Shown here: piece by piece, positions 1-19,497 of the stretch | How positions within the stretch are numbered: the first letter of the stretch is position 1 | How the letters are laid out: each line of letters starts with the position of its first letter | Made by a program: the position numbers and the translations under genes | The notes under the pieces: generated by a model | The model's input: only the letters and a program-made list of their open reading frames with translations | Databases searched by the model: none | What the model was told of the DNA's origin: nothing | DNA from: a virus | Taxonomy: Duplodnaviria; Heunggongvirae; Uroviricota; Caudoviricetes | IMG/VR virus record: IMGVR_UViG_2600254985_000001 | DNA: 19,497 nucleotides | Direction: 5' to 3' (one strand)

Positions 1-147
1 CTTACACTTAAAAAAATTGATAGCGTAGGAGATAACGGAGAAGCGTTTGACTTACTAGATGAGATATTGTCTAGTTTAGAACCAAGCAAAGAATATCTAT
101 ATAAGCAACGATTGAAGCGTAAAATGCAAAGGGAGGCAATGAGATAA
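1..147 (+). CDS. 3' end of an early-region hypothetical protein, 5'-truncated by the window edge
   Basis: Frame 1 is open from base 1 to a TAA at 145..147 and translates to a protein-like sequence (LTLKKIDSVGDNGEAFDLLDEILSSLEPSKEYLYKQRLKRKMQREAMR). It lies on the strand opposite the late genes, as expected for convergent early genes. Confidence 0.35.
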   Translation, partial: LTLKKIDSVGDNGEAFDLLDEILSSLEPSKEYLYKQRLKRKMQREAMR

Positions 148-319
148 TATTACACAAGTACACAAGGAAGATTAATAGTTCAAAATATCCACGGTCAACA
201 GCTAGAAAGATCGCTAATGACTTGAACAAGAATGACCCTTTTAATAATTATCTAGTGAGCCTTGAGCTTGGCTCTAAAAGGTATATTATTGAAAAATTTG
301 AAATTAGAGGTATGAATAG

Positions 320-601
320 ATGAAACGTTTTTACGTAGAGGAAGACGACAATGGCAAAGAGATTAAGCGAAAACTTACAACTTTTGCTAATGATGATTTA
401 ACACAGCTTTCAGATGATGAGCTAGAAACATTATATTATGAATCATCTGCTCAATTTTTAGCTAAAGCAATGCACTTTATGAAGATTGAGAACGAACTAT
501 TTTCAAGAAAGAATGTAATTGTAAGTGATGAAATTCTAATAAATGTCGGCAATAATATTATTGAAGCTATCAATCAGGTAAGCAAAGGAGAAATCACTTG
601 A
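320..601 (+). CDS. hypothetical early-region protein (93 aa)
   Basis: ORF in the supplied track with an ATG at 320 preceded by AGAGGT about 9 nt upstream. Acidic, helical-looking sequence with no recognisable motif. Confidence 0.55.
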   Translation: MKRFYVEEDDNGKEIKRKLTTFANDDLTQLSDDELETLYYESSAQFLAKAMHFMKIENELFSRKNVIVSDEILINVGNNIIEAINQVSKGEIT

Positions 602-747
602 AGAACAACGAATTAGTGAAAAAAATCAACGAAGAGTTGAAGCTGAAAAACAAGCCTAAGTTGACAGAATCGCAAGAGAACACGATGAGGAAACTTAACG
701 ATCTAATAATAGAGGAAGTCAACATGTTAGTGAAAAAGATGAAGTGA
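598..747 (+). CDS. small lysine-rich hypothetical protein (49 aa, TTG start), absent from the ORF track
   Basis: TTG at 598..600 overlaps the TGA stop (599..601) of the upstream ORF and sits 7 nt after AAAGGAG (584..590). The frame stays open to a TGA at 745..747 and translates to MKNNELVKKINEELKLKNKPKLTESQENTMRKLNDLIIEEVNMLVKKMK. Confidence 0.3.
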   Translation: MKNNELVKKINEELKLKNKPKLTESQENTMRKLNDLIIEEVNMLVKKMK

Positions 748-752
748 TACCG

Positions 753-792
753 AACAAAGAAAGCCCCACAATTAAGTGAGGGCCTTTTTCGT
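753..792. terminator. bidirectional rho-independent terminator between convergent early genes and the endolysin
   Basis: Imperfect hairpin GCCCCAC (763..769) / loop AATTAA / GTGAGGGC (776..783), flanked by an A-rich run upstream (AACAAAGAAA) and CTTTTTC downstream, so a U-tract follows the stem on either transcript. It lies 3 nt beyond the endolysin stop (794..796). Confidence 0.5.
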
Positions 793-793
793 A

Positions 794-1555
794 TTATTTT
801 TTAGCAATGATTGGTTTGTCGATTCCGTTAGCTTGCATGAAACGAATATCAATAGGCGAACCTTTCCAATCGAAGTTTTTAAGGTCTTTGCCAGTTGTTT
901 CTTTATAAGTTTTACGAACAATTGCCAATTGGTCTGGGTGTGATAGAGCGATAACTTTTTCGCCATTAAAGTAGTAAGTTGTTTTATCGCCATTTGTATA
1001 TGTAAATTTCATTAAATCGTCGTCCTCTAATTCTGTATTTGTTTGTGTATTGTTTACTGCGACTGTGCCACTAGTTTGTCCTGTAAGGCGCTTGTTTAGT
1101 TCTGTGATAAAGTATGAGCGACAACTCTCTAACGTGCCTCCGTGTACTTCTACTGAACGTCTAGGGCATGAAGTTGCTGAAAGTTCTTGATGTAGTTTAA
1201 CAGTATCACGATTAGGAGTTAACCCCCATTGTTTCATGTACTTAGCCACGTCATCTAGTACCGCTTGCTCATTTCTCAAGAACTGGTTTAAATCGCCCTC
1301 TGATTGGCATACTTCCCAGCTTGCATAGTTAGCATTACCGTACGAGTTGGCACAATGCCATGCCATATTAGAGAAATCAGAAGCTTGTAATCTTCCGTCA
1401 GAAGCAATGTAGACATGAGCAAAGCCATTTTCAGGGTTATGATTAGGTAACCAGTTGTTGTAGAAGCCAGCGTTAGCACCATTCGAACCAGCGTCATTGT
1501 GAATTACAACCCCAGTAGGGTTATAACCACGTACACCAGCATTAGTTATATTCAT
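794..1555 (-). CDS. endolysin, putative N-acetylmuramoyl-L-alanine amidase (amidase_2/PGRP-like N-terminus)
   Basis: 253-aa ORF immediately downstream of the holin, with an ATGA start/stop overlap. The N-terminal half has His/Cys-containing segments typical of zinc amidases (VVIHNDAGS, AHVYI, MAWHCANSY). It is the last gene of the late operon. Confidence 0.75.
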   Translation of the reverse strand: MNITNAGVRGYNPTGVVIHNDAGSNGANAGFYNNWLPNHNPENGFAHVYIASDGRLQASDFSNMAWHCANSYGNANYASWEVCQSEGDLNQFLRNEQAVLDDVAKYMKQWGLTPNRDTVKLHQELSATSCPRRSVEVHGGTLESCRSYFITELNKRLTGQTSGTVAVNNTQTNTELEDDDLMKFTYTNGDKTTYYFNGEKVIALSHPDQLAIVRKTYKETTGKDLKNFDWKGSPIDIRFMQANGIDKPIIAKK

Positions 1556-1905
1556 TCTTTTTTATCCTCCGTTTGTTCTTCTTCTACTTCTGGAACACTT
1601 ACACCGTTCTTTTTCATAAGTTTAACCAAACCGTCGAACATAGGACTGATTTTTGCGACCAAATAAATAAATTGCCCTACAAAGTACAATAAACCTACGT
1701 CAATCACAGTTTTGGCAATATCAGAAGTTGAGGGAGTTTGTGTAAAGAAGAAGACCGCATATAAAACCCACAGGGATAAAATAACCGTTAAGTCAATCAC
1801 AAGTCTACGTTTGAAAGGTGGGTTCATTGCTTCTCTATCTTTTACCCATGTAGCGAAAAGAATCGCTAAAATTAAGATAGTTATTAAAATCATTCTAGTT
1901 ACCAT
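1552..1905 (-). CDS. holin
   Basis: 117 aa with three predicted transmembrane segments (ILITILILAILFATWV, LVIDLTVILSLWVLYAVFFF, VIDVGLLYFVGQFIYLVA) and a highly charged C-terminus (EVEEEQTEDKKE). Sits directly upstream of and overlapping the endolysin. Confidence 0.75.
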   Translation of the reverse strand: MVTRMILITILILAILFATWVKDREAMNPPFKRRLVIDLTVILSLWVLYAVFFFTQTPSTSDIAKTVIDVGLLYFVGQFIYLVAKISPMFDGLVKLMKKNGVSVPEVEEEQTEDKKE

Positions 1906-1926
1906 TTTGTTTCGCTTTCTATTTTG

Positions 1927-2886
1927 TTATTTAATGAAGTAACTTCCGTTACCACGTGTTGCAATAGGTGTTTTACCAATATCTGGTCCCCACCAAGTAA
2001 TACTACCGTTTGTGTCTATGTCAATATGGAAAGAAGTCTCATGTCCAGCAAAATGACCAACAATACTTTGAACAACAGCTGGACGAAATTCTTTATCTAC
2101 CCATGGTCCAGACATTTTAATGCCAGCTTTTGTAGTTGATACACTACCAAAGAGTCTAACAATTACTAAATCATCGTTCTTTTTAGTGAATTGCAACTGC
2201 ATACCATTTCCAGTTTGAATTGTCAACATTTGAGTTGGAACATCGATTGTACCTCTAAGTGATATATCATTTGCATTGATTGAACCTTTAAGCGATAAAT
2301 TATTTGCGTTGATTGAACCTTTAAGTGATAAATTATTTGCATTGATTGAATCTTTAAGTGATAAATCGTTTGCGTTGATTGAACCTTTAAGCGATAAATT
2401 ATTTGCATTGATTGAATCTTTAAGTGATAAATCGTTTGCAGAAATACTATCTAAAGTACTAGCCTGAAGAATTGGCTTAATGCTTGTTACACCAGTTCCT
2501 GAAGTCGTAACAACATCAAAACAAACTTTCAAAACGCCAGAACCGTTGTTTATATCAACACCGTTACTATTATTTGATGTTTCTGCTGATAAACTTACAG
2601 GGTTTGCTGTTTGCGTTAAGTCAATATTTGCATGGATATAATTAACTGCATTACCTTTTAAGGCAACAGTTTCATTCAATAGTTCAAAATACCTCCCGCC
2701 TGCAACGATTGATGTGTTAACATATTGCACGTTAAGGGCTGTATTTAATGGACTTTTCCAATCTTTGCGCCTAATTGTTCTATAGCCCATTCCAGTCAAC
2801 ATCATGTATAGTTTTCCGTCATTATTAGAACCGACTGGAAACTCTGTACCATTTGGACTGAAAAACGTGAAGTTTTTAATTGTCAT
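1927..2886 (-). CDS. rbp: receptor-binding protein (RBP, 936/p2-type) with a repeat-expanded neck
   Basis: 319-aa ORF in the RBP position (last structural gene before the holin). Its N-terminus ([11 protein letters not shown]...) and C-terminal region are consistent with my recollection of p2-type RBP shoulder and head domains. AAAGG ribosome-binding site 7 nt upstream of the ATG at 2884..2886. Confidence 0.8.
2239..2451 (-). repeat. in-frame 33-bp tandem repeats (about 6 units) encoding 11-aa units [11 protein letters not shown] / [11 protein letters not shown] within the RBP
   Basis: Directly visible: near-identical 33-bp units repeated head-to-tail. The translated RBP reads ...[68 protein letters not shown]... 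(residues about 146..216). Confidence 0.9.
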
Positions 2887-3184
2887 TTTTAACCTTTCTT
2901 GAAATTATTTCCGCTTTATCTAAAACTGGGTTATCAGTAATTGATAGCTCTAACAATCTAAATTTTCTACCGCCATAAGGATAACCACCAATTGATACAA
3001 ATTGTCCGACTTCATACAAGAGCGTGGTCTCGATTCTAAGCGTGTTTTTACTATTATAGTACACTTTACCTTGCAATAGTTCTAAGTGGTCTTTACGAAG
3101 CTCTCTATGCCCTTTAAAGCTATCTATTCTATATTTGTCGCCATAAGTAGCTACATACTCATATAACATTCGGTTTGTCTCCAC
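2876..3184 (-). CDS. hypothetical structural-module protein between Tal and RBP (102 aa)
   Basis: ORF in the conserved position between Tal and RBP. Overlaps the Tal 3' end and the RBP 5' end, a compact arrangement typical of a phage late operon. No recognisable motif. Confidence 0.5.
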
Positions 3185-4286
3185 TTCCTACAAAAATAAG
3201 TCTATCATTGAACTCTGTTTTAACTCTATCTGCTATATATCCTGAATATAGCTTGCCCTCGTACCAAATATCTACTAAGTCATTAACATACAAAGGAAAA
3301 AGTTCATTTTGATTAAAGAATAACCTTGTGACGATTGTAGAGGGAGAAATTTCAACCTTAATAGTAGACAACTCAGGAGGGTTTCCGTGGTCATCTCTAT
3401 CATAAAACAATGTTTTGGTTGTCCTTACATCTGGCAAGTCTGTTCCGTCTCCATGATAAGTGCTATAATCAATGACATCTCCGTTATTTTTTGCTGTGTA
3501 CATTTTAGGAGGGTCTGTGTAGTCATCTGTTGCTTTATTTTTAACGAACACAACAGCAAAATTATAAGCTGAACGTTCTACTATTGTTTCCGTGTCCATT
3601 GTCACACTTTGCTTAATATCTACCCTTGTCGTGATTCTTTTTCTATTCCAGTTTCTTGAAGCAAAGTTAATGAATAACAAGTTTCTAGGGTCTGTTTCAG
3701 ATGGAGCGTGTTGAATGGTTGTAGTTGGTTGAAATTGAACCTTGGAAAATATCCTTTTTGCTACATCATGAGCTGATGAAGTTTCCGCTTTACGATTAAT
3801 CGTAGCCTTTCCAGCAAAGATACTTGAATCAAAGAAATAACCATAACTCATTAAATTATTTTTATTAGGGTCAATTAAATAATTAATTATACCAGAGTTT
3901 GTCTTTTTGGCTATTGCGTTTGGAACGTCAAGACTTTCAATCATTGCCCAAAAGTAGTTTTTTAACGTAGCTTTATTACTTTCGTCTACATCGGTCACAA
4001 GGTAAACCATATCTAAATTCAGTTTTTTCCTCTTACCTAGAGCTTCTTCAATTGGAACAACTTCAGGAAAAAGTACTTGAACAATATCGCCAACTTCTAC
4101 CGAAACGGTCAATGTAGCTGATGAAGTGTAAAGATAGCCTGTTTCCCACAGTTCGTAATCAATAACTTGACATCTTGCCTTTGGTATTGGAAGGCCTCTT
4201 TTTTCTTTTTTACCATTAGGCATTCTGAAATCAGATATATTGTAATAGTTAGGGTTAAAGTTATCATAAACGTTAGCTTCTAACAT
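3159..4286 (-). CDS. tal: tail-associated protein Tal (short form, no C-terminal lysin extension)
   Basis: 375-aa ORF directly downstream of Dit, with its start overlapping the Dit stop. The size matches my recollection of the short Tal of p2-like 936 phages. No peptidase or glycosidase motif noticed. Confidence 0.65.
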   Translation of the reverse strand: MLEANVYDNFNPNYYNISDFRMPNGKKEKRGLPIPKARCQVIDYELWETGYLYTSSATLTVSVEVGDIVQVLFPEVVPIEEALGKRKKLNLDMVYLVTDVDESNKATLKNYFWAMIESLDVPNAIAKKTNSGIINYLIDPNKNNLMSYGYFFDSSIFAGKATINRKAETSSAHDVAKRIFSKVQFQPTTTIQHAPSETDPRNLLFINFASRNWNRKRITTRVDIKQSVTMDTETIVERSAYNFAVVFVKNKATDDYTDPPKMYTAKNNGDVIDYSTYHGDGTDLPDVRTTKTLFYDRDDHGNPPELSTIKVEISPSTIVTRLFFNQNELFPLYVNDLVDIWYEGKLYSGYIADRVKTEFNDRLIFVGSGDKPNVI

Positions 4287-5182
4287 TAAATAAAGTCCGC
4301 CTTTCTCTTGATTTTAAGCTCTGCCTTACTTAAATTAACTAGCTCCATTTGACCTTTTTCAATTATACGAGTTCTGTATCGCTCAAAGTTCATTACAGGG
4401 AATAAGTTTAGTACAGTTGTACCCTTCCAGCCTTGATAAAATTCGTCATTTACATCTGTATTAATTAAAATATAATCTTGTACCTGTTCCGTCTTAAACA
4501 CAATTGCAGTATATTCGTTTCCAACATCGTCTAAAAATCTAACTCCAGCAGGTGTTTTAGGAAGTTTCGGATATAATACCCCCATAAAACTAAATATTTT
4601 TTCTTTTATTTCCCAACGGCTTAAACGGCCTATGTCACTTTCCCCATAATAAGTGTAAGAGGTTCCTTCGATATACTTATAGTCTCCTGGTGCGGTTCCT
4701 CCATAAATTTTAGACTTACCAGAAAGAACTTTACCATTTTCAATCATGTCAAAAGTTAAATTTTCGTAAGTATACCACTTTGTAACTACATCGAAAGTTA
4801 TCTTTTCGCTGAAAGTTCCGTTCTTACCGTAACCCTCTGTCTTTGTGACATCTGCTAAAGCTAAATCAGCATACACCTGAAAAATTTCTGTTTGATATTC
4901 AAGTGTAACGAATTTTTTGCTAAGAATATCGTTTACGAAGTCTTTCATTAATTGATAATTTTCTTCTAAACTTTCTCCAAACGTTTCTAGCTTAAACTCT
5001 ATTTGTGGTTGAGTAATTGAGCGTTTTCCCATTATTCCAATACCATTACTTTGCCAGATGTTATTAGTTGATTGTAACCCTAAATTAGAGGGCTGGTAAA
5101 ATCTAACTTTTCCATTTGTAACGTCCCAAACTTTGTCGTCTGTTCCGTCTAAGTTAGTATGTATTTTATACTGTCTTACCAT
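4286..5182 (-). CDS. dit: distal tail protein Dit
   Basis: 298-aa ORF immediately downstream of the tape measure gene (start overlaps the TMP stop). Canonical Dit position and size for 936-group phages, with no obvious inserted domain. Confidence 0.65.
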   Translation of the reverse strand: MVRQYKIHTNLDGTDDKVWDVTNGKVRFYQPSNLGLQSTNNIWQSNGIGIMGKRSITQPQIEFKLETFGESLEENYQLMKDFVNDILSKKFVTLEYQTEIFQVYADLALADVTKTEGYGKNGTFSEKITFDVVTKWYTYENLTFDMIENGKVLSGKSKIYGGTAPGDYKYIEGTSYTYYGESDIGRLSRWEIKEKIFSFMGVLYPKLPKTPAGVRFLDDVGNEYTAIVFKTEQVQDYILINTDVNDEFYQGWKGTTVLNLFPVMNFERYRTRIIEKGQMELVNLSKAELKIKRKADFI

Positions 5183-8172
5183 TAAGCCCTCCCTAGTTCA
5201 AATTCTCGTCTGATTGCACGCGCTAAGTTAGAAACATCTTGACCAGCACCGCCTTGCACGTTAAATGTGTTATATGTTCTATTGTCGCTTGATACACTGT
5301 TAGTGCTTAAACCGTAACCGCTAGAAGATAAATTGACATCTGTTAAGCCTACTACCATAGAACCTTTGAATAGTCCGCCAACTTTACTTGCAACCCAATC
5401 AATTGAACCTTTGATATTTTTAATTGTATCTGTTACACCTCCAAGAACGCTGTCTATTGTATCTTTGACTCCTCCAAATATTCCGCTAAAGAAGTCGCCA
5501 ATGCCCTTAAATACTCCTGTTATTGCATCCCAAGCATTTGAAGCAAATTTACCAAAAGCCTCGAATACTCCGCTAACTATATCTTTAGCACCGTCAAACG
5601 CTCCCTTAAAGAAATCAGCTACTCCGTTAAATACACCTGAAATTGCATCCCAAGCTTTTGAAGCAAAGCCACCAAGAGCGCTAAACACTCCGCTAACGAC
5701 ACTGCGAACAGAATTGAATATGCCACTAAAGAAGCCTGAAACTGCATTCCATATTGATGAAACTACTCCCCAAGCGCTAGAAGCAAAACTTCCGATTGCA
5801 CTAAATACTGTTGAAACTACTGATTTTACAGCGTTAAATATACCGCCAAAGAAGCCTGAAACTGCATTCCATACGCCAACCAGTATATCCCAAGCTGAAC
5901 CAGCAAAGCTACCTATGGCGCTAAATACTGTTGAAACTATTGAACTAACTGCGTTAAATATTACACCAAAGAAACCTGATATGCCGTTCCACGCTCCGAT
6001 AACTAATTGGTAAGCACCGCGAATAATAGCCAATATAAGTTGGAATGCTAAATTAATTACTGATCCAACTAACCCAAATATAGATTGAAAGAAACTAATT
6101 AAAGGTTGGAAAGTTGTAACAAACCAGTTATAAGCACCTGTCACTAAAGAAGCAATGGTTGTAAATACAGTTGTAACAACATTTACTATTCCGTCCCATA
6201 GCCCTGTGAAGAACCCTGTAACTCCTGCCCATGCTGTTTGAATACCAGTAACAACAGTTGTCCATAAAGTAGTAAAGAATGTTGTTATTCCGTTCCAAAT
6301 ATTTTGAACACCTTGTACAATTCCACTGAACCAATCGACTAAGCCTTGCCAAATGCCTTTAGCTCCGTCAACTGCTCCGTTCCATATATCAGCAAACCAT
6401 TGACCAATACCGCTAAAGAATGAAACTATTCCGTCCCATGCACTCTTTAAGAAGTCTACGAAACTACCCCAAACCTTTTTACCTGTTTCGGTTTGAGTGA
6501 AGAAGTAAACTAAACCAGCAACAATGGCTGCGATTGCTATGCCAAGAGCCACGAATGGATTCATAGCCATTACAGCATTGAAAGCTCCTTGTATAATTGT
6601 ACCAGCTTCAACAACCTTATTATATATCTCGACAGCCTTAATGATTCCATCAATAACTTTCAAAGCAACGAATACACTAGCCAAAGCAGCTAAAGCTACT
6701 TTTAAAGTATCTATTGCGCTTTTACTTTCACTAATTTTTTGCAGAAAATCAGCTATTTTTTTCGTGACTTCTGAAAATTTACCAGCAAATACAGCTATGC
6801 TTTTTGCTACGTTATCTATACTTGTTGCGTTTTTTGTTGTTTCTGTATTTATTCCAATAAATGAATTTATGACATTCCCTATAATAGAAACTATGGAACC
6901 AAATGCACTTTTTATGCTATCCCAAGCCTCTAAAAATGCTAAAGTGGCTGCATTTTCTTGCAGTTTTTGAAACAAGTCTTGGAAATACTTAACTACATTT
7001 GTTACAGCTTTACCAGCACTTTCGCCCCAGTCAGACATCTGGTCTATTAAGCCACTAATGATAGGTGTTAAAGCGTTCAAAGTAGGCACTAAAGCAATTG
7101 ACATTGTTTCGTTGAAGCTGTCCCACGCGTCCCCAATAGTTTTGATTCCACCGCCCGAACCTTTAGCCATTTTTTCCATAGCCTTGTTGAGCATATCCAT
7201 CGAAACAGCGCCTTTTGAAACAGCGTCATTAAAAGAACCGTATTGCTGTAATGAGGGGTTCATTTTCATAACAGTGTCTTTTAAAGAAGAACCAAGAGCT
7301 GTGTTGTTATCGGTTAATTGTCCAATATTTTCAGCCGTAACTTTACCAGCTGCCGACATTTGACCGTAAGACTGAACTACACCTTTAAGGTTTTCGCCAG
7401 TACCACCAAATGCTTGGTTAGCTTTTACTAATGCTTCTGTTTTACTGACCGCTTTTTTAGCGCTATCGCCTAAACCAATGAACGTTGTTGAAAGTTTTAA
7501 AGTATCTTCGGTATTTGCATTTGTATCTTTAGCAAGATTCTGCATAGATTTGCTTACATAGTCAAAGTCTTTTCCATTGCCTTTGAACTTCATTGTATTT
7601 TGCAATGAAATCATGGCTTTTTGAGTATCCATTGCGTTAGATACCCAGTCTTTTAAGCCGTTACCGACAGCACTAACAGCACTTGCACCGATTTGTCTGA
7701 ATGCACCAACAGCAATCTCTCTAAGACCGCTAAAGCGTGACTTCATGCCCTCAATTCCGCTATTAACGCCTTTAGTATCCATTTTAGCGTCAATGTTCCA
7801 AGAGCCTGAACTAATAGCACCCTCGACTTGCTTAATTTCGCCCTCTAGCCTATTAGCTTGTGTTTCTACTGTACCTAAATCTCTAGTAAGTTGTAGCCAT
7901 TTCTTTTGACCTGCTGACGTCCCTTTGTCAACCGTAGAAAGTTCTTCTTTTAATTTTGTTGCTTTGTCACGTGATAAGCCCAACTGCGTTTGTAAGTTCT
8001 TCTGCAATTGCGCCATTTTCCCGGTATTTGTGGGGTCAAGTTTTAGAGCTTCACGTAAGTTTTTAGCTTCTCCTCTAAGCCCTGACATTGCGGTATTAAC
8101 GCCTTTAAGTGAGTTCTCGAATTTCGTTGTATTACCGTATATCTCGACCTCAAATGTTGCATTACTTGCCAT
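5182..8172 (-). CDS. tmp: tail tape measure protein (TMP)
   Basis: 996-aa ORF. N-terminal coiled-coil-like region, central hydrophobic segments, and a C-terminal series of about 40-aa Gly/Phe/Trp-rich tandem repeats (GIFNAV.SVVSTVFSAIGSFA.SAW...). Its position between the chaperone genes and Dit is diagnostic. Confidence 0.9.
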   Translation of the reverse strand: MASNATFEVEIYGNTTKFENSLKGVNTAMSGLRGEAKNLREALKLDPTNTGKMAQLQKNLQTQLGLSRDKATKLKEELSTVDKGTSAGQKKWLQLTRDLGTVETQANRLEGEIKQVEGAISSGSWNIDAKMDTKGVNSGIEGMKSRFSGLREIAVGAFRQIGASAVSAVGNGLKDWVSNAMDTQKAMISLQNTMKFKGNGKDFDYVSKSMQNLAKDTNANTEDTLKLSTTFIGLGDSAKKAVSKTEALVKANQAFGGTGENLKGVVQSYGQMSAAGKVTAENIGQLTDNNTALGSSLKDTVMKMNPSLQQYGSFNDAVSKGAVSMDMLNKAMEKMAKGSGGGIKTIGDAWDSFNETMSIALVPTLNALTPIISGLIDQMSDWGESAGKAVTNVVKYFQDLFQKLQENAATLAFLEAWDSIKSAFGSIVSIIGNVINSFIGINTETTKNATSIDNVAKSIAVFAGKFSEVTKKIADFLQKISESKSAIDTLKVALAALASVFVALKVIDGIIKAVEIYNKVVEAGTIIQGAFNAVMAMNPFVALGIAIAAIVAGLVYFFTQTETGKKVWGSFVDFLKSAWDGIVSFFSGIGQWFADIWNGAVDGAKGIWQGLVDWFSGIVQGVQNIWNGITTFFTTLWTTVVTGIQTAWAGVTGFFTGLWDGIVNVVTTVFTTIASLVTGAYNWFVTTFQPLISFFQSIFGLVGSVINLAFQLILAIIRGAYQLVIGAWNGISGFFGVIFNAVSSIVSTVFSAIGSFAGSAWDILVGVWNAVSGFFGGIFNAVKSVVSTVFSAIGSFASSAWGVVSSIWNAVSGFFSGIFNSVRSVVSGVFSALGGFASKAWDAISGVFNGVADFFKGAFDGAKDIVSGVFEAFGKFASNAWDAITGVFKGIGDFFSGIFGGVKDTIDSVLGGVTDTIKNIKGSIDWVASKVGGLFKGSMVVGLTDVNLSSSGYGLSTNSVSSDNRTYNTFNVQGGAGQDVSNLARAIRREFELGRA

Positions 8173-8684
8173 TACATACCCTTTCTTTTACGCCTTTTCT
8201 CTTTTTCTTTTTCCTCTTTCTTTTTCTCTGCAATAAGTTCGATTATTTTATAAACAAGTTCTAGTTCCATTTCCATGAACTGTGTTATATCAATTTCATT
8301 ATTGCCCAAAACAGTCAAAAGTTCTAAAGTTTTATTTTCCCTTACAGTATCTTTCTTTTTCTTAATCAATGAACTAGAAGAAAAGAAGACTGTATCGTCT
8401 TCCGTTTCCTCTTTTTCTTTAATAAAAACAGTTTTACAGAAGATATTGATTAACTCGTTAGTTGTAGGAAGCTCTGTTTTATCATCTAAGGCGTTTTGCA
8501 TTCCTCCGTTACAATCTACCCAAAGTATCAATAACTTGTCTGTAAAGCTCTCCATTTGCTCTGTAAAGTCATCAGGAATATATCCAGCGACAAAAGAATT
8601 TTGTAGGTCTGCAAAGTCTTTTAAATCTGTAATAAAGTCTGAACCAGTTAGTTCTAAGTATCTAATTGCATGTTTTAAAATCAT
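8172..8684 (-). CDS. tail assembly chaperone-like protein (170 aa, acidic with a basic C-terminal tail)
   Basis: ORF immediately upstream of the TMP, with its stop overlapping the TMP start. GAAAGGA ribosome-binding site upstream of its ATG. Position corresponds to the gpG/gpT chaperone slot. Confidence 0.5.
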   Translation of the reverse strand: MILKHAIRYLELTGSDFITDLKDFADLQNSFVAGYIPDDFTEQMESFTDKLLILWVDCNGGMQNALDDKTELPTTNELINIFCKTVFIKEKEETEDDTVFFSSSSLIKKKKDTVRENKTLELLTVLGNNEIDITQFMEMELELVYKIIELIAEKKKEEKEKEKRRKRKGM

Positions 8685-8703
8685 TTACAGTCCTTTCAGC
8701 TCA

Positions 8704-8979
8704 TTAAATTTCTTTCTGCCATAATTCGACAAGTTCTTTAAGCCCTTTACCGTCAGTATCGAACTCGAAGCTAGAACGGAAGTCAGAGAAGTCACTTTTA
8801 GCTTTTACAATGTTATCTTGAAAAAGAGCCAAGTATAGACCATATTGAACGAACTCCATTAGGTCAGTAATTTCTCCGTCTTCTTTTTTAAGTTCTGTAT
8901 CCATTGCCTTTTGTTGTTGGAAAAGGTCTTTACCTGTAATCATTTTAAATTTACGTGCTGTACTCAATTGTTTTGCCAT
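8704..8979 (-). CDS. tail assembly chaperone-like or small tail protein (91 aa)
   Basis: ORF between the major tail protein gene and the downstream chaperone ORF. Assigned on synteny only. Confidence 0.45.
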   Translation of the reverse strand: MAKQLSTARKFKMITGKDLFQQQKAMDTELKKEDGEITDLMEFVQYGLYLALFQDNIVKAKSDFSDFRSSFEFDTDGKGLKELVELWQKEI

Positions 8980-9016
8980 TTTATTTTATATTCCTTTACT
9001 TAATCTATTTTTAGTC

Positions 9017-9922
9017 TTATGAATGGTCAGTTACTGAAACTCCTGCGGTAACATCTTTATAACCCTCAGCGGAGAACTTTACGTTATAGGCACCTGGAGC
9101 AAGTTGTCCGTTTGTTGCTACTTTTCCATTTGCGTCATTAATCACTGATGTTACTTTTACAGTTCCACCATTAGAATCTTTCAAAGTGGCAGGCACTACG
9201 ATTCTTCCGTCATTATGACCCTTTGTAGCAGTAGTCACATTAGGAATAACAGGAGCTACGAGTGTAATTCCACCAGCTAGAACTGTATCAGGTTGCATAA
9301 TGAATAAACCACTTTCCATTTTCTTGACGAAATCTTTTGCTTGTTCTCCCCAAATTTCGTACTCAATAGCAGGGACTTTTTTACCGCCATTCAAATAAAT
9401 ATCTGACTCAGTCGCTTGTACTGCCAAAGTCCATTGGATAGGGTCTACACCGTCAACTGAATCTGTTTCTGATTCTTTTGTTGCTTCTGCTGTTGGTCTC
9501 AAATTTGGATAAACGACTACGCGATAACCGTCAACAAATTCCCCTGTAACTTTATCACGCTTACGCCCTTTAATAAGGTATTGAACACATTTCGTTTTCC
9601 AATTACCAGTAGGAGACCAACCCAAGCCATTTTCTGTTCTTTGTTGACCTAAAATGTCTTCTTTAAGCGATTGGTCTGTTTGAATGAATACCATTTCGCC
9701 TTGAAGTAAGGTAGCACCTTTTTTCACTCCATGGTCTGGCACGTCATCAGCTGGATAGCTGTTAGTCTCCGCTTGGTCTTCCATTGCGCCAACTGATACT
9801 AAACCAGTTACAATTTTATGGTTAGTAAACTCTGGTTTTCCGTTACTTCCCTTGGCCATATCAGCTACGATTAGAGCTTCATTACCAAAGAAAATCTCAC
9901 GTGAGTTATAATCTAATTTCAT
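9017..9922 (-). CDS. mtp: major tail protein (MTP) with C-terminal Ig-like domain
   Basis: 301-aa ORF upstream of the chaperone/TMP genes. The C-terminal approximately 90 residues (…VATNGQLAPGAYNVKFSAEGYKDVTAGVSVTDHS) resemble a bacterial Ig-like decoration domain. AAAGGA ribosome-binding site upstream. Confidence 0.75.
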   Translation of the reverse strand: MKLDYNSREIFFGNEALIVADMAKGSNGKPEFTNHKIVTGLVSVGAMEDQAETNSYPADDVPDHGVKKGATLLQGEMVFIQTDQSLKEDILGQQRTENGLGWSPTGNWKTKCVQYLIKGRKRDKVTGEFVDGYRVVVYPNLRPTAEATKESETDSVDGVDPIQWTLAVQATESDIYLNGGKKVPAIEYEIWGEQAKDFVKKMESGLFIMQPDTVLAGGITLVAPVIPNVTTATKGHNDGRIVVPATLKDSNGGTVKVTSVINDANGKVATNGQLAPGAYNVKFSAEGYKDVTAGVSVTDHS

Positions 9923-10029
9923 TTTTTATTTTCCTTTTTATTTTTTTATGCAGTACGTTTCCAATAATATATTGTCGTTGAACCAATTACTGCTGAACCG
10001 ATATTTTCCCATGCAATCCTAAATATATA

Positions 10030-12399
10030 TTAATCAATATCAATATTCCACATGCAAACAGGATATATTAAATCTTGTAACTGTGACATAATTTGAGCCA
10101 TTGAGTATTTGTTAGGGTGTATCGATCCATAAGTAACGCCATCTGAATTTAAAGCTGACCATGTTTTTATAGACATATCATTATGTGCGTAAGTTCTCGC
10201 TGTAAAATCAGCAAACGCACACTCGTATTTACGACATAATTCTTGTATTATAGGTCTAACATTTTGAAACCACTCTACATAGGTTCTCCCAGTATTATAA
10301 ACTGTTCCAACTGTTGGCAAAGTGATGATAATAGCCAAATCTTTTACGGTTTTATTATAAGCTGGTCTACCATTAACACTTGTATTTCCTCTTATTCTTT
10401 TCAATCCTTCTTCCATATTTGTTTTAAATAAGTTTAATCTTTGTTCTAGTGTTAACCCAGCGAACTTCGTATGGTTTTTATCAGCGTCATTCATTCCCCA
10501 TCCAATTATTAAAAGGTCTGGGTTATGTTCCATCGATGTTTGTAAAAAACCATTAGGGTATTTTTGTAAATAGTAAGGCAAAGCATAAGTTGGGTTTCCT
10601 ACCCATTCATTCGTATTTCTACCACCAAAACCATTGTTTAGTATTGATAATTTTTTTAAATCATAATTCCCTGCCTTCATTATTTTTTTAAGTGCATAAT
10701 CTTTCATGCCAAAAAAAGTATCTTGAACCGATGATAGTGGAGCGTAACCAGCAGTTATACTATCTCCGTCTAATGCTATTGATATATTATTTACACCGTC
10801 ATAAATTTTCTCATACCAATGCTCTAAATATTCATGTCCCCAAATAGGTGTAACTGGATATTTGTAATAATCAAACGCAGTAGTAGTTGTTGTAACAGTG
10901 TCATTACTTACTGACGGGGTATAATTTACCATTTTTTGAAAACTATCTAAATTACTCGGTACGTTGTTAGTGGATGAAGTGTAATTTAAAACTTGCATGT
11001 CTGCTAATATCATGTCAATATCAGATTGTGTAAGAGGTTTTAATCTAACATACCCTTGAATAGCATATATTCCATTTGCGTTTATATTTTTTTCGTTTGT
11101 AACAGTAACACTCTCACATTTCAAAGTATTGCTATTAAATTTAACTAATTCTAATCTTAAATATTTTGAGTTAGTATATTTTAAAATAGAACCCTTATTT
11201 AATGTCATTTTTTGAGTTGAAAAGTATGTCTTGTTAATATCTTTTGAAGCACTACCAACACTATATTTTCCATATGTTACAGTCAAGTCAATATCAACTA
11301 ACATTCTATCTTTGAGAAATTTTAATTCATCTTCAATAATGTCTATTTTGTCTGTAGTTGAAATATATGATGTAAAAATAAAATTTGATTTTGTCGTTGC
11401 AACATCTTCTCCCATTTTTCCAAAACCAGTTTTGGCAGTTTGAAAAGCAATTTTGCCAATATGCTTTATACTCATTCCATTTTTTACTTCGCCATAGCGT
11501 AAAAAAGCACCATTTTTATCATATAAAAAATATTTATAAAGTGTATAATTAGTTGGATTTTTAATATTTAATTCAACAGTACCGCTAATATCAAACTTTA
11601 CAGTTCTATTCATAGACTCATTAATAACTGTTTCGCCATTATTATCATTATATTTACCAACTTCCCAAGCAACATTTAAAGTTGTTGGTGTTAAACTGTT
11701 CGCTTGTGCTTCGGTAGCCTTTGCCATTGCATTTTTGGCTTCACTTTCAGCTTGTTTTGCTGTTTCTTGAGCAGTTGTTACATTTTGATTTGTGATTAAT
11801 AAATCTGATTGTTCAGCTTTTGTTGAAATTGCAATCCCTTGCCTGCTGACATCAGCTTGTAAGTTGTTCAAGTCTGTTTGATTGGCTTTAAGCTCAATAT
11901 TGCTCTTGTTTGATTCAGTTTGAGCATGTAAGTCATTCAACTCACTACGCATTACTTGTGGCATATTTTCCAATAATAATTTTGTAAAATCATCAATCTT
12001 ATTATTTACTTCTTGAGCTAAATCTGTAACCGTAGAATTATCTGATATAAACGTAAGGTTCTTGCTGACGATAACCTGCTCTTTATCTTCATTGAGAAGT
12101 ATTAAGTTCGCTTCAATAACTCCAGTTTCTGTCATTTCGGTAGGAATTACTAAAATAAACTCTCCCTTAGTTAAGTTTTCAGGAGGAATCATAACAAAAC
12201 CTGAATTACTGCTATTAGTATATTGATATGTAAGTTTTAATGAATGGCCAGTCAAATCAATTTCGCCTCCATTATCAAGTATTTTAATTGACAATGTTCT
12301 AGCGTTGACGTCGCCTTGCATTATTTGAATTGGTTGTGGGAAGCCTTTATTGACCGTATCCCATACAATCGCTCTATTTTTAAAATTATCTAAACTCAT
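10030..12399 (-). CDS. large accessory virion protein (789 aa): N-terminal domain, coiled-coil stalk, central beta-rich region, C-terminal SGNH/GDSL hydrolase domain; candidate neck passage structure (collar-whisker) protein
   Basis: Lies between the head-tail joining genes and mtp. Residues about 140..240 are heptad-like and Ala/Gln/Glu-rich. The C-terminal region has SGNH blocks: ALDGDSITAGY (Ser547 codon at 10759..10761), NNGFGG, GWGMNDA, and DGVTYGSIHP. Confidence 0.7.
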   Translation of the reverse strand: MSLDNFKNRAIVWDTVNKGFPQPIQIMQGDVNARTLSIKILDNGGEIDLTGHSLKLTYQYTNSSNSGFVMIPPENLTKGEFILVIPTEMTETGVIEANLILLNEDKEQVIVSKNLTFISDNSTVTDLAQEVNNKIDDFTKLLLENMPQVMRSELNDLHAQTESNKSNIELKANQTDLNNLQADVSRQGIAISTKAEQSDLLITNQNVTTAQETAKQAESEAKNAMAKATEAQANSLTPTTLNVAWEVGKYNDNNGETVINESMNRTVKFDISGTVELNIKNPTNYTLYKYFLYDKNGAFLRYGEVKNGMSIKHIGKIAFQTAKTGFGKMGEDVATTKSNFIFTSYISTTDKIDIIEDELKFLKDRMLVDIDLTVTYGKYSVGSASKDINKTYFSTQKMTLNKGSILKYTNSKYLRLELVKFNSNTLKCESVTVTNEKNINANGIYAIQGYVRLKPLTQSDIDMILADMQVLNYTSSTNNVPSNLDSFQKMVNYTPSVSNDTVTTTTTAFDYYKYPVTPIWGHEYLEHWYEKIYDGVNNISIALDGDSITAGYAPLSSVQDTFFGMKDYALKKIMKAGNYDLKKLSILNNGFGGRNTNEWVGNPTYALPYYLQKYPNGFLQTSMEHNPDLLIIGWGMNDADKNHTKFAGLTLEQRLNLFKTNMEEGLKRIRGNTSVNGRPAYNKTVKDLAIIITLPTVGTVYNTGRTYVEWFQNVRPIIQELCRKYECAFADFTARTYAHNDMSIKTWSALNSDGVTYGSIHPNKYSMAQIMSQLQDLIYPVCMWNIDID

Positions 12400-12455
12400 T
12401 AAAAAATACCATTATTGTTAATTTCAATCAAATGTAATTAAACCACTTTCTACTT

Positions 12456-12842
12456 TTATAATTTCATTGAATTAGCATAAATAGCGCCTTTTTTCAATGT
12501 TGTTTTAACGTCTTGCATACCTTTTTTATTTCTTAAAAAGTACATACCATGATAACCGCTAGTATAATTAGCTCTAGTACCTGCGTCAATAACTATTTTA
12601 TCGCCTTTTTTAACTTGTTTTAAGTTACTTGATAATTGACCAGTATTTTGGTATCTAGCATAAGTATAGGTGTGACCATGACTTCTAATTAATCTAGTTC
12701 TTCGGCTTGCACTATTCGCTTTAGCTTTAAATTCTGCTTCAAACCAGTCGCCCATGCGTTCTGTTACTTTAGTTTGCATTTCTTTAGCTATGCTTGCTGT
12801 ATTAAGTAAATTCATTGCCATGCTTGACCACCTGCACCACAA
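12456..12842 (-). CDS. head-tail joining or tail completion protein (128 aa)
   Basis: Fourth small ORF after the capsid gene. Assigned by synteny with HK97-like and 936-type head-tail connector gene sets. Overlaps its upstream neighbour. Confidence 0.5.
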   Translation of the reverse strand: MWCRWSSMAMNLLNTASIAKEMQTKVTERMGDWFEAEFKAKANSASRRTRLIRSHGHTYTYARYQNTGQLSSNLKQVKKGDKIVIDAGTRANYTSGYHGMYFLRNKKGMQDVKTTLKKGAIYANSMKL

Positions 12843-13150
12843 GGCAAATAAACAGTACCAGTATAATTGTACAAATGGCTATTCTCTGACCAGTTCGTCA
12901 TATTCCAACCGTTTTGTAAAACATTTCCGACTAGTTCTACAAGTTCATCGTCAACATCTTTAACAGATAAAACAACTTGATAATAGTAACCCATGACAAA
13001 GCTCGTATTATCCATTTTAATGACCTTTGAGTCACTAAGTGATAAATATACCGTCTTGTCTTCTATCGTGTCCTTAACACCTAAAATAACGTCATTTAGA
13101 GGCATTGTAAGCAAATTGTTGTACCAATCTATATAAGAATCAAATTCCAT
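12812..13150 (-). CDS. head-tail joining protein (112 aa)
   Basis: Small ORF in the head-tail connector cluster, overlapping both neighbours. Assigned by synteny. Confidence 0.5.
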   Translation of the reverse strand: MEFDSYIDWYNNLLTMPLNDVILGVKDTIEDKTVYLSLSDSKVIKMDNTSFVMGYYYQVVLSVKDVDDELVELVGNVLQNGWNMTNWSENSHLYNYTGTVYLPCGAGGQAWQ

Positions 13151-13454
13151 TGCTTACTACCCCCTCTAAAATCATCTTGTTATTCTTAGGGTTTCTTTCC
13201 CATGTTGTACGCTTGAAAGTTTCGCCTTTTTCGTCCAAGAAATAGTTGAAAATCAAGTCTTCCATTTCTCCGATTCCGTTAAGCTCGTATCTTACGTTTT
13301 TACCTAGCCCAATCATAGAAAACTCATCAAGCCTTGTCTGACTAATTCTCTGTTTAACTGCTGGTAAAACGATAGGCTTTATAACATTAGCTTCTGCACC
13401 GTTCTTCTTCTTAACAGTCGTTTCTACCTGTAATGTAACTTGTGAGAATATCAT
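13140..13454 (-). CDS. head-tail adaptor or head closure protein (104 aa)
   Basis: Small ORF in the head-tail connector cluster, with its start overlapping the upstream stop. Assigned by synteny. Confidence 0.5.
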   Translation of the reverse strand: MIFSQVTLQVETTVKKKNGAEANVIKPIVLPAVKQRISQTRLDEFSMIGLGKNVRYELNGIGEMEDLIFNYFLDEKGETFKRTTWERNPKNNKMILEGVVSNGI

Positions 13455-13717
13455 TAAATACCTCCATAATACATTAACTCTTGCAAAGAAGCCAAACGTT
13501 TCATTTCAGCATTTCGCCATTGTTCTGCTGGTTCATCAACAATATTAAGCCGACAATAACAAGAAATAAAGTCTTTAACTAATACGCTTGTTTCGTCAGC
13601 TTTAATACCATTTTTTTCTAGCAATTTAATAGCTATTGAACGGAATAAGATAAGTTTACTATCATAAGCTGTTACTAAAATCGGAATACCACAATAGACC
13701 TTAATATAATCTATCAT
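13454..13717 (-). CDS. head-tail connector protein (87 aa)
   Basis: First small ORF downstream of the major capsid gene. Assigned by synteny. Confidence 0.5.
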   Translation of the reverse strand: MIDYIKVYCGIPILVTAYDSKLILFRSIAIKLLEKNGIKADETSVLVKDFISCYCRLNIVDEPAEQWRNAEMKRLASLQELMYYGGI

Positions 13718-13737
13718 TTACTTCCTCCATTTTATTC

Positions 13738-14940
13738 TTATGCTACTGTAATTACTGCACCAGCGTTATAAGTTTCAACATGACCGCTTGTTAGTGTTTC
13801 TACCAAAATCATGTTGCTGTTAGTTTTCCATTCAAAGGCATCAACTTTTGTAAGGTCTTGCATGTCAATGTGATACTTTTGGTCTACCAATACAGTAGGT
13901 TTGAGTGCTTTTGAACCTGTATAGACAATAATTTCATCTACTCCAACTTCAGAGGCAATTTCAGCGTCATCATTTTTAATACGAACGTGAGCATTTGCAG
14001 TTGCTTGACGTAACTCATCTAACAAGGCTTTACGGTCTTCTGCTTTAACAATCAAATAACGACGTCCAGCAGTAGGGCGAACAAAGTCAACCGCTTCTTC
14101 AATAGCGTCAGCAAATGGAGTTTTGCCAGCTGATTTGGCTTTTGTAGTAATCTTTTTGATTTTTTTGACGTCTGCTTCTTTTTCAATTGATTTAAAACCG
14201 TTTGTTCCGTCACCCTCAATAAGCGCAAGGTCAACAATTTTATTAACAATAGCTTGTGTAAGTTCCGCTACAATCAAGTTGTAAAGTTCAGAATATGACA
14301 TTTGAAGTCGTTTAACACGTTCAGCAAGTGATTGCAATTTATAAACCATTACAGGTTCAAGAGTATCAATAGTGAGAGCTGCAGCCTGTTCTACTTTTTG
14401 TTGTCCGTCTTTGTGGAGATTTGCTTCATTAGCTGAATCAAATGAGCGTGATACGAGCAAAGCGCCGACATTTGTAACACGGAATACTTTGAACACTGGG
14501 TTAGTATTTAACAAAACTGTGTTGATTGAATCAACCAATTTACGTGGAAGCTCAAAAGTTTTATCTGTGATAGTTACACCATTTTCAGCAAGTTTTGCGC
14601 TCCAAGCGTTTTTAATTTCTGATTTTCCAGAGTTCTTTTTCAATACATCAAAAAATTCTGTTACAGCGTTTTGTGATTCAATAAAGTTTGTCATTTTATC
14701 TTTTCCTTTTGGTTTTTCTTCCTGTGCGTTAAGTTCATTCTCAATTTTGATAATTTCAATTGAATTTTCTGAAAGTGTTTTTTCCAATTCTTGTACTTTT
14801 GGCAAGTCTTCAATTGCATTTTTTACTTCAAAGCCACTAATTTGAGATTTTAAAGATACGTTATTTTCTTTAAGTTCTGCCAAGCGGTTCTGTTTTTCGA
14901 TTAAATCAGGTTTATTCATATTTCTTTTTAATATCCTCAA
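13738..14940 (-). CDS. major capsid protein (HK97-like, with N-terminal scaffolding/delta domain)
   Basis: 400-aa ORF following the protease gene. The N-terminal approximately 100 residues are coiled-coil-like (…RLAELKENNVSLKSQISGFEVKNAIEDLPKVQELEKTLSEN…), as in delta-domain capsid proteins. Canonical portal-protease-capsid order. Confidence 0.8.
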   Translation of the reverse strand: MRILKRNMNKPDLIEKQNRLAELKENNVSLKSQISGFEVKNAIEDLPKVQELEKTLSENSIEIIKIENELNAQEEKPKGKDKMTNFIESQNAVTEFFDVLKKNSGKSEIKNAWSAKLAENGVTITDKTFELPRKLVDSINTVLLNTNPVFKVFRVTNVGALLVSRSFDSANEANLHKDGQQKVEQAAALTIDTLEPVMVYKLQSLAERVKRLQMSYSELYNLIVAELTQAIVNKIVDLALIEGDGTNGFKSIEKEADVKKIKKITTKAKSAGKTPFADAIEEAVDFVRPTAGRRYLIVKAEDRKALLDELRQATANAHVRIKNDDAEIASEVGVDEIIVYTGSKALKPTVLVDQKYHIDMQDLTKVDAFEWKTNSNMILVETLTSGHVETYNAGAVITVA

Positions 14941-15448
14941 TTTCTTTCAAAGCGTTACGGCTTTCAATAATTTTGTTACGTTCTTCTGTGAGTTCTTCGC
15001 CCAATGCATTTTGAATAAACTTTGCGTTAGGGTCAGCTGGTACTGAAACAAGAGAAATCTCTTTAAACTGTGCTTTATTTACAACTAGAGCATCATTTTC
15101 ATTAAACTCATAATCTGTAATGTAATAGGCAATTGATAGTGAATCAAACGCTCCATTTTCCACAGCTTTGTTAATGTTTGGTGCATTGTCGTAAAGCGTA
15201 AAGTCAGTCAGGTATTTATTAGAAGCTAAGTCATAATAAACTTTCGCGTCCCCAATTACTTCACTAGATCCAGCTCCGTGTTCATATAGCAATGGATATC
15301 GTTCTCTAGCAAACTCAATGCAGTTAGGGGTCAAGATAATACCGTTACGATTCTCTACGCCAACTTCTGAACCAATGCCTTGGAACGACTTAGAACCGTC
15401 CTCGTTTTCAGTTACTTTAATTTCAGCACTATTGGTTATTAGTTTCAT
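14912..15448 (-). CDS. prohead maturation protease (HK97 family) or scaffold-like protein
   Basis: 178-aa ORF between the portal and capsid genes. Overlaps both neighbours. Assignment is mainly by synteny. Confidence 0.55.
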   Translation of the reverse strand: MKLITNSAEIKVTENEDGSKSFQGIGSEVGVENRNGIILTPNCIEFARERYPLLYEHGAGSSEVIGDAKVYYDLASNKYLTDFTLYDNAPNINKAVENGAFDSLSIAYYITDYEFNENDALVVNKAQFKEISLVSVPADPNAKFIQNALGEELTEERNKIIESRNALKEIEDIKKKYE

Positions 15449-16565
15449 CTGTGCTTGTTACGTCCTTTCTATTGCCTTGTAAATCACTTAGGTTTTTAAC
15501 AGCAACTGCGTTAAGGTTTGTGACATAAATATCTCCGCCCTCGATTGGTTGCTCGCCCATTTTAACAAGAAGTTGATTCTGTGTAAAAATAGGAGCGTTG
15601 ATATTTTCGTGATACAAGTCAATTAATTCTTTCAAAGTTGCAAACTTGAATAGCTGGTTATCTACGATTATGCGTTCATAATATAAATTATCCTTAACTA
15701 CTCGTCTGCGGTTTGTTGAAATCAGTTTATAAGTCAGTTCCTTTTCAAGTTGAATCAGTAAAGGAATGATAGTAGAGTTATAAAAATAAATTTGTTGTTC
15801 TTGCGTAGCAGTACCAAGCAAAATATTTTCATTCATAAAGTAGCCTGTCAAAAGTTCCGATTTAATAAGGTCAATTTCATCTTTGTTTAAAACGGAATAA
15901 TCTTTTTTAAGTTCTACAATTTCCGTCTTGTTATCAACTGGTGTCAAACCATTGTAACTCGAACCCTCTTGCATGTTCTTTATTGTTGTTAAGGCTTTTT
16001 CTCGATACTCTTGCGTATTATCAATATCAAGAAAGGCATTAATTTTCAACAAGCCACGCAATTTACCTTGTTCCAGCTTAGTTTGAATACTAGCTAGAGC
16101 ATTATCTAAAATACTTGTATCCTCATTGATATAAAAAGGACTGATAAGCCTTACTAATTCTTCAGGTTTATATTCTTTTTTATCGTTAGCAAATAGTAGG
16201 TCTAATAGATCTCCTGTTTCACTATCAAATATAGGGTACAGGTCAACATAGCGCGTGCATAGCAACTTTTTAATTACTTTCTGCCAAAACTCCATGCTAT
16301 TGTGTTCGCCCTTAGAACTCCAGTTTAGAACCTCGTCTAAGTCAGAACCTGCCATACTAATCAAAGTATCAGAACCAACATCAGACTTTTTATATTTAAC
16401 ATGATTAAATTCTACTTTTGTTATTTCATTAGCGATTTTATTATGAATGTTAGTCACAAAGGCACTTGTATATTCTACCGCTTCGTTTTGCCACGCTGTA
16501 ACTCTTTGAGTATCATTGTTTAGCTTTCCACGTGAAAATGATACCACTTTTCCGAATAAGTTCAA
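15429..16565 (-). CDS. portal protein
   Basis: 378-aa ORF between the terminase/HNH genes and the protease gene. Assigned by synteny and size. Confidence 0.7.
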   Translation of the reverse strand: MNLFGKVVSFSRGKLNNDTQRVTAWQNEAVEYTSAFVTNIHNKIANEITKVEFNHVKYKKSDVGSDTLISMAGSDLDEVLNWSSKGEHNSMEFWQKVIKKLLCTRYVDLYPIFDSETGDLLDLLFANDKKEYKPEELVRLISPFYINEDTSILDNALASIQTKLEQGKLRGLLKINAFLDIDNTQEYREKALTTIKNMQEGSSYNGLTPVDNKTEIVELKKDYSVLNKDEIDLIKSELLTGYFMNENILLGTATQEQQIYFYNSTIIPLLIQLEKELTYKLISTNRRRVVKDNLYYERIIVDNQLFKFATLKELIDLYHENINAPIFTQNQLLVKMGEQPIEGGDIYVTNLNAVAVKNLSDLQGNRKDVTSTDETNNQ

Positions 16566-16577
16566 TTTTTCCCCTTT

Positions 16578-16862
16578 CTACCATAAACTCACACCTTTCC
16601 CACGTTTATACTCGCTTGTCTTCTTGTTATGGCAAGACTTACAAAGGAGTTGTAGGTTATCAGGGTTCAGCGCTATTTTCCAATCATCAAGATTTTCCCA
16701 AGTTAGTTCTATAATATGGTCTACTTCGTATTTTTTAGCACCGAATGCGCCACATCTTACGCAAGTCATCTTATCACGTTGTCTTACATAATCACGGACA
16801 GCCAACCATTCTTTTTTATTATACCAACCACTTTCTCGAACTGTGTCAACATTATACTTCAT
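16578..16862 (-). CDS. HNH homing-type endonuclease (terminase-associated)
   Basis: 94-aa ORF with paired Cys and an H-N-H core ([48 protein letters not shown]). Overlaps the terL 3' end by about 11 nt. Confidence 0.85.
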
Positions 16863-18474
16863 CTGACACCGCCATTTCTAAAGCCATTGTCAAAGCAACA
16901 GTAGGGTCAATTTTATCTTTTTCAAGTTTTTTAGTATACATATAGTCCCCATTTTGTCCGATTTTAACAGCAGTATTATTTAAAGCCCACTGCATGACTT
17001 TTTGGTTATGGATAAGTTTATTTTCCGCTAACTTAGATTTTAATAGCTTGATATAGTCACTCATTGAGAAACCTTGTCGAATTGCTCTTTGGTTGTCTCC
17101 ATCTTTGTCAAAGAAATAACGCTCAATCAGCCCTTTTAAAATTTCATAGCGAGCTGGGTCGTATCCGACTTTTCTAAGTCTGCACCCTGTTTTGGTTCTA
17201 AAGTCATTAATATGCGGTATTAAGTCGTTCACATTGATGTATTCCGTATCAAGTAAGATTAGTTCGCCTCTGTCAACGAATTCAGTCCATAACTCTTGTT
17301 GTTCTGTGTCCAGTTGCTCATATTGAGACCGTACAGAGAAAGTTAGCGTATGGCTGTAAGTTTTACCCTCTAACTCACAAACGAACGATACAGCGGTTAA
17401 ATCGCCAATTAAGGATAGGTCAATTCCGACATAAGTTCTATTTTTATTAAATACAGATAAATTAAAGTCTGTTAGTTTAGTGTCTTGCGGAGTGAAGTAG
17501 TAAGCTGTATCCTGCATAGGTAAGCCCATATTAAACGCTAAGAACTTATTCTGTAACGCTGGGTCTCCTTGCGCAAGCTCGTACTCCTCAATAACTCCTG
17601 ACCACTTAGGAACATTGCCAATAAGTGGTAAAGCCATAGTCCAATTCTTTTTATCTTTGACCTGCTCATGATTTTCTAGCATGTAAAGCAAGCCGAATGA
17701 CCTATCATTGTAAAATTCTTCTTCTGATTTGAATCGTTCAACAAGTTTATCATAAAGTCCGTCGCGTTTAAGTCCGCCAGAAGTGATGTAAATACTTTGC
17801 CAGTTATCTTGTTTTTGACGTGAACCTTTATTAACTGACTCTGTTATATCCTCGCCATAGGTATGGACTTCATCAAATATATTAAGGGAACTGTTACCAC
17901 CTTGCGCTCGTAAAGTATCATTTGTTTGCTTTTTAAAAGTGGTTTTGAAAGACGTAAATTCTAGCCCTTGTTTTGTACTCTTGAAAATCTTGTTTTCATT
18001 GTACACTCTTAATGTATCACTTGCTTCCGTTTGATTCCTAACTTGGTCAAATACGTGTCTAGCCTGTGTATTATCGTATGCAATAACTAGACTTTCTCCG
18101 CCATATTGTCCGCCTAAAATCATCCAGTTAAGCACGCGCGTAGCCATTAAACTAGACTTACCTGATCCACGGCCTAAATTAAGAAAAATCTCATTAATTA
18201 GGTTGACTTGAACACCTTTTTCATCAACCATATCATAGCCTAACATTAACTCATACCACCATTTTTGTGTTGGAAGTAGCTCAATTTTCATCAGGTTACC
18301 AGTAGTCAGGTAGAAGTTGTCTTCTATCCATTCAATAGCTTGCGTAACACGGTCATAGCGATAAATATATTTGTTATGAATACGTATTTGCTTCTGAATA
18401 GTCTTGCGAATGTACTTATTAATAATAATGCCGTTTTCTTTGTTGTATTCCAACATTTTATTTAAATAATACAT
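16852..18474 (-). CDS. terL: terminase large subunit
   Basis: 540-aa ORF with a Walker A-like motif (LGRGSGKSS, around residue 100) and acidic residues in the C-terminal nuclease region. Lies downstream of terS. Confidence 0.9.
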
Positions 18475-18485
18475 TCATTCCCTTT

Positions 18486-18716
18486 CTATTCAAATACTGA
18501 TTGCAAATATTCATCTGAATATGGACACCAACCTTCGTCATCAGTCATTTCTTTTTTAAGTTGTTTCCAGTTTGAAAACTGACCAATAATAGAATCGTTG
18601 TCTCCACACGTCTCACAATAATCTTCAACTTCTTCTAATTCTTTTTCTGAAGTATTTTCTGACATCAGATAAAGTCCTCCGCCCAAATGGTCTTCAACTA
18701 CCCAATATTTTTTCAT
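18486..18716 (-). CDS. small acidic Cys-containing hypothetical protein between terS and terL (76 aa)
   Basis: ORF with an ATGA overlap with the terS stop. Contains CETCGD and WCPY, a possible small zinc-ribbon-like fold. No functional assignment. Confidence 0.5.
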   Translation of the reverse strand: MKKYWVVEDHLGGGLYLMSENTSEKELEEVEDYCETCGDNDSIIGQFSNWKQLKKEMTDDEGWCPYSDEYLQSVFE

Positions 18717-19237
18717 TCAAACCCCTCTGGGACTTTGATTTCTGGCGTTTTATACTTACTTAGCTTATAGTCGTCAAGTTCTTCAATTTTAGCTTTAAGG
18801 TCATGAGCACTTGATTCTTCCTGTTGCAATCTCCGCCATTCAGTAGGGTTATAAAGTTCAGGGTTTCCAGCCTTAGCAACCATCATTGCTACCAAGCTAT
18901 CTTTATCAAGTTCTTTCTCTTTAACCTTTACTTTTTCAACGTTTCCGTCAGCGTCATATATTGTTTCTGTTTCTTTTAGCGTTCTGACTGTCAGTTTGCT
19001 CGCTAAGGCACTTTCGGCTAGTTCTAATAGATTTCCCCTAGCAATGCTTTTAGCTTCGTCATACGCCTTTATATTGTCATCTCGCCACTTTCTAAAAGTT
19101 TTAGCCGAACAATGCAAACTGGTGTAGATTTCTCTGTCATTACAGCCTGATTCAATTTTATCAATGATTTGGCTAAAAAGCGGTTCTTCATACATCTTAG
19201 GTAAAATTGTGGGTCTGCCACCTTTTTGTGTTTGCAT
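18713..19237 (-). CDS. terS: terminase small subunit
   Basis: 174-aa ORF, first gene of the late operon, preceded by an AAGGA ribosome-binding site. N-terminal helix-turn-helix-like region and acidic C-terminus. Sits immediately downstream of a repeat-containing non-coding region. Confidence 0.7.
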   Translation of the reverse strand: MQTQKGGRPTILPKMYEEPLFSQIIDKIESGCNDREIYTSLHCSAKTFRKWRDDNIKAYDEAKSIARGNLLELAESALASKLTVRTLKETETIYDADGNVEKVKVKEKELDKDSLVAMMVAKAGNPELYNPTEWRRLQQEESSAHDLKAKIEELDDYKLSKYKTPEIKVPEGFE

Positions 19238-19311
19238 ATTATCCTTTCTTTTAAATGTGGTTATATCGTTTAAAGCCTATATTTTCGTTCCTGTGAGCGT
19301 TAAGTTAATTA

Positions 19312-19330
19312 GACTTAAATTATATCGTAA
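19312..19330 (-). promoter_or_regulatory. candidate late promoter -10 element (TATAAT on the minus strand at 19319..19324) upstream of terS
   Basis: Perfect TATAAT hexamer on the minus strand about 80 nt upstream of the terS start. No convincing -35 hexamer at 17 bp spacing. Confidence 0.25.
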
Positions 19331-19394
19331 TGATATAAACACGCTCATACGAGCCAAAATATTAGCATATAGCCATATAATTTCCTTTTTATTT

Positions 19395-19451
19395 GAGATT
19401 TAGCGAGATTTAGCGAGATTTAGCGAGATTTAGCAAGATTTAGCGAGATTT
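19395..19451. repeat. tandem 10-bp direct repeat array (GAGATTTAGC, five units plus a partial unit; the fifth unit has G->A at its first base)
   Basis: Directly visible: gagatttagc gagatttagc gagatttagc gagatttagc aagatttagc gagattt, in the non-coding region upstream of terS. Confidence 0.9.
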
Positions 19452-19464
19452 TTCTTTTTGATTT

Positions 19465-19497
19465 TTTGGGGGATTCGCAGCCGGGAGTCCTTTGTGC
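19465..19497. other. GC-rich segment at the window edge, candidate cos or packaging-site region
   Basis: GGGGGATTCGCAGCCGGGAGTCCTTTGTGC is strongly GC-rich against an approximately 35% GC background. It contains an imperfect inverted repeat (GGATTC ... GAGTCC) and sits just beyond the repeat array upstream of terS. Confidence 0.3.

What the first reader, a model, noticed from the sequence alone, without database searches (positions are those of the whole stretch)
598..747. Unannotated 49-aa lysine-rich ORF with a TTG start overlapping the upstream stop
A well-spaced AAAGGAG precedes TTG at 598, and the frame runs to 747. It was missed by the ORF track, presumably because of the non-ATG start and small size. 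Small basic early proteins in phages are often host-takeover or regulatory factors, but this could be a chance ORF.
Basis: seen in the sequence. Interest (0 to 1): 0.2.

Follow-up and report, generated by a model that had tools for sequence, protein, structure and literature searches.

The report
Small gene outliving its host gene
The 49-codon ORF is real and very probably a genuine small accessory gene of lactococcal 936-type phages. It is written in a second reading frame of an early cell-wall-enzyme gene and survives here although that enzyme gene has decayed around it.

Summary
TTG 598 to TGA 745-747 encodes 49 aa (11 Lys, pI 9.6). AAAGGAG sits 7 nt upstream, and the upstream gene's TGA overlaps the start (TTGA).

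The window is a Lactococcus Skunavirus. The ORF is the last cistron of the early operon, directly before the bidirectional terminator shared with the lysin gene. It is already filed as a hypothetical protein (phrog_26701) and is annotated in some relatives (RH13, CaseusJM1) but not in others (p2, sk1, 96603).

In full-length relatives (P008, Phi44) this DNA lies inside the linker of an early SLT-type transglycosylase gene, read in another frame. In the window that gene is destroyed by deletions on both sides and by two stop codons, while the embedded ORF is intact.

Substitution patterns favour the 49-aa frame. An overlap-aware dN/dS is 0.36 for the embedded frame against 0.81 for the transglycosylase frame, whereas a mock-frame control in the catalytic domain gives 1.04 against 0.23. 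In the 49-aa clade, 10 of 13 variable sites are synonymous.

The gene is accessory: it is truncated or deleted in about half of sampled relatives. AlphaFold predicts a helix-loop-helix. The function is unknown.

The parts
584..590 (+). Shine-Dalgarno AAAGGAG, 7 nt upstream of the TTG start
   Evidence: Sequence. The 7-nt complementarity to the anti-SD equals the best real genes in the window. It is one of only four AAGGAG hexamers in the 19.5 kb on both strands, and the only one followed by an ORF longer than 2 codons. TAAGGAG/AAAGGAG plus TTG is present in all 55 ORF22-anchored relatives (loci found through the upstream-gene homologue) that keep the region, apart from one with AAGGCG and two with CTG. 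The whole 5' 90 nt of the transglycosylase gene is highly conserved at DNA level, so this conservation is not specific evidence.
598..747 (+). 49-aa ORF (TTG start, TGA stop), member of phrog_26701. Predicted helix(2-17)-loop-helix(24-48), basic
   Evidence: ORF. PHROG hit E=2.2e-33 over the full length. The identical protein is encoded in p2, sk1 and Phi44. AF2 pLDDT 90.4. Frame-specific excess of synonymous change.
320..601 (+). Upstream early gene (homologue of p2 ORF22, phrog_1430). Its TGA (599-601) overlaps the TTG, so translational coupling is possible
   Evidence: In RH13 the same gene stops 15 nt earlier, at a TAA inside the SD (T instead of A at 584).
582..698 (+). Transglycosylase-frame relic. 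Only 25 codons are open (AKEKSLEEQRISEKNQRRVEAEKQA), then TAA at 657-659 and a second TAA at 696-698. This frame's codon position 1 is the small ORF's position 3
   Evidence: frame translation; stop sites; alignment with p2, Phi44 and P008, where Phi44 and P008 read GAA at both sites.
576..585 (.). 5' deletion junction. The end of the ORF22 homologue (CAGGTAAGCAA) is joined to the transglycosylase sequence (AGGCAAGCTAAGGAG in p2). The start and first ~23 codons of the transglycosylase gene are removed, while the SD and TTG are kept
   Evidence: Alignment A3; p2 sequence. The reading as recombination through the short AGG(T/C)AAGC microhomology is my inference.
756..757 (.). 3' deletion junction, 9 nt after the ORF's stop codon (GATACCGAACA|AAGAAAGCCCC). 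The rest of the linker and the whole SLT catalytic domain are removed
   Evidence: Alignment A3. Phi44 continues ...GAACA|TAGCAA into the catalytic domain.
763..789 (.). Bidirectional intrinsic terminator hairpin (GCCCCAC-AATTAA-GTGAGGGC) with a T-run at 785-789. It is shared by the early operon (+) and the lysin gene (-)
   Evidence: RNA fold of 745-800: dG -16.6 kcal/mol, z = -4.85. The terminator scan finds it on the - strand. The sk1 record annotates the homologous site as 'putative bidirectional terminator'.

Best explanation
The ORF at 598-747 is a genuine but accessory small protein gene of Skunavirus (936-type) lactococcal phages.

Shown:
- It is the promoter-distal cistron of the early operon, directly upstream of the early/late bidirectional terminator.
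- It has a strong SD (AAAGGAG, 7-nt spacer) and a TTG start that overlaps the upstream gene's stop.
- In full-length relatives the same ORF (49 aa, or a 69-aa version with the same first ~36 residues) is embedded out of frame in the E/K/R/Q-rich linker of an early SLT-type transglycosylase gene.
- Inside that overlap the signature of purifying selection sits on the small ORF's frame, and the transglycosylase frame evolves almost neutrally.
- In the window's lineage the transglycosylase gene has been destroyed by a 5' deletion, a 3' deletion and two stop codons, while the small ORF, its SD and its stop are spared by margins of a few bases.

Inferred:
- The gene arose by overprinting on a low-constraint linker, because it has no relatives anywhere else.
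- It became independent of its parent gene, so its function does not require the transglycosylase.
- It is translated by independent SD-directed initiation, possibly helped here by termination-reinitiation coupling.
- The product is a 5.9-kDa basic helix-loop-helix. It most likely acts stoichiometrically, by binding another macromolecule during early infection. This last step is speculation (about 0.25).

The gene is dispensable, since many natural phages lack it.
For: Context:
- Window = Skunavirus.
- The transglycosylase is the last early ORF of 936 phages (PMC6105707). P008 orf23 hits Pfam SLT and phrog_3874.

Embedding:
- P008 (L069): transglycosylase 1144..1680, with the 69-aa ORF at 1226..1435.
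- Phi44 (L070): transglycosylase 1144..1671, with the identical 49-aa ORF at 1226..1375.

Selection in 30 unique transglycosylase-intact genes:
- NG86 pN/pS in the overlap is 0.38 (small-ORF frame), 1.13 (transglycosylase frame) and 0.92 (third frame).
- In the catalytic domain it is 1.64, 0.22 and 1.72 for the same frames.
- The OLGenie-style estimate gives dNN/dNS = 0.36 for the small ORF (bootstrap 95% CI 0.24-0.54) and dNN/dSN = 0.81 for the transglycosylase (0.51-1.26).
- The mock-frame control in the catalytic domain gives 1.04 and 0.23.

Permutation tests controlled for composition and mutation spectrum:
- 49-aa clade: 10 of 13 variable sites are synonymous in the ORF frame against 4.3-4.6 expected (p = 2e-4 to 2e-3).
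- Pooled codons 1-36 (32 DNA-retrieved haplotypes): 25 of 49 against 15 expected (p = 3e-4 to 8e-4).
- No other of the six frames is consistently significant.

Retention after loss of the host gene:
- Six different nonsense sites hit the transglycosylase frame. Four are silent in the ORF and two are conservative (M30I, E39D).
- The ORF is intact in transglycosylase-decayed loci (examples: L196-198, L200, L237, L238, L257, L264, L273; L048/L053).
- The deletion junctions hug the ORF.

Initiation and product:
- SD quality. Terminator.
- AF2 gives two helices at pLDDT 90; the 69-aa form gives three helices.
Against: - I recall that Lemay et al. 2019 (Mol Cell Proteomics 18:704) reported an unannotated conserved small p2 protein, pORFN1, but the paper is not held. 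I could not check whether it is this ORF.
- ORF length is not unusual for this frame of a purine-rich linker (P = 0.04-0.36).
- Conservation of the SD and TTG is no stronger than that of the surrounding 90 nt.
- The count-based signal in the 69-aa clade is modest (46 synonymous against 34 expected, p = 0.009-0.011). The C-terminal part is poorly conserved.
- The ORF is cut to 10-25 codons in several phages with an intact transglycosylase. It is truncated or wholly deleted in others.
- There are no homologues outside this locus among 1.84 billion representative proteins. There is no Pfam or fold match, so no function can be assigned.
- Sequences are phylogenetically related, so pairwise and bootstrap statistics overstate independence.
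Confidence: 0.75

Rival explanations
1. Non-functional relic. The ORF is only the second-frame reading of a decayed transglycosylase linker. It is open because the E/K/Q/R-rich sequence seldom creates stops in that frame, and the SD/TTG are simply the codons K-E-K-A-L-E of the old gene.
For: - Codon shuffles keep the frame open at least as long in 4-36% of trials.
- SD/TTG conservation is no better than that of the neighbouring third positions.
- ORF length ranges from 10 to 79 codons across transglycosylase-intact phages.
- The region is deleted outright in about a quarter of relatives.
- It is an orphan family with no outside homologues.
Against: - Frame-specific synonymous excess appears in three partly independent data sets, with composition and spectrum control and a six-frame comparison.
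- The OLGenie-style ratio is 0.36, with a clean mock-frame control of 1.04.
- The transglycosylase frame itself looks neutral in the overlap, so constraint from that frame cannot produce the pattern.
- Both deletions in the window spare SD, ORF and stop by 0-9 nt.
Confidence: 0.14
2. The selected reading frame is the antisense 'shadow' ORF on the minus strand (594..725, 43 aa, ATG start, F/L/S-rich). It shares third codon positions with the 49-aa ORF.
For: The ORF exists. Its third positions coincide with those of the plus-strand ORF. In the 49-aa clade it shows a correlated synonymous excess (8 of 12 against 4.2 expected, p = 0.01).
Against: - It is not significant in the pooled set (15 of 48 against 13.1, p = 0.29) or in the 69-aa clade (39 of 133 against 34.2, p = 0.18), whereas the plus-strand ORF is significant in all three.
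- There is no SD before its ATG (sequence).
- It lies downstream of the lysin terminator on the late strand and antisense to the early operon.
- Its composition is the typical mirror image of purine-rich coding DNA.
Confidence: 0.02
3. The frame is reached by ribosomal frameshifting (+1) from the transglycosylase frame, giving a fusion of the transglycosylase N-terminus with the small ORF's sequence, rather than by independent initiation.
For: Natural DNA-level fusions of exactly this kind exist as called proteins (P0013, P0014). In p2 the N-terminal remnant (ORF21) overlaps the small ORF by 62 nt.
Against:
- The small ORF's frame has a stop 8 codons upstream of the TTG in relatives.
- I saw no classical slippery heptamer by reading the sequence.
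- A strong SD sits at the ideal distance from the TTG.
Confidence: 0.03
4. The segment is kept as a cis-acting RNA or DNA element (a 3' stabiliser of the early mRNA, or a spacer before the terminator), not for its protein.
For: It is the 3' end of the early transcript, next to a strong terminator hairpin. The 5' part of the region is unusually conserved at DNA level.
Against: - Variation is phased with codon position 3 of one frame, which an RNA element does not predict.
- Rfam gives no credible match; the only hit is Thr_leader at 24.5 bits against a 55-bit gathering threshold, on the terminator.
- Many phages delete the segment and join the upstream gene directly to a terminator.
Confidence: 0.03

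Closest known systems
phrog_26701, and GenBank 'hypothetical protein' entries (CaseusJM1 gp22 YP_009874404.1/AGE60658.1; PhiF0139 gp23; FB3 QPL22144.1; RH13_23 UXE01540.1)
   Same: Identical or nearly identical 49-aa sequence with a full-length profile match (E = 2.2e-33) at the same genomic position.
   Different: Nothing differs in sequence. Those entries carry no function, and none of the annotated records I opened shows both genes at this site: RH13 lists only the small ORF, while P008 and Phi44 list only the transglycosylase.
Skunavirus early SLT-type lytic transglycosylase (P008 orf23, bIBB29 gp22, phrog_3874; p2 ORF21 is its N-terminal stump, phrog_3775)
   Same: The window's 582-756 is homologous DNA to the linker of this gene.
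   Different: The window lacks the gene's start, its first ~23 codons and the whole catalytic domain, and has two stops in that frame. The ORF under study is read in a different frame and shares no residues with the enzyme.
Embedded same-strand overlapping phage genes such as lambda Rz1 inside Rz, or phiX174 E inside D (from established knowledge)
   Same: A short ORF with its own RBS lies wholly inside a longer gene in another frame on the same strand (seen in P008 and Phi44). Selection is detectable on the embedded frame.
   Different: Rz and Rz1 work together and are kept together. Here the embedded ORF is retained in many lineages after the host gene is destroyed, so its function appears independent. 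It sits in a near-neutral linker, not in a constrained domain.
pORFN1 of phage p2 (Lemay et al. 2019, Mol Cell Proteomics 18:704; recalled from memory, paper not held)
   Same: As I recall, it is described as a conserved small p2 protein from an unannotated gene, found by proteomics. The ORF studied here is present and unannotated in p2 at GQ979703 complement 15862..16011. It is annotated in the later OP4519xx genomes from a Canadian cheese plant; I believe, from memory, that these come from the same laboratory.
   Different: Identity is not verified. I could not read the paper, and full-text searches for ORFN1 found nothing relevant.
Small helical early phage peptides that bind host proteins, such as lambda Kil (47 aa) and T7 Gp0.4 (51 aa) (analogy from knowledge only)
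   Same: Similar size, early expression, predicted helix-loop-helix, dispensable.
   Different: There is no sequence or fold similarity to anything and no functional data. This is an analogy, not a classification.

Membership tests
phrog_26701 (Skunavirus 49-aa hypothetical protein) | Significant full-length match to the family profile | tested here: met
   E = 2.2e-33, residues 1-49 on profile positions 1-49 of 49. The exact sequence is held in NCBI under CaseusJM1, PhiF0139 and FB3.
Embedded (overprinted) same-strand overlapping gene | The ORF lies inside another protein-coding gene in a different frame | tested here: met
   Met in relatives: P008 (L069 1226..1435 inside 1144..1680) and Phi44 (L070 1226..1375 inside 1144..1671). 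In the window itself the host gene is only a relic.
Embedded (overprinted) same-strand overlapping gene | Purifying selection on the embedded frame, separable from the host frame | tested here: met
   dNN/dNS = 0.36 (CI 0.24-0.54), against a mock-frame control of 1.04. Permutation p = 2e-4 to 1e-2 in three data sets, and no other of the six frames is consistently significant.
Embedded (overprinted) same-strand overlapping gene | Own translation initiation signals | tested here: met
   AAAGGAG or TAAGGAG, a 7-nt spacer and TTG. This is sequence-level evidence only.
Embedded (overprinted) same-strand overlapping gene | Product detected in infected cells | not testable with these tools
   No Ribo-seq or MS data are accessible. 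The Lemay 2019 paper is not held.
SLT lytic transglycosylase (Pfam PF01464), for the DNA read in the other frame | Presence of the SLT catalytic domain in an open frame | tested here: not met
   In the window only 25 codons of that frame are open and the catalytic domain is deleted. The intact relative P008 orf23 scores 21.5 bits against a 21.3-bit cut-off and matches phrog_3874 at E = 1.5e-98.
Known small host-takeover or regulatory phage proteins (any Pfam, PDB or BFVD family) | Sequence or fold similarity to a characterised family | tested here: not met
   Pfam: nothing below E = 0.04. BFVD best E = 7.7. PDB best E = 3.9. The HMM search of 1.84 billion representatives found only proteins from this same locus.
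pORFN1 of phage p2 (Lemay et al. 2019) | Same coordinates or sequence as the published ORFN1 | not testable with these tools
   Paper not held. The supplements of the follow-up paper PMC7472136 do not list it.

The most novel reading that the evidence does not exclude
Skunavirus genomes preserve a visible series of gene birth by overprinting followed by emancipation. A new small gene arose in the second frame of the near-neutral linker of an early transglycosylase. It then became the only selected reading of that DNA, and in several lineages it survives as a free-standing gene after repeated, independent destruction of its parent. The intermediates (intact parent plus embedded ORF; parent cut by nonsense mutations that are silent in the ORF; parent trimmed away on both sides) are all present among sequenced phages.
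Probability: 0.45. Interest if true: 0.6.

Novelty: new member of a known kind. Interest (0 to 1): 0.4.

Why it matters
- Annotation: records of these dairy phages treat this site inconsistently. p2 and sk1 omit the ORF. Others call only the transglycosylase or its stump, and one record labels the stump 'bidirectional terminator'. A consistent call would add one small early gene to the Skunavirus pan-genome.
- Biology: if the selection signal holds, this is a compact natural example of an overprinted gene that outlives its parent gene. The model phage p2 is editable by CRISPR, so the case can be tested directly.
- Side observation: the early transglycosylase is knocked out again and again in nature, which is worth explaining in its own right.
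- Limit: the finding does not reveal a new mechanism, and the protein's function remains unknown.

Tried and rejected
1. Reading Lemay et al. 2019 to test whether pORFN1 is this ORF. The paper is not held under its PMC id, DOI or PMID. Searches for ORFN1 and related phrases gave nothing relevant. The supplements of PMC7472136 list neither the peptides nor ORFN1.
2. Function by homology. Pfam gave only sub-threshold noise. PHROGs gave only an unknown-function family. The HMM search of 1.84 billion representatives found only same-locus proteins. Foldseek against BFVD and PDB found nothing.
3. ORF openness as evidence. Rejected after codon shuffling.
4. SD/TTG conservation and rare-codon use (AAG GAG) as evidence. 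Rejected, because the whole 5' 90 nt is equally conserved.
5. Antisense shadow ORF 594..725(-). Considered because its third positions coincide with the ORF's. The six-frame test favours the plus-strand ORF.
6. RNA element. Rfam gave only a sub-threshold hit on the terminator.
7. A first NG86 run used a start that was off by one and so mislabelled the frames. It was corrected.
8. The exact-match search for the terminator core, used as an unbiased anchor, mostly returned unrelated contigs. An anchor on the upstream gene worked better.

Full report
**1. Observation**

The window reads TTG at 598-600, and the frame is open to TGA at 745-747. The product is 49 aa, MKNNELVKKINEELKLKNKPKLTESQENTMRKLNDLIIEEVNMLVKKMK. 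AAAGGAG lies at 584-590, 7 nt before the TTG. The upstream ORF 320..601 ends with TGA at 599-601, so stop and start overlap as TTGA. The protein is 5.87 kDa with pI 9.57 and 11 Lys, 1 Arg, 7 Glu and 1 Asp. The 7-nt match to the anti-SD is as good as the best real genes in the window. The description is therefore correct.

**2. Where we are**

The window is the reverse complement of the left 19.5 kb of a Lactococcus Skunavirus (936-type) genome.
- Best matches are JG7 at 98.4% over the whole window, and RH13 and 96603 at 99.5% over the first 1.6 kb.
- On the minus strand run the late genes, ending with holin (1552..1905) and endolysin (794..1555).
- On the plus strand the window starts at the tail of the early operon.
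- Between the ORF's stop and the lysin's stop lies a strong hairpin at 763-783 with a T-run on each side (dG -16.6 kcal/mol, z -4.85). The sk1 record annotates the homologous site as a bidirectional terminator.
- The ORF is thus the last cistron of the early transcript.

**3. Annotation status**

The exact protein is already in public databases as a hypothetical protein, and it is PHROG family phrog_26701, of unknown function.
- Database entries: CaseusJM1 gp22, PhiF0139 gp23, FB3 and RH13_23.
- The PHROG match has E = 2e-33 over the full length.
- Other records leave the ORF out, although they encode the identical 49 residues: 96603, p2 and sk1, and jj50 and fd13.
- 'Unannotated' is therefore a property of some records, not of the gene family.

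**4. The twist**

In p2 the ORF (L004 1129..1278) overlaps the annotated ORF21 (999..1190) by 62 nt in another frame. ORF21 is only the N-terminal stump of a larger gene.
- In P008 (orf23, 178 aa) and Phi44 (175 aa), the DNA homologous to window ~573-756 lies inside a 'transglycosylase' gene.
- That gene has a conserved N-terminal ~30 residues, a variable E/K/R/Q-rich linker, and a C-terminal SLT-like domain (Pfam SLT at the cut-off; phrog_3874 E = 1.5e-98).
- The literature describes this gene as the last early ORF of 936 phages (PMC6105707).
- The small ORF is embedded in the linker, shifted so that its codon position 3 is the transglycosylase's position 1.
- It occurs as the identical 49-aa form (Phi44) or as a 69-aa form with the same first ~36 residues (P008).

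In the window the transglycosylase gene is a ruin.
- A 5' deletion joins the end of the upstream gene to the sequence just before the SD. The junction lies within 576-585.
- Only 25 codons of the transglycosylase frame are open. TAA codons stand at 657-659 and 696-698, where Phi44 and P008 have GAA.
- A 3' deletion begins 9 nt after the small ORF's stop and runs to the terminator, removing the catalytic domain.
- What remains is almost exactly SD + ORF + terminator.

**5. Gene or relic?**

*Weak evidence, set aside.*
- Openness: shuffling the linker's codons leaves this frame open at least as long in 4-36% of trials.
- SD/TTG conservation: the whole first 90 nt of the transglycosylase gene is equally conserved, third positions included.

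*Substitution pattern, 49-aa clade.*
- The 32 loci give 14 haplotypes with 14 variable sites. Eleven are at the ORF's third position. One is a synonymous Leu first position, one changes TGA to TAA in the stop codon, and one gives N42S.
- Counted by effect within the 49 codons (13 sites, leaving out the stop-codon change), 10 are synonymous and 3 are conservative replacements (M30I, E39D, N42S).
- In the transglycosylase frame 13 of 14 are non-synonymous, including six different nonsense sites.
- With mutations re-placed on sites of the same base, and the same base change, the ORF frame has 10 of 13 synonymous against 4.3-4.6 expected (p = 2e-4 to 2e-3). The other two plus-strand frames show no excess.

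*Substitution pattern, transglycosylase-intact genes.*

NG86 pN/pS in 30 unique intact 178-aa genes carrying the 69-aa form:

| Region | Small-ORF frame | Transglycosylase frame | Third frame |
|---|---|---|---|
| Codons 1-27 (before the overlap) | 0.99 | 0.30 | 0.75 |
| Overlap | 0.38 | 1.13 | 0.92 |
| First 36 ORF codons | 0.24 | 1.98 | 0.58 |
| Catalytic domain | 1.64 | 0.22 | 1.72 |

An OLGenie-style estimate separates the two frames:

| Region | Small ORF, dNN/dNS (95% CI) | Transglycosylase, dNN/dSN (95% CI) |
|---|---|---|
| Overlap | 0.36 (0.24-0.54) | 0.81 (0.51-1.26) |
| Catalytic domain, mock frame | 1.04 (0.65-1.68) | 0.23 (0.16-0.32) |

*Further tests.*
- The count-based permutation in the 69-aa clade is weaker but agrees: 46 synonymous of 133 against 34 expected, p = 0.009-0.011.
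- Pooling codons 1-36 over 32 DNA-retrieved haplotypes gives 25 of 49 against 15 expected, p = 3e-4 to 8e-4.
- A six-frame comparison was needed because the antisense ORF 594..725(-) shares third positions with the ORF. That frame is significant only in the 49-aa clade (p = 0.01) and not in the other two sets, while the plus-strand ORF is significant in all three.

I conclude that the small ORF's frame carries the main protein-level constraint in this stretch. The transglycosylase frame is merely kept open there, when it is kept at all.

**6. Retention and loss**

I sampled relatives in ways that do not depend on the small ORF.
- Anchored on the transglycosylase catalytic domain (80 loci), the ORF from the conserved TTG ranges from 10 to 79 codons. 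The short forms (10-25 codons) occur in divergent genes with linker deletions.
- Anchored on the upstream gene (80 loci):
  - 21 loci have the 69-aa form and 13 have a 49-codon ORF (12 of the window's type; one, L268, is a divergent shortened variant).
  - 10 have lengths of 33-65 codons and 11 have 15-25 codons.
  - About 24 have lost the region altogether, with the upstream gene joined directly to a terminator by several different junctions. CHPC362 is an example, and R31 and 96403 keep only 15-16 codons.
- Among phages whose transglycosylase is destroyed, many keep the full ORF: p2, sk1, the window's type, L237, L238, L257, L264, L273 and L048/L053. Some have lost it through larger deletions.

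The gene is therefore accessory and not core. Where only the transglycosylase is hit, the hits are of kinds that spare the ORF.

**7. Product and function**

- AlphaFold predicts helix 2-17, a loop around Pro20, and helix 24-48 (pLDDT 90.4, pTM 0.45). The 69-aa form adds a third helix (pLDDT 82.6).
- Both long helices are amphipathic.
- Nothing similar is found in Pfam, BFVD or PDB.
- A profile search of 1.84 billion representative proteins finds only proteins from this same locus. Two of them are natural frameshift fusions of the transglycosylase N-terminus to the small ORF's C-terminus.
- The ORF survives loss of the transglycosylase, so its role does not depend on that enzyme. This differs from the Rz/Rz1 pair.
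- My best guess is a stoichiometric binder acting early in infection. This is inference only, at about 0.25.

**8. Mechanism of expression**

This section is inferred. The ORF is transcribed as the 3' end of the early polycistronic mRNA. Translation starts at the TTG, directed by the strong SD. In the window the upstream gene's stop overlaps the start (TTGA), which allows coupling. In RH13 the upstream gene instead stops at a TAA inside the SD.

Frameshifting from the transglycosylase frame is unlikely. It is impossible in the window, where that gene's 5' end is gone.

**9. Comparison with known things, and novelty**

- The ORF is a member of phrog_26701. As a predicted protein it is already known.
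- As a kind of feature it is an embedded same-strand overlapping gene, a class well known in phages (Rz1 in Rz, E in D).
- None of the annotated records I opened shows both genes at this site.
- The papers I could read mention neither the overlap with the transglycosylase gene nor the selection switching to the embedded frame.
- Nor do they mention the ORF's survival after repeated loss of the parent gene.
- I recall that a proteomic study of p2 (Lemay et al. 2019) reported a conserved small protein, pORFN1, from an unannotated gene. It may be this ORF, but I could not verify that.

**10. Verdict**

The ORF is real and very probably coding (about 0.75-0.85). It is accessory and of unknown function. 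It is an ordinary small phage gene in most respects, with an instructive evolutionary setting. Interest is moderate (0.4), and I class it as a new member of a known kind.

Noticed in passing
window 618, 627, 657, 687, 696, 714 (and homologous sites in L004-L024): Six different nonsense mutations of the transglycosylase frame occur among only 14 haplotypes of this 150-nt stretch, besides several independent deletions. The early transglycosylase is knocked out repeatedly in nature, which suggests its loss is neutral or even favoured on some hosts.
   Followed up: partly
window 765-783; loci L153-L195: The terminator core CCCCACAATTAAGTGAGGG occurs exactly in 43 IMG/VR contigs. Many have unrelated flanks and much larger genomes (up to 133 kb). 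This looks like a widely shared or convergent terminator hairpin.
   Followed up: no
L150 589..750 (KY554761 R31_022): The phage R31 record names a protein-coding CDS 'bidirectional terminator'. It is the N-terminal stump of the transglycosylase gene, so this is an annotation error.
   Followed up: partly
protein P0007 (69 aa): The 69-aa form of the small protein is filed in NCBI under 'Pseudomonas sp. TAD18' on a 10.5-kb contig. This is most likely lactococcal phage contamination of that assembly.
   Followed up: no
proteins P0013 (74 aa) and P0014 (112 aa): Natural frameshift mutants fuse the transglycosylase N-terminus to the C-terminal part of the small ORF's frame. Gene callers report these as single proteins.
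   Followed up: partly
window 2241-2440 (inside ORF 1927..2886, minus strand): A 33-nt unit is repeated about 6 times (86% matches), giving the repeated peptide ...[11 protein letters not shown]... in the receptor-binding-protein gene (labelled so in RH13 and 96603).
   Followed up: no
window 222..323 (+): A 33-aa TTG ORF ends in ATGA, overlapping the start of the next gene. It is conserved in p2 (L004 574..675, one residue different) but not annotated there, while the sk1 record annotates an ORF22 at this position. It may be another inconsistently annotated small early gene.
   Followed up: no
window 594..725 (-): An antisense 43-aa F/L/S-rich ATG ORF mirrors the 49-aa ORF and shares its third codon positions. 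It has no SD and gives a weaker, inconsistent selection signal. I judge it a shadow ORF.
   Followed up: yes
L201-L267 (loci without the region): At least three different terminator hairpins (cores CCCCACAATTAAGTGAGGG, ACCACCAATTAAGGTGG and AACAGCTATAAAGCTGT) occupy the early/late junction in different Skunavirus lineages.
   Followed up: no

Follow-up and report, generated by a model that had tools for sequence, protein, structure and literature searches.

The hairpin at positions 753–792 of the window, the whole 19,497-nt stretch of viral DNA that was analysed, is probably an intrinsic (factor-independent) terminator common to both of the transcription units that converge here in the genome of a 936-type (Skunavirus) Lactococcus phage, a reading to which a probability of about 0.78 is assigned. 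The GenBank record of phage sk1 (AF011378) carries a regulatory feature at 15788..15822, described as 'terminator, putative bidirectional terminator', five bases past the lysin gene ORF20. Over the whole of this feature, the minus strand of the window is identical to sk1; the identity takes in the end of the lysin gene, the A-run, the two arms, the loop and the motif TTTCTTT. Because of this identity, the window hairpin is regarded as a rediscovery of a known and ordinary element.

Read as its reverse complement, the window corresponds to the first ~19.5 kb of the genome of a Skunavirus (936-group) Lactococcus phage, and it is ~98% identical to the Skunavirus genomes JG7, AF6, BM12 and RH13. 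Position 19496 aligns with the first position of several complete Skunavirus records, so that the window extends at its right end (19496–19497) to the conventional start of the genome, close to the cos site, and takes in the whole late operon. The hairpin and its immediate neighbours are the following:

598–747, plus strand: last ORF of the early unit, 49 aa, hypothetical (from the ORF list; equals hypothetical protein RH13_23 of phage RH13).
753–762, unstranded: A-rich tract AACAAAGAAA; its minus strand, UUUCUUUGUU, would form the U-rich tail of the late-direction terminator (from the sequence).
763–769 and 776–783, unstranded: arms of the putative terminator hairpin, 7 bp (6 G-C, 1 A-U), with a bulge at A779 and a loop of 6 nt (770–775) (from folding, the hairpin scan, sk1 identity and covariation).
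784–792, unstranded: C+TTTTT+CGT, the candidate early-direction U-tract; its minus strand, ACGAAAAAG, is the A-run upstream of the late-direction hairpin (from the sequence).
794–1555, minus strand: final gene of the late unit, encoding the endolysin, an N-acetylmuramoyl-L-alanine amidase of 253 aa (Pfam PF01510 Amidase_2, E 1.6e-13).

According to the ORF list, minus-strand ORFs tile positions 794–19237, while plus-strand ORFs reach position 747. The endolysin ORF is labelled 'endolysin' in RH13 and 'lysin' (ORF20) in sk1 records, and the holin, receptor-binding protein and baseplate genes are located upstream of it on the same strand, as indicated by Pfam matches and the RH13 annotation. This agrees with the proposal that the late minus-strand transcript ends at the endolysin. 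On the opposite side, the plus-strand ORFs 320–601 and 598–747 match hypothetical early-region genes of RH13 that are encoded on the same strand as the RH13 SaV gene, and by these sequence matches they would constitute the distal end of the early block; ORF 598–747 has no Pfam match. Its stop codon (745–747) lies 15 nt before the stem and that of the endolysin gene (796–794) 8–9 nt before the stem from the other direction, which leaves a gap of 46 nt between the converging stop codons that is filled by the hairpin. In sk1, the late genes ORF1–20 are encoded on one strand and the early genes ORF21–50 on the opposite strand (PMC10986495), and both groups converge at ORF20/ORF21 (PMC10986495; PMC3445015). 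More generally, the 936 genome consists of three transcription units, and its late and replication units face each other (PMC3445015). The convergent ORFs, the 46-nt gap, the strand of the RH13 SaV gene and the gene layout of sk1 agree with the original prediction that the hairpin marks the boundary between an early plus-strand and a late minus-strand unit.

Two further ORFs, at 772–993 (minus strand) and 776–943 (plus strand), occupy other frames within the lysin gene and were treated as spurious. A promoter-like match on the minus strand (822–793, TCGACA-18-AATAAT) lies within the 3' part of the lysin gene and is directed towards the terminator; it was taken as a chance occurrence because promoter-like sites are no commoner in the window than in shuffled sequences.

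The plus strand of the element reads AACAAAGAAA-GCCCCAC-AATTAA-GTGAGGGC-C-TTTTT-CGT. A GC-rich hairpin is thus present where it had been proposed, and its coordinates were right. The A-run and T-run that were said to flank it were also found, one on each side, although neither is as clean as the description implied: the A-run is an interrupted A-rich tract with 8 A in 10 positions, broken by a C and a G, and the T-run consists of five T (CTTTTT, 784–789) that are separated from the stem by one C. Past the stem, the minus strand continues with TTTCTTTGTT, and the late-direction U-tract UUUCUUUGUU is interrupted. Each strand contains 6 T in the 9 nt past the stem, and both U-tracts are imperfect (C UUUUU CG on the plus strand, UUUCUUUGUU on the minus strand). 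In the late sense, one extra G.U pair is possible between positions 784 and 762. The element combines the features of an intrinsic terminator, namely a GC-rich stem-loop, a U-rich tract 3' of the stem and a site past the stop codon at the end of a unit, with those of a bidirectional terminator, i.e., an A-tract mirroring the T-tract and a site between convergent genes.

RNA folding of positions 753–792 on both strands, which had been suggested as a check, gave −13.2 kcal/mol on the plus strand (z −3.8) and −17.6 kcal/mol on the minus strand (z −4.6), and none of 200 shuffled sequences folded as well on either strand. A simple scan for a terminator consensus was dropped as evidence, with 9 sites in the window versus 9.8 in shuffles; it detects the 753–792 site on the minus strand only, since the bulge breaks the plus-strand stem. 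As the consensus scan is uninformative on its own, every 26-nt segment of the 19.5-kb window was folded instead, on both strands, and the tail was scored as the number of T in the next 9 nt. In this exhaustive hairpin-plus-tail scan, the 753–792 element is the strongest 26-nt hairpin of each strand (−13.0 kcal/mol on the minus strand, −10.9 kcal/mol on the plus strand). Twenty-two hairpin clusters reach −8 kcal/mol or lower, but at least 6 T in the next 9 nt are found at only three strand-sites, two of which are the two strands of this element. While two places pass on any strand, 753–792 is the sole place in the window with T-rich tails on both. A rough stem-plus-tail score in the style of d'Aubenton-Carafa, computed with modern energy parameters and uncalibrated, returned negative values throughout, which makes its absolute threshold unusable, and was used for ranking alone. 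On the minus strand, it places the 753–792 site clearly first (d −5 vs −44 for the runner-up); on the plus strand, the site only ties for first place with an intragenic site. No Rfam match at the gathering threshold was obtained for the whole window; this is expected, since Rfam has no families for generic terminators.

The sole other terminator-like site that passes the hairpin-plus-tail filter is found at 8384–8403 (both strands), inside the minus-strand ORF 8172–8684. It consists of a perfect palindrome of 6 bp, GAAGAC-TGTATC-GTCTTC, followed on the minus strand by a T-rich tail (TTTCTTCTA). The coding region that contains it is immediately upstream of the tape measure gene, and the palindrome may have arisen by chance or be an internal attenuator or a translational signal.

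Relatives of the element were collected by scanning viral contigs with the endolysin protein, which yielded 80 loci, 77 of them with readable sequence past the lysin gene. The best hairpin starts 0–12 nt past the lysin stop codon in these 77 loci, with the exception of six in which it is found about 100 nt past an earlier in-frame stop. All 77 share the same arrangement: an A-run of 5–8 precedes the first arm of the stem, the loop reads TTAATT, TTAATC or TTTATA, and the second arm is followed by a T-run of 3–6 and then by more T. The A-run has a median length of 6 (range 5–8), and the window, with 5, represents the family minimum. Seventeen stem variants were observed, which fall into three classes: GGCCCTCAC/GTGGGGC, to which the window belongs, G(G/A)CCACC/GGTGG and GACAGC/GCTG.

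The covariation of the paired positions was analysed in an ungapped alignment of 27 distinct sequences. Standard pairs occupy 92% of the cells, compared with 48–64% when the 3' partner is slid by 1–3 columns, and changes on both sides occur in 7 of the 10 pairs. None of 500 shuffles attained the observed covariation score, and RNAalifold independently gave the same helix (9 bp). Compensatory stem changes in an element that recurs in 77 of 77 loci, together with the identical sk1 feature that is itself called a putative bidirectional terminator, lend in silico support to the bidirectional reading put forward in the original prediction.

The lysin genes next to these hairpins are themselves variable. 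In the six exceptional loci (L031, L035, L039, L061, L062 and L064; about 2275–2375 in most), the lysin frame meets a TAA codon, followed by ~97 nt that again encode the C-terminal motif of the lysin (KDLKNFDWKGSP...) and then by the terminator, which suggests a frameshifted or duplicated 3' end of the lysin gene. Across the 80 loci, the lysins range from 233 to 260 aa, with identities down to 75%, and the 253 aa of the window compare with 246 aa in sk1 and most close relatives. This variation fits the listing of the lysin as a divergent point of 936 genomes (PMC3445015).

Compensatory changes maintain pairing on both strands and hence cannot tell which of the two RNAs matters, but wobble pairs can. 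Among the seven inner pairs, G.U or U.G occurs in 28 cells when these are read in the late (lysin) sense; they would be A.C mismatches in the early sense, and the reverse applies to a single cell. Since its G.U pairs turn into A.C mismatches in the early sense, the late-sense hairpin is systematically the stronger one, with mean values of −13.1 vs −10.7 kcal/mol and a more stable late-sense fold in 44 of 48 distinct variants. The asymmetry argues for selection at the RNA level, at least in the late sense, and for more than a mere DNA palindrome. By the standards of the family, the window has a weak early-direction signal (bulged stem, C past the stem, U5). In this phage, the plus direction seems the weaker of the two. 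On the other hand, the early direction gains from the conserved unbroken A-run a clean U-run of 5–8, which is often better than the interrupted late tail. A late terminator would not need the A-run, and its conservation is therefore the best argument for a real two-way use.

These data bear on several other explanations. It is unlikely that the element stops the late (lysin-sense) transcript efficiently while early transcripts are mostly read through, or end by RNA decay or by collision with late transcription. Such a one-way terminator would account for the stronger late-sense hairpin in 44 of 48 variants, with late G.U pairs as early-sense mismatches, and for the C+U5 early tail, the bulged stem and the rough score of the window that is no better than that of an intragenic site. 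It is at odds with the unbroken A-run of 5–8 upstream of the stem in 77 of 77 relatives and the clean early-direction U-run encoded by it, as the late direction has no strict need of an A-tract and its conservation favours early use; moreover, the early-sense fold is still far beyond that of shuffles (z −3.8). Very unlikely is a function as a 3'-end stability or processing element that protects the mRNA of the late and/or early unit against 3'-to-5' exonucleases once it has been cleaved or terminated elsewhere, without releasing the polymerase. A stable 3' stem-loop is compatible with this role and selection on late-sense RNA pairing would also fit, but the U-rich and A-rich tracts that flank the stem in every relative are left unexplained and the hairpin-plus-tail scan detected no other terminator-like signal nearby that could supply the 3' end. 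The role is also compatible with termination, and terminator hairpins normally stabilise 3' ends too.

The surroundings of the hairpin raise the question of a function at the DNA level. Precisely where the T-tract ends, the identity of the window with sk1 breaks off. On the lysin side as well as on the early side, the three stem classes are accompanied by several different flanks, so that the surroundings are mosaic. These observations would be consistent with a DNA palindrome without any RNA role, serving as a protein-binding site or as a recombination junction between late and early modules. This explanation is nevertheless highly improbable: the two arms fall short of a perfect inverted repeat, the pairing of many variants depends on G.U, which is a mismatch in DNA and on the other strand, and the window stem is bulged. 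In addition, the stem tolerates sequence changes that preserve pairing, which is not typical of a protein recognition site, and A/T tracts flanking a GC stem between convergent genes represent textbook terminator anatomy. The end of sk1 identity past TTTCTTT (753–762 leftwards; sk1 locus L082 from 1323) and the occurrence of the stem classes on varied flanks do indicate that the terminator is located at a mosaic (recombination) junction of late and early modules. A combined view, in which the element, rather than being a symmetric two-way stop, is selected as an RNA structure chiefly in the late sense, the only one in which G.U pairs are tolerated, and also serves as a preferred crossover point for re-assorting 936-type late and early modules, is conceivable but doubtful. 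A chance hairpin without function, for which the lax consensus scan (9 terminator-like sites vs 9.8 in shuffled sequence) could be invoked, is effectively refuted by the comparative data, considering that the element is the strongest hairpin of the window, intergenic, equipped with T-rich tails on both sides and conserved with compensatory changes in 77 of 77 relatives.

The favoured interpretation thus remains that of an intrinsic terminator shared by both units. During intrinsic termination, a hairpin forms in the nascent RNA while the RNA:DNA hybrid holds a U-rich segment; this rU:dA hybrid is weak and becomes disrupted, so that the polymerase lets go. In the late direction, RNA polymerase on the minus strand would pass the endolysin stop codon and transcribe GGCCCUCAC-UUAAUU-GUGGGGCU. 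The GC-rich hairpin would then fold while the weak rU:dA hybrid of UUUCUUUGUU occupies the active site, leading to release of the transcript. In the early direction, polymerase on the plus strand would transcribe GCCCCAC-AAUUAA-GUGAGGGC followed by CUUUUUCG and be released likewise. As a result, both units would be insulated from each other: early transcription would not continue as antisense transcription of the lysis and structural (morphogenesis) genes, nor late transcription as antisense transcription of the early genes. That transcripts end at this site, and with which efficiency in each direction, is what we infer from its structure, position, statistical distinctness, compensatory conservation and identity with sk1. 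The literature that was searched yielded no 3'-end mapping (Term-seq, 3' RACE), in vitro transcription or reporter data for the element, and the GenBank feature itself is worded as 'putative'.

The short distances between the stop codons and the stem, 8–9 nt past the lysin stop and 15 nt past that of the early ORF, were counted against this interpretation. Coupling of transcription and translation is looser in Bacillus-type Firmicutes, and this would lessen ribosome occlusion in Lactococcus. At the E. coli terminator tR2, a stop codon placed 5 bp before the terminator lowers the efficiency from about 90% to under 10% through ribosome occlusion (PMC4824070).

The element would mark the ends of the late (structural, lysis) and early (replication) units in a major group of dairy phages. 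Its recognition is useful for reading RNA-seq and Ribo-seq data of infected Lactococcus, and the element could serve as a compact natural two-way terminator part in Lactococcus constructs. The comparative data, i.e., its presence in 77 of 77 loci, the compensatory stem changes and the G.U asymmetry in favour of the late sense, strengthen the 1997-era 'putative' annotation and leave the view of the element unchanged.

Compared with the annotated terminator of sk1, the element is found in the same place, between the lysin gene and the end of the early block. The two sequences differ on the early side, where they split abruptly right after TTTCTTT. In the window, 15 nt separate the stem from the end of the early ORF; in sk1, the distance to the closest early ORF that is annotated (ORF21) is ~420 nt, and this stretch of AF011378, 15823–16245, contains no annotated gene. 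The lysins differ too, with 253 aa in the window and 246 aa in sk1. A segment beside the terminator, TTGTAA(A/T)TGAAGATATCCTACTTTCTAT, is kept in many relatives and absent from the window. Unlike the sk1 record, the record of phage bIL170 (AF009630) contains no terminator feature at the equivalent place.

The other stem classes of the 936 group (GGCCACC-TTAATT-GGTGG and GACAGC-TTTATA-GCTG) occupy the same place past the lysin stop codon, with the same layout of A-run and T-run and often with the same TTAATT loop. They differ from the window in the stem itself, which belongs to the less common bulged GGCCCTCAC/GTGGGGC class and is present in exactly this form in 5 of the 77 loci, including sk1.

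With bacterial bidirectional Rho-independent terminators, the element shares the GC-rich stem-loop, the upstream A-tract, the downstream T-tract and the short gap between convergent stop codons. Nothing essential differs from these systems; what distinguishes the phage element is its short stem (7 bp with a bulge), its imperfect U-tracts and the stronger late sense. A terminator hairpin that is preceded by an A-tract can act on transcription from either side, and an unequal efficiency of the two directions has also been reported for known bidirectional terminators (PMC4824070).

What the first reader, a model, noticed from the sequence alone, without database searches (positions are those of the whole stretch)
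2239..2451. Receptor-binding protein neck expanded by about six in-frame 33-bp tandem repeats
As I recall, p2-type RBPs are about 264 aa with a neck of roughly 22 residues; here the RBP is 319 aa, and the extra 55 aa equal exactly five 11-aa units ([11 protein letters not shown] / [11 protein letters not shown]). Near-identical DNA units suggest recent slippage or recombination. A longer neck would push the receptor-binding head further from the baseplate and could alter host range. The array is also a likely assembly-error or length-variation hotspot.
Basis: partly seen in the sequence, partly recalled or inferred. Interest (0 to 1): 0.6.

Follow-up and report, generated by a model that had tools for sequence, protein, structure and literature searches.

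The report
Variable-length neck repeats in phage receptor protein
The host-recognition protein of this dairy (Lactococcus) phage has a stalk lengthened by six tandem 11-amino-acid repeats; this is real, but related phages carry one to seven copies, and the count in any one short-read assembly is unreliable.

Summary
ORF 1927..2886 (-) encodes a 319-aa p2-type Skunavirus receptor-binding protein (RBP). Six in-frame 33-bp units (2239..2436) insert exactly 55 aa into the neck relative to p2's 264-aa RBP. Shoulder, head and sugar-binding residues are conserved.

It is not unusual. Public RBPs form a ladder of 264/275/286/297/308/319/330 aa, that is 1-7 units. All 54 phages from one Canadian cheese plant carry 3-6 units, and phage RM9 reached 319 aa by an independent two-unit duplication.

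Copy number differs on otherwise identical sequence. The window differs from a 7-unit contig by one 33-bp deletion, and from a 3-unit contig by one 99-bp deletion, with no other change over about 2.16 kb.

The window is itself a phage contaminant contig in an "E. coli" assembly. Many sister contigs break exactly at branch points of the repeat. Six units may therefore be a true allele or a collapsed seven.

Best reading: a variable-number tandem repeat in which each unit encodes two rungs of the trimeric beta-helix neck, adding about 4-5 nm of reach (inferred). Any effect on host range is untested. This is an ordinary member of a known family with a well-populated length polymorphism, and of low-to-moderate interest.

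The parts
1927..2886 (-). Receptor-binding protein (RBP) gene, 319 aa plus stop. It lies between a 97-aa structural protein/Tal/Dit upstream and holin/endolysin downstream.
   Evidence: ORF list and translation. All three Pfam lactophage RBP domains pass their cutoffs. The match to p2 RBP structures 1ZRU/2BSD has E 6e-140. Gene order matches annotated phage JG7.
2464..2886 (-). Shoulder domain (aa 1-141), which docks the RBP on the Dit.
   Evidence: PF20747 scores 283 bits over aa 2-139. It is 92% identical to the p2 shoulder.
2437..2463 (-). Proximal, degenerate neck segment (aa 142-150, ASTLDSISA). It is also present in p2 and is not part of the variable array.
   Evidence: It aligns to p2 residues 142-150. 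PF21564 (neck) covers aa 141-159 at 30 bits against a cutoff of 27. Its ...DSISA resembles the unit's ...DSINA.
2239..2436 (-). Six in-frame 33-bp / 11-aa tandem units (aa 151-216), in the order A B A B' B'' C. This is the variable-number array. p2 has only the last unit.
   Evidence: TRF and the unit table. The 55-aa gap relative to p2. The copy-number ladder in relatives.
2305..2436 (-). Two copies of a 66-bp two-unit block (units 1-2 at 2371..2436, units 3-4 at 2305..2370). They differ by one synonymous base, which is the footprint of a two-unit duplication.
   Evidence: TRF finds a 66-bp period with 93% matches. The closest GenBank relatives (BM3, JG7) lack exactly 66 bp here. The longest exact internal repeat is 47 bp.
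2236..2238 (-). Hinge proline codon (Pro217, equivalent to p2 Pro162) that ends the neck and turns the chain into the head.
   Evidence: Alignment to p2. The hinge-proline position moves in steps of 11 residues among homologues. The role of the proline is described in PMC3893620.
1930..2238 (-). Head (receptor-binding) domain, aa 217-319, of the group I (p2-like) type.
   Evidence: PF08931 scores 132 bits over aa 219-319. It is 74% identical to the p2 head. The p2 saccharide-site residues H232, D234, W244 and R256 are conserved at +55.

Best explanation
The array is a variable-number tandem repeat inside the neck-coding part of a p2-type (group I) Skunavirus RBP gene.

**What each unit encodes.** Each 33-bp unit encodes 11 residues with the profile N-[D/N]-[I/L/M]-S-[L/V]-[K/R]-[G/D]-S-I-x-[V/A]. 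That is two short beta-segments of 5 and 6 residues, each with two inward-facing hydrophobic side chains. In the RBP trimer these segments stack as further rungs of the interlaced triple-stranded beta-helix (beta-prism) that joins shoulder and head.

**Geometry (inferred).** p2 has four rungs in 22 residues. This protein would have about 14 rungs in 77 residues. That would lengthen a rigid stalk from roughly 2 nm to roughly 6-7 nm, while the docking shoulder and the sugar-binding head stay unchanged.

**How the number changes.** Units are gained and lost in frame, by replication slippage or by unequal recombination between near-identical units. The result is a population ladder of 1-7 units.
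- Shown: the repeat anatomy, the insertion point, conservation of the flanking domains, the ladder, and repeated independent gains and losses.
- Inferred: the rung geometry and the ~4-5 nm extension.
- Speculative: that stalk length tunes adsorption or host range, for example access to cell-wall polysaccharide receptors under surface layers of differing thickness.
For: **Anatomy and insertion point.**

**Family membership.** All three Pfam RBP domains pass their cutoffs. The sugar-site residues are conserved and the head is 74% identical to p2.

**Length ladder.** Public homologues have lengths 264/275/286/297/308/319 aa, and a cluster member has 330 aa. In the unique p2-type sequences retrieved, the hinge proline sits at 161+11n, with these counts:
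- 264 aa: at least 94
- 275 aa: 5
- 286-288 aa: 27
- 297-299 aa: 19
- 308-310 aa: 5
- 319 aa: 4
- 330 aa: 1

**Isolated phages.** All 54 Canadian cheese-plant phages have 3-6 units, judged from the spans. Arrays were read directly for BM3, JG7, RH13, RM9, RMP1 and RMP6.

**Independent duplications.**
- The window has A B A B'.
- RM9 has E F E F, built from different unit sequences.
- RMP1 equals RMP6 plus one identical unit.

**Speed of change.** Five different backgrounds with identical shoulder and head carry different unit numbers: {3,5,6,7}, {5,6}, {3,4}, {3,5} and {3,4}.

**Single-event relations.** The window, a 7-unit contig and a 3-unit contig are related by single 33-bp and 99-bp deletions. 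The junctions lie in 35-bp and 32-bp exact repeats, with no other difference in about 2.16 kb.

**Unit profile.** Across 54 distinct unit peptides, positions 3, 5, 9 and 11 stay hydrophobic, while positions 6 and 10 vary.

**Literature.** The p2 neck (residues 142-163) is a rigid triple-stranded beta-helix with four strands per face. The 24-residue TP901-1 neck is four 6-residue segments (PMC3893620). A ~90-100 aa longer neck in Phi4.2 RBP1 goes with a baseplate 6-7 nm longer (PMC6315561 and PMC6669499). That agrees in scale with ~0.07-0.09 nm per residue.

**Model.** The AF2 monomer model shows no helix in the neck, and pLDDT is 62-84 over residues 160-220.
Against: - No trimer model or coordinates could be obtained. 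The monomer AF2 model is poor overall (mean pLDDT 54.5) and cannot show inter-chain strands. The rung geometry therefore rests on homology to p2 and TP901-1.
- The exact copy number in the window may be an assembly product (see the first rival).
- Part of the ladder comes from short-read metagenome assemblies, which can collapse repeats.
- No host-range or adsorption data could be linked to unit number. The paper describing the Canadian phages (PMC10231144) was not available.
Confidence: 0.85

Rival explanations
1. The repeat is real, but the number six is an assembly artefact. On this reading the source phage carries seven units (or a mixture of lengths), and the short-read assembler collapsed one near-identical unit.
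For: **Origin of the window.** It is contig JRBB01000014.1 of an 'E. coli' draft assembly, so it is a contaminant, probably at low coverage.

**A 7-unit sister.** A 7-unit version in Staphylococcus caeli 82B (330 aa) is identical to the window over 2157 bases, apart from one 33-bp unit whose junction lies in a 35-bp exact repeat. Any k-mer of 35 or less could skip that loop.

**Frequency.** The 330-aa form is the commoner one. Its UniRef entry spans 14 taxa and it sits on 6 contigs, against 2 contigs for the 319-aa form.

**Shorter forms.** The 3-unit sister contig is a single-deletion derivative of the window array and of the 7-unit array at DNA level. The 5-unit form (P0012) is known only as protein. 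Its unit order is consistent with a single 66-bp deletion from the 7-unit array.

**Contig breaks.** At least seven independent contig or protein ends fall inside or at the edge of the 200-bp array, and they sit exactly at repeat branch points. These come from Paenibacillus kribbensis (two scaffolds), Bradyrhizobium sp. C9, S. pseudoxylosus, S. caeli and Ensifer.
Against: - The same 6-unit array occurs in a Bacillus thuringiensis-labelled contig that differs at 4 flanking positions, so it is a different genotype.
- The identical 319-aa protein is recorded under two separate GenBank protein accessions (KGA88466.1 and MBG9762824.1), on two contigs.
- The longest exact repeat in the array is only 47 bp, so assemblers using larger k with reads of 100 bp or more should resolve it.
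- Isolated, completely sequenced phages independently show 3, 4, 5 and 6 units.
Confidence: 0.3
2. The length polymorphism is real but selectively near-neutral. The beta-helix tolerates any whole number of units, slippage generates them, and stalk length has no meaningful effect on host range or adsorption.
For: - Very different unit numbers (3, 5, 6, 7) sit on identical shoulder and head backgrounds, and several lengths coexist in one cheese plant.
- By C3 symmetry, each added rung turns the chains by about 120 degrees. A whole number of rungs therefore leaves the head trimer's orientation equivalent (inference from the beta-prism description in PMC3893620).
- The head's sugar-binding residues are unchanged.
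Against: - Expansion is not spread evenly. In the sample, p2/sk1-type heads have only one unit. The window-type and RMP1-type heads carry 3-7 units, and all 54 Canadian phages have at least 3. That pattern suggests lineage- or host-linked maintenance of long necks.
- Two other lineages lengthened the neck independently, with a 16-aa unit (280 and 312 aa) and a 5-aa half unit (269 aa).
- Neck codons were reported under positive selection in Australian 936 phages (PMC3318435).
Confidence: 0.35
3. The repeats form a flexible linker or an 11-residue (hendecad) coiled coil rather than additional rigid beta-helix rungs.
For: An 11-residue period is also typical of hendecad coiled coils. No trimer structure of a multi-unit neck was available, and the monomer model cannot show inter-chain strands.
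Against: - The last unit is homologous to p2 residues 151-161, which are solved as beta-prism (PMC3893620).
- The units are rich in N, S, G and D, and their hydrophobic residues alternate at i and i+2 (positions 3/5 and 9/11). That is a beta pattern, not a helical one.
- The AF2 model predicts no helix anywhere in residues 141-217.
Confidence: 0.05
4. The array acts at the DNA or RNA level (a protein-binding repeat, recombination signal or regulatory element), and its coding capacity is incidental.
For: Short ORFs in other frames and on the other strand overlap it (2223..2408 - and 2276..2467 +), as expected in any stop-free repeat.
Against: - The array always changes by multiples of 33 bp, which keeps the RBP frame.
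- Differences among the three [11 protein letters not shown] copies are all synonymous. Units 1 and 3 are identical.
- Across 54 distinct unit peptides the core positions are conserved and the surface positions vary, which is the signature of selection on the protein.
- It lies in the middle of a gene whose product is a known virion protein.
Confidence: 0.02

Closest known systems
Lactococcal phage p2 RBP (ORF18; PDB 1ZRU, 2BSD; Skunavirus RBP group I)
   Same: It has the same three-module architecture and the same gene position. The shoulder is 92% identical and the head 74% identical. The saccharide-site residues H232, D234, W244 and R256 are conserved, as is the hinge proline.
   Different: p2 has one canonical 11-aa unit (NDMTVSGSIDV) after the degenerate proximal segment, giving a 22-residue neck. 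Here there are six units, giving a 77-residue neck.
RBPs of the Canadian cheese-plant Skunavirus collection (OP451909-OP451962; e.g. BM3, JG7, RH13, RMP1, RM9)
   Same: These are the closest genomes, at about 98% nt identity over the whole window. They share the RBP type and the 33-bp unit family, with necks of 3-6 units. RM9's RBP is also 319 aa.
   Different: The unit order differs. The window has A B A B' B'' C. BM3 and JG7 have four units and lack the 66-bp block. RM9 reached six units through a separate duplication of different units.
Long-neck lactococcal RBPs: Phi4.2 RBP1, P335 phages LC3/Q33, and Skunavirus group VIIB (AE3-RBP3)
   Same: These have an elongated neck between a conserved shoulder and a head. 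For Phi4.2 the longer neck goes with a visibly longer baseplate (PMC6315561, PMC6669499 and PMC12282274).
   Different: Those necks are about 90-100 aa or more longer. They belong to other head groups, or to a second rbp gene, and they are not described as near-identical tandem units. Here there is a single rbp gene, and the extension is a recent-looking tandem repeat array.
TP901-1 / Tuc2009 RBP (BppL) neck
   Same: It is a triple-stranded beta-prism built from short, regularly repeating segments and ending in a proline that redirects the chain (PMC3893620). The head is homologous (E 1e-9).
   Different: It has a six-residue motif in a fixed four segments, with a helical-bundle stem in place of the shoulder domain. 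No copy-number ladder has been reported for it.
Repeat-mediated length variation in other phage receptor-binding or fibre proteins, e.g. collagen-like repeats flanking the variable region of the Streptococcus thermophilus phage host-specificity protein (own knowledge: Duplessis and Moineau 2001)
   Same: In-frame tandem repeats in an adhesion protein serve as recombination or slippage substrates and generate length and sequence variants.
   Different: The repeat chemistry differs (Gly-X-Y collagen-like repeats rather than beta-helix rungs), and so does the protein family. The comparison rests on memory and was not tested here.

Membership tests
Skunavirus (936-type) RBP, p2-like group I | N-terminal shoulder domain (Pfam PF20747) | tested here: met
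   283.4 bits over aa 2-139 against a cutoff of 26.7. 92% identical to p2 residues 1-141.
Skunavirus (936-type) RBP, p2-like group I | p2-type neck domain (Pfam PF21564) | tested here: met
   30.0 bits against a cutoff of 27, over aa 141-159. The score is only marginally above the cutoff because the 21-position model spans the repeat boundary.
Skunavirus (936-type) RBP, p2-like group I | C-terminal head domain (PF08931) with at least 50% identity to group I heads (criterion of PMC12282274) | tested here: met
   131.9 bits over aa 219-319. 74% identical to the p2 head. The group definition is quoted.
Skunavirus (936-type) RBP, p2-like group I | Conserved residues of the saccharide-binding crevice (p2 His232, Asp234, Trp244, Arg256) | tested here: met
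   H287, D289, W299 and R311 are present at the +55 positions.
Skunavirus (936-type) RBP, p2-like group I | Gene position: after Dit, Tal and a small structural gene, and before holin and endolysin | tested here: met
   Called genes with Pfam Dit and baseplate domains. Gene-for-gene correspondence with annotated phage JG7.
Skunavirus (936-type) RBP, p2-like group I | Homotrimer that binds host cell-wall polysaccharide | not testable with these tools
   This needs protein expression and binding assays, or a multimer model.
Triple-stranded beta-helix (beta-prism) neck repeats | Short segments of 5-6 residues with alternating inward-facing hydrophobic residues, separated by polar or Gly turns | tested here: met
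   Over 54 distinct unit peptides, positions 3, 5, 9 and 11 are I/L/M, L/V, I and V/A. Position 7 is G or D, and positions 1-2 are N and D/N.
Triple-stranded beta-helix (beta-prism) neck repeats | Interlaced three-chain beta structure along the three-fold axis | tested here: inconclusive
   Only a monomer AF2 model was possible. It has mean pLDDT 54.5 and no helix in the neck, with neck pLDDT of 62-84, but no strands can be assigned without partner chains.
Variable-number tandem repeat (slippage / unequal-recombination locus) | Head-to-tail, near-identical, in-frame DNA units | tested here: met
   TRF score 295 with no indels. Units are 31-33/33 identical among the A and B types.
Variable-number tandem repeat (slippage / unequal-recombination locus) | Copy number differs among otherwise identical or near-identical sequences | tested here: met
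   Arrays of 3, 6 and 7 units occur on flanks with no differences. Five identical protein backgrounds carry different unit numbers. Caveat: some of these sequences are short-read assemblies.
Variable-number tandem repeat (slippage / unequal-recombination locus) | Measured copy-number change within a propagated clonal population | not testable with these tools
   This needs read data or passage experiments.
Dual-RBP / very-long-neck systems (Phi4.2 type) | Two adjacent rbp genes, one with a neck about 90-100 aa longer and a novel head | tested here: not met
   There is a single rbp gene between the 97-aa structural gene and holin. The extension is 55 aa and the head is p2-like.

The most novel reading that the evidence does not exclude
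The neck array may behave as a contingency locus in a strictly lytic phage. On this reading, copy number flips (3, 5, 6, 7 units) on otherwise identical genomes much faster than point substitutions accumulate. Dairy Skunavirus populations would then hold standing variation in RBP reach (about 1 nm per unit), which selection could use to track changes in the thickness or chain length of host cell-wall polysaccharide or exopolysaccharide. This would be a length-based axis of host adaptation, separate from changes in head sequence.
Probability: 0.2. Interest if true: 0.55.

Novelty: new member of a known kind. Interest (0 to 1): 0.3.

Why it matters
**Dairy phage biology.** RBP typing schemes classify heads only. 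This work shows a second, fast-changing variable: neck length in steps of 11 aa, from 1 to 7 units. If it affects adsorption, it could confound predictions of host from RBP group. It is also easy to test with an isogenic series.

**Sequence databases.**
- The array breaks or collapses short-read assemblies, so RBP lengths taken from metagenomes or draft genomes should not be trusted without spanning reads.
- The window itself shows that lactococcal phage contigs sit, mislabelled, in assemblies of many unrelated bacteria.

None of this changes the current understanding of how these RBPs work.

Tried and rejected
**Structure.**
- The AlphaFold2 monomer model with a 30-sequence alignment was poor. 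Mean pLDDT was 54.5 and the shoulder was below 40. A monomer cannot display the inter-chain beta-helix, so I did not use it for geometry or run a fold search.

**Literature.**
- Five full-text searches for a description of the 11-aa/33-bp neck repeat found only general statements. These say the neck is a rigid beta-prism, and that long necks occur in Phi4.2 RBP1, group VIIB and LC3/Q33. None found the ladder.
- A search for accession OP451914 found nothing.
- The paper most likely to discuss these phages (Jolicoeur et al. 2023, PMC10231144) is not held.
- The supplement of PMC12282274 does not list the Canadian phages.
- A search for reports of Lactococcus phage contamination in genome assemblies gave nothing relevant.

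**Retrieval.**
The 7-unit DNA was obtained from the genome-contig scan instead.

**Readings considered and rejected.**
- A DNA-level regulatory repeat, because frame is preserved and selection acts at the protein level.
- A coiled coil, because of composition, homology to a solved beta-prism, and no predicted helix.
- A dual-RBP or Phi4.2-type system, because there is a single rbp gene.
Full report
**What the window is.** The 19.5-kb window is the late (structural and lysis) half of a lactococcal Skunavirus (936-type) genome, read on the reverse strand. It is about 98% identical over its full length to phages JG7, AF6, BM12 and others from a Canadian cheese plant. Its genes correspond one-to-one with the annotated JG7 genes: terminase, portal, capsid, neck passage structure, major tail protein, tape measure, Dit, Tal, a 97-aa structural protein, RBP, holin and endolysin. 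The record itself is contig JRBB01000014.1 of a draft assembly labelled Escherichia coli, so it is a contaminant contig.

**The observation.** Tandem Repeats Finder reports a 33-bp period at 2241..2440 (6.1 copies, 86% matches, no indels, score 295). It also reports a 66-bp higher-order period (3.0 copies, 93% matches). The array lies in ORF 1927..2886 on the minus strand, which is 319 aa. In frame, aa 151-216 (window 2436..2239) read as follows:
- A: [11 protein letters not shown]
- B: [11 protein letters not shown]
- A: [11 protein letters not shown]
- B': [11 protein letters not shown]
- B'': [11 protein letters not shown]
- C: [11 protein letters not shown]

The two A units are identical at all 33 bases. 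The three B units differ only by one or two synonymous bases.

Against solved structures, residues 1-155 align to p2 RBP 1-155 and residues 203-319 to p2 148-264 (E 6e-140). The extra 55 residues, exactly five units, therefore sit inside the neck. p2 keeps only the last unit (NDMTVSGSIDV, residues 151-161), preceded by a degenerate segment (TSTLDSISV) that this protein also has.

**What the protein is.**
- All three Pfam lactophage RBP domains pass their curated cutoffs: shoulder PF20747 at 283 bits, neck PF21564 at 30 bits against 27, and head PF08931 at 132 bits.
- The shoulder is 92% identical to p2 and the head 74% identical.
- The four residues of the p2 saccharide-binding crevice (His232, Asp234, Trp244, Arg256) are present at the corresponding positions.
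- By the criterion of PMC12282274, which requires at least 50% head identity, this is a group I RBP.
- There is only one rbp gene, so this is not the dual-RBP arrangement of Phi4.2.

**The repeat number is a population polymorphism.** Homologues from public genomes and metagenomes fall on a ladder of 264, 275, 286, 297, 308 and 319 aa. The window's own 90% cluster also contains a 330-aa member. Among the unique p2-type sequences retrieved, the hinge proline sits at 161+11n:
- 264 aa: at least 94 sequences
- 275 aa: 5
- 286-288 aa: 27
- 297-299 aa: 19
- 308-310 aa: 5
- 319 aa: 4
- 330 aa: 1

The 54 isolated and fully sequenced Canadian cheese-plant phages all carry expanded necks. The gene spans give this distribution:

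| Span (bp) | Units | Phages |
|---|---|---|
| 861 | 3 | 2 |
| 894 or 900 | 4 | 42 |
| 933 | 5 | 9 |
| 960 | 6 | 1 (RM9) |

I read the arrays directly for six of them.
- BM3 and JG7 have four units and lack exactly the window's 66-bp block.
- RMP1 equals RMP6 plus one perfectly duplicated unit.
- RM9 reaches six units through a separate duplication (E F E F G C') of different unit sequences.

In my sample, expansion is confined to the window-type head cluster (1-7 units) and the RMP1-type head (3-5 units). The p2/sk1/jj50-type heads have a single unit. Other lineages lengthened the neck differently, with a 16-aa unit (280 and 312 aa) and a 5-aa half unit (269 aa).

**How fast it changes, and the assembly caveat.** Five different backgrounds with identical shoulder and head carry different unit numbers: {3,5,6,7}, {5,6}, {3,4}, {3,5} and {3,4}.

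At the DNA level, a contig in Staphylococcus caeli 82B (7 units) and one in Oceanibaculum pacificum (3 units) show no difference from the window in 1050 bp upstream and 909 bp downstream of the array. The three are related by single deletions:
- 7 to 6 units: 33 bp, with the junction in a 35-bp exact repeat.
- 6 to 3 units: 99 bp, with the junction in a 32-bp exact repeat.

This is what replication slippage or unequal recombination would produce. It is also what a de Bruijn assembler would produce by skipping a loop.

The second possibility is not idle. Contigs or partial proteins from Paenibacillus kribbensis (two scaffolds), Bradyrhizobium sp. C9, S. pseudoxylosus, S. caeli and Ensifer end inside the array, exactly at the points where the units diverge. 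The 330-aa form is also the more widely recorded one, with 14 taxa and 6 contigs.

Several facts count against a pure artefact:
- The same six-unit array occurs in a Bacillus thuringiensis-labelled contig with four flanking differences.
- The identical protein has two separate GenBank protein accessions on two contigs.
- The longest exact repeat in the array is 47 bp.
- Isolated phages independently show 3-6 units.

I put about 0.3 on the window's count being wrong, most likely a collapsed seven. That the array is a genuine multi-unit repeat I treat as essentially certain.

**Mechanism.** Published structures describe the p2 neck (residues 142-163) as a rigid, interlaced triple-stranded beta-helix (beta-prism) with four strands per face. 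The 24-residue TP901-1 neck is four six-residue segments ending in a proline that redirects the chain (PMC3893620).

The unit profile across 54 distinct unit peptides is N-[D/N]-[I/L/M]-S-[L/V]-[K/R]-[G/D]-S-I-x-[V/A]. Hydrophobic residues are conserved at positions 3, 5, 9 and 11, and positions 6 and 10 vary. That fits two beta-segments per unit, of 5 and 6 residues, each with two inward-facing side chains. The 269-aa class, which has one extra 5-residue half unit, fits the same picture.

I therefore infer that each unit adds two rungs. At the usual ~0.48 nm strand spacing that is about 1 nm per unit. Five extra units would add about 4.8 nm, taking the neck from ~1.9 nm to ~6.7 nm. An empirical cross-check comes from Phi4.2 RBP1, whose neck is ~90-100 aa longer and whose baseplate is 6-7 nm longer (PMC6315561 and PMC6669499). 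That gives ~0.07 nm per residue, or about 4 nm here.

The monomer AF2 model was too poor to test this. Mean pLDDT was 54.5, no helix was predicted in the neck, and strands cannot be assigned without partner chains.

Dit (298 aa) and Tal (375 aa) have the same lengths as their counterparts in the annotated relatives, 298 aa for the JG7 Dit and 375 aa for the jj50 Tal-position protein. Nothing else in the baseplate appears to be adjusted to the longer RBP. Whether the longer stalk changes adsorption or host range is not tested by anything I could run.

**Comparison with what is known, and novelty.**
- The protein is a member of the p2-type Skunavirus RBP family.
- It belongs to an already sequenced set of long-neck alleles, and the identical protein is in NCBI as WP_047658762.1, labelled 'hypothetical protein, MULTISPECIES [Bacteria]'.
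- Long necks as such are known (Phi4.2 RBP1, group VIIB, LC3/Q33), but those are different sequences and are not described as near-identical tandem units.
- I found no paper in the searchable library that describes the 11-aa ladder.
- One review states that the regular repeating motif of the TP901-1 neck is not seen in p2.
- The most relevant paper was not available, so I cannot claim the ladder is undescribed.

**Verdict.** This is a real and correctly interpreted feature, and an ordinary member of a known family carrying a well-populated length polymorphism. Its practical value is mainly as a caution about assembly and as an easily testable variable in phage-host matching. Interest is 0.3.

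Noticed in passing
whole window (1..19497); related loci L010-L016, L018, L019: The window is a lactococcal Skunavirus contig deposited inside an 'Escherichia coli' draft assembly (JRBB01000014.1, GCA_000755445.1). Near-identical phage contigs or proteins occur in assemblies labelled Staphylococcus caeli, S. pseudoxylosus, S. cohnii, Bacillus thuringiensis, Porphyromonas macacae, Oceanibaculum pacificum, Paenibacillus kribbensis, Bradyrhizobium sp. C9, Ensifer, Leptotrichia and Rhodococcus. NCBI lists the RBP as 'MULTISPECIES [Bacteria]'. This looks like a recurrent laboratory or medium-derived contaminant. Dairy-derived medium components are one guess, and the source was not investigated.
   Followed up: partly
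window 19395..19451: There are 5.7 tandem copies of a 10-bp unit (GAGATTTAGC, 95% matches). They lie between the start of the small terminase subunit gene and the contig end, which corresponds to the left (cos) end of related phage genomes. They may be terminase-binding repeats near cos. This was not tested.
   Followed up: no
window 5717..5979: A 120-bp period tandem repeat (2.2 copies, 77% matches) lies inside the tape measure protein gene at 5182..8172 (-). Internal repeats of this kind could vary tail length. They were not compared across relatives.
   Followed up: no
proteins P0059, P0067 and loci L027, L065 (other Skunavirus RBPs): Other RBP lineages lengthen the neck with different periods. 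One uses a 16-aa unit (NDMSLTGSINVPTISA-like), giving RBPs of 280 and 312 aa. Another uses one extra 5-aa half unit (NNISA), giving 268-269 aa.
   Followed up: partly
window 10030..12399 (-) versus L099 9976..12414: The neck passage structure gene is 789 aa in the window but 812 aa in the closest relative JG7, a 69-bp length difference. No tandem repeat was detected by TRF.
   Followed up: no
window 2223..2408 (-) and 2276..2467 (+): Two short ORFs of 61 and 63 aa overlap the array, one in another frame and one on the other strand. They are the expected by-product of a stop-free repeat and have no support as genes.
   Followed up: partly

Follow-up and report, generated by a model that had tools for sequence, protein, structure and literature searches.

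The region spanning positions 3159–5182 of the window (the whole stretch of 19,497 nucleotides analyzed here) almost certainly encodes Dit and Tal, the central baseplate proteins of a p2-type (Skunavirus/936) lactococcal siphophage. Both proteins are short and carry neither a carbohydrate-binding module (CBM) nor a lysin module. Judged by sequence and length, this combination is the majority, classical state of Skunavirus and is not peculiar to the phage under study. At the nucleotide level, the window was found to be 98.4% identical to Lactococcus phage JG7 over 100% of its length. A total of 426 records matched it, nearly all of them from Lactococcus or Skunavirus, and by sequence it is assigned to a dairy Lactococcus phage of the genus Skunavirus (936/p2 group).

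A previous reading of the DNA, made from the sequence only, had proposed a 298-aa Dit and a 375-aa Tal. Both are indeed present on the minus strand, and they match ORF15 and ORF16 of phage p2, respectively, over their full length (Table 1). Dit is located directly downstream of TMP and upstream of Tal, with all three genes on the minus strand, and the order TMP-Dit-Tal-ORF17-RBP-holin-lysin is the same in the window, in p2, and in JG7. The junctions between these genes overlap: the stop codon of TMP and the start codon of Dit share the sequence TAATG, as do the stop codon of Dit and the start codon of Tal, while the ATG of the ORF17 homolog is overlapped by the Tal stop codon. Dit and Tal are translationally coupled to TMP upstream and to ORF17 and RBP downstream.

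Table 1 Coordinates of the baseplate genes, of their subregions, and of the other genes discussed in the text
Feature	Coordinates	Strand	Basis
NPS (neck passage structure) protein, 789 aa	10030..12399	-	BppU_N collar domain and C-terminal SGNH/GDSL
MTP, 301 aa	9017..9922	-	PF06488 and PF20608; 93.4% identity to p2 MTP
TMP, 996 aa	5182..8172	-	ORF; Pfam TMP_3; 84.7% identity to p2 ORF14; JG7 annotation
Dit, 298 aa, classical type; predicted hexameric baseplate hub	4286..5182	-	ORF; match to p2 ORF15
Dit N-terminal ring domain (Hcp/gpV-like), residues 2–132	4787..5179	-	PF16774 (Dit_N), 3.2e-38
Dit C-terminal galectin-like domain, residues 135–298	4289..4780	-	PF21766 (Dit_C), 1.5e-82
Dit arm-hand extension, residues 145–188	4619..4750	-	Gap-free alignment to p2 ORF15
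Evolved-Dit CBM insertion site, T163-A-P-G-D167	4682..4696	-	Alignment to Phi91127 Dit
Tal, 375 aa; predicted trimeric baseplate plug	3159..4286	-	ORF; match to p2 ORF16
ORF17 homolog, 97 aa	2876..3169	-	phrog_1434; 96.9% identity to p2 ORF17; JG7 annotation
RBP, 319 aa	1927..2886	-	p2-type shoulder, neck, head
RBP neck repeats, six tandem, 11 aa (33 nt) each; RBP residues 147–212	2251..2448	-	TRF
Endolysin with Amidase_2	1555..794	-	Pfam

When compared with the sequences of solved structures, Dit matched p2 ORF15 (PDB 2WZP, 2X53, 4V5I, 6ZIG, 6ZIH, and 6ZJJ) with an E-value of 1.9e-190 and 92.6% identity, over its full length and with no gaps. The two proteins have the same length (298 aa), the same two Pfam domains, the arm-hand, the Ca2+ ligands, and a position flanked by TMP and Tal. 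The PF21766 profile was matched from position 1 to 165 of 165 in one uninterrupted stretch, and the arm-hand of Dit is full length, uninterrupted, and collinear with that of p2. All the side-chain ligands listed for the Ca2+ site of p2 Dit (PMC3893620) are kept, namely N10 and D12 in the N-terminal domain and N241 and D246 in the C-terminal domain, and Leu11, a carbonyl ligand, is also present. This site governs baseplate activation in p2 (PMC3893620, PMC7472080), and the arm-hand, which is specific to p2-like baseplates, anchors the shoulders of the p2 RBP trimers (PMC3893620, PMC7472080). By extension of the p2 structures, the arm-hand encoded in the window would also anchor RBP trimers. The description of Dit and Tal as "undecorated" is therefore correct as far as CBM and lysin modules are concerned, but it overlooks the Ca2+ site and the arm-hand that Dit keeps. 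The protein is identical (100%) to the Dits of BM1 and GL4, two phages from Canadian cheese plants. The 22 substitutions that separate it from p2 ORF15 are unevenly spread: three fall within residues 1–132 and 19 in the galectin-like domain (Fisher p = 0.003), with eight of the 22 within the arm-hand (Fisher p = 0.008), the most diverged region.

Some skunaviruses encode evolved Dits of about 460 aa or more, whose galectin domain has a CBM, usually BppA-like, inserted in one of its loops; the published insertions range from 168 to 319 aa (PMC10688798). Evolved Dits bind host cells and aid adsorption to strains producing exopolysaccharide (EPS+) (PMC10688798, PMC7291167). In an alignment with the evolved Dit of Phi91127 (491 aa), the ring and galectin core was common to both proteins (89% identity over shared columns), and the 193 extra residues of Phi91127 appeared as gaps around TAPGD, the only five residues of the window's Dit at this site. 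Thus, whereas the Dits of Phi91127, D6887, and D2929 carry a BppA-like CBM at the tip of the arm, the 298-aa Dit of the window does not: its insertion site is empty, and no CBM, hydrolase, or other family besides Dit_N and Dit_C was detected with Pfam at E ≤ 10. No NCBIfam model matched either Dit or Tal.

Tal matched p2 ORF16 (PDB 2WZP, 2X53, and 4V5I) with an E-value of 4.3e-244 and 96.0% identity, again over its full length and gap-free; the folds considered here for Dit and Tal are taken from the crystal structures of these 93–96% identical, collinear orthologs. Both Tal and ORF16 are 375 aa long, with four gp27-like domains and no extension. They differ by 15 substitutions, five of which lie at residues 126–135 in domain 2. 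The nearest Tal is that of phage JG7 (99.7%). Pfam assigned PF16792 to residues 1–109, PF20954 to residues 112–215, and PF20955 to residues 217–372, with PF20953 inserted at residues 234–317. Caud_bapl16 domains 1–4, a gp27-like structural module, hence cover residues 1–372 of 375, and nothing besides these four structural domains was detected at E ≤ 10. The protein ends three residues past the last domain, and a C-terminal extension with a peptidoglycan hydrolase or a CBM, of the TP901-1/Tuc2009/80alpha/streptococcal type, was not found. The Tals of TP901-1 and Tuc2009 (P335 group) and of staphylococcal 80alpha share with it the N-terminal gp27-like module of ~400 residues that plugs the Dit ring (PMC3893620, PMC7291167), but each of these proteins also has a long C-terminal extension bearing a domain that cleaves peptidoglycan (PMC7291167), while the Tal of the window stops after the structural module. 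With five residues at the insertion site of Dit and only structural domains in the two proteins, the claim that neither has a CBM insertion or a lysin extension was borne out.

A Pfam search for peptidoglycan hydrolase domains found none in TMP, Tal, Dit, and ORF17, and none in the tail terminator, in three proteins of the connector region, or in the two tail chaperones; the ORFs for the portal, the protease, and the major capsid protein lay outside the searched set. The sole Amidase_2 domain found was that of the endolysin. This absence agrees with the statement that the p2 structural cassette contains no known peptidoglycan-digesting enzyme (PMC3893620).

In an evenly spaced sample of 60 Skunavirus records, 44 (~73%) had a Dit of 298 codons and ~27% encoded evolved Dits. 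Tal was 375 codons long in 58 of 60 sampled records, among them those of the phages most distant from the window that still matched. The short proteins had been presented as a trait of this phage in the sequence-only reading; they are real here, but they represent the classical state seen across the genus, as in p2. A reading of the two genes as truncated or pseudogene remnants was ruled out, since their lengths are the genus norm. The same survey bears on whether the short forms arose recently in this phage through the loss of a decoration, rather than being ancestral. Evolved Dits are found elsewhere in Skunavirus, where a single hot spot receives the insertion, so that both gain and loss by recombination are possible, and Dits can be swapped in this way (PMC10688798). 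Against such a loss, short Dits are in the majority and the 375-codon Tal is nearly constant in the sample, while the loop at the insertion site is as short as that of p2 (TAPGD versus TAPGN) and bears no scar. We thus consider a recent reduction very unlikely.

Two further alternatives would give the classical proteins activities of their own. The C-terminal domain of Dit has a galectin fold (PMC3893620, PMC7472080) and contains most of the substitutions relative to p2, a bias that could reflect host-driven selection, and it might on these grounds be a working, if weak, carbohydrate-binding module. We regard this as highly improbable, as the galectin-like domain makes protein-protein contacts in the structures of p2, the literature consulted attributes host binding to the CBMs inserted in evolved Dits and not to classical Dits, and skunaviruses that have a classical Dit show poor adsorption to EPS+ hosts unless an evolved Dit is supplied (PMC10688798). 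In addition, the substitutions cluster in the RBP-contacting arm-hand, a pattern more consistent with co-evolution of Dit and RBP than with recognition of a sugar. For Tal, the name "tail associated lysin" is given in nearly all the related GenBank records and in phrog_1432, and it could be taken to mean that the protein is a true lysin with cryptic peptidoglycan hydrolase activity. That label derives from the name of the family, however, and such an activity seems extremely improbable given the four structural domains covering nearly the whole protein, the close identity to p2 ORF16, whose crystal structure shows a gp27-like fold and lacks a catalytic module (PMC3893620), and the lack of any known peptidoglycan-digesting enzyme among the p2 structural proteins. 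Moreover, the lysin activity of TP901-1, Tuc2009, and 80alpha resides in C-terminal extensions, which the Tal of the window lacks (PMC7291167). The database label on the Tal gene is nominal and should not be taken as enzymatic activity.

The preferred reading, a classical p2-type Dit and Tal, is contradicted by none of the observations and leads to a model of the baseplate whose stoichiometry, conformational change, and channel opening are transferred from the p2 structures. At the end of the tail, Dit would assemble into hexameric rings, paired back to back as in the p2 virion model, which was obtained by crystallography and electron microscopy (PMC7472080), and the N-terminal domains would form the DNA channel. 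The arm-hand of each galectin domain would grip the shoulder of an RBP trimer, resulting in six trimers (18 RBPs), and a Tal trimer would dock below the Dit ring and close the channel as a dome. Upon activation, the RBPs would swing by ~200 degrees toward the cell, a movement stabilized by Ca2+ between the two Dit domains; it should be noted that Ca2+ alone did not trigger activation in p2 virions (PMC7472080). The Tal dome would then open like an iris, possibly in a later step, and release TMP and DNA. The RBP of the window is of the same shoulder, neck, and head type as that of p2, and its shoulder, which is gripped by the Dit hand in the p2 model, is conserved. The neck is expanded by five extra 11-aa repeats. 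Because it is far longer than that of p2, the geometry with which the Dit-2 arm contacts the RBP head in the resting "heads-up" state should not be assumed to be identical.

As neither Dit nor Tal has a CBM or a peptidoglycan hydrolase, specific adhesion would be achieved by the RBP heads, and any auxiliary contact would have to be made by the NPS or by the decoration domain of MTP. The suggestion that host engagement beyond the RBP would have to rely on other components is a reasonable one but not new: for 936 phages, the idea that auxiliary host binding falls to the NPS, to the decoration of MTP, and to components of a similar kind has been published and in part tested (PMC6669499, PMC10688798). 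The decoration domain of MTP corresponds to its C-terminal residues 220–301. A TpeX extension of MTP was not found, as only ~38 nucleotides separate MTP from the next gene, with no ORF and no room for one. With no TpeX in the window, auxiliary binding has as its candidates the NPS, the C-terminal domain of MTP, and also the RBP. The NPS, for which a PDB sequence search gave no match, is a candidate for an auxiliary interaction with the host surface. It was also observed that the NPS is lineage-restricted and that the Ser-His SGNH domain at its C terminus appears intact.

The dichotomy between classical and evolved Dits in skunaviruses has already been published with functional tests, and the p2 baseplate is among the best-characterized siphophage adhesion devices. 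The present finding matters little as a discovery; its value is practical, for annotation and prediction. Since the 6073-like exopolysaccharide made by dairy starters was shown to block classical-Dit skunaviruses in part (PMC10688798), the phage of the window might be blocked in a similar manner. By analogy with TP901-1 Tal mutants (PMC3893620), a Tal with no lysin suggests a dependence on growing cells, whose walls are less cross-linked.

The more interesting features lie outside Dit and Tal, in the six-copy RBP neck repeat and the lineage-restricted SGNH NPS. Together with the classical Dit, an NPS with a predicted SGNH esterase and an RBP neck lengthened stepwise by repeats could form a co-adapted adhesion strategy that replaces the CBMs of evolved Dits and TpeX in this cheese-plant lineage, a speculative scenario that we hold to be unlikely. 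If it were true, the putative esterase would remove acyl groups that decorate cell-wall polysaccharide, EPS, or teichoic acid, and the longer neck would alter the reach of the RBP head or the strength of the resting lock of the Dit-2 arm on it.

The ORF17 homolog has 97 aa when read from the ATG at position 3169, the length annotated in JG7, while the ORF list has a GTG start at position 3184; phrog_1434 matches residues 6–102 of the GTG-started version. No Pfam domain was detected in it, and p2 ORF17 is found neither in virions nor in the baseplate complex (PMC3893620). In the RBP, TRF measured a period of 33 and 6.1 copies for the neck repeats, and the number of copies of the 11-aa unit varies from one to six across relatives.

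The distal tail protein (Dit) and the baseplate plug (Tal) of this phage correspond over their whole length to ORF15 and ORF16 of p2, the crystallised model skunavirus. Dit matched p2 ORF15 (PDB 2WZP, 2X53, 4V5I, 6ZIG, 6ZIH, and 6ZJJ) with an E-value of 1.9e-190 over residues 1-298 in both proteins, and Tal matched p2 ORF16 in the PDB with an E-value of 4.3e-244 over residues 1-375 in both. Global alignments to the p2 proteins were free of gaps, with 92.6% identity for Dit and 96.0% for Tal. The Dit sequence is 100% identical in phages BM1 and GL4, and the closest relative of the Tal is that of Lactococcus phage JG7 (99.7% identity). The crystal structures of these collinear orthologues, at 93-96% identity, already settle the question of fold. 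It should be noted that the database name "tail associated lysin" attached to Tal is a family label and is no evidence of activity.

Just two ORFs lie inside 3159-5182, and the sequence-only reading had given their lengths and coordinates exactly, without mentioning that both are on the minus strand. According to the ORF listing of the window, this strand carries all the long ORFs between ~800 and 19240, which make up a module for siphophage morphogenesis and lysis. At the junctions of the tape measure protein (TMP) gene with Dit and of Dit with Tal, stop and start codon share a TAATG, and the stop codon of Tal overlaps the start (ATG) of the small ORF that follows, the homolog of p2 ORF17. 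These overlapping junctions indicate a translationally coupled TMP-Dit-Tal-ORF17-RBP block (RBP, receptor binding protein). Essentially all of the 426 phage records that match the window are Lactococcus or Skunavirus. JG7, isolated from a cheese plant in Canada, is 98.4% identical across 100% of the window length, and the gene order is the same in the window, in the JG7 annotation, and in p2.

Features of the window discussed in the text
Feature	Position	Strand	Description
RBP	2886..1927	minus	shoulder and head p2-like; 55 aa longer than p2 RBP
RBP neck repeats	2251-2448	minus	11-aa (33-nt) unit, six copies in tandem
ORF17 homolog	2876-3184	minus	
Tal	4286..3159	minus	375 aa
Dit	5182..4286	minus	298 aa
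Dit arm-hand	4619-4750	minus	Dit residues 145-188
TMP repeat	5717-5979		120-nt (40-aa) tandem repeat inside the TMP gene, 2.2 copies, 77% matches
MTP (major tail protein)	9017..9922	minus	short 301-aa form; C-terminal decoration domain, residues 220-301 (PF20608)
NPS (neck passage structure protein)	10030..12399	minus	789 aa; BppU_N collar domain 7-147, GDSL/SGNH 545-769 (Pfam)
NPS SGNH domain	about 10093-10767	minus	C-terminal, esterase-like
HNH endonuclease	16578-16862	minus	94 aa; between large terminase and portal genes
GAGATTTAGC repeat	19395-19451		10-bp tandem repeat, 5.7 copies, 95% matches

Neither protein was found to carry a carbohydrate-binding module (CBM) or a hydrolase domain, which confirms the absence claimed from the sequence. 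In Pfam, Dit_N covers residues 2-132 of Dit and Dit_C covers residues 135-298, the latter aligning the entire 165-position profile in one stretch. Tal is tiled by four Caud_bapl16 domains, at 1-109, 112-215, 217-372, and, inserted into the last of these, 234-317; three C-terminal residues lie outside them. A rescan at E<=10 detected no further Pfam domain in either protein, and NCBIfam had no model for Dit or for Tal. The evolved Dit of Phi91127 (491 aa, same genus), which is of the type with an inserted CBM, is 89% identical to the window Dit over shared columns, and its extra 193 residues appear as gaps around T163-D167, between G162 and Y168. This site lies at the arm-hand tip, where the window Dit has only TAPGD and p2 has TAPGN. 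In every feature that can be judged from sequence, the Dit is of the classical p2 type, lacking the insertion that defines evolved Dits, while Tal has the make-up of a gp27-like structural module and none of the lysin or CBM domains of extended Tals.

This state is already known, and the interpretation, although supported, is an ordinary one. Sixty of the 380 phage records matching Dit were sampled at even spacing, and 44 of them had a single match of 894 nt (298 codons), save for the divergent 4R15L (924 nt, 53% identity). The remaining 16 (~27%) had split matches spanning 1380-1476 nt or more, which indicate evolved Dits, in line with the "up to 30%" published for 936-group phages (PMC7291167). 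Sampled likewise, 60 of the 379 records with a Tal match gave a span of exactly 1125 nt in 57 cases and 1140 nt in fd13; the remaining two, of similar length, were distant relatives at 37-48% identity. By these counts, the short Tal is constant across the genus and the classical Dit is in the majority, and neither is special to this phage.

Identity, domain content, gene order, and conservation of the Ca2+ ligands were established directly here, and the mechanism is transferred from p2. All four Dit ligands (N10, D12, N241, and D246; listed in PMC3893620) are conserved. As in p2, the arm-hand of each peripheral galectin-like domain would insert into the shoulder of one RBP trimer, and the dome of the Tal trimer would close the channel. 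In the activated, Ca2+-stabilised form, the RBPs would be turned by ~200 degrees to point at the host, and Tal would open to a channel of ~32 A, an opening that the 2020 p2 work suggests is uncoupled from RBP reorientation and later. The description of the Dit as "undecorated" is right only as regards CBMs, since the family-specific appendage (the arm-hand) and the regulatory metal site are both present. Substitutions relative to p2 are concentrated in this appendage (8 in its 44 residues versus 14 in the other 254; Fisher p=0.008), and the N-terminal ring domain is nearly invariant, with only 3 changes. This pattern may reflect co-variation with the RBP.

The sequence-only reading also argued that other components would have to provide any engagement of the host beyond the RBP; this follows logically, and has already been published (PMC6669499, PMC10688798). 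In 936 phages, evolved Dits, NPS proteins, and the TpeX extension of the MTP have all been found to contain CBMs, and binding to host cells was shown for the TpeX and NPS domains (PMC6669499). Classical-Dit skunaviruses adsorb poorly to strains with a 6073-like EPS, a defect rescued by a grafted evolved Dit (PMC10688798). The gap between the MTP stop codon and the gene after it is only ~38 nt (8979-9017), with no alternative ORF; this leaves no room for the TpeX frameshift extension, so that the phage is without the TpeX CBM. This CBM is present in many 936 phages. Candidates here for the auxiliary role are the MTP C-terminal decoration domain, the NPS, and the RBP. The scan of structural proteins (TMP, Dit, Tal, ORF17, RBP, NPS, MTP, the tail terminator, three connector-region proteins, and two tail chaperones) detected no peptidoglycan hydrolase domain; it left out the portal, protease, and major capsid ORFs. 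This agrees with the published account of p2, whose structural cassette is described as having no such enzyme (PMC3893620).

The phage departs from the model in its RBP neck repeats and in the esterase-like domain of its NPS, not in Dit or Tal. The neck unit has the consensus SI(S/N)AN(D/N)(L/I)SL(K/R)(D/G), and the neck separates the Dit-bound shoulder from the receptor-binding head. In p2 the neck has a single unit (SISVNDMTVSG), compared with six here, and relatives have two (96603), three (RH13), four (BM21 and JG7), or six (RM9). The trimeric neck shows a stepwise polymorphism in copy number and length. Some Skunavirus RBPs have been described with long necks (PMC12282274).

In the NPS, the Ser (GDS 545-547), GxND (635), and His (761) motifs of the SGNH domain are intact, but at His-3 the Asp is replaced by Gly. 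This would fit a Ser-His dyad such as that of CE2 esterases. The C-terminal 389 aa gave tblastn matches in only 53 Lactococcus phages, the 36 listed all coming from the Canadian cheese-plant series, and were not detected by tblastn in the other ~330 Skunavirus genomes. At 23-25% identity, they also had matches in a few phages of Gram-negative bacteria (Pectobacterium, Pseudomonas, and Stenotrophomonas), the matched proteins being structural or tailspike proteins. A PDB sequence search with the NPS found no relative.

The ORF listing starts the ORF17 homolog at GTG 3184 (102 aa); the PHROG match, the JG7 annotation, and the p2 alignment all begin at ATG 3169 (97 aa), the codon overlapping the Tal stop. 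No Pfam domain was found in it, and p2 ORF17 is absent from the baseplate and virions (PMC3893620). Of the ten proteins compared with p2 (tail, baseplate, and lysis), the TMP is the least conserved, at 84.7% identity and with a length difference of 3 aa. An HNH endonuclease gene at the position seen here is a known skunavirus feature. The GAGATTTAGC repeat lies upstream of the gene for the small terminase, ~50-100 nt from the point at which the linear JG7 record would end, and is a possible cos-region or terminase-binding element.

Follow-up and report, generated by a model that had tools for sequence, protein, structure and literature searches.

A Skunavirus neck passage structure protein with a predicted SGNH/GDSL esterase domain at the fibre tip

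Introduction

When phages make a dairy fermentation fail, Skunaviruses are most often responsible; to the optional neck structures of these phages, current descriptions still assign an unknown or ancillary role. The neck passage structure (NPS) is non-essential and variably present or exchanged (PMC6669499, PMC4759559), has been localised by immunogold labelling to the neck of phage Phi15 (PMC4759559), and contains, in the proteins described, a trimeric coiled coil (PMC6669499, PMC9692632). In the survey of Hayes et al. of 2019, the NPS groups F and G, found in 18 of 113 phages, gave HHpred matches to the carbohydrate esterase 2waa; such esterase-like tips were read as binding modules, and the one carbohydrate-binding (CBM) tip that was tested on an NPS bound host cells weakly (PMC6669499). 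No report of esterase activity of any NPS was found in the literature searched. In other phages, the tail-fibre proteins of PP99 and Possum have been reported to deacetylate O-polysaccharide (PMC9569702).

In the present work, one such neck gene was analysed in a window of 19,497 nucleotides, i.e., the whole stretch of DNA of the Caudoviricetes record IMGVR_UViG_2600254985_000001. All features considered below lie on the minus strand, and their coordinates are those of the window.

Gene position, anchor and stalk

The nps gene occupies positions 10030..12399 and, according to the ORF list and the translation, runs from an ATG start through 789 codons to a TAA stop, so that the 789-aa product of the first-pass annotation is confirmed. 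The genomic slot proposed there also holds, with head-completion and tail-terminator genes on one side (upstream; matches to Phage_HCP1, HCP2_Skunalikevirus and Skunalike_TailTerm) and mtp on the other (downstream; a 301-aa major tail protein matching L_lac_phage_MSP). At the DNA level the gene is 97-98% identical to the genes annotated as "neck passage structure" in 53 Lactococcus phages, while the identical protein bears the RefSeq name "SGNH/GDSL hydrolase family protein". The comparisons support the assignment of this locus to the optional NPS gene, upstream of mtp, of a Skunavirus (936-group) Lactococcus phage, and by analogy with the described NPS proteins the product is presumably located at the neck. 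The scans for promoters and terminators around nps gave chance-level results only.

The N-terminal part (residues 7-147; 11959..12381) is a BppU_N β-sandwich (Pfam PF10651, E 4.2e-23), the predicted anchor to the collar or ring. Residues 1-173 match the PHROG 2370 "neck passage structure" with an E-value of 4e-143, the identity to the NPS of phage ASCC191 is 93% over residues 1-200, and that to the Phi15 NPS is 89% over residues 1-186; the relation to NPS N-termini, for which a check had been proposed on the first reading, is thus established. The anchor is followed by a stalk (residues 148-235; 11695..11958) delimited by composition and repeats, which is poor in Pro and Gly and helix-favouring: within residues 126-235, Pro and Gly together make up 2% and A/E/K/Q/L 50%. 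The stalk carries a 23-residue repeat, visible as KANQTDL at residue 171 and KAEQSDL at residue 194, and among the matches listed there are 812-aa variants with one 23-aa repeat unit duplicated in frame. A trimeric coiled coil may be proposed for this region from its composition and from the literature on homologous proteins. A crude home-made heptad score gave values for the stalk no different from those for the rest of the protein.

Mid modules

Between the stalk and the C-terminal domain there are two β-rich modules. Mid module 1 (residues 236-345; 11365..11694) is dispensable, as delimited by a clean deletion in natural variants of 679 aa found among the matches listed, and its GC content is 27.5% compared with 35.4% for the window. 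Mid module 2 (residues 367-475; 10975..11301), delimited by alignment to relatives, travels with the SGNH domain: it aligns with the stretch upstream of that domain in the relatives P0005, P0008, P0013 and P0015. Many matches of the SGNH family begin at the profile positions 6-30. The AF2 model of residues 225-521 is β-rich but of low confidence (pLDDT 45, pTM 0.32), and a test for internal repeats gave no significant similarity between the two modules. A homologue search with residues 234-523 in 5.8 billion proteins returned members of the same lineage only, and both modules, for which homologues outside the window lineage were not retrieved, appear to be new.

SGNH domain, its fold and putative catalytic residues

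The C-terminal part of the protein (residues 513-789; 10033..10863) is an SGNH/GDSL hydrolase domain, which includes a family-specific N-terminal helix with the motif KYPxxPxWGHEYLxxWY. The Pfam calls are well beyond chance: Lipase_GDSL_2 matches residues 545-764 with E 6.1e-11 and 43.6 bits, above the cutoff of 32.9, and Lipase_GDSL gives E 5.2e-6. Searches of PDB by sequence, both with the single sequence and with a profile, yielded nothing significant, and therefore a comparison of folds was needed. The AF2 model of the domain (pTM 0.83) has the three-layer α/β/α SGNH fold, with lower confidence in, among other parts, the loops of block I (residues ~549-562) and block V (~733-762); the Ser-His catalytic geometry is putative. 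In Foldseek against BFVD the best matches were to phage proteins, of which the first to bear a name is the tail spike of Pectobacterium phage PPWS4, and the tail spikes of PP99 and Possum ranked lower; the top structural neighbours were GDSL esterases, mostly uncharacterised, and carbohydrate and peptidoglycan acetylesterases. The domain is also structurally similar to 4qnl (G7C gp63.1), where it is likewise within a fibrous protein. Structure prediction and fold comparison, two of the checks suggested in the first-pass annotation, have thus returned the SGNH fold.

The strings GDSITAG, GWGMNDA, DGVTYGSIHP and FGG, on which the domain had initially been recognised, are all present, the last one within NNGFGG. 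The putative nucleophile of block I (GDS), Ser547, is encoded by AGT precisely at 10759..10761, as had been indicated; its identification by direct reading is joined by conservation, with Ser in 143 of 144 non-gap sequences of the column and invariance in the 61-sequence alignment A2. For block II, the FGG string proposed earlier does occur, but the family-invariant glycine is Gly590 (10630..10632), the G of NNG and not of the FGG pair; assigned by conservation to the oxyanion hole, it is Gly in 137 of 146 non-gap sequences. The oxyanion-hole asparagine of block III (GxND), also assigned by conservation, is Asn637 (10489..10491; 149 of 150), with Gly635 and Asp638 near-invariant beside it. In block V the general base is by the same reasoning His761 (codon CAC, 10117..10119), a His in all 152 non-gap sequences and followed by Pro762 in 148 of these. 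Across about 150 relatives, with identities down to ~20%, there is hardly any variation at G545, D546, S547, G590, G635, N637, D638, H761 and P762, which argues for selection on catalysis.

The block V string DGVTYGSIHP was correctly proposed as regards the intact His, but it is not the canonical DxxH, for it lacks the Asp. The position three residues before His, canonical for the triad Asp, is Gly758 (codon GGA, 10126..10128) in the window lineage, with the motif S-D-G-x-T-Y/H-G-x-I-H-P, while Asp occurs there in 50 of 152 family members; Asp753 stands eight residues upstream of His761. The block V Asp is not among the four residues that give SGNH its name. The triad Asp is absent from many active enzymes of family CE2, and SGNH esterases with a dyad are established for CE2 (PMC9487903). 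Since the canonical Asp is missing, a Ser547-His761 dyad is likely, as in many CE2 esterases. However, activity could be reduced or lost in the window lineage, because Gly758 replaces the Asp that is kept in the closer relatives P0003, P0004 and P0006.

Exchange of the distal cassette

The cassette of mid modules and SGNH domain is exchanged as a module, with 75% identity over 643 aa and, in P0012, 88% over 557 aa. In the metagenomic P335-group contig L004, the cassette (75% identical) is carried by a BppU_N protein encoded directly after Dit and Tal. Relatives are found in tail-fibre positions or match tail-fibre PHROGs. Both observations speak for a role of the cassette in interaction with the host.

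Discussion

On balance, this locus probably encodes a Skunavirus NPS with a predicted catalytically competent SGNH glycan esterase that would aid adsorption. In the mechanism proposed, the N-terminal BppU-like β-sandwich would assemble a collar at the head-tail junction, with 18 copies, i.e., six trimers, by analogy with BppU, from which the helical stalk would carry whiskers outward, each ending in the two β-rich modules and the SGNH domain as the "terminal knot". The latter would act as a carbohydrate O-acyl (acetyl) esterase, with Ser547 as the nucleophile, His761 as the base and Gly590 and Asn637 forming the oxyanion hole, and would bind a glycan of the host cell envelope and remove its O-acyl groups when the virion first touches the cell, side-on and reversibly. 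The candidate substrates would be O-acetylated peptidoglycan and the acetylated substituents of the cell-wall polysaccharide (CWPS) or exopolysaccharide (EPS). The peptidoglycan of L. lactis is O-acetylated by OatA (PMC9894900) and is hence a possible substrate; the Rha-CWPS review checked mentions O-acetylation for peptidoglycan only. Adsorption may be aided by unmasking, or scanning for, the receptor of the receptor-binding protein (RBP), or by freeing phages that are held at decoy sites.

A bolder form of this proposal may be put forward tentatively, as possible but rather doubtful: the neck whiskers would be true enzymes, with 18 dyad-type SGNH esterases per virion stripping O-acetyl or other O-acyl groups from lactococcal peptidoglycan, CWPS or EPS while the virion lies side-on, and so preparing the cell for the RBP of the baseplate in a two-site mode of adsorption ("prime at the neck, bind at the tip"); the cassette would be freely swappable between the Skunavirus neck and the P335 baseplate via alternative BppU_N adaptors.

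The nearest competitor of the esterase, which we consider unlikely, is a non-catalytic carbohydrate-binding module, i.e., an ancillary adhesin that keeps the fold and the substrate groove and raises the avidity for the host surface. It agrees with the general view of NPS tips and with the interpretation of Hayes et al. (PMC6669499), and the replacement of the triad Asp by Gly758 in the window lineage is in its favour; yet two thirds of the family are without this Asp, so that its absence is not a signature of lineage-specific decay. The title of PDB entry 2w9x, in which the CE2 active site is given divergent catalytic and non-catalytic binding functions, offers a precedent for binding, the ligand bound by that site reportedly being cellulose (Montanier et al. 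in 2009). However, the near-invariance of Ser, both oxyanion-hole residues and His in about 150 highly divergent relatives would be unexpected if binding alone mattered, and binding and catalysis are not mutually exclusive.

It is less probable still, indeed quite improbable, that the esterase is mainly a receptor-destroying or release enzyme, which strips acyl groups from debris, EPS and infected cells so that the progeny are not trapped. Coronaviruses and influenza C virus offer a parallel in their haemagglutinin-esterases. O-acetylesterases are the neighbours in fold, and a non-essential NPS that is variably present or exchanged would suit such a role, as would the position of the neck tips, far from the tail-tip baseplate that bears the RBP (the 936-group tail being roughly 130 nm long). 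On the other hand, the same cassette is baseplate-mounted in a P335-group phage, where an entry-side role is more natural, and the characterised SGNH fibres of G7C, PP99 and Possum are described as adsorption-associated (PMC9569702). The readings as a lipase or phospholipase, or as an O-acyltransferase of the OatA-C or PatB kind, which are suggested by the Pfam family name "GDSL-like lipase/acylhydrolase", were rejected as very improbable, since the top structural neighbours point to GDSL esterases and carbohydrate or peptidoglycan acetylesterases and the named viral matches to tail spikes and fibres, while a neck-mounted extracellular domain would be cut off from membrane lipid by the thick wall and would presumably meet no acyl donor outside the cell.

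The same neck fibre has acquired at least two unrelated SGNH modules, one of which is also carried by a P335-group baseplate protein. This suggests that de-acylation of the cell envelope, beyond the binding of sugars, may recur as a step in the adsorption of lactococcal phages. If the esterase activity proposed for the NPS is true, the acetylation patterns of the host would be a likely determinant of phage sensitivity in the choice of strains for starter rotation.

Comparison with known systems

An enzymatic collar appendage that modifies a host-wall polymer is known in phi29, where gp12 resembles the window NPS in this general respect; unlike it, gp12 is a teichoic-acid-degrading β-helix of a podovirus and is essential for adsorption, and we know of no relation between the two proteins in sequence or fold. 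Like the window NPS, the proteins of E. coli phage G7C (gp63.1, PDB 4qnl) and of Pectobacterium phages PP99 and Possum (gp66) are fibrous proteins with an SGNH domain; in adsorption they remove O-acetyl groups from a surface polysaccharide, which is also the role proposed here. However, they are tail-tip fibres of podoviruses that act on the LPS O-antigen of Gram-negative hosts, whereas the window NPS would be a BppU_N-anchored protein at the neck of a siphovirus with a Gram-positive host, and the identity is only ~10-25%. Weak tblastn matches to Pectobacterium phage PPWS2, with 22% identity, were also obtained.

In architecture, i.e., a BppU_N adaptor that continues into a helical stalk with a module for host interaction at the distal end, the window NPS is like the BppU-type baseplate proteins and RBPs of the P335-group and Streptococcus thermophilus phages, and in 5093-group phages an RBP with an esterase fold has been described. 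The BppU-type proteins are attached to the Dit ring of the tail tip, in contrast to the presumed neck position of the NPS, and the L004 protein has a BppU_N domain and a stalk that bear no sequence relation to those of the window protein.

The closest systems are the NPS of the Hayes groups F and G (Phi114/Phi15 type and ASCC191 type), which occupy the same gene slot. The ASCC191 and Phi15 proteins have a near-identical BppU_N anchor and proximal stalk and, at the tip of the fibre, a C-terminal GDSL/SGNH domain, for which the GDSL Pfam matches and the full GDS/GxND/DxxH motifs were confirmed here. Thus, the suggestion of the first-pass annotation that SGNH domains were not a described feature of neck proteins is not supported, in view of these motifs, the RefSeq name and Hayes et al. 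2019 (PMC6669499). The distal 550 residues are, however, not alignable (BLASTP gives nothing past residue 200), block V is the canonical DG[LV]HP in ASCC191 and Phi15 while the window protein has Gly three residues before His, and CE2_N, a jelly-roll domain that would precede the SGNH domain, gives a weak match in ASCC191 (E 0.032) and none at E <= 1 in the window protein (Pfam). In a tblastn search of 50,697 phage records, 53 were of the window type and 36 of the CE2-like type, and the two sets were disjoint. Membership of the window tip in CE2 was rejected on the BLASTP result and the disjoint sets, and the window SGNH module represents a different subfamily, BLAST-unrelated to the CE2-like tip and apparently new; among phage isolates it appears only in the 53 phages, which are from Canadian cheese plants. 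Because esterase-like fibre tips were reported in 2019, the window NPS presents a known design in a new version. In its present state the work extends, incrementally, what Hayes et al. 2019 (PMC6669499) had already observed in silico, to which it adds a different SGNH subfamily, mid modules confined to the lineage and the sharing of the cassette with a P335 baseplate.

Gene Position and Modular Architecture

Taken in reverse complement, the window represents the opening ~19.5 kb of a 936-group Lactococcus phage (Skunavirus), and JG7, AF6, BM12 and other Canadian cheese-plant phages are 98.2-98.4% identical to it over the full length. The first-pass annotation had proposed a 789-aa ORF at 10030-12399 with a set of SGNH motifs and a nucleophile, Ser547, encoded at 10759..10761; the frame of nps, 789 codons from ATG to TAA, was found on the minus strand at 10030..12399, every motif was present in its translation, and an AGT codon lies precisely at the proposed site. 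The minus-strand order is terminase, portal, protease, capsid, the head-completion proteins HCP1 and HCP2, tail terminator and nps, followed by the major tail protein, tape measure protein, Dit, Tal and RBP, which agrees with the slot proposed earlier between the head-tail joining genes and mtp, the tail terminator preceding nps and the major tail protein following it. The start codon is the one annotated in ASCC191, Phi15 and BM21. The ~15 nt preceding the nps ATG contain no recognisable Shine-Dalgarno sequence (window 12400-12455; …aattaacaataatggtattttttaATG), which could reflect the low copy number that a collar protein needs.

The protein begins with a BppU_N domain (residues 7-147, Pfam E 4.2e-23), and its matches to the PHROG neck-passage (neck passage structure, NPS) families are confined to residues 1 to ~220. 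The stalk (residues 148-235, window 11695-11958) is low in Pro and Gly, favours helix and carries a 23-residue repeat; it is followed by mid module 1 (residues 236-345, window 11365-11694), exactly missing from 679-aa natural variants, mid module 2 (residues 367-475), which accompanies the SGNH domain in more remote relatives, and Lipase_GDSL_2 (residues 545-764, Pfam E 6.1e-11, above the gathering cutoff; Lipase_GDSL E 5.2e-6). The search of 5.8 billion proteins gave no homologues of either mid module beyond this lineage, and their AF2 model is β-rich and unreliable (pLDDT 45). In the two modules (window 10864-11694) the GC content is 27.2-27.5%, compared with 35.4% across the window and 33-35% elsewhere in the gene; such marked AT-richness fits a recent acquisition from another source. 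Near-identical phages are separated by clean in-frame length variants of nps of 812, 679 and 782 aa, the first having one exact additional 23-residue stalk repeat and the second lacking mid module 1 (~110 aa); thus, whisker length and domain number appear to be evolving among the phages of one factory population.

The identical 789-aa sequence has been deposited under 'MULTISPECIES ... [Bacteria]', and the phage contigs carrying it (loci L010, L011, L013 and L015) lie within NCBI assemblies and reach 31.5 kb, a whole phage genome. Records that cluster with it at 90% bear the labels Staphylococcus, Bacillus thuringiensis, Citrobacter, Comamonas, Leptotrichia and Enterobacter, which looks like a Lactococcus phage recurrently contaminating unrelated sequencing projects.

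The SGNH Domain and Its Predicted Activity

Structure prediction bore out the SGNH assignment: the AF2 model of residues 503-789 (pLDDT 78.6, pTM 0.83) matched solved SGNH esterases in Foldseek at E 1.3e-7. Among predicted viral structures, its best matches were four phage proteins (E ~3-6e-11), the only named one being the tail spike of Pectobacterium phage PPWS4; the tail spikes of PP99 and Possum, whose tail-fibre proteins are reported to deacetylate O-polysaccharide (PMC9569702), ranked lower. An exhaustive HMMER search gave 396 cluster representatives (75 at E <= 1e-30), mostly 600-900-aa proteins that carry the SGNH domain C-terminally; GDSL_2 was present in 60/61 relatives scanned, BppU_N in 7/61 and collagen repeats in 3/61, and their N-terminal parts matched tail-fibre PHROGs.

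In ~150 relatives, G545, D546, S547, G590, G635, N637, D638, H761 and P762 show essentially no variation. Conservation does not extend to the canonical triad Asp, position -3 from the His being Asp in 50/152, Arg in 34/152 and Gly in 17/152; it is Gly758 in the window lineage, with the clade motif S-[DN]-G-x-x-Y-G-x-I-H-P, and Asp is kept in the nearer relatives P0003, P0004 and P0006. Many CE2 SGNH esterases have an established Ser-His dyad whose His is tuned by main-chain carbonyls (PMC9487903), and therefore the absent Asp alone does not imply inactivity. A pseudo-esterase tip that only binds is considered unlikely, while being the strongest of the alternatives. The best-supported reading, which we hold to be probable, is a whisker anchored at the neck, its terminal knot being a predicted active carbohydrate O-acyl esterase. 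The knot would bind a cell-envelope glycan and de-O-acylate it during reversible contact; a receptor-destroying or release role for the same tip appears distinctly improbable, and a lipase or acyltransferase role still more so. For the carbohydrate esterase, a candidate substrate may be the 6-O-acetyl-MurNAc of peptidoglycan, dependent on OatA (PMC9894900), or else an acetylated, strain-specific CWPS or EPS; CWPS bearing O-acetyl groups has been documented in Pseudolactococcus, a related genus, and a review of Rha-CWPS mentions O-acetylation for peptidoglycan only.

Exchange of the Cassette

The cassette of mid module and SGNH domain was seen in three further settings besides the window NPS. 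Two homologous proteins, P0012 (88% identical over 557 aa) and P0157 (75% over 643 aa), differ from the window NPS in their BppU_N domain and stalk. The P0157 gene (10001-12406 of L004, a contig of Logan ERR14838882 that stops 560 nt downstream of it) directly follows Dit and a lysozyme/M23 Tal, the position occupied in P335-group phages by the genes for baseplate BppU and the receptor-binding protein, and the contig shares 94% identity with lactococcal phages P335, ul36 and proPhi6. More distant relatives are without BppU_N and follow Prophage_tail genes in pig-gut contigs or stand immediately before an r1t-type holin. Recurring in these settings, the cassette therefore acts like a portable host-surface module, mountable at the neck or the tail tip.

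Comparison with Known Neck Passage Structures

Hayes et al. (2019) divided the NPS from 113 phages among seven groups, A to G, of which F (Phi114) and G (ASCC191), together 18 phages, had HHpred matches to carbohydrate esterase 2waa (PMC6669499). In the ASCC191 NPS, Lipase_GDSL_2 (E 1.7e-10) is accompanied by a weak CE2_N match and the motifs FFGDS, GTND and DGLHP, and that of Phi15, with a Phi114-type tip, has GDS673, GYND755 and DGVHP834. These two are 93% and 89% identical, respectively, to the window protein over the first ~190-200 residues, whereas nothing is shared beyond. The two SGNH tip types share no phage record: the window type is in 53 (all OP4519xx, Canadian plant), and the CE2-like type in 30 from Lactococcus, 4 from Leuconostoc and 2 from Streptococcus phages. 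The ASCC191 tip is 65% identical to the annotated NPS of Leuconostoc phages LN25 and Ln-8 (KC013026 / KM262191) and 39% to a protein annotated as hypothetical in Streptococcus uberis prophages (Javan633, MK448823); thus, esterase-tipped fibres cross genus boundaries among the phages of lactic acid bacteria.

In Table 1 of Hayes et al., group E comprises ASCC273, 287, 324, 337, 368, 454, 502, 527, 544, CB13 and CB14, while in Table 3 group E is 'Alginate' with lead phage ASCC365, ASCC191 leading the carbohydrate-esterase group G (PMC6669499). The C-termini of those Table 1 phages are 97-99.7% identical to ASCC191 (tblastn), and, judging by these alignments, the labels E and G may have been swapped between the tables, in which case esterase-type NPS would be more frequent than the text suggests.

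RefSeq already lists this exact protein as an 'SGNH/GDSL hydrolase family protein' (WP_052080622.1), and UniRef as 'Neck passage structure'; the literature searched contained no paper tying NPS to the terms SGNH or GDSL and no esterase assay of any NPS. The first-pass observation holds, and its interpretation is reasonable but not novel as a kind, an NPS with an esterase-like tip being a known class. From its known members the window protein is set apart by a different SGNH subfamily devoid of the block V Asp, by two mid modules for which the search gave homologues only within the lineage, and by evidence that the cassette has been exchanged with a protein whose gene directly follows Dit and Tal in a P335-group phage.

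Follow-up and report, generated by a model that had tools for sequence, protein, structure and literature searches.

An HNH endonuclease gene between terL and portal in a Skunavirus genome is hrdP, a conserved gene linked to DNA packaging

Skunaviruses are the phages most often met in dairy fermentations. At the junction of the large terminase gene (terL) and the portal gene in one such phage, a small HNH endonuclease-encoding gene is found, which raises the question as to whether this gene is a selfish homing element or a component of the packaging machinery and, if the latter, what its product contributes to packaging. The sequence analysed here, referred to as the window, is a stretch of 19,497 nucleotides (IMG/VR record IMGVR_UViG_2600254985_000001), which shares 99.9% identity with Lactococcus phage JeB4 and 90-99% with approximately 375 other Lactococcus Skunavirus (936-group) genomes. 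Read on the opposite strand, it corresponds to the initial 19.5 kb of a Skunavirus genome, from cos through the lysis module.

The HNH gene and its genomic context

The late operon of the window follows the order terS-(orf)-terL-hrdP-portal-protease-capsid, and the locus is collinear with that of phage sk1. The small terminase gene terS (positions 18713-19237, minus strand) was assigned by Pfam Phage_term_sma, a lactococcal family (E=4.1e-121), and PHROG 1437. The terL gene (positions 16852-18474, minus strand) encodes a 540-aa large terminase with an ATPase and an RNase H-like nuclease domain (Pfam TerL_nuclease, E=9.7e-36; TerL_ATPase PF03354, E=3e-16; PHROG 9, E=2e-125), for which a sequence search of solved structures returned no match at E≤0.01. 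The 378-aa portal protein gene (positions 15429-16565, minus strand) was identified by PHROG 12 (E=1.5e-52) and the JeB4 annotation, with a match to Pfam Phage_portal PF04860 below the gathering score (E=1.3e-8) and a weak match to TIGR01537 portal_HK97. The HK97-family prohead protease gene (positions 14912-15448, minus strand) was assigned by Pfam Peptidase_S78 (E=6.4e-7) and by the JeB4 and sk1 annotations. Judged by these matches, the head module of the window is HK97-like, and the HNH gene adjoins the terminase and portal genes in a module comprising an HK97-type TerL, a portal protein and an S78 protease.

The HNH gene itself, hrdP, occupies positions 16578-16862 on the minus strand, running from ATG to TAG and specifying 94 aa, and the same locus of JeB4 is annotated as an HNH endonuclease between terL and portal. 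Its first 11 nt (ATGAAGTATAA, positions 16852-16862, minus strand) overlap the terL stop, while the portal gene starts with a TTG codon at position 16565, 12 nt past the hrdP stop and preceded by AAAGGGG. A 94-aa HNH ORF at this location had been noted in the preliminary description, and was corroborated here by the ORF listing of the window and by Pfam HNH and PHROG matches. The reported overlap with terL likewise holds, but the gene is not embedded in terL, as had been stated: it is a gene of its own downstream of terL, and the 11 nt that the two share are an ordinary start/stop overlap. The identical 11-nt overlap is present in sk1, in JeB4 and in three divergent contigs (L006, L008 and L009); in a fourth contig (L007), which breaks off within the upstream gene, the overlap measures 1 nt. 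Since the start of hrdP overlaps the stop of terL, translational coupling would be allowed, and HrdP is probably produced together with TerL.

The HrdP protein matched the whole profile of Pfam HNH PF01844 through residues 34-84 (E=2.4e-12; 47.3 bits, with the cut-off at 21.4), and its best match among PHROG HNH families had an E value of 3.2e-24. The HNH motif is complete (C34-x2-C37, D48-H49, N66/N69 and C74-x2-C77-H78), comprising the catalytic residues H49, N69 and H78 together with D48, as well as a zinc site formed by Cys34, Cys37, Cys74 and Cys77; the product is a ββα-metal nuclease with a Cys4 zinc site. Pfam searches of the 94-aa protein revealed no HNH_3/AP2, NUMOD or other DNA-binding module; the HNH_3 family that had been suggested for the search gave no match, and only the classic HNH family, PF01844, did. 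The one further Pfam match, to NinG (the lambda NinG protein family), was borderline: it scored 25.9 bits, with the cut-off at 25.4, and spanned positions 68-141 of the 193 in the profile. NCBIfam yielded no dedicated model, but only generic, sub-threshold HNH-domain matches (IscB and ZorE).

Comparison with sk1 revealed that 92 of the 94 residues are identical to ORF3/HrdP of that phage (98%; E=2e-71). The sk1 protein (sk1p03) is of equal length, with the two differences being the conservative substitutions I51V and K62N, and shares the terL-portal position, the 11-nt overlap and the catalytic and zinc-binding residues. The window phage carries an additional 76-aa ORF between terS and terL that sk1 lacks, which has no bearing on hrdP. 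On the basis of this sequence agreement, the gene in the window is hrdP, i.e. the same gene as in sk1, from another isolate. It is a known gene, described by Yu et al. in 2025 and 2026, and nothing found here alters the current understanding of it. In the 2025 study, 268 HNH genes from 89 skunaviruses were classified, and the 'GVE2-like' HNH, named HrdP, was found exactly once per genome, always at the terL-portal site H2; no other HNH class in that classification is restricted to a single site (PMC12724721). In the 2026 study, hrdP was universal in 228 skunaviruses, and a CRISPR deletion of hrdP in sk1 could be isolated only with complementation in trans (EOP<1e-4); the deletion left DNA replication and capsid and tail protein synthesis normal, with no intact virions being formed (PMC12967558). 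Because the window protein is 98% identical to that of sk1, the essentiality demonstrated for sk1 would be expected to extend to the window phage.

Distribution, selection and residue conservation

By megablast, 375 GenBank phage records contain the HNH gene and 379 contain terL. The four with a match to terL but none to the HNH gene (AF090369, AF090370, ON840053 and ON840054) are partial entries of 1.6-2.8 kb that end at or before hrdP, and the gene was present in each of the 375 records spanning the site. Record AF090369, representing phage P008, ends 45 nt into hrdP, and the complete P008 genome contains the gene. Homologues with 60-80% nucleotide identity were also detected in five Lactococcus garvieae phages; in PLgW-1, the one listed, the homologue is located at the same genome position. 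A tblastn search with a divergent metagenomic homologue (P0003) identified no GenBank phage with that variant.

The IMG/VR collection was surveyed for a terL-end anchor and a portal-start anchor (the portal ribosome-binding site) separated by 260-285 nt. In total, 81 contigs matched, all with exactly 274 nt between the anchors, and no contig had the two anchors 0-30 nt apart, as an empty site would. Intermediate deletions were covered by translating the sequence after every terL-end anchor, which revealed an intact 94-aa ORF in 91 of 95 cases. The four exceptions were represented by a contig in which inverted copies occur close to the end, a locus end, phage 8V08, in which a 99-nt tandem duplication leaves both genes intact, and phage CHPC964. 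In the latter, 127 nt that are identical in sequence to part of the neck-passage-structure gene take the place of codons ~7-28 of hrdP, corresponding to the N-terminal third, while a 63-aa ORF holding the whole HNH/zinc core is kept. CHPC964 was considered as a natural hrdP knockout and dismissed, as the HNH core ORF is intact; since the sequence may be an assembly chimera, it neither supports nor refutes the essentiality of hrdP. The check for presence or absence across these records and contigs revealed no empty site.

Relative to sk1, the dN/dS ratio of hrdP was 0.042, compared with 0.050 for terL and 0.121 for portal; hrdP is under purifying selection equal to that on terL. Homologues of 94 aa with identities down to 60% were found in a large protein database. 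In four divergent skuna-like contigs (L006, L007, L008 and L009), the HNH protein exhibited 57-68% identity in a codon alignment, with the corresponding values being 62-70% for terL and 56-59% for portal, such that the divergence of the HNH gene tracks that of both neighbours, and the gene order terL-HNH-portal-protease is kept in all four. Across a set of 14 sequences with 56-97% identity to the window protein, residues C34, C37, D48, H49, N66, N69, C77 and H78 were invariant and C74 nearly so, and an N-terminal block (R9, S11, G12, Y14, W19, R23, D24, R27, R29 and D30) was equally unchanged. As read from these alignments, the conservation pattern is the signature of a vertically inherited, constrained core gene, not of a mobile element.

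These observations bear directly on the proposal that hrdP is a free-standing homing endonuclease, i.e. a selfish gene inserted between terL and portal. Such a proposal could draw on HNH domains being a typical feature of homing endonucleases in phages, on the one to eight HNH genes carried by skunaviruses, most of which are I-HmuI-like and mobile (PMC12724721), and on several GenBank records in which hrdP is labelled as a homing endonuclease. The I-HmuI-like and PacI-like homing HNHs share the HNH catalytic motif and the same genomes with HrdP, but they number zero to seven per genome, are distributed over 10 sites, are often truncated and are linked with marker exclusion (PMC12724721), whereas HrdP is single-copy, essential and confined to one fixed site. 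The presence of hrdP in all 375 GenBank records spanning the site, the absence of empty sites in IMG/VR, the invariant 274-nt spacing in 81 contigs, a dN/dS ratio of 0.04, co-divergence with terL and portal down to ~57% identity, the lack of any HNH_3, NUMOD or other DNA-binding module in a protein of only 94 aa, and the lethality of the deletion in sk1 (PMC12967558) all argue against homing, which can be regarded as effectively refuted. Neither a sporadic distribution nor close relatives devoid of hrdP, both of which had been named beforehand as observations that would speak against a packaging role, were encountered. The earlier proposal that the gene encodes a packaging component, not a homing endonuclease, is in turn upheld by the 98% identity with sk1 HrdP, by universal presence and by terL-like purifying selection, and the gene is almost certainly hrdP and a packaging factor.

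Terminase-associated relatives and the cos end

Among solved structures, the best relative of HrdP by sequence, and the sole significant one, is the HNH protein of Geobacillus virus E2 (GVE2; 5h0m), with a phmmer E value of 7.6e-10 over residues 11-88. The AlphaFold2 model of HrdP (pLDDT 85.9) pointed to the same protein: 5h0m was the top Foldseek match (E=4.7e-5; TM 0.67) and the only one below E=1e-3, while T4 endonuclease VII appeared at ranks 44 and 48 (E 0.7-0.8; TM 0.43-0.45). T4 endonuclease VII (gp49) and lambda NinG belong to the same ββα-metal superfamily as HrdP, the fold match to the former being marginal and the profile match to the latter partial. The GVE2 protein (5H0M/5H0O), a terminase-associated phage HNH, displays 36% identity to HrdP in the fold match and has in common with it the N-terminal helix, the CxxC...CxxCH zinc site and the HNH core. 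It differs in its length of 130 aa, with an N-terminal extension, and in gene location: the GVE2 gene lies at the genome start, overlapping the small-terminase annotation, while hrdP is situated between terL and portal.

Homologues with 30-47% identity were identified by tblastn in several hundred phages of Staphylococcus, Paenibacillus, Streptococcus, Bacillus and other hosts. Among those inspected, the homologue in Streptococcus Javan347 directly precedes terS-terL-portal, and that in Bacillus phage Gamma closes the linear genome as its final gene; both occur in the order HNH-(cos)-terS-terL. The Staphylococcus phiSLT/phi12 HNH (orf104b) is 34% identical to HrdP (E=4e-9) and contains the same motifs, and the TerL of phiSLT is 25% identical to that of the window over its full length (E=2e-33). 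This cos phage has a head module of portal, protease and capsid genes; unlike in the window, its gene order is HNH-cos-terS-terL-portal, with the HNH gene immediately upstream of the annotated cos and terS.

HK97 gp74, likewise an HNH protein from a cos phage whose TerL, portal and protease are of the HK97 type, is reportedly presented by Kala et al. (2014) as the archetype of HNH proteins that serve as packaging-machine components. Its similarity to HrdP is weak (hhalign E=0.04): the two proteins can be aligned at W...R, CxxC, DH, N and the final H, but the second CxxC pair is degenerate in gp74, which, in contrast to hrdP, is encoded by the last gene before cos/terS. Considered as a close relative, gp74 was accordingly set aside as remote, with GVE2, phiSLT and Gamma representing the informative relatives. 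The closest known system is that of sk1 HrdP, with which Gpl3 of phage bIL170 is grouped; a packaging role for Gpl3 had already been suggested in 2002, as cited in PMC12967558. Functionally and evolutionarily, hrdP belongs with the terminase-associated HNHs of HK97-like cos phages, from which it differs in the order terL-HNH-portal instead of HNH-cos-terS, the latter being typical of these genes but not strictly defining.

The minus strand of the window opens with G followed by CACAAAGGACT (positions 19486-19496, minus strand), a sequence reported as the cos of phages from the 936 group (PMC4759559 Table 1; PMC8050962). The end of the window coincides with the published Skunavirus cos, in agreement, at the sequence level, with the cos packaging strategy suggested in the preliminary description. 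Between the cos end and terS, a 10-bp tandem repeat of 5.7 copies was detected (positions 19395-19451; Tandem Repeats Finder, 95% matches, score 107), which is a candidate TerS-binding array.

The role of HrdP in packaging

HrdP is a constrained nuclease, co-located and co-evolving with terL and portal and needed at virion maturation in sk1. It is almost certainly a dedicated, essential DNA-packaging factor, not a mobile homing endonuclease. In its predicted active site, H49 would serve as the general base and N69 as a positioning residue, with D48 and H78 binding the catalytic metal, and the Cys4 zinc site (C34, C37, C74 and C77) would stabilise this minimal ββα-metal nuclease, which is preceded by a conserved N-terminal helix (W19, R23, D24, R27, R29 and D30). 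In the mechanism proposed here as the most likely one, HrdP, having no sequence specificity of its own, would be recruited to the concatemer by the TerS/TerL complex bound near cos, where it would nick one strand and the TerL nuclease the other, giving rise to the 11-nt CACAAAGGACT cohesive ends. As suggested by the sk1 deletion phenotype, its contribution may matter most for the completion of packaging, i.e. the terminal cos cut, and less for its start.

The model of one strand being nicked by the HNH protein and the other by TerL derives from work on HK97 gp74 and phiSLT/phi12 (Kala 2014 and Quiles-Puchalt 2014, as cited in PMC12967558), with the terminase complex providing the specificity; for the phiSLT/phi12 HNH, a requirement in cos cleavage, alongside TerS and TerL, has experimental support (Quiles-Puchalt 2014, as cited in PMC12967558). 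Cos nicking by HrdP as partner of the terminase is favoured by HrdP and TerL both being homologous to their phiSLT counterparts, by the GVE2-type fold and by the presence of cos at the genome end; the fact that a RuvC-like Holliday junction endonuclease already belongs to the skunavirus core (PMC4759559) was also counted in its favour. On the other side, purified HrdP is a metal-dependent nuclease that is sequence-non-specific, degrading DNA with or without cos (PMC12967558), a lack of specificity which counts against cos nicking. Furthermore, proheads of the hrdP deletion mutant appear expanded; in this they resemble the proheads of a head-tail-connector mutant and differ from the ones formed when terS is deleted (PMC12967558), which suggests that packaging starts without HrdP and is hard to reconcile with HrdP being required for the initiating cos cut. 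HrdP also failed to co-elute with His-tagged TerL, while TerL co-eluted with His-tagged TerS, and AlphaFold3 produced no confident TerL-HrdP complex (PMC12967558). The missing co-elution, the non-canonical terL-portal position, the borderline NinG match and the weak similarity to gp74 were likewise entered against cos nicking. Taken together, a cos-nicking partnership with the terminase appears to be the more probable role, and is preferred here with modest confidence over the resolution of DNA structures.

In the latter scenario, HrdP would be a packaging-coupled, structure-specific nuclease comparable to T4 endonuclease VII, and would trim branches, Holliday junctions or Y-structures as the concatemer threads into the prohead, perhaps while docked at the portal, with no action at cos. 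The expanded proheads and the absence of filled heads in the sk1 deletion mutant, which would reflect packaging that starts and then stalls, are consistent with such a role, as are the non-specific nuclease activity and the lack of co-elution with TerL (PMC12967558), and the location of hrdP next to the portal gene. A debranching function was raised by Yu et al. themselves, who drew a functional analogy with T4 gp49, cited there as being needed for head filling and as binding the portal (PMC12967558). Endonuclease VII shares the ββα-metal fold class and is present in the fold-search list, and the borderline NinG match points in the same direction; yet the former match is marginal, with the GVE2 HNH being the sole significant one, and the latter lies at the threshold and is limited to the shared HNH core. 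Moreover, the homologues inspected outside Skunavirus-like phages are all terminase-associated HNHs by cos/terS, and a core Holliday junction endonuclease of the RuvC-like type is already available to skunaviruses (PMC4759559), rendering this alternative possible but rather unlikely.

A much less probable alternative is that HrdP functions in packaging without needing its nuclease activity, for example as a zinc-finger DNA-binding or assembly cofactor of the terminase-portal machine. No specific HrdP cleavage product has ever been seen (PMC12967558), and the N-terminal helix (W19, R23, D24, R27, R29 and D30) is as invariant as the active site; however, the invariance of D48, H49, N69 and H78 over homologues with 56-97% identity argues for retained catalysis, the purified protein is an active metal-dependent nuclease (PMC12967558), and earlier work, as cited in PMC12967558, proposes that the phage HNH nicks at cos beside TerL. 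Also tentative, and somewhat doubtful, is a portal-proximal role, in which the nuclease, instead of nicking cos as a partner of TerL, would act while DNA is being translocated or as translocation ends, and would either clear branches or make only the terminal cut. If this were true, terminase-associated HNHs would comprise two mechanistic classes distinguishable by gene position, namely terL-HNH-portal, as in skunaviruses, and HNH-cos-terS, as in HK97, phiSLT and Gamma.

The residual interest of hrdP resides in its mechanism, i.e. whether HrdP nicks cos together with the terminase, as preferred here, or resolves DNA structures during packaging. The 'homing endonuclease' label in many database records is contradicted by the distribution, selection and genetic data, and the presence of HrdP reliably marks the cos-type HK97-like packaging module. 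Being tiny, universal, essential and nearly invariant, HrdP may also represent a plausible anti-phage target.

Cos end and the terS-terL interval

One terminus of the window is a cos end, with a G and then CACAAAGGACT on the minus strand at positions 19496-19486. Upstream of terS, a tandem repeat comprising 5.7 copies of the 10-bp unit GAGATTTAGC (plus strand) was identified at 19395-19451, which is likely to represent a TerS-binding array. In sk1, the counterpart of this array is AATCT-rich and more degenerate. Between terS and terL, the window encodes a 76-aa ORF on the minus strand (18486-18716), which was assigned to PHROG 4501 (unknown function) and contains a CxxC...C motif. This ORF is absent from sk1, in which terS and terL abut, and variable ORFs have been described at this position in ~66% of 936-group phages (Murphy et al. 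2016).

Apparent variants of hrdP and of the terL-hrdP junction

In phage CHPC964 (L003, NC_049487.1; 2394-2530), a 127-nt segment occupies the place of hrdP codons ~7-28; it exhibits 100% identity to a portion of the phage GP13 neck-passage-structure gene. The hrdP gene is split into ORFs of 27 and 63 aa, the latter of which encompasses the full HNH/zinc core. This configuration is either a chimera created during assembly or a naturally occurring, rare truncation of the N-terminus. Contig L077 (IMGVR_UViG_2974542048; 32312 bp, a length shared with phage 8V08) carries a 99-nt tandem duplication across the terL-hrdP junction (2162-2360), which takes in ~61 nt of the terL 3' end and ~49 nt of the hrdP 5' end. 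An intact terL is followed by a 23-aa stub and then by a full-length hrdP that is preceded by its own upstream sequence. Finally, the terL-hrdP stretch in the partial record of phage phi41/bIL41 (L35061.1, 3261-3856) measures 596 nt (query, 583 nt) and bears the annotation 'structural protein orfL3', discrepancies that probably stem from old sequencing or annotation errors.

Skunavirus-like sequences under other source labels

Two clusters of HrdP-like proteins, P0002 and P0015, contain partial HNH proteins with 98-99% identity to HrdP, whose NCBI source labels are Staphylococcus aureus (19 member sequences) and Streptococcus pneumoniae; these entries are probably skunavirus DNA contaminating bacterial assemblies. 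Furthermore, two terL-only GenBank entries from Rattus norvegicus labelled 'Caudoviricetes sp.', ON840053.1 and ON840054.1 (88 and 70% identity to the window terL, respectively), represent DNA of skuna-like phages that was present in a rodent sample and may have come from the diet.

Age of the terL-HNH-portal arrangement

The terL-HNH-portal order is maintained in the more divergent skuna-like metagenomic loci L006-L009, and the similarly more divergent Lactococcus garvieae phage PLgW-1 (NC_055050.1) harbours an HNH gene at the same genome position (2445-2623). Several phages of this divergent set also possess an additional Big_2 Ig-like gene 3' of the capsid gene. The retained order and position of the HNH gene show that the terL-HNH-portal arrangement is older than the L. 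lactis skunaviruses.

Follow-up and report, generated by a model that had tools for sequence, protein, structure and literature searches.

A conserved imperfect palindrome with exchangeable central cassettes between cos and terS of Skunaviruses, and a candidate late promoter at its centre

Results

The left genome end of a dairy Skunavirus

The window, by which we mean the whole stretch of 19,497 nucleotides that was analysed, corresponds, in reverse complement, to the leftmost 19.5 kb of the genome of a dairy Lactococcus Skunavirus (936-type). With Lactococcus phage AF6 and six sister phages it shares 100% identity over its last 397 bases, which are the first 397 in those genomes; 376 Skunavirus (936-type) records in GenBank match this part. 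The window extends one base past the cos overhang CACAAAGGACT and thus represents the reverse complement of genome positions 1 to ~19496. This overhang is the conserved cos sequence of the 936-type group (PMC6105707, PMC4759559). The receptor-binding protein ORF (1927..2886, minus strand) is 22 amino acids longer than its AF6 homologue, so the phage in the window is not AF6 itself. The receptor-binding protein gene also holds a 33/66-nt tandem repeat (window 2241-2440, six copies, 86-93% matches), and another tandem repeat, of 120 nt (5717-5979, 2.2 copies, 77% matches), lies in the tape measure protein gene (ORF 5182..8172, minus strand).

The genes at this genome end are read from the minus strand in the order terS, a 76-aa ORF, terL, an HNH endonuclease gene, portal, protease and capsid. 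An original prediction had placed an activator-dependent late promoter upstream of terS, on the strength of a perfect -10 hexamer that lacks a -35 element and is flanked by short repeats. The gene downstream is indeed terS (PF07141, E 4e-121), and the site falls within the 260 non-coding nucleotides that separate cos from this first late gene, at a distance of 167-207 nt from the left genome end. The features of the region, all on the minus strand, are as follows.

19486..19496, minus: cos, the 11-nt cohesive-end sequence CACAAAGGACT and left physical end of the genome (from the sequence; GenBank Skunavirus records begin at window position 19496)
19395..19451, minus: 10-bp phased tandem repeat CGCTAAATCT, 5.7 copies (TRF score 107)
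19341..19383, minus: upstream conserved block, the 5' arm of the palindrome, with helix strand 19362-19341 (alignments, pair counts)
19301..19340, minus: variable central cassette, here allele A, which holds hairpins 1 and 2 (folds, allele comparison)
19338-19332 / 19326-19320, minus: hairpin 1, TTATATC-N5-GATATAA, whose 3' arm contains TATAAT (folds)
19319..19324, minus: TATAAT hexamer, candidate -10, in the 3' arm of hairpin 1
19318-19313 / 19305-19300, minus: hairpin 2, TTAAGT-N7-ACTTAA (folds)
19258..19300, minus: downstream conserved block, the 3' arm of the palindrome, with helix strand 19300-19279
19243..19249, minus: terS ribosome-binding site GAAAGGA (from the sequence; a ribosome-binding site is annotated at the equivalent place in bIBB29)
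18713..19237, minus: terS, small terminase subunit, first gene of the late operon (annotated in AF6, sk1, bIL170 and bIL41)

The CGCTAAATCT array corresponds to the "AATCT" direct repeats described for 936-type cos regions (PMC6105707). It is very regular in the window; relatives have 5-6 less regular AATCT repeats. On the plus strand, a 79-aa ORF (19164-19403) runs antisense over the terS start and the palindrome and is probably spurious. The sequence immediately upstream of cos differs among phages (bIL41 L35061 540-1030; AF6 2850-3490) and includes tRNA genes and a small membrane-protein ORF, as well as apparent remnants of an HNH endonuclease gene in bIL41; a conserved AT-rich/C-rich stretch, AAAATATTTTTTTATATATACCCCCCC, precedes cos in every phage compared there. 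In IMGVR_UViG_2684622568_000001 (1240-1260), unrelated DNA adjoins the cos-proximal sequence CGGCTGCGAATCCCCC... on its upstream side and the cos overhang is missing; the junction may stem from a chimeric assembly, or the copy may be rearranged or integrated.

The flanking repeats are arms of a palindrome

The repeats lie where the original prediction had put them: TTATATCGT occurs on the plus strand at 19261-19269 and 19320-19328, GAGCGT is found at 19295-19300 and ACGCTC at 19341-19346. The 9-mer TTATATCGT has two copies in 19.5 kb, both in this region, a number reached by 3 of 200 shuffled sequences. GAGCGT and ACGCTC are the innermost bases of an inverted repeat whose 40-nt arms (19261-19300 / 19341-19380) are complementary at 29 of 40 positions; the best of 300 dinucleotide shuffles had 25. 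The short repeats are thus genuine and no product of chance, yet they form the arms of a palindrome and are not independent direct repeats. The 40-nt imperfect palindrome encloses two perfect small hairpins, one of which carries TATAAT, and the second ACGATATAA copy (19269-19261) lies in the downstream conserved block. The whole is a bipartite, strand-symmetric and conserved imperfect palindrome of ~120 bp (19258-19383) between cos and terS, which has TATAAT at its centre and the flanking repeats as its arms. A search for further copies of the arm motifs across the 19.5-kb late region found none, so that the element is unique there, which counts in favour of a late promoter.

The element is fixed relative to terS in relatives

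The region was gathered from IMG/VR, metagenomes and GenBank, which gave ~190 copies and, depending on the boundaries chosen, 93-121 unique sequences. The metagenomes were scanned with a loose pattern; most of the loci, at least 120 in number, were chance matches, and only Skunavirus-like loci were taken. Among the relatives, the upstream block AATTATAGGGCTATATGCTCATATTTTGGCT is almost invariant, and its ATATTTTGGCT segment is without any variant. The downstream block AGAAACGARAATATAGGCTTTAAACGATATAA is likewise almost invariant and is followed by the ribosome-binding site. The two blocks are constantly 67-69 nt apart (~120 unique relatives), and 22-24 nt lie between the end of the downstream block and the terS ATG. 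The distance from cos to the element ranges from 96 to 137 nt, mostly in 10-nt steps (96, 106, 116, 126, 136), because the number of 10-bp AATCT repeats differs among phages.

From these alignments, the palindromic element by all appearances heads the late operon in all Skunaviruses. At three loci (L148 167-364; L260; L073), an ORF of 65 aa and unknown function is inserted between the palindrome and terS. The inserted ORF uses the native ribosome-binding site of the element and terS gains a new one, so that the element remains at the head of the operon.

Central cassettes differ between lineages and share a hexamer register

Between the two blocks lies a cassette of constant length, for which we distinguish five alleles. 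As A and E are related, at least four are unrelated in sequence. Allele A is found in the window, in AF6, in sk1 and in bIL170 (103 GenBank records), allele B is the majority allele and includes p2, bIBB29 and bIL41 (270 GenBank records), and alleles C, D and E are rare. TATAAT is invariant in allele A (16 of 16 unique sequences) and missing from the other alleles. It is missing from ~72% of sequenced relatives, among them bIL41 (103 GenBank genomes with the hexamer versus 270 without).

The other alleles have TAAACT (B), TAATCT (D), TATAAC (E) and GAAATA (C) at the register of the hexamer, and one variant of allele B has TAAACC. A TANNNT starts at -41 from the downstream block in A, B and D, although these alleles are unrelated in sequence, and the central motif stands at a fixed register as GA-TATAAT-T, GG-TAAACT-T and GA-TAATCT-T. 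TAAACT is the sole TANNNT in the entire allele B spacer. Allele E has TGA before its TATAAC, and allele C has no TANNNT at the register. The chance that at least two of the four other alleles share the TANNNT register is roughly p ~0.02. This is suggestive of a functional hexamer without being decisive.

Allele B gives additional information about the nature of the constraint. Its 84 unique sequences hardly differ in the 3' half GGTAAACTTATAAGC; in the loop and in the complementary 5' half (GTTACCC) they differ freely, with no compensating changes. The constraint at the hexamer of allele B is thus on sequence and not on pairing. A search for TerS residues that co-vary with the cassette allele found none.

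The TATAAT hexamer taken by itself

A perfect TATAAT is present on the minus strand, 81 nt upstream of the terS ATG, and the original prediction was also right about the missing -35: GAGCGT, TGAGCG and ATGAGC, at 16-18 nt upstream, match TTGACA at no more than 2 of 6 positions. There is no TG extension; CGA stands before the hexamer. The site was not called in a promoter scan. TATAAT occurs 28 times in the window, compared with 26 +/- 4.8 expected, and the chance of finding one on the terS strand within the 260-nt gap is ~1 in 6. As this is chance frequency, the hexamer alone carries no information. Terminator-like sites (a GC-rich hairpin with a T-run) were absent from 18400-19497, and so none separates the hexamer from terS.

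Two other candidates were considered and rejected. The sigma-70-like TTGGCT-16-TATCAT (19357..19330) has a -10 that is confined to allele A, by inspection of the allele sequences, and the TATAAC of the downstream block has a sixth base that varies freely (C/T/G/A).

Complementarity is maintained at the DNA level

RNAalifold, applied to 60 sequences, returned a single helix of 18 pairs, formed by window 19362-19341 with 19300-19279. These pairs are kept in 98.1% of cells, compared with 43-59% when the partner is slid, and five of them have changed on both sides. If the late transcript started upstream of the palindrome (in the invariant block or above cos), the arms could fold in its 5' leader, stabilise or process the late mRNA and leave TATAAT as mere loop sequence. 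The maintained pairing and its double changes agree with such a leader, as do the fold of the sense strand in allele A (z = -3.9 to -4.3) and the end of the helix directly before the ribosome-binding site. However, all five double changes fall on the split between lineages A and B and therefore represent very few independent events, and the outer arm varies without compensation. The fold z-scores (sense/antisense) are -4.3/-7.0 for A, -2.0/-1.4 for B, -1.8/-2.6 for C, -0.3/-0.8 for D and -2.4/-2.4 for E, so that the majority allele B and allele D fold weakly as RNA. The strand preference flips as well, with A folding better antisense (11 of 11 unique sequences) and B better sense (79 of 79). 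The sense strand has an invariant C.A and two G.G mismatches, and the mismatches of the helix are strand-symmetric. The variable cores, folded alone, are unstructured, and a search of Rfam gave no hit above noise (MIR7504 scored 18 bits, the cut-off being 83). Neither strand-specific covariation nor a known family, which would speak for a structured cis-regulatory RNA, was found.

We therefore reject conserved RNA structure as the main explanation, because of the weak z-scores in B and D, the inconsistent strand preference and the unstructured cores, and regard a functional leader hairpin as improbable. The element is an imperfect palindrome at the DNA level, with maintained complementarity, and is not convincingly a structured RNA.

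Discussion

A late-operon control region as the preferred reading

Going by position and conservation, we think that the palindrome may control transcription of the late operon: the central hexamer would be its -10, and the arms, or the invariant TTTTGGCT block, would be the target of an activator. We put the probability of this reading at about 0.4. The predicted transcription start would lie near 19313-19311 (~19312) and give a leader of ~75 nt. Recognition of a -35 would be replaced by a phage-encoded activator that binds the conserved arms or, at about -40 to -50, the invariant TTTTGGCT block, and the element would then be the counterpart of the activator-dependent late promoter, with a -10 but no -35, that has been reported for bIL41.

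The location between cos and terS, the missing -35 and the missing terminator all count in favour of a late promoter. So do the fixed position of the element relative to the ATG and not to cos, its place at the operon head despite the insertions of the 65-aa ORF, and the sequence constraint on GGTAAACTTATAAGC in allele B. The competing conserved TATAAC, with its unconstrained last base, points in the same direction. Several findings count against it. TATAAT occurs at chance frequency and is missing from 72% of relatives; the register is occupied by TATAAC in E, by GAAATA in C and by TAAACC in one B variant, and TAAACT agrees with the consensus at just 4 of 6 positions. The invariant upstream block offers further conserved hexamers with 4/6 matches (TATGCT, TATTTT), and there is conserved AT-rich sequence immediately upstream of cos. 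Moreover, a promoter alone leaves the complementarity of the arms, with its compensatory changes between alleles, unexplained, which also counts against this reading.

The original prediction holds up in part. The site is upstream of terS, it has a -10 without a -35, and the TANNNT register is shared by A, B and D; on the other hand, TATAAT is specific to one allele (103 versus 270 genomes), it is absent in bIL41, and a late promoter is not annotated. That the repeats proposed as activator sites are arms of a palindrome also counts against the prediction. No known late-activator family, including RinA/ArpU/Alt-type proteins, was recognised among 10 early proteins of AF6. The records of sk1, bIL170, bIBB29 and bIL41 contain no late promoter annotation; that of sk1 in GenBank gives early promoters, a middle promoter and, at 540 nt from the right genome end, a "putative terminator for middle transcripts". 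In the accessible full-text literature we found no mapped late start site for any 936-type phage. Ribosome profiling and RNA-seq of sk1 detected no differentially expressed late gene through the last (15-min) time point (PMC10986495).

Packaging site or chance hexamer

A rival reading is a packaging module that resembles cosB of lambda. The small terminase or a host bending protein would bind the arms as inverted sites, which a spacer of free sequence holds at fixed spacing as in R3-I1-R2 of lambda cosB, the phased 10-bp A-tract repeats would bend the DNA toward cos, and TATAAT would be incidental to an AT-rich spacer. The genomic position, from nick site to terS, is that of lambda cosB (cos at 19486-19496, element at 19258-19383, terS start at 19237). 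The conserved arms are inverted and strictly spaced at 67-69 nt around a freely replaceable spacer, the 10-nt steps in the distance from cos preserve helical phase, and strand-symmetric mismatches are what a DNA-level palindrome should have. Putative terminase sites R1-R4 have also been placed in this cos region (PMC6105707). According to the description in the same paper, however, R2 coincides with the last AATCT repeat, so that the R sites are inferred to lie nearer to cos, which counts against a cosB-like role of the palindrome. In addition, the distance between cos and the element varies by 40 nt and that between the element and the ATG is fixed, no TerS residue co-varies with the allele and TerS binding is itself putative, and the central motif of allele B is constrained in sequence, unlike a passive spacer. 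On balance we consider a packaging module doubtful, if well worth keeping in mind.

The hexamer could also be a product of chance in an AT-rich recombination cassette that merely keeps the spacing of the arms, with the late promoter located elsewhere. Its chance frequency, its absence from most relatives and the unrelated sequences of the cassette alleles would be accounted for. What makes this unlikely is that the central motif is kept within alleles while its neighbours vary, that unrelated alleles have the TANNNT register in common, and that TATAAT is invariant in all 16 unique sequences of allele A.

Comparison with known systems

The late-operon control region that we favour has its closest counterpart in the late promoter PL of bIL41, a phage of the same genus with the same gene order as the window (cos, a non-coding gap, terS as first late ORF). 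Late transcription of bIL41 reportedly begins 9 min after infection, from a promoter with a -10 and without a -35, and is said to need the synthesis of a phage activator; the reported late transcript is 16 kb long, and its first ORF is L1 (terS). We take PL to be of the same class as the site proposed in the window (a -10, no -35, activator-dependent). However, bIL41 (L35061) carries allele B, with TAAACT at 1334-1339 and TATAAG at 1340-1345 where the window has TATAAT, and there is no TATAAT between its cos and L1. The activator-dependent class with a -10 and without a -35 would thus be established in this genus, and its placement at TATAAT is a candidate only and unproven.

In lambda, cosB (R3-I1-R2-R1) lies between cosN and Nu1 and consists of inverted protein-binding repeats with a bent spacer and with intrinsic bend elements nearby. 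The element in the window also lies between a cohesive-end nick site and a small terminase gene. It differs in that there is no sequence similarity, that the spacing to cos is variable in Skunaviruses and that TerS binding is putative here; moreover, Lactococcus, to our knowledge, has no IHF.

Late promoters that depend on an activator are also known from other siphophages of Gram-positive bacteria, such as the Alt-dependent promoter of TP901-1. Skunaviruses differ from the phages with RinA/Ltr and Alt systems in being strictly lytic. The binding-site architectures of these systems are not comparable with the Skunavirus element, and no RinA/ArpU/Alt-type protein is among the AF6 early proteins that were tested. 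In Staphylococcus phages, a phage activator (RinA/Ltr) turns on a single late operon promoter immediately upstream of terS (Ferrer et al., 2011, PMC3152322).

Implications for Skunavirus biology

A bipartite palindrome with swappable central cassettes of fixed length is modestly new; the element type itself is known, and the group of phages is well studied. Whether the element is a late promoter or a terminase recognition site, the advance would be incremental and within a well-known scheme.

A bolder model, in which the late promoter is coupled to the packaging site, is a long shot. The head of the late operon would be a strand-symmetric palindromic module whose arms clamp a swappable -10 cassette of fixed length, and late transcription would need a protein that binds the arms. 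This protein, an activator or the terminase itself, would bind both arms and present the cassette to RNA polymerase, with at least four unrelated cassette alleles circulating in dairy phages. If this were true, late expression would be coupled to the packaging site, and promoter strength or timing would be exchangeable by cassette recombination.

Skunaviruses are the main cause of phage-induced failure of dairy fermentations. If the element is a terminase recognition site, it defines the minimal cos region for transduction. If the centre of the palindrome is the late promoter, it would reveal the sequences that the putative late activator recognises, and some of the non-coding diversity among factory isolates would be accounted for by the cassette alleles. 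Phage-triggered defence constructs and CRISPR-based phage engineering would then also have a defined target in the palindrome centre.

Follow-up and report, generated by a model that had tools for sequence, protein, structure and literature searches.

When cheese fermentations fail because of phages, skunaviruses are the main cause, and, to our knowledge, neither the recognition of their DNA for packaging nor the switch-on of their late genes has been worked out biochemically. In lambda, the cosB element contains three dispersed 16-bp sites for the small terminase gpNu1 (R3, R2 and R1) together with an IHF site (I1) at which IHF bends the DNA. HK97, the best-studied cos phage of the TerS/TerL/HNH type, recognises a single site and not a row of repeats.

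The cos of 936-type phages is the 11-nt sequence CACAAAGGACT (PMC6105707; PMC4759559), and the surrounding region carries five to six copies of the "AATCT" direct repeats D1-D6 (Chmielewska-Jeznach et al. 2018, PMC6105707, citing Parreira 1996 and Hejnowicz 2009). In the same description, R1-R3 are putative terminase-binding sites and D6 is a truncated R2 site in most phages (PMC6105707). Cloned sk1 cos fragments render plasmids transducible (PMC11381338); as cited in PMC7489543, Chandry 2002 likewise obtained transducible plasmids from cloned sk1 cos fragments. Repeats near terS have also been described as activator sites: in phage TP901-1, Alt occupies a repeat series that spans -76 to -32 ahead of terS (PMC3152322), and Gram-positive phages use direct repeats upstream of terS as targets of the activators RinA, Ltr and ArpU (PMC3753634). 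The pac signal of SPP1 overlaps the promoters PL1/PL2 and gene 1, and the SPP1 terminase represses its own synthesis (PMC6316719).

The repeat array at the cos end of the window

The window, by which we mean the whole 19,497-nt stretch of DNA analysed here (IMG/VR record IMGVR_UViG_2600254985_000001), corresponds, in reverse complement, to the left 19.5 kb of a Lactococcus Skunavirus. Its last 1.1 kb was 99.9% identical to positions 1-1097 of Lactococcus phage BM1, reversed, and the end region also matched 394 Lactococcus Skunavirus (936-group) records. All genes of the window lie on the minus strand, and its right end is the physical left end of the genome, with base 19497 (G) being the last base of the opposite genome end. 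From the genome end inward, the features are:

19486-19496, minus strand: cos cohesive end CACAAAGGACT, of the 11-nt 3' overhang type of 936-type phages; equals record position 1 of BM1
19451-19485, minus strand: right arm of an imperfect inverted repeat at cos (GCGAATCCCC, AATC core) and an A-rich R1-like box, CAAAAAATCAAAAAGAAA
19395-19451, minus strand: phased repeat array (D1-D6 direct repeats), six AATCT cores at exact 10-bp spacing
19380-19394, minus strand: R2-like A-rich box, (C)AAATAAAAAGGAAAT, directly after the last core
19348-19379, minus strand: conserved block TATATGGCTATATGCTAATATTTTGGCTCGTA, with a -10-like TATTTT directly before an invariant GGCTYGT
19285-19355, minus strand: stem-loop region, GAGCGTG...CGCTCAC in the window
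19238-19284, minus strand: highly conserved pre-terS block AAATATAGGCTTTAAACGATATAACCACATTTAAAAGAAAGGATAAT, terS ribosome-binding site included
18713-19237, minus strand: terS, small terminase subunit, 174 aa (PF07141, E 4e-121; PHROG 1437)
16852-18474, minus strand: terL, large terminase subunit
16578-16862, minus strand: open reading frame matching the HNH endonuclease annotated in BM1, the gene after terL

The 76-aa open reading frame that comes next after terS belongs to the family phrog_4501, whose function is unassigned, and the portal, protease and capsid genes come after terL and the HNH gene.

The initial annotation had described a 10-bp tandem array lying between a putative cos and terS. 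Both the array and its placement were borne out, as Tandem Repeats Finder and direct reading located it at 19395-19451, with cos at 19486-19496 and the terS start at 19237; this puts it 35 bp in from the cos end and 158 bp ahead of terS. Tandem Repeats Finder reported a period of 10, 5.7 copies, 95% matches, no indels and a score of 107, with the plus-strand consensus GAGATTTAGC, which reads GCTAAATCTC on the gene strand. The plus strand contains GAGATTTAGC four times exactly, AAGATTTAGC once and a terminal GAGATTT; in gene-strand order, AAAAATCTC and GCTAAATCTT are followed by four copies of GCTAAATCTC, and the AATCT cores start (minus strand) at 19450, 19440, 19430, 19420, 19410 and 19400. 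With at most one mismatch allowed, GAGATTTAGC was found eight times in the window against 1.42 expected, a number that none of 200 shuffles reached. AATCT occurs 36 and 41 times on the two strands of the complete genome of BM1, the closest relative, the chance expectation being about 0.1 cores per 60 nt, and the 30.6 kb of that genome hold a single run of at least three phased AATCT, which is this array.

The array in the window is the published D1-D6 repeat series of the Skunavirus cos region, and as such is already known. Genus, cos sequence CACAAAGGACT, AATCT core and location between the R1 and R2 boxes all agree; the window lineage has a homogenised GCTAAATCTC unit and is without 15 bp near R1, but nothing essential differs. 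No promoter or repeat feature is annotated in the region in the GenBank records of sk1, bIL170, 712 and bIBB29 or in 60 spread hits, and we came across no published binding or deletion experiments with the D repeats. Replication-origin iterons were considered and set aside: the putative origin of sk1 and its repeats are annotated at 24.6-25.9 kb, far from cos, and the array is unique in the genome.

Several other features were recorded along the way. Two further tandem repeats of the window lie within open reading frames of late genes, one at 2241-2440 (33/66-bp period, about six copies) in the frame 1927-2886 (minus strand), which sits at the position of the BM1 receptor-binding protein gene, and the other at 5717-5979 (120-bp period, 2.2 copies) in the 996-aa tape-measure frame 5182-8172 (minus strand). 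Upstream of cos in BM1, and outside the window, the adjoining gene encodes a 61-aa putative membrane protein, and tRNA-Trp and tRNA-Pro genes (BM1 29866-30077) lie between the middle genes and cos. In sk1, more than 1 kb between ORF54 and cos is annotated as non-coding, and small membrane-protein-like open reading frames are visible there. Finally, the record NZ_CP013273.1 ('Bacillus thuringiensis plasmid') is almost certainly contamination or a mis-assigned Skunavirus genome, because it is 100% identical to the window phage, a Lactococcus phage, over the cos-terS region; it is apparently the same as IMG/VR locus L002, both being 25,529 bp.

Conservation and variation of the array among skunaviruses

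We compared the region across 80 IMG/VR loci encoding the same TerS, 61 of which reach both flanks. A 10-bp-phased array was present at the equivalent position in all 61, with a copy number of 3-7 overall that changed by whole units. The suggestion that copy number may vary between isolates also held, since near-identical phages carried five (BM3), six (the window and APJ4) or seven cores (phage 96603). The 51 distinct arrays were built from 29 distinct 10-mers with a common AATCT core; exact cores numbered 0-7 per array (mode 5), successive cores were spaced by 10 bp in 170 of 189 cases, and the five spacer positions carried only 0.2-1.15 bits. At least three exact cores were found in 48 of these 51 arrays, and the three exceptions were GC-rich arrays in which the cores are degenerate and the 10-bp period is kept.

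The arrays differed considerably in make-up. Some are homogenised (TGCTAAATCT), the sk1-type array consists of six different units that have only AATCT in common, and a GC-rich group (CGCAAAATCT, CGCCAAATCC) occurs within a genome of 35% G+C. In six loci (L024, L025, L034, L063, L070 and L077), the first ~100 nt after cos are GC-rich, with CCCGGCCGCGCCCCGCCGCGGGCCGCAAAAAGGCGCTTTTTGCCGC and CGCCAAAGCC units, and this sequence replaces the cos-proximal box and the left part of the array and keeps the 10-bp period. Relatives with 69% TerS identity carry four to five TGATAATCTC units in phase between different flanks. L085 (81% TerS identity) has only degenerate TATCT cores, and L088 (53% TerS identity) has no AATCT array and keeps the cos-proximal R1 box and the downstream block; the putative recognition helix of its TerS is conserved. 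At the other extreme, one metagenomic contig (L061) holds at least 16 array units; this contig starts with an adapter before the units, which may be an assembly artefact. The Nextera transposase adapter AGATGTGTATAAGAGACAG was seen at contig ends in L017, L020, L023, L032, L061, L063 and L068 (metagenome 3300045988) and also in L091 (Logan assembly, run SRR17045442), indicating that the reads were assembled with their adapters still attached.

Selection for protein sites on the same face of the helix is expected to conserve the core, leave the spacer free and fix the helical period, as seen here, and slippage alone would not give this pattern. Judged by its sequence, the array is a selected, phased series of putative binding sites and not a chance satellite. 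The 29 units that share core and phase with near-free spacers speak against a neutral microsatellite or VNTR. Another reading is that the array is a slippage-prone minisatellite that acts as a length-tolerant spacer and has no function of its own. The gain and loss of whole units between near-identical isolates, the contig with at least 16 units and the shrinkage of arrays on plasmids (see below) would fit such a spacer; however, even degenerate six-unit arrays keep the AATCT core and the 10-bp phase, 48 of 51 distinct arrays have at least three exact cores and the GC-rich exceptions keep the period, and the array is conserved at 69% TerS identity despite different flanks. We consider a functionless spacer very improbable.

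The periodicity could also be read as architectural, with phased A-runs that bend the DNA, or a site for a host nucleoid protein, folding the cos region in place of any sequence-specific phage protein; IHF bending of lambda cosB is the known example. A-runs do recur once per turn, and a wedge model, validated with phased A-tracts for which it returned about 130 degrees, assigned a moderate curvature to some unit types, with 94 degrees per 50 bp for CGCAAAATCT and 76 degrees for the sk1 array. The window unit, in contrast, reached 45 degrees per 50 bp, a value at the 86th percentile of the window that 14% of shuffles also reach, and curvature varied widely by unit type while the TCT of the core is conserved, although a bend could do without it. 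A purely architectural element strikes us as quite improbable. Intrinsic curvature as the selected property was rejected as the main explanation, given a window value within the shuffle range and its variation by unit.

We also followed the elements that flank the array. The arms of the inverted repeat at cos are imperfect and were identified by eye; an exact inverted-repeat search around cos, with zero mismatches, found nothing. Between sk1-type and window-type phages, AATC is conserved inside an otherwise divergent arm segment. The right-arm core is GAAAATCTC in sk1-type phages, and the left-arm core in other phage types is GGAGATTTTC (the reverse complement of GAAAATCTCC). From the right-arm core to the first array core is 40 bp, or four turns, in sk1 and at the matching position of other non-window types. 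On the far side of the array, the R2-like box is a direct repeat of the R1-like box; phages of the sk1 and window types have it, and most others do without it.

Between R1 and the array, 15 bp (GTTTTAGCT plus 6 bp) are missing from the window lineage, and because of this gap next to R1 its array is offset by 5 bp, half a helical turn, relative to cos when compared with other skunaviruses. On account of this shift, a strict lambda-type cosB geometry is unlikely for the array. The phase of the array to the downstream block was 9/0/1 (mod 10) in 63 of 63 distinct loci, the shifted lineage included; in sk1-type and window-type phages the array lies 12 bp further upstream of this block. The initial annotation had put the repeats forward as TerS sites, functionally like cosB, or as late-activator sites. 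The part of that proposal that survives comparison is a constrained, helically phased array of sites; the strictly lambda-type part is weakened by the 5-bp shift relative to cos, by the array-less relative with 53% TerS identity and by the array-poor cos copies of plasmids.

The downstream leader region and its plasmid copies

The conserved block downstream of the array contains a -10-like hexamer that is TATAAT in the relative L088 and TGTTTT in two phages; TATTTT or TATAAT lies 27-39 bp downstream of the last core. A consensus promoter scan and a manual comparison of three -10-like candidates yielded none conserved enough to assign. In the adjoining stem-loop, compared over the window and L001-L091, the closing stem and the flanks GGCTYGTRAG ... 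CTYAGRA are kept, and the interior is taken up by one or another of at least six unrelated sequences. In the common-type stem-loops (41 distinct), two of the nine stem positions are mostly G.U, alternating with A-U or G-C. This alternation suggests an RNA structure on the late-gene (sense) strand, and the region is therefore probably transcribed; an Rfam search of 18900-19497 gave no match.

These features bear on the possibility that the cores are putative sites for a phage late-transcription activator, which would replace the missing -35 of a single late promoter. The promoter would lie in the conserved block, as TATTTT followed by GGCTYGT, and the mRNA would start at the base of the stem-loop. 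Parreira 1996 reportedly described a 936-type late promoter that has a -10, lacks a -35 and needs a phage activator, a description that fits. Such a role agrees with the constant phase to the downstream block, seen throughout the 63 distinct loci and also in the lineage whose array is shifted relative to cos, and with the alternation of G.U with A-U or G-C in the stem-loop, as would suit a transcribed leader. Late transcription is not required of plasmid cos copies, and these are often without the array. Counted from a start 7 nt after TATTTT, common-type cores fall at about -39, -49 to -79, to be compared with the Alt repeat series at -76 to -32 (PMC3152322), and the direct repeats bound by RinA, Ltr and ArpU likewise lie upstream of terS (PMC3753634).

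Several observations count against an activator, however. At least two further sequences are -10-like, namely TATATATACCCCCCC upstream of cos and GATATAAC close to the ribosome-binding site; the hexamer of two phages is TGTTTT and not TATTTT; the array of sk1-type and window-type phages is displaced upstream by 12 bp; and the records of sk1, bIL170, 712 and bIBB29 annotate no late promoter here. Moreover, a PHROGs scan of 28 BM1 early and middle proteins found no RinA-, ArpU-, Alt- or sigma-like protein, and thus no known activator family among them (27 matched families of other or unknown function and one matched nothing). We regard late-activator sites as a possible, if doubtful, explanation of the array.

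If the promoter were instead upstream of cos, the repeats could act at the RNA level, as a target for a protein or RNase in the 5' leader of the late transcript. The adjacent stem-loop is apparently constrained as RNA, and RNase E-type processing of the late transcript is said to be mentioned in Parreira 1996. A 10-bp period is, however, a feature of the DNA helix, Rfam gave no match and no structure was predicted for the repeats, and we rank an RNA-level element as the least probable of the explanations considered here.

Copies of cos and of the leader were also found outside phages. A PLSDB search indicated that 28 dairy Lactococcus plasmids carry parts of the region; the majority measure 3-9 kb, are non-mobilizable and belong to the RepB+HsdS type, with a pND324-type ctRNA, HsdS being a type I specificity subunit. 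Nine were fetched (L099-L107, which are pJM2H NZ_CP121081.1, pUCCL627E NZ_PP589671.1, pAW601 NC_025005.1, pDRC3F, pLd12, p1196E, pB26F, pW34D and pLd6). Eight of the nine contain exact CACAAAGGACT with its flanks, in 15 copies and 1-3 per plasmid, for example at L099:858-868 and at L101:843, 1934 and 2949. Across the 15 copies, conservation was 0.86-1.0 from -20 to +60 and about 0.5 beyond +70, and the stretch that corresponds to 19451-19485 of the window, with the inverted-repeat arm and the R1-like box, is part of what all 15 retain. The AATCT cores that follow the plasmid cos numbered 5, 3, 3, 2, 2 and 2 in six copies, one in seven and none in two. Papers on pLd6, pLd12, pAW601 and the lactococcal plasmidome mention no cos site, and an older report may exist.

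The phage leader segment additionally has homologous modules in the plasmids, 76 in total and 27 of them distinct, extending from the last two array units through the GGCTTGT block and the stem-loop to ATATAGGCTTTAAAT. In Rfam, the plasmid modules match only the replicon RNA ctRNA_pND324. Tandem module arrays occur in L106 (pW34D), L100, L101 and L104, with a period of 96-158 bp and up to 29 copies; pW34D devotes about 6 kb (2574-8530) to 138-bp tandem modules and has no cos. The most amplified module is without TATTTT and has two cores out of the phage register.

The plasmids may be natural cos plasmids that hitch-hike on phage packaging, and the tandem modules could titrate a phage late factor as a decoy or sponge. 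Should phage-mediated transfer be the reason why the plasmid cos copies are kept, the array would lie outside the minimal packaging signal, which in turn would favour a transcription-related or accessory role. Taken further, the array might not be a packaging signal but the upstream, activator-binding part of a modular late-leader cassette that can be separated from cos and is made up of the cores, the GGCTYGT block and the stem-loop in this order; the pND324-type plasmids would have captured both cos and cassette. The plasmid cos (-20 to +60) would then probably be kept for transduction by an infecting phage, and the leader module, amplified up to 29 times, would be a possible late-factor sponge; hitch-hiking or decoy plasmids of this kind would be comparable to cos-type phage-inducible islands and to 'Per'-type resistance. 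We judge a separable leader cassette of this sort to be unlikely.

Candidate TerS sites and comparison with known systems

We infer that an oligomeric DNA-binding protein with sequence specificity recognises the array as a series of sites on one face of the helix. As for which protein, we tentatively favour TerS, with the cores as accessory, cosB-like small-terminase sites, over a late activator. Each site would consist of a 5-bp AATCT core per 10 bp with a free 5-bp spacer. TerS would first engage the cos-proximal site, composed of the inverted-repeat arm and the R1 box and carrying the same AATC core, and further TerS subunits or oligomers would spread cooperatively along the phased cores. 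TerS on the array would then form a cosB-like nucleoprotein platform on the first-packaged genome end and would help to recruit and position TerL and the HNH protein at cos. The array would be an accessory, affinity-raising element rather than an indispensable site of fixed geometry, and for this reason the number of units (3-7) and the half-turn register relative to cos could change.

Several lines of evidence are consistent with TerS sites. The array lies 35-50 bp inside the terS-carrying end, which is the cosN-cosB-Nu1 order of lambda, and it is the only phased AATCT run in the 30.6-kb genome. The core appears to be selected (29 10-mers, 170 of 189 spacings), degenerate sk1-type and GC-rich arrays keep the phase, and the array persists, as TGATAATCTC, at 69% TerS identity. 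Terminase must act at the nick site, and the inverted-repeat arms on its two sides contain the same core. Published descriptions list the repeats alongside the putative terminase sites R1-R3 (PMC6105707), and cos plasmids are transducible. The AlphaFold model of TerS predicts with confidence an N-terminal helical domain, residues 10-70 forming a helical bundle in a model of mean pLDDT 65. Comparison of TerS with the PDB, by sequence and by fold, gave no significant match (best fold E-value 0.3); the weak, non-significant fold matches were to HTH domains and Sf6 gp1, both at E 1-2. As a guide to the geometry of the sites, the structure was uninformative given this result.

Other observations pull in the opposite direction. 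The cores of the window lineage are half a turn out of register, and yet its isolates are abundant. L088 keeps R1 without an array and L085 has only degenerate cores, natural plasmid cos copies are conserved from -20 to +60 only and most have 0-2 cores, and the phase of the array to the downstream block is at least as well kept as that to cos. HK97, moreover, manages with a single site.

TerS bound to the array might also serve two ends, nucleating packaging and feeding back on the transcription of its own operon, because the packaging signal, as proposed, overlaps the late promoter. The array has the cos-proximal site as its neighbour on one side and the conserved -10-like block on the other, and SPP1 provides the parallel, with pac overlapping PL1/PL2 and gene 1 and a terminase that represses itself (PMC6316719). 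The argument is, however, purely by analogy, and we consider such dual use improbable.

Since the repeat is a known landmark, finding it again changes little. What the comparison adds is an invariant AATCT at a 10-bp phase, the half-turn shift relative to cos and the existence of natural plasmid cos copies without the array. A role as TerS platform would make the array an example of multi-site small-terminase loading in a Gram-positive cos phage; if it is a late-activator site, it would point to the activator. The plasmid observation may matter more in practice, for the phage-mediated spread of restriction-specificity plasmids, and it also bears on a possible decoy defence in starter strains.

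Set beside the systems described above, the array resembles lambda cosB in that repeated elements separate the nick site from the small-terminase gene on the first-packaged end. Unlike the three dispersed gpNu1 sites, it comprises 3-7 contiguous 10-bp units that are putative sites, is without a predicted strong bend and has a register to cos that is not fixed. It shares with the Alt sites of TP901-1 a lactococcal host genus and direct repeats just upstream of terS, and the Alt footprint of -76 to -32 would match the position of the array if TATTTT were the -10, late promoters of the Alt/RinA/Ltr/ArpU type being without a -35 element. Unlike the Alt, RinA and ArpU systems, the Skunavirus repeats have cos immediately upstream, and a homologue of these activators was not detected among the proteins examined. 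The pacL and pacR boxes of SPP1 and the pac hexamers of P1 offer a further likeness, with several short repeats beside the cleavage site; those repeats are bound by the small terminase or by PacA, and the binding of the array is putative. SPP1 and P1 are, however, pac (headful) phages with repeats on both sides of the cut, unlike the one-sided array of this cos phage.

Follow-up and report, generated by a model that had tools for sequence, protein, structure and literature searches.

An 11-nucleotide cohesive-end sequence points to the cos site at the left genome end of a lactococcal Skunavirus phage

The window, by which we mean the whole stretch of viral DNA analysed here (19,497 nucleotides), carries all of its long open reading frames (ORFs) on the minus strand. 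Over its full length it matches, on the reverse strand, the genomes of Lactococcus phages of the genus Skunavirus (936 group) with identities of up to 98.4% (JG7, AF6, BM12 and others), the GenBank phages JG7 and AF6 both being approximately 98% identical to the window. As judged from these alignments, the window corresponds to the leftmost 19.5 kb of a Skunavirus lactococcal phage genome, read as its reverse complement. On the minus strand the order of genes is terS, a 76-aa ORF, terL, an HNH endonuclease gene and the portal gene. The terminase small subunit (terS; 18713-19237, minus strand; 174 aa; Pfam PF07141, E = 4e-121) is annotated as terS in AF6, sk1 and P008, and its product shares at least 94.8% identity with that of each relative compared, the figure for the TerS of sk1 being 98.9%. 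The terminase large subunit (terL; 16852-18474, minus strand; 540 aa) comprises nuclease and ATPase domains (PF20441, E = 1e-35; PF03354, E = 3e-16), and the HNH endonuclease (16578-16862, minus strand; 94 aa; PF01844, E = 2e-12) is the orthologue of sk1 ORF3/HrdP, with 92 of 94 residues identical (98%). The product of the 76-aa ORF (18486-18716, minus strand) gave a sub-threshold match to a Zn-binding domain (Cmr2_Zn-bd, E = 0.005). In sk1 there is no ORF between terS and terL, which abut, and in bIBBF14 the position of the 76-aa ORF is occupied by a gene that carries the annotation HNH homing endonuclease.

Between the terS start codon and the right edge of the window, several sequence elements follow one another. 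One of them is an array of 5.7 direct repeats of the 10-bp unit GAGATTTAGC (19395-19451), in which the motif AGATT (AATCT on the coding strand) occurs six times at 10-bp spacing and from which a further 157 bases on the minus strand lead to terS. Direct repeats of AATCT, five to six in number, are typical of 936-type cos regions, as are putative terminase binding sites (PMC6105707), and we regard the array, by analogy, as a putative set of TerS binding sites and thus a putative counterpart of cosB. The repeat unit differs between phages, being GAGATTTAGC in the window and of the TAGATTAAAA type in P008 (L003, 1780-1840); at a further locus (L019, 3050-3130) the unit GGGCTTTGGC is repeated five times and lacks the AGATT core that is said to be typical. 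Between the array and the start of terS there is also an imperfect inverted repeat with arms of 40 nt (19261-19300 and 19341-19380), 73% complementary and separated by a 40-nt spacer. A sigma-70-like promoter match (9/12; minus strand, 19357-19330) lies inside this inverted repeat; promoter-like matches in the region were not in excess, two being found and 2.0 expected from shuffled sequences.

On the other side of the array a conserved T-rich tract, TTTTCTTTTTGATTTTTT (19450-19467), possibly an intrinsically bent or easily melted segment, separates the repeats from a G-run with an ATT, GGGGGATTCG (19468-19477), which is one arm, the left one, of the inverted repeat that has been published as flanking cos. 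It is followed by a variable spacer, CAGCCGGG (19478-19485), and by the 11 nucleotides 5'-CACAAAGGACT-3' on the minus strand (AGTCCTTTGTG on the plus strand; 19486-19496), an exact match to the published cohesive-end sequence, an 11-nt 3' overhang, of 936-group phages. A single nucleotide, 19497, completes the window.

The 11-mer occurs exactly and only once in the window, within the segment (19465-19497) that the first-pass annotation, made from the sequence alone, had singled out as a possible cos site. According to Table 1 of Murphy et al. 2016 (PMC4759559), who ligated phage DNA and Sanger-sequenced the joined ends, CACAAAGGACT is the cos sequence of 23 of the 38 listed 936-group phages, and the other 15 carry the one-base variants CACAAAGGTCT, CACAGAGGACT and CACAAAGGGCT. 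The same 11-nt cohesive ends, located between the middle and late genes, were described for 936-type phages by Chmielewska-Jeznach et al. 2018 (PMC6105707), and the same 11-mer was used by Kupczok et al. 2018 (PMC5913663) and in a 2021 genome announcement (PMC8050962). The comparison with mapped 936-group cos sites that had been suggested at the outset therefore yields identity. Two database records are informative about the chemistry of the ends. The record of P008 (AF090369) spans the junction, and the homologous 11 nt bear the annotation 'site of 3' protruding cohesive ends' in it. In the sk1 reference record, the sequence starts with CCTCTTTGAAAATC..., directly after the 11-mer, and ends with ...TTTTCAGCACAAAGGACT, that is, with the 11-mer last; this is the layout expected for the top strand of DNA that carries 3' overhangs.

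Taken by itself, the match to CACAAAGGACT is weak evidence, because 72 of 200 shuffled sequences contain a match to the 11-mer with at most one mismatch. The argument for cos follows from the match being exact and, at the same time, located at the homologous position associated with termini, where 248 nt separate the inner edge of the overhang from the downstream terS start codon (19237). On these sequence grounds, 19486-19496 is almost certainly the cos nicking site of a Skunavirus (936-group) phage and 19465-19485 its left flank, in agreement with the initial proposal. The first-pass annotation had also linked the segment to TerL and an HNH enzyme, and genes for TerS, TerL and the packaging-associated HNH protein are indeed all found downstream of it. 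The Skunavirus cos is an already described feature, treated in older papers on 936-group phages to which the studies named above refer, and it routinely sets base 1 of such genomes. The original report on the sk1 site is said to be that of Chandry et al. 1994, in which the terminase sites R1-R4 were reportedly defined.

To describe conservation across the region, we aligned 58 distinct sequences upstream of terS that had been picked by similarity of TerS rather than by their cos sequence. This TerS-anchored set replaced scans of IMG/VR with fixed DNA patterns, the counts of which were biased by the pattern and in which a T-rich pattern drew unrelated contigs. Mean identity to the window was highest in the overhang (0.93; 19486-19496) and in the T-rich tract (0.93; 19452-19467), lower in the G-run (0.86; 19468-19477) and in the 8 nt adjoining the nick (0.78; 19478-19485), and lowest in the remaining spacer (0.77; 19238-19394) and in the repeat array (0.71; 19395-19451). 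The overhang and the T-run thus form conserved islands amid variable intergenic DNA (0.71-0.77). Within the variable spacer beside the nick only the last two G residues are nearly invariant, 19484 being kept in 50 and 19485 in 51 of 53 sequences of this alignment.

The position of the 11-mer relative to the ends of related genomes was read from 376 phage records in GenBank that match the last 398 bases of the window. Among the best 40 of these, the alignment runs from 19100 to 19496 and window position 19496 is base 1 of the record in every case; the same correspondence was found in 31 of 60 rows sampled evenly down the match ranking. Since many GenBank starts are set by homology (PMC8050962, PMC5913663), these record starts are partly dependent evidence. 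The end matches of near relatives measure 387, 397 and 407 bp, indicating that the copy number of the repeat differs in 10-bp steps. BLAST alignments stop at 19496, and the remaining base, 19497, is the first beyond the overhang: it is the C of a conserved CTGAAAA, a part of the right genome end that follows the cohesive-end sequence in records spanning the junction. Of 11 sequences in the TerS-anchored alignment that extend this far, 10 have a C; contigs collected by pattern are not independent evidence for it, as CTGAAA was demanded by the search pattern. From these comparisons, the sequence from which the window derives appears to cross the cos junction by 1 nt. The window contains the left half of the cos region only, the right-end sequences and the other arm of the inverted repeat lying outside it. 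The earlier suggestion that the window ends near or at a genome terminus can accordingly be made precise, as it ends one nucleotide past the position at which all 40 of the best-matching GenBank records begin. In AF6 (L002), genes for tRNA-Trp and tRNA-Pro are annotated near the right end (record positions 29853-30064, approximately 500-700 bp from the end), outside the region covered by the window.

Assembled sequences provide a further view of the ends of these molecules, one that is independent of curation. Searching IMG/VR with TerS as the anchor gave 80 loci, and the contig ends at most 354 nt upstream of terS in 76 of them. Four metagenome contigs (L174, L186, L213 and L228) start exactly at CCCGG, corresponding to window position 19485. 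In IMG/VR contig 2728368981_000001, native sequence ending in ...GCTCTTCCGATCT is joined to CCCGGCTGCG (CCCGGCTGCGAATCC...), which we take to be an Illumina TruSeq adapter; the joint lies at ...GCCGGG, window position 19485, and is ambiguous by up to 2 nt, as native sequence and adapter both go on with AG. An adapter at this position fits a 3' overhang that was trimmed in end repair, because end repair would have preserved a 5' overhang by filling it in. In other contigs, Nextera adapters or fold-back chimeras, both typical artefacts at the ends of real molecules, occur within a few bases of 19485. Loci at which adapters or fold-back sequences were seen at or near the cos end are L147/L203, L175, L178, L181, L190, L219, L221, L226, L158, L112, L193 and L014. 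Untrimmed TruSeq and Nextera adapters in public Skunavirus contigs are useful as signatures of termini, yet they are also a contamination of the databases. At one locus (L160; IMGVR_UViG_2684622568_000001, 21660-24581) the left end of a Skunavirus genome is fused at ...GCAGCCG to unrelated AT-rich sequence and lacks the 11-nt overhang, which could mean that the assembly is chimeric or that the element has been rearranged.

The work of others, or the sequence directly, shows what the 11-mer is, that it lies at the genome end in relatives, that the ends of P008 have 3' polarity and that HrdP is essential in sk1; the following scheme is our proposal for how the site would work. TerS oligomers would bind the helically phased 10-bp array of AATCT motifs, which lies approximately 35-90 bp inside the genome; we counted against such binding that the repeat unit is variable while TerS is nearly invariant. 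Bound TerS would position the nuclease of TerL on the concatemer, and the T-rich tract may help to bend or open the DNA. The minus strand would then be nicked at 19485/19486 and the plus strand, 11 nt away, at 19496/19497; these staggered cuts would generate complementary 3' overhangs of 11 nt, with CACAAAGGACT-3' at the right end, and ligated ends would read ...GGGAGTCCTTTGTGCTGAAAA...; that the present phage is cleaved here we infer from its relatives. Translocation would proceed rightward from this end, from terS and through the window. HrdP would be needed for productive packaging, possibly because it makes one of the two nicks, the assignment of enzymes to nicks being conjectural.

The last step is the one at which a different explanation deserves the most attention. 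In sk1, the only phage for which this is shown, HrdP is essential for infective virions and dispensable for DNA replication and protein synthesis (PMC12967558). It is conceivable, though on balance we doubt it, that TerL alone cleaves cos and that HrdP acts later, for instance by removing branches from the DNA as a resolvase and so allowing packaging to be completed. Purified HrdP cuts DNA non-specifically, with or without cos in the substrate, and does not co-elute with TerL; proheads of a hrdP deletion mutant had an expanded appearance, as if packaging had begun, and the authors of that study consider a resolvase-like role equally possible (PMC12967558). The TerL encoded in the window, moreover, has a complete nuclease domain (PF20441). 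However, HK97 and the staphylococcal cos phages depend on a terminase-associated HNH protein to cleave cos, according to Kala 2014 and Quiles-Puchalt 2014 as these are cited in PMC12967558, and in every Skunavirus genome the HNH gene follows terL and precedes the portal gene. A late role as a resolvase is further at odds with the presence in Skunavirus genomes of a separate Holliday-junction resolvase (a RuvC-like resolvase is annotated in AF6). In our scheme HrdP may contribute to cleavage by the terminase; direct nicking of cos by an HNH protein is unproven in the genus Skunavirus (PMC12967558).

What had drawn attention to the segment was its base composition. The 33 nt at 19465-19497, TTTGGGGGATTCGCAGCCGGGAGTCCTTTGTGC, include 20 G+C (60.6%) as compared with 35.4% for the whole window, so that the description of a GC-rich block of about 30 bp was accurate, as was its placement, in the sense of the minus (coding) strand, upstream of the 10-bp tandem array and of terS. 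A content of at least 20 G+C per 33 nt is reached in only two places of the 19.5-kb window; the other one, at 17555-17590, belongs to the coding sequence of terL. The 18 nt at 19468-19485, however, exist as three alleles. The GC-rich allele found in the window, GGGGGATTCGCRGCCGGG (given as GGGGGATTCGCAGCCGGG in the comparison with sk1 and P008), differs from an AT-rich allele, GRGAGATTTKYAAAGRGG, that has a G+C content of 33-44%, was found in 16 of 54 sequences and is carried by sk1 (GAGAGATTTTCAAAGAGG) and P008 (GGGAGATTTGTAAAGGGG), which serve as classical references for the genus and its cos site, among others; the third allele is composed entirely of G and C, and in it the T-tract is replaced too. 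The loci compared for this purpose were L169 (sk1), L003 (P008), L182, L183, L192, L228, L235, L019 and L035. Since the block has 33-44% GC in sk1 and P008, GC richness is not required for the site and is a property of this allele, not of cos function.

The second clue, an imperfect dyad, fared less well. GGATTC (19471-19476) and GAGTCC (19485-19490) are present as described, complementary at 5 of 6 positions with an 8-nt spacer, but the structure that they can form is at the level of chance (a single-strand DNA fold of 19460-19497 gave -3.2 kcal/mol, z = -0.74, with 49 of 200 shuffled sequences folding as well or better) and the dyad is not conserved, being missing from the AT-rich allele of sk1 and P008. 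Neither GC richness nor the internal dyad thus defines the site. The possibility that the block serves as a regulatory hairpin, for instance as a transcription terminator or attenuator between middle and late genes, and not in packaging has in its favour that the block is intergenic, between the rightmost genes and terS, and that a weak hairpin can be drawn. This reading of the dyad was rejected: besides the chance-level fold, no terminator-like site was found by a terminator scan of 19000-19497 and no match to Rfam was obtained, both the dyad and the GC richness are missing in sk1 and P008, and the physical DNA ends map inside the block, so that a regulatory hairpin is highly improbable.

It is barely imaginable that packaging follows a headful (pac) mechanism and that the end of the window is an arbitrary assembly break, for although assemblies can break beside tandem repeats, as some metagenome contigs do within the array, which says nothing specific for pac, the ends of independent isolates and metagenome contigs agree to the base, 11-nt cohesive ends, end ligation and dissociation of cos fragments by heat or formamide have been reported (PMC4759559, PMC6105707), and P008 is annotated with 3' protruding ends. 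An assembly artefact was excluded on account of conservation across hundreds of independent genomes.

The half-site GGATTC lies within 19468-19477, the left arm of the inverted repeat known from the literature to flank cos, and its true partner is the right arm, AAATYYCCC, which is found 4-6 nt past the overhang and outside the window. When arms were compared across the junction, those of P008 (GGAGATTT/AAATCTCC) and of L236 (GGGAGATT/AATCTCCC) paired at 8 of 8 positions, and those obtained by joining the window to the right end of AF6 (GGGGGATT/AATTCCCC) at 7 of 8; the all-GC allele is devoid of the flanking inverted repeat. With arm quality ranging from 8/8 down to absent, no covariation between the arms was evident.

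The site shares its features with the cos regions of well-known relatives. In the Skunavirus phages sk1, P008, bIL170 and bIBB29 the identical 11-mer is found in the same place, approximately 250 bp upstream of terS, and the window has in common with them the architecture of a G-run/inverted-repeat arm, a T-rich tract and 5-6 AATCT repeats at 10-bp spacing. The 11-mer itself, its location between the rightmost (middle-expressed) genes and terS, and six AATCT repeats were all found in the window, which differs from sk1 and P008 in allelic detail only: 18 GC-rich as opposed to AT-rich nucleotides, a repeat unit GAGATTTAGC as opposed to the TAGATTAAAA type, and the additional 76-aa ORF.

Likenesses extend to more distant systems. 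The ends of HK97 are 3'-protruding and cohesive, with a length of about 10-11 nt, and in this they are like Skunavirus termini. The head genes are HK97-like as well, the prohead protease of sk1 being annotated as a member of the HK97 family. As in packaging systems of the HK97/phi12-SaPIbov5 type, the packaging module contains a small HNH protein required for productive packaging (sk1 HrdP, PMC12967558); in Skunavirus, however, its gene lies between terL and the portal gene and not beside terS at the other end of the genome, the cos sites have no sequence similarity, and cooperative nicking by HNH and TerL is hypothetical (PMC12967558). The cos of lambda (cosQ-cosN-cosB) is similar in having a nicking site with partial twofold symmetry, repeats for the small subunit and a bendable segment on the terS side, and packaging that runs from cos towards the terminase genes; it differs in its 12-nt 5' overhangs, in the involvement of IHF at cosB, in needing no HNH protein and in its unrelated terminase subunits. 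By analogy, then, the site may be said to resemble lambda cos in logic and the HNH-associated systems of the HK97 type in end chemistry and gene set.

The value of the identification is mainly one of annotation, and it brings no new biology. It shows the window to be the reverse complement of the late region, from packaging to lysis, and fixes its orientation and the true left end of the genome; the 11-nt overhang identified here is usable for end-ligation PCR or for transduction of cos plasmids in Lactococcus. Two by-products are mildly interesting, namely the three-allele polymorphism beside the nick and the variability of repeat units despite a nearly invariant TerS. Across carriers of the different alleles TerS differs at 1-9 residues, almost all of them outside residues 6-63 (95-100% identity), and no covariation was found between the TerS sequence and either the cos-proximal allele or the repeat unit. 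The alleles might tune the efficiency of cos cleavage or packaging, for example through melting of the ends or stability of the overhang, or they might mark frequent recombinational exchange at genome ends, a pair of suggestions that we hold to be unlikely as they stand. If either were true, the sequence recognised by the Skunavirus terminase would be much smaller than the annotated cos region.
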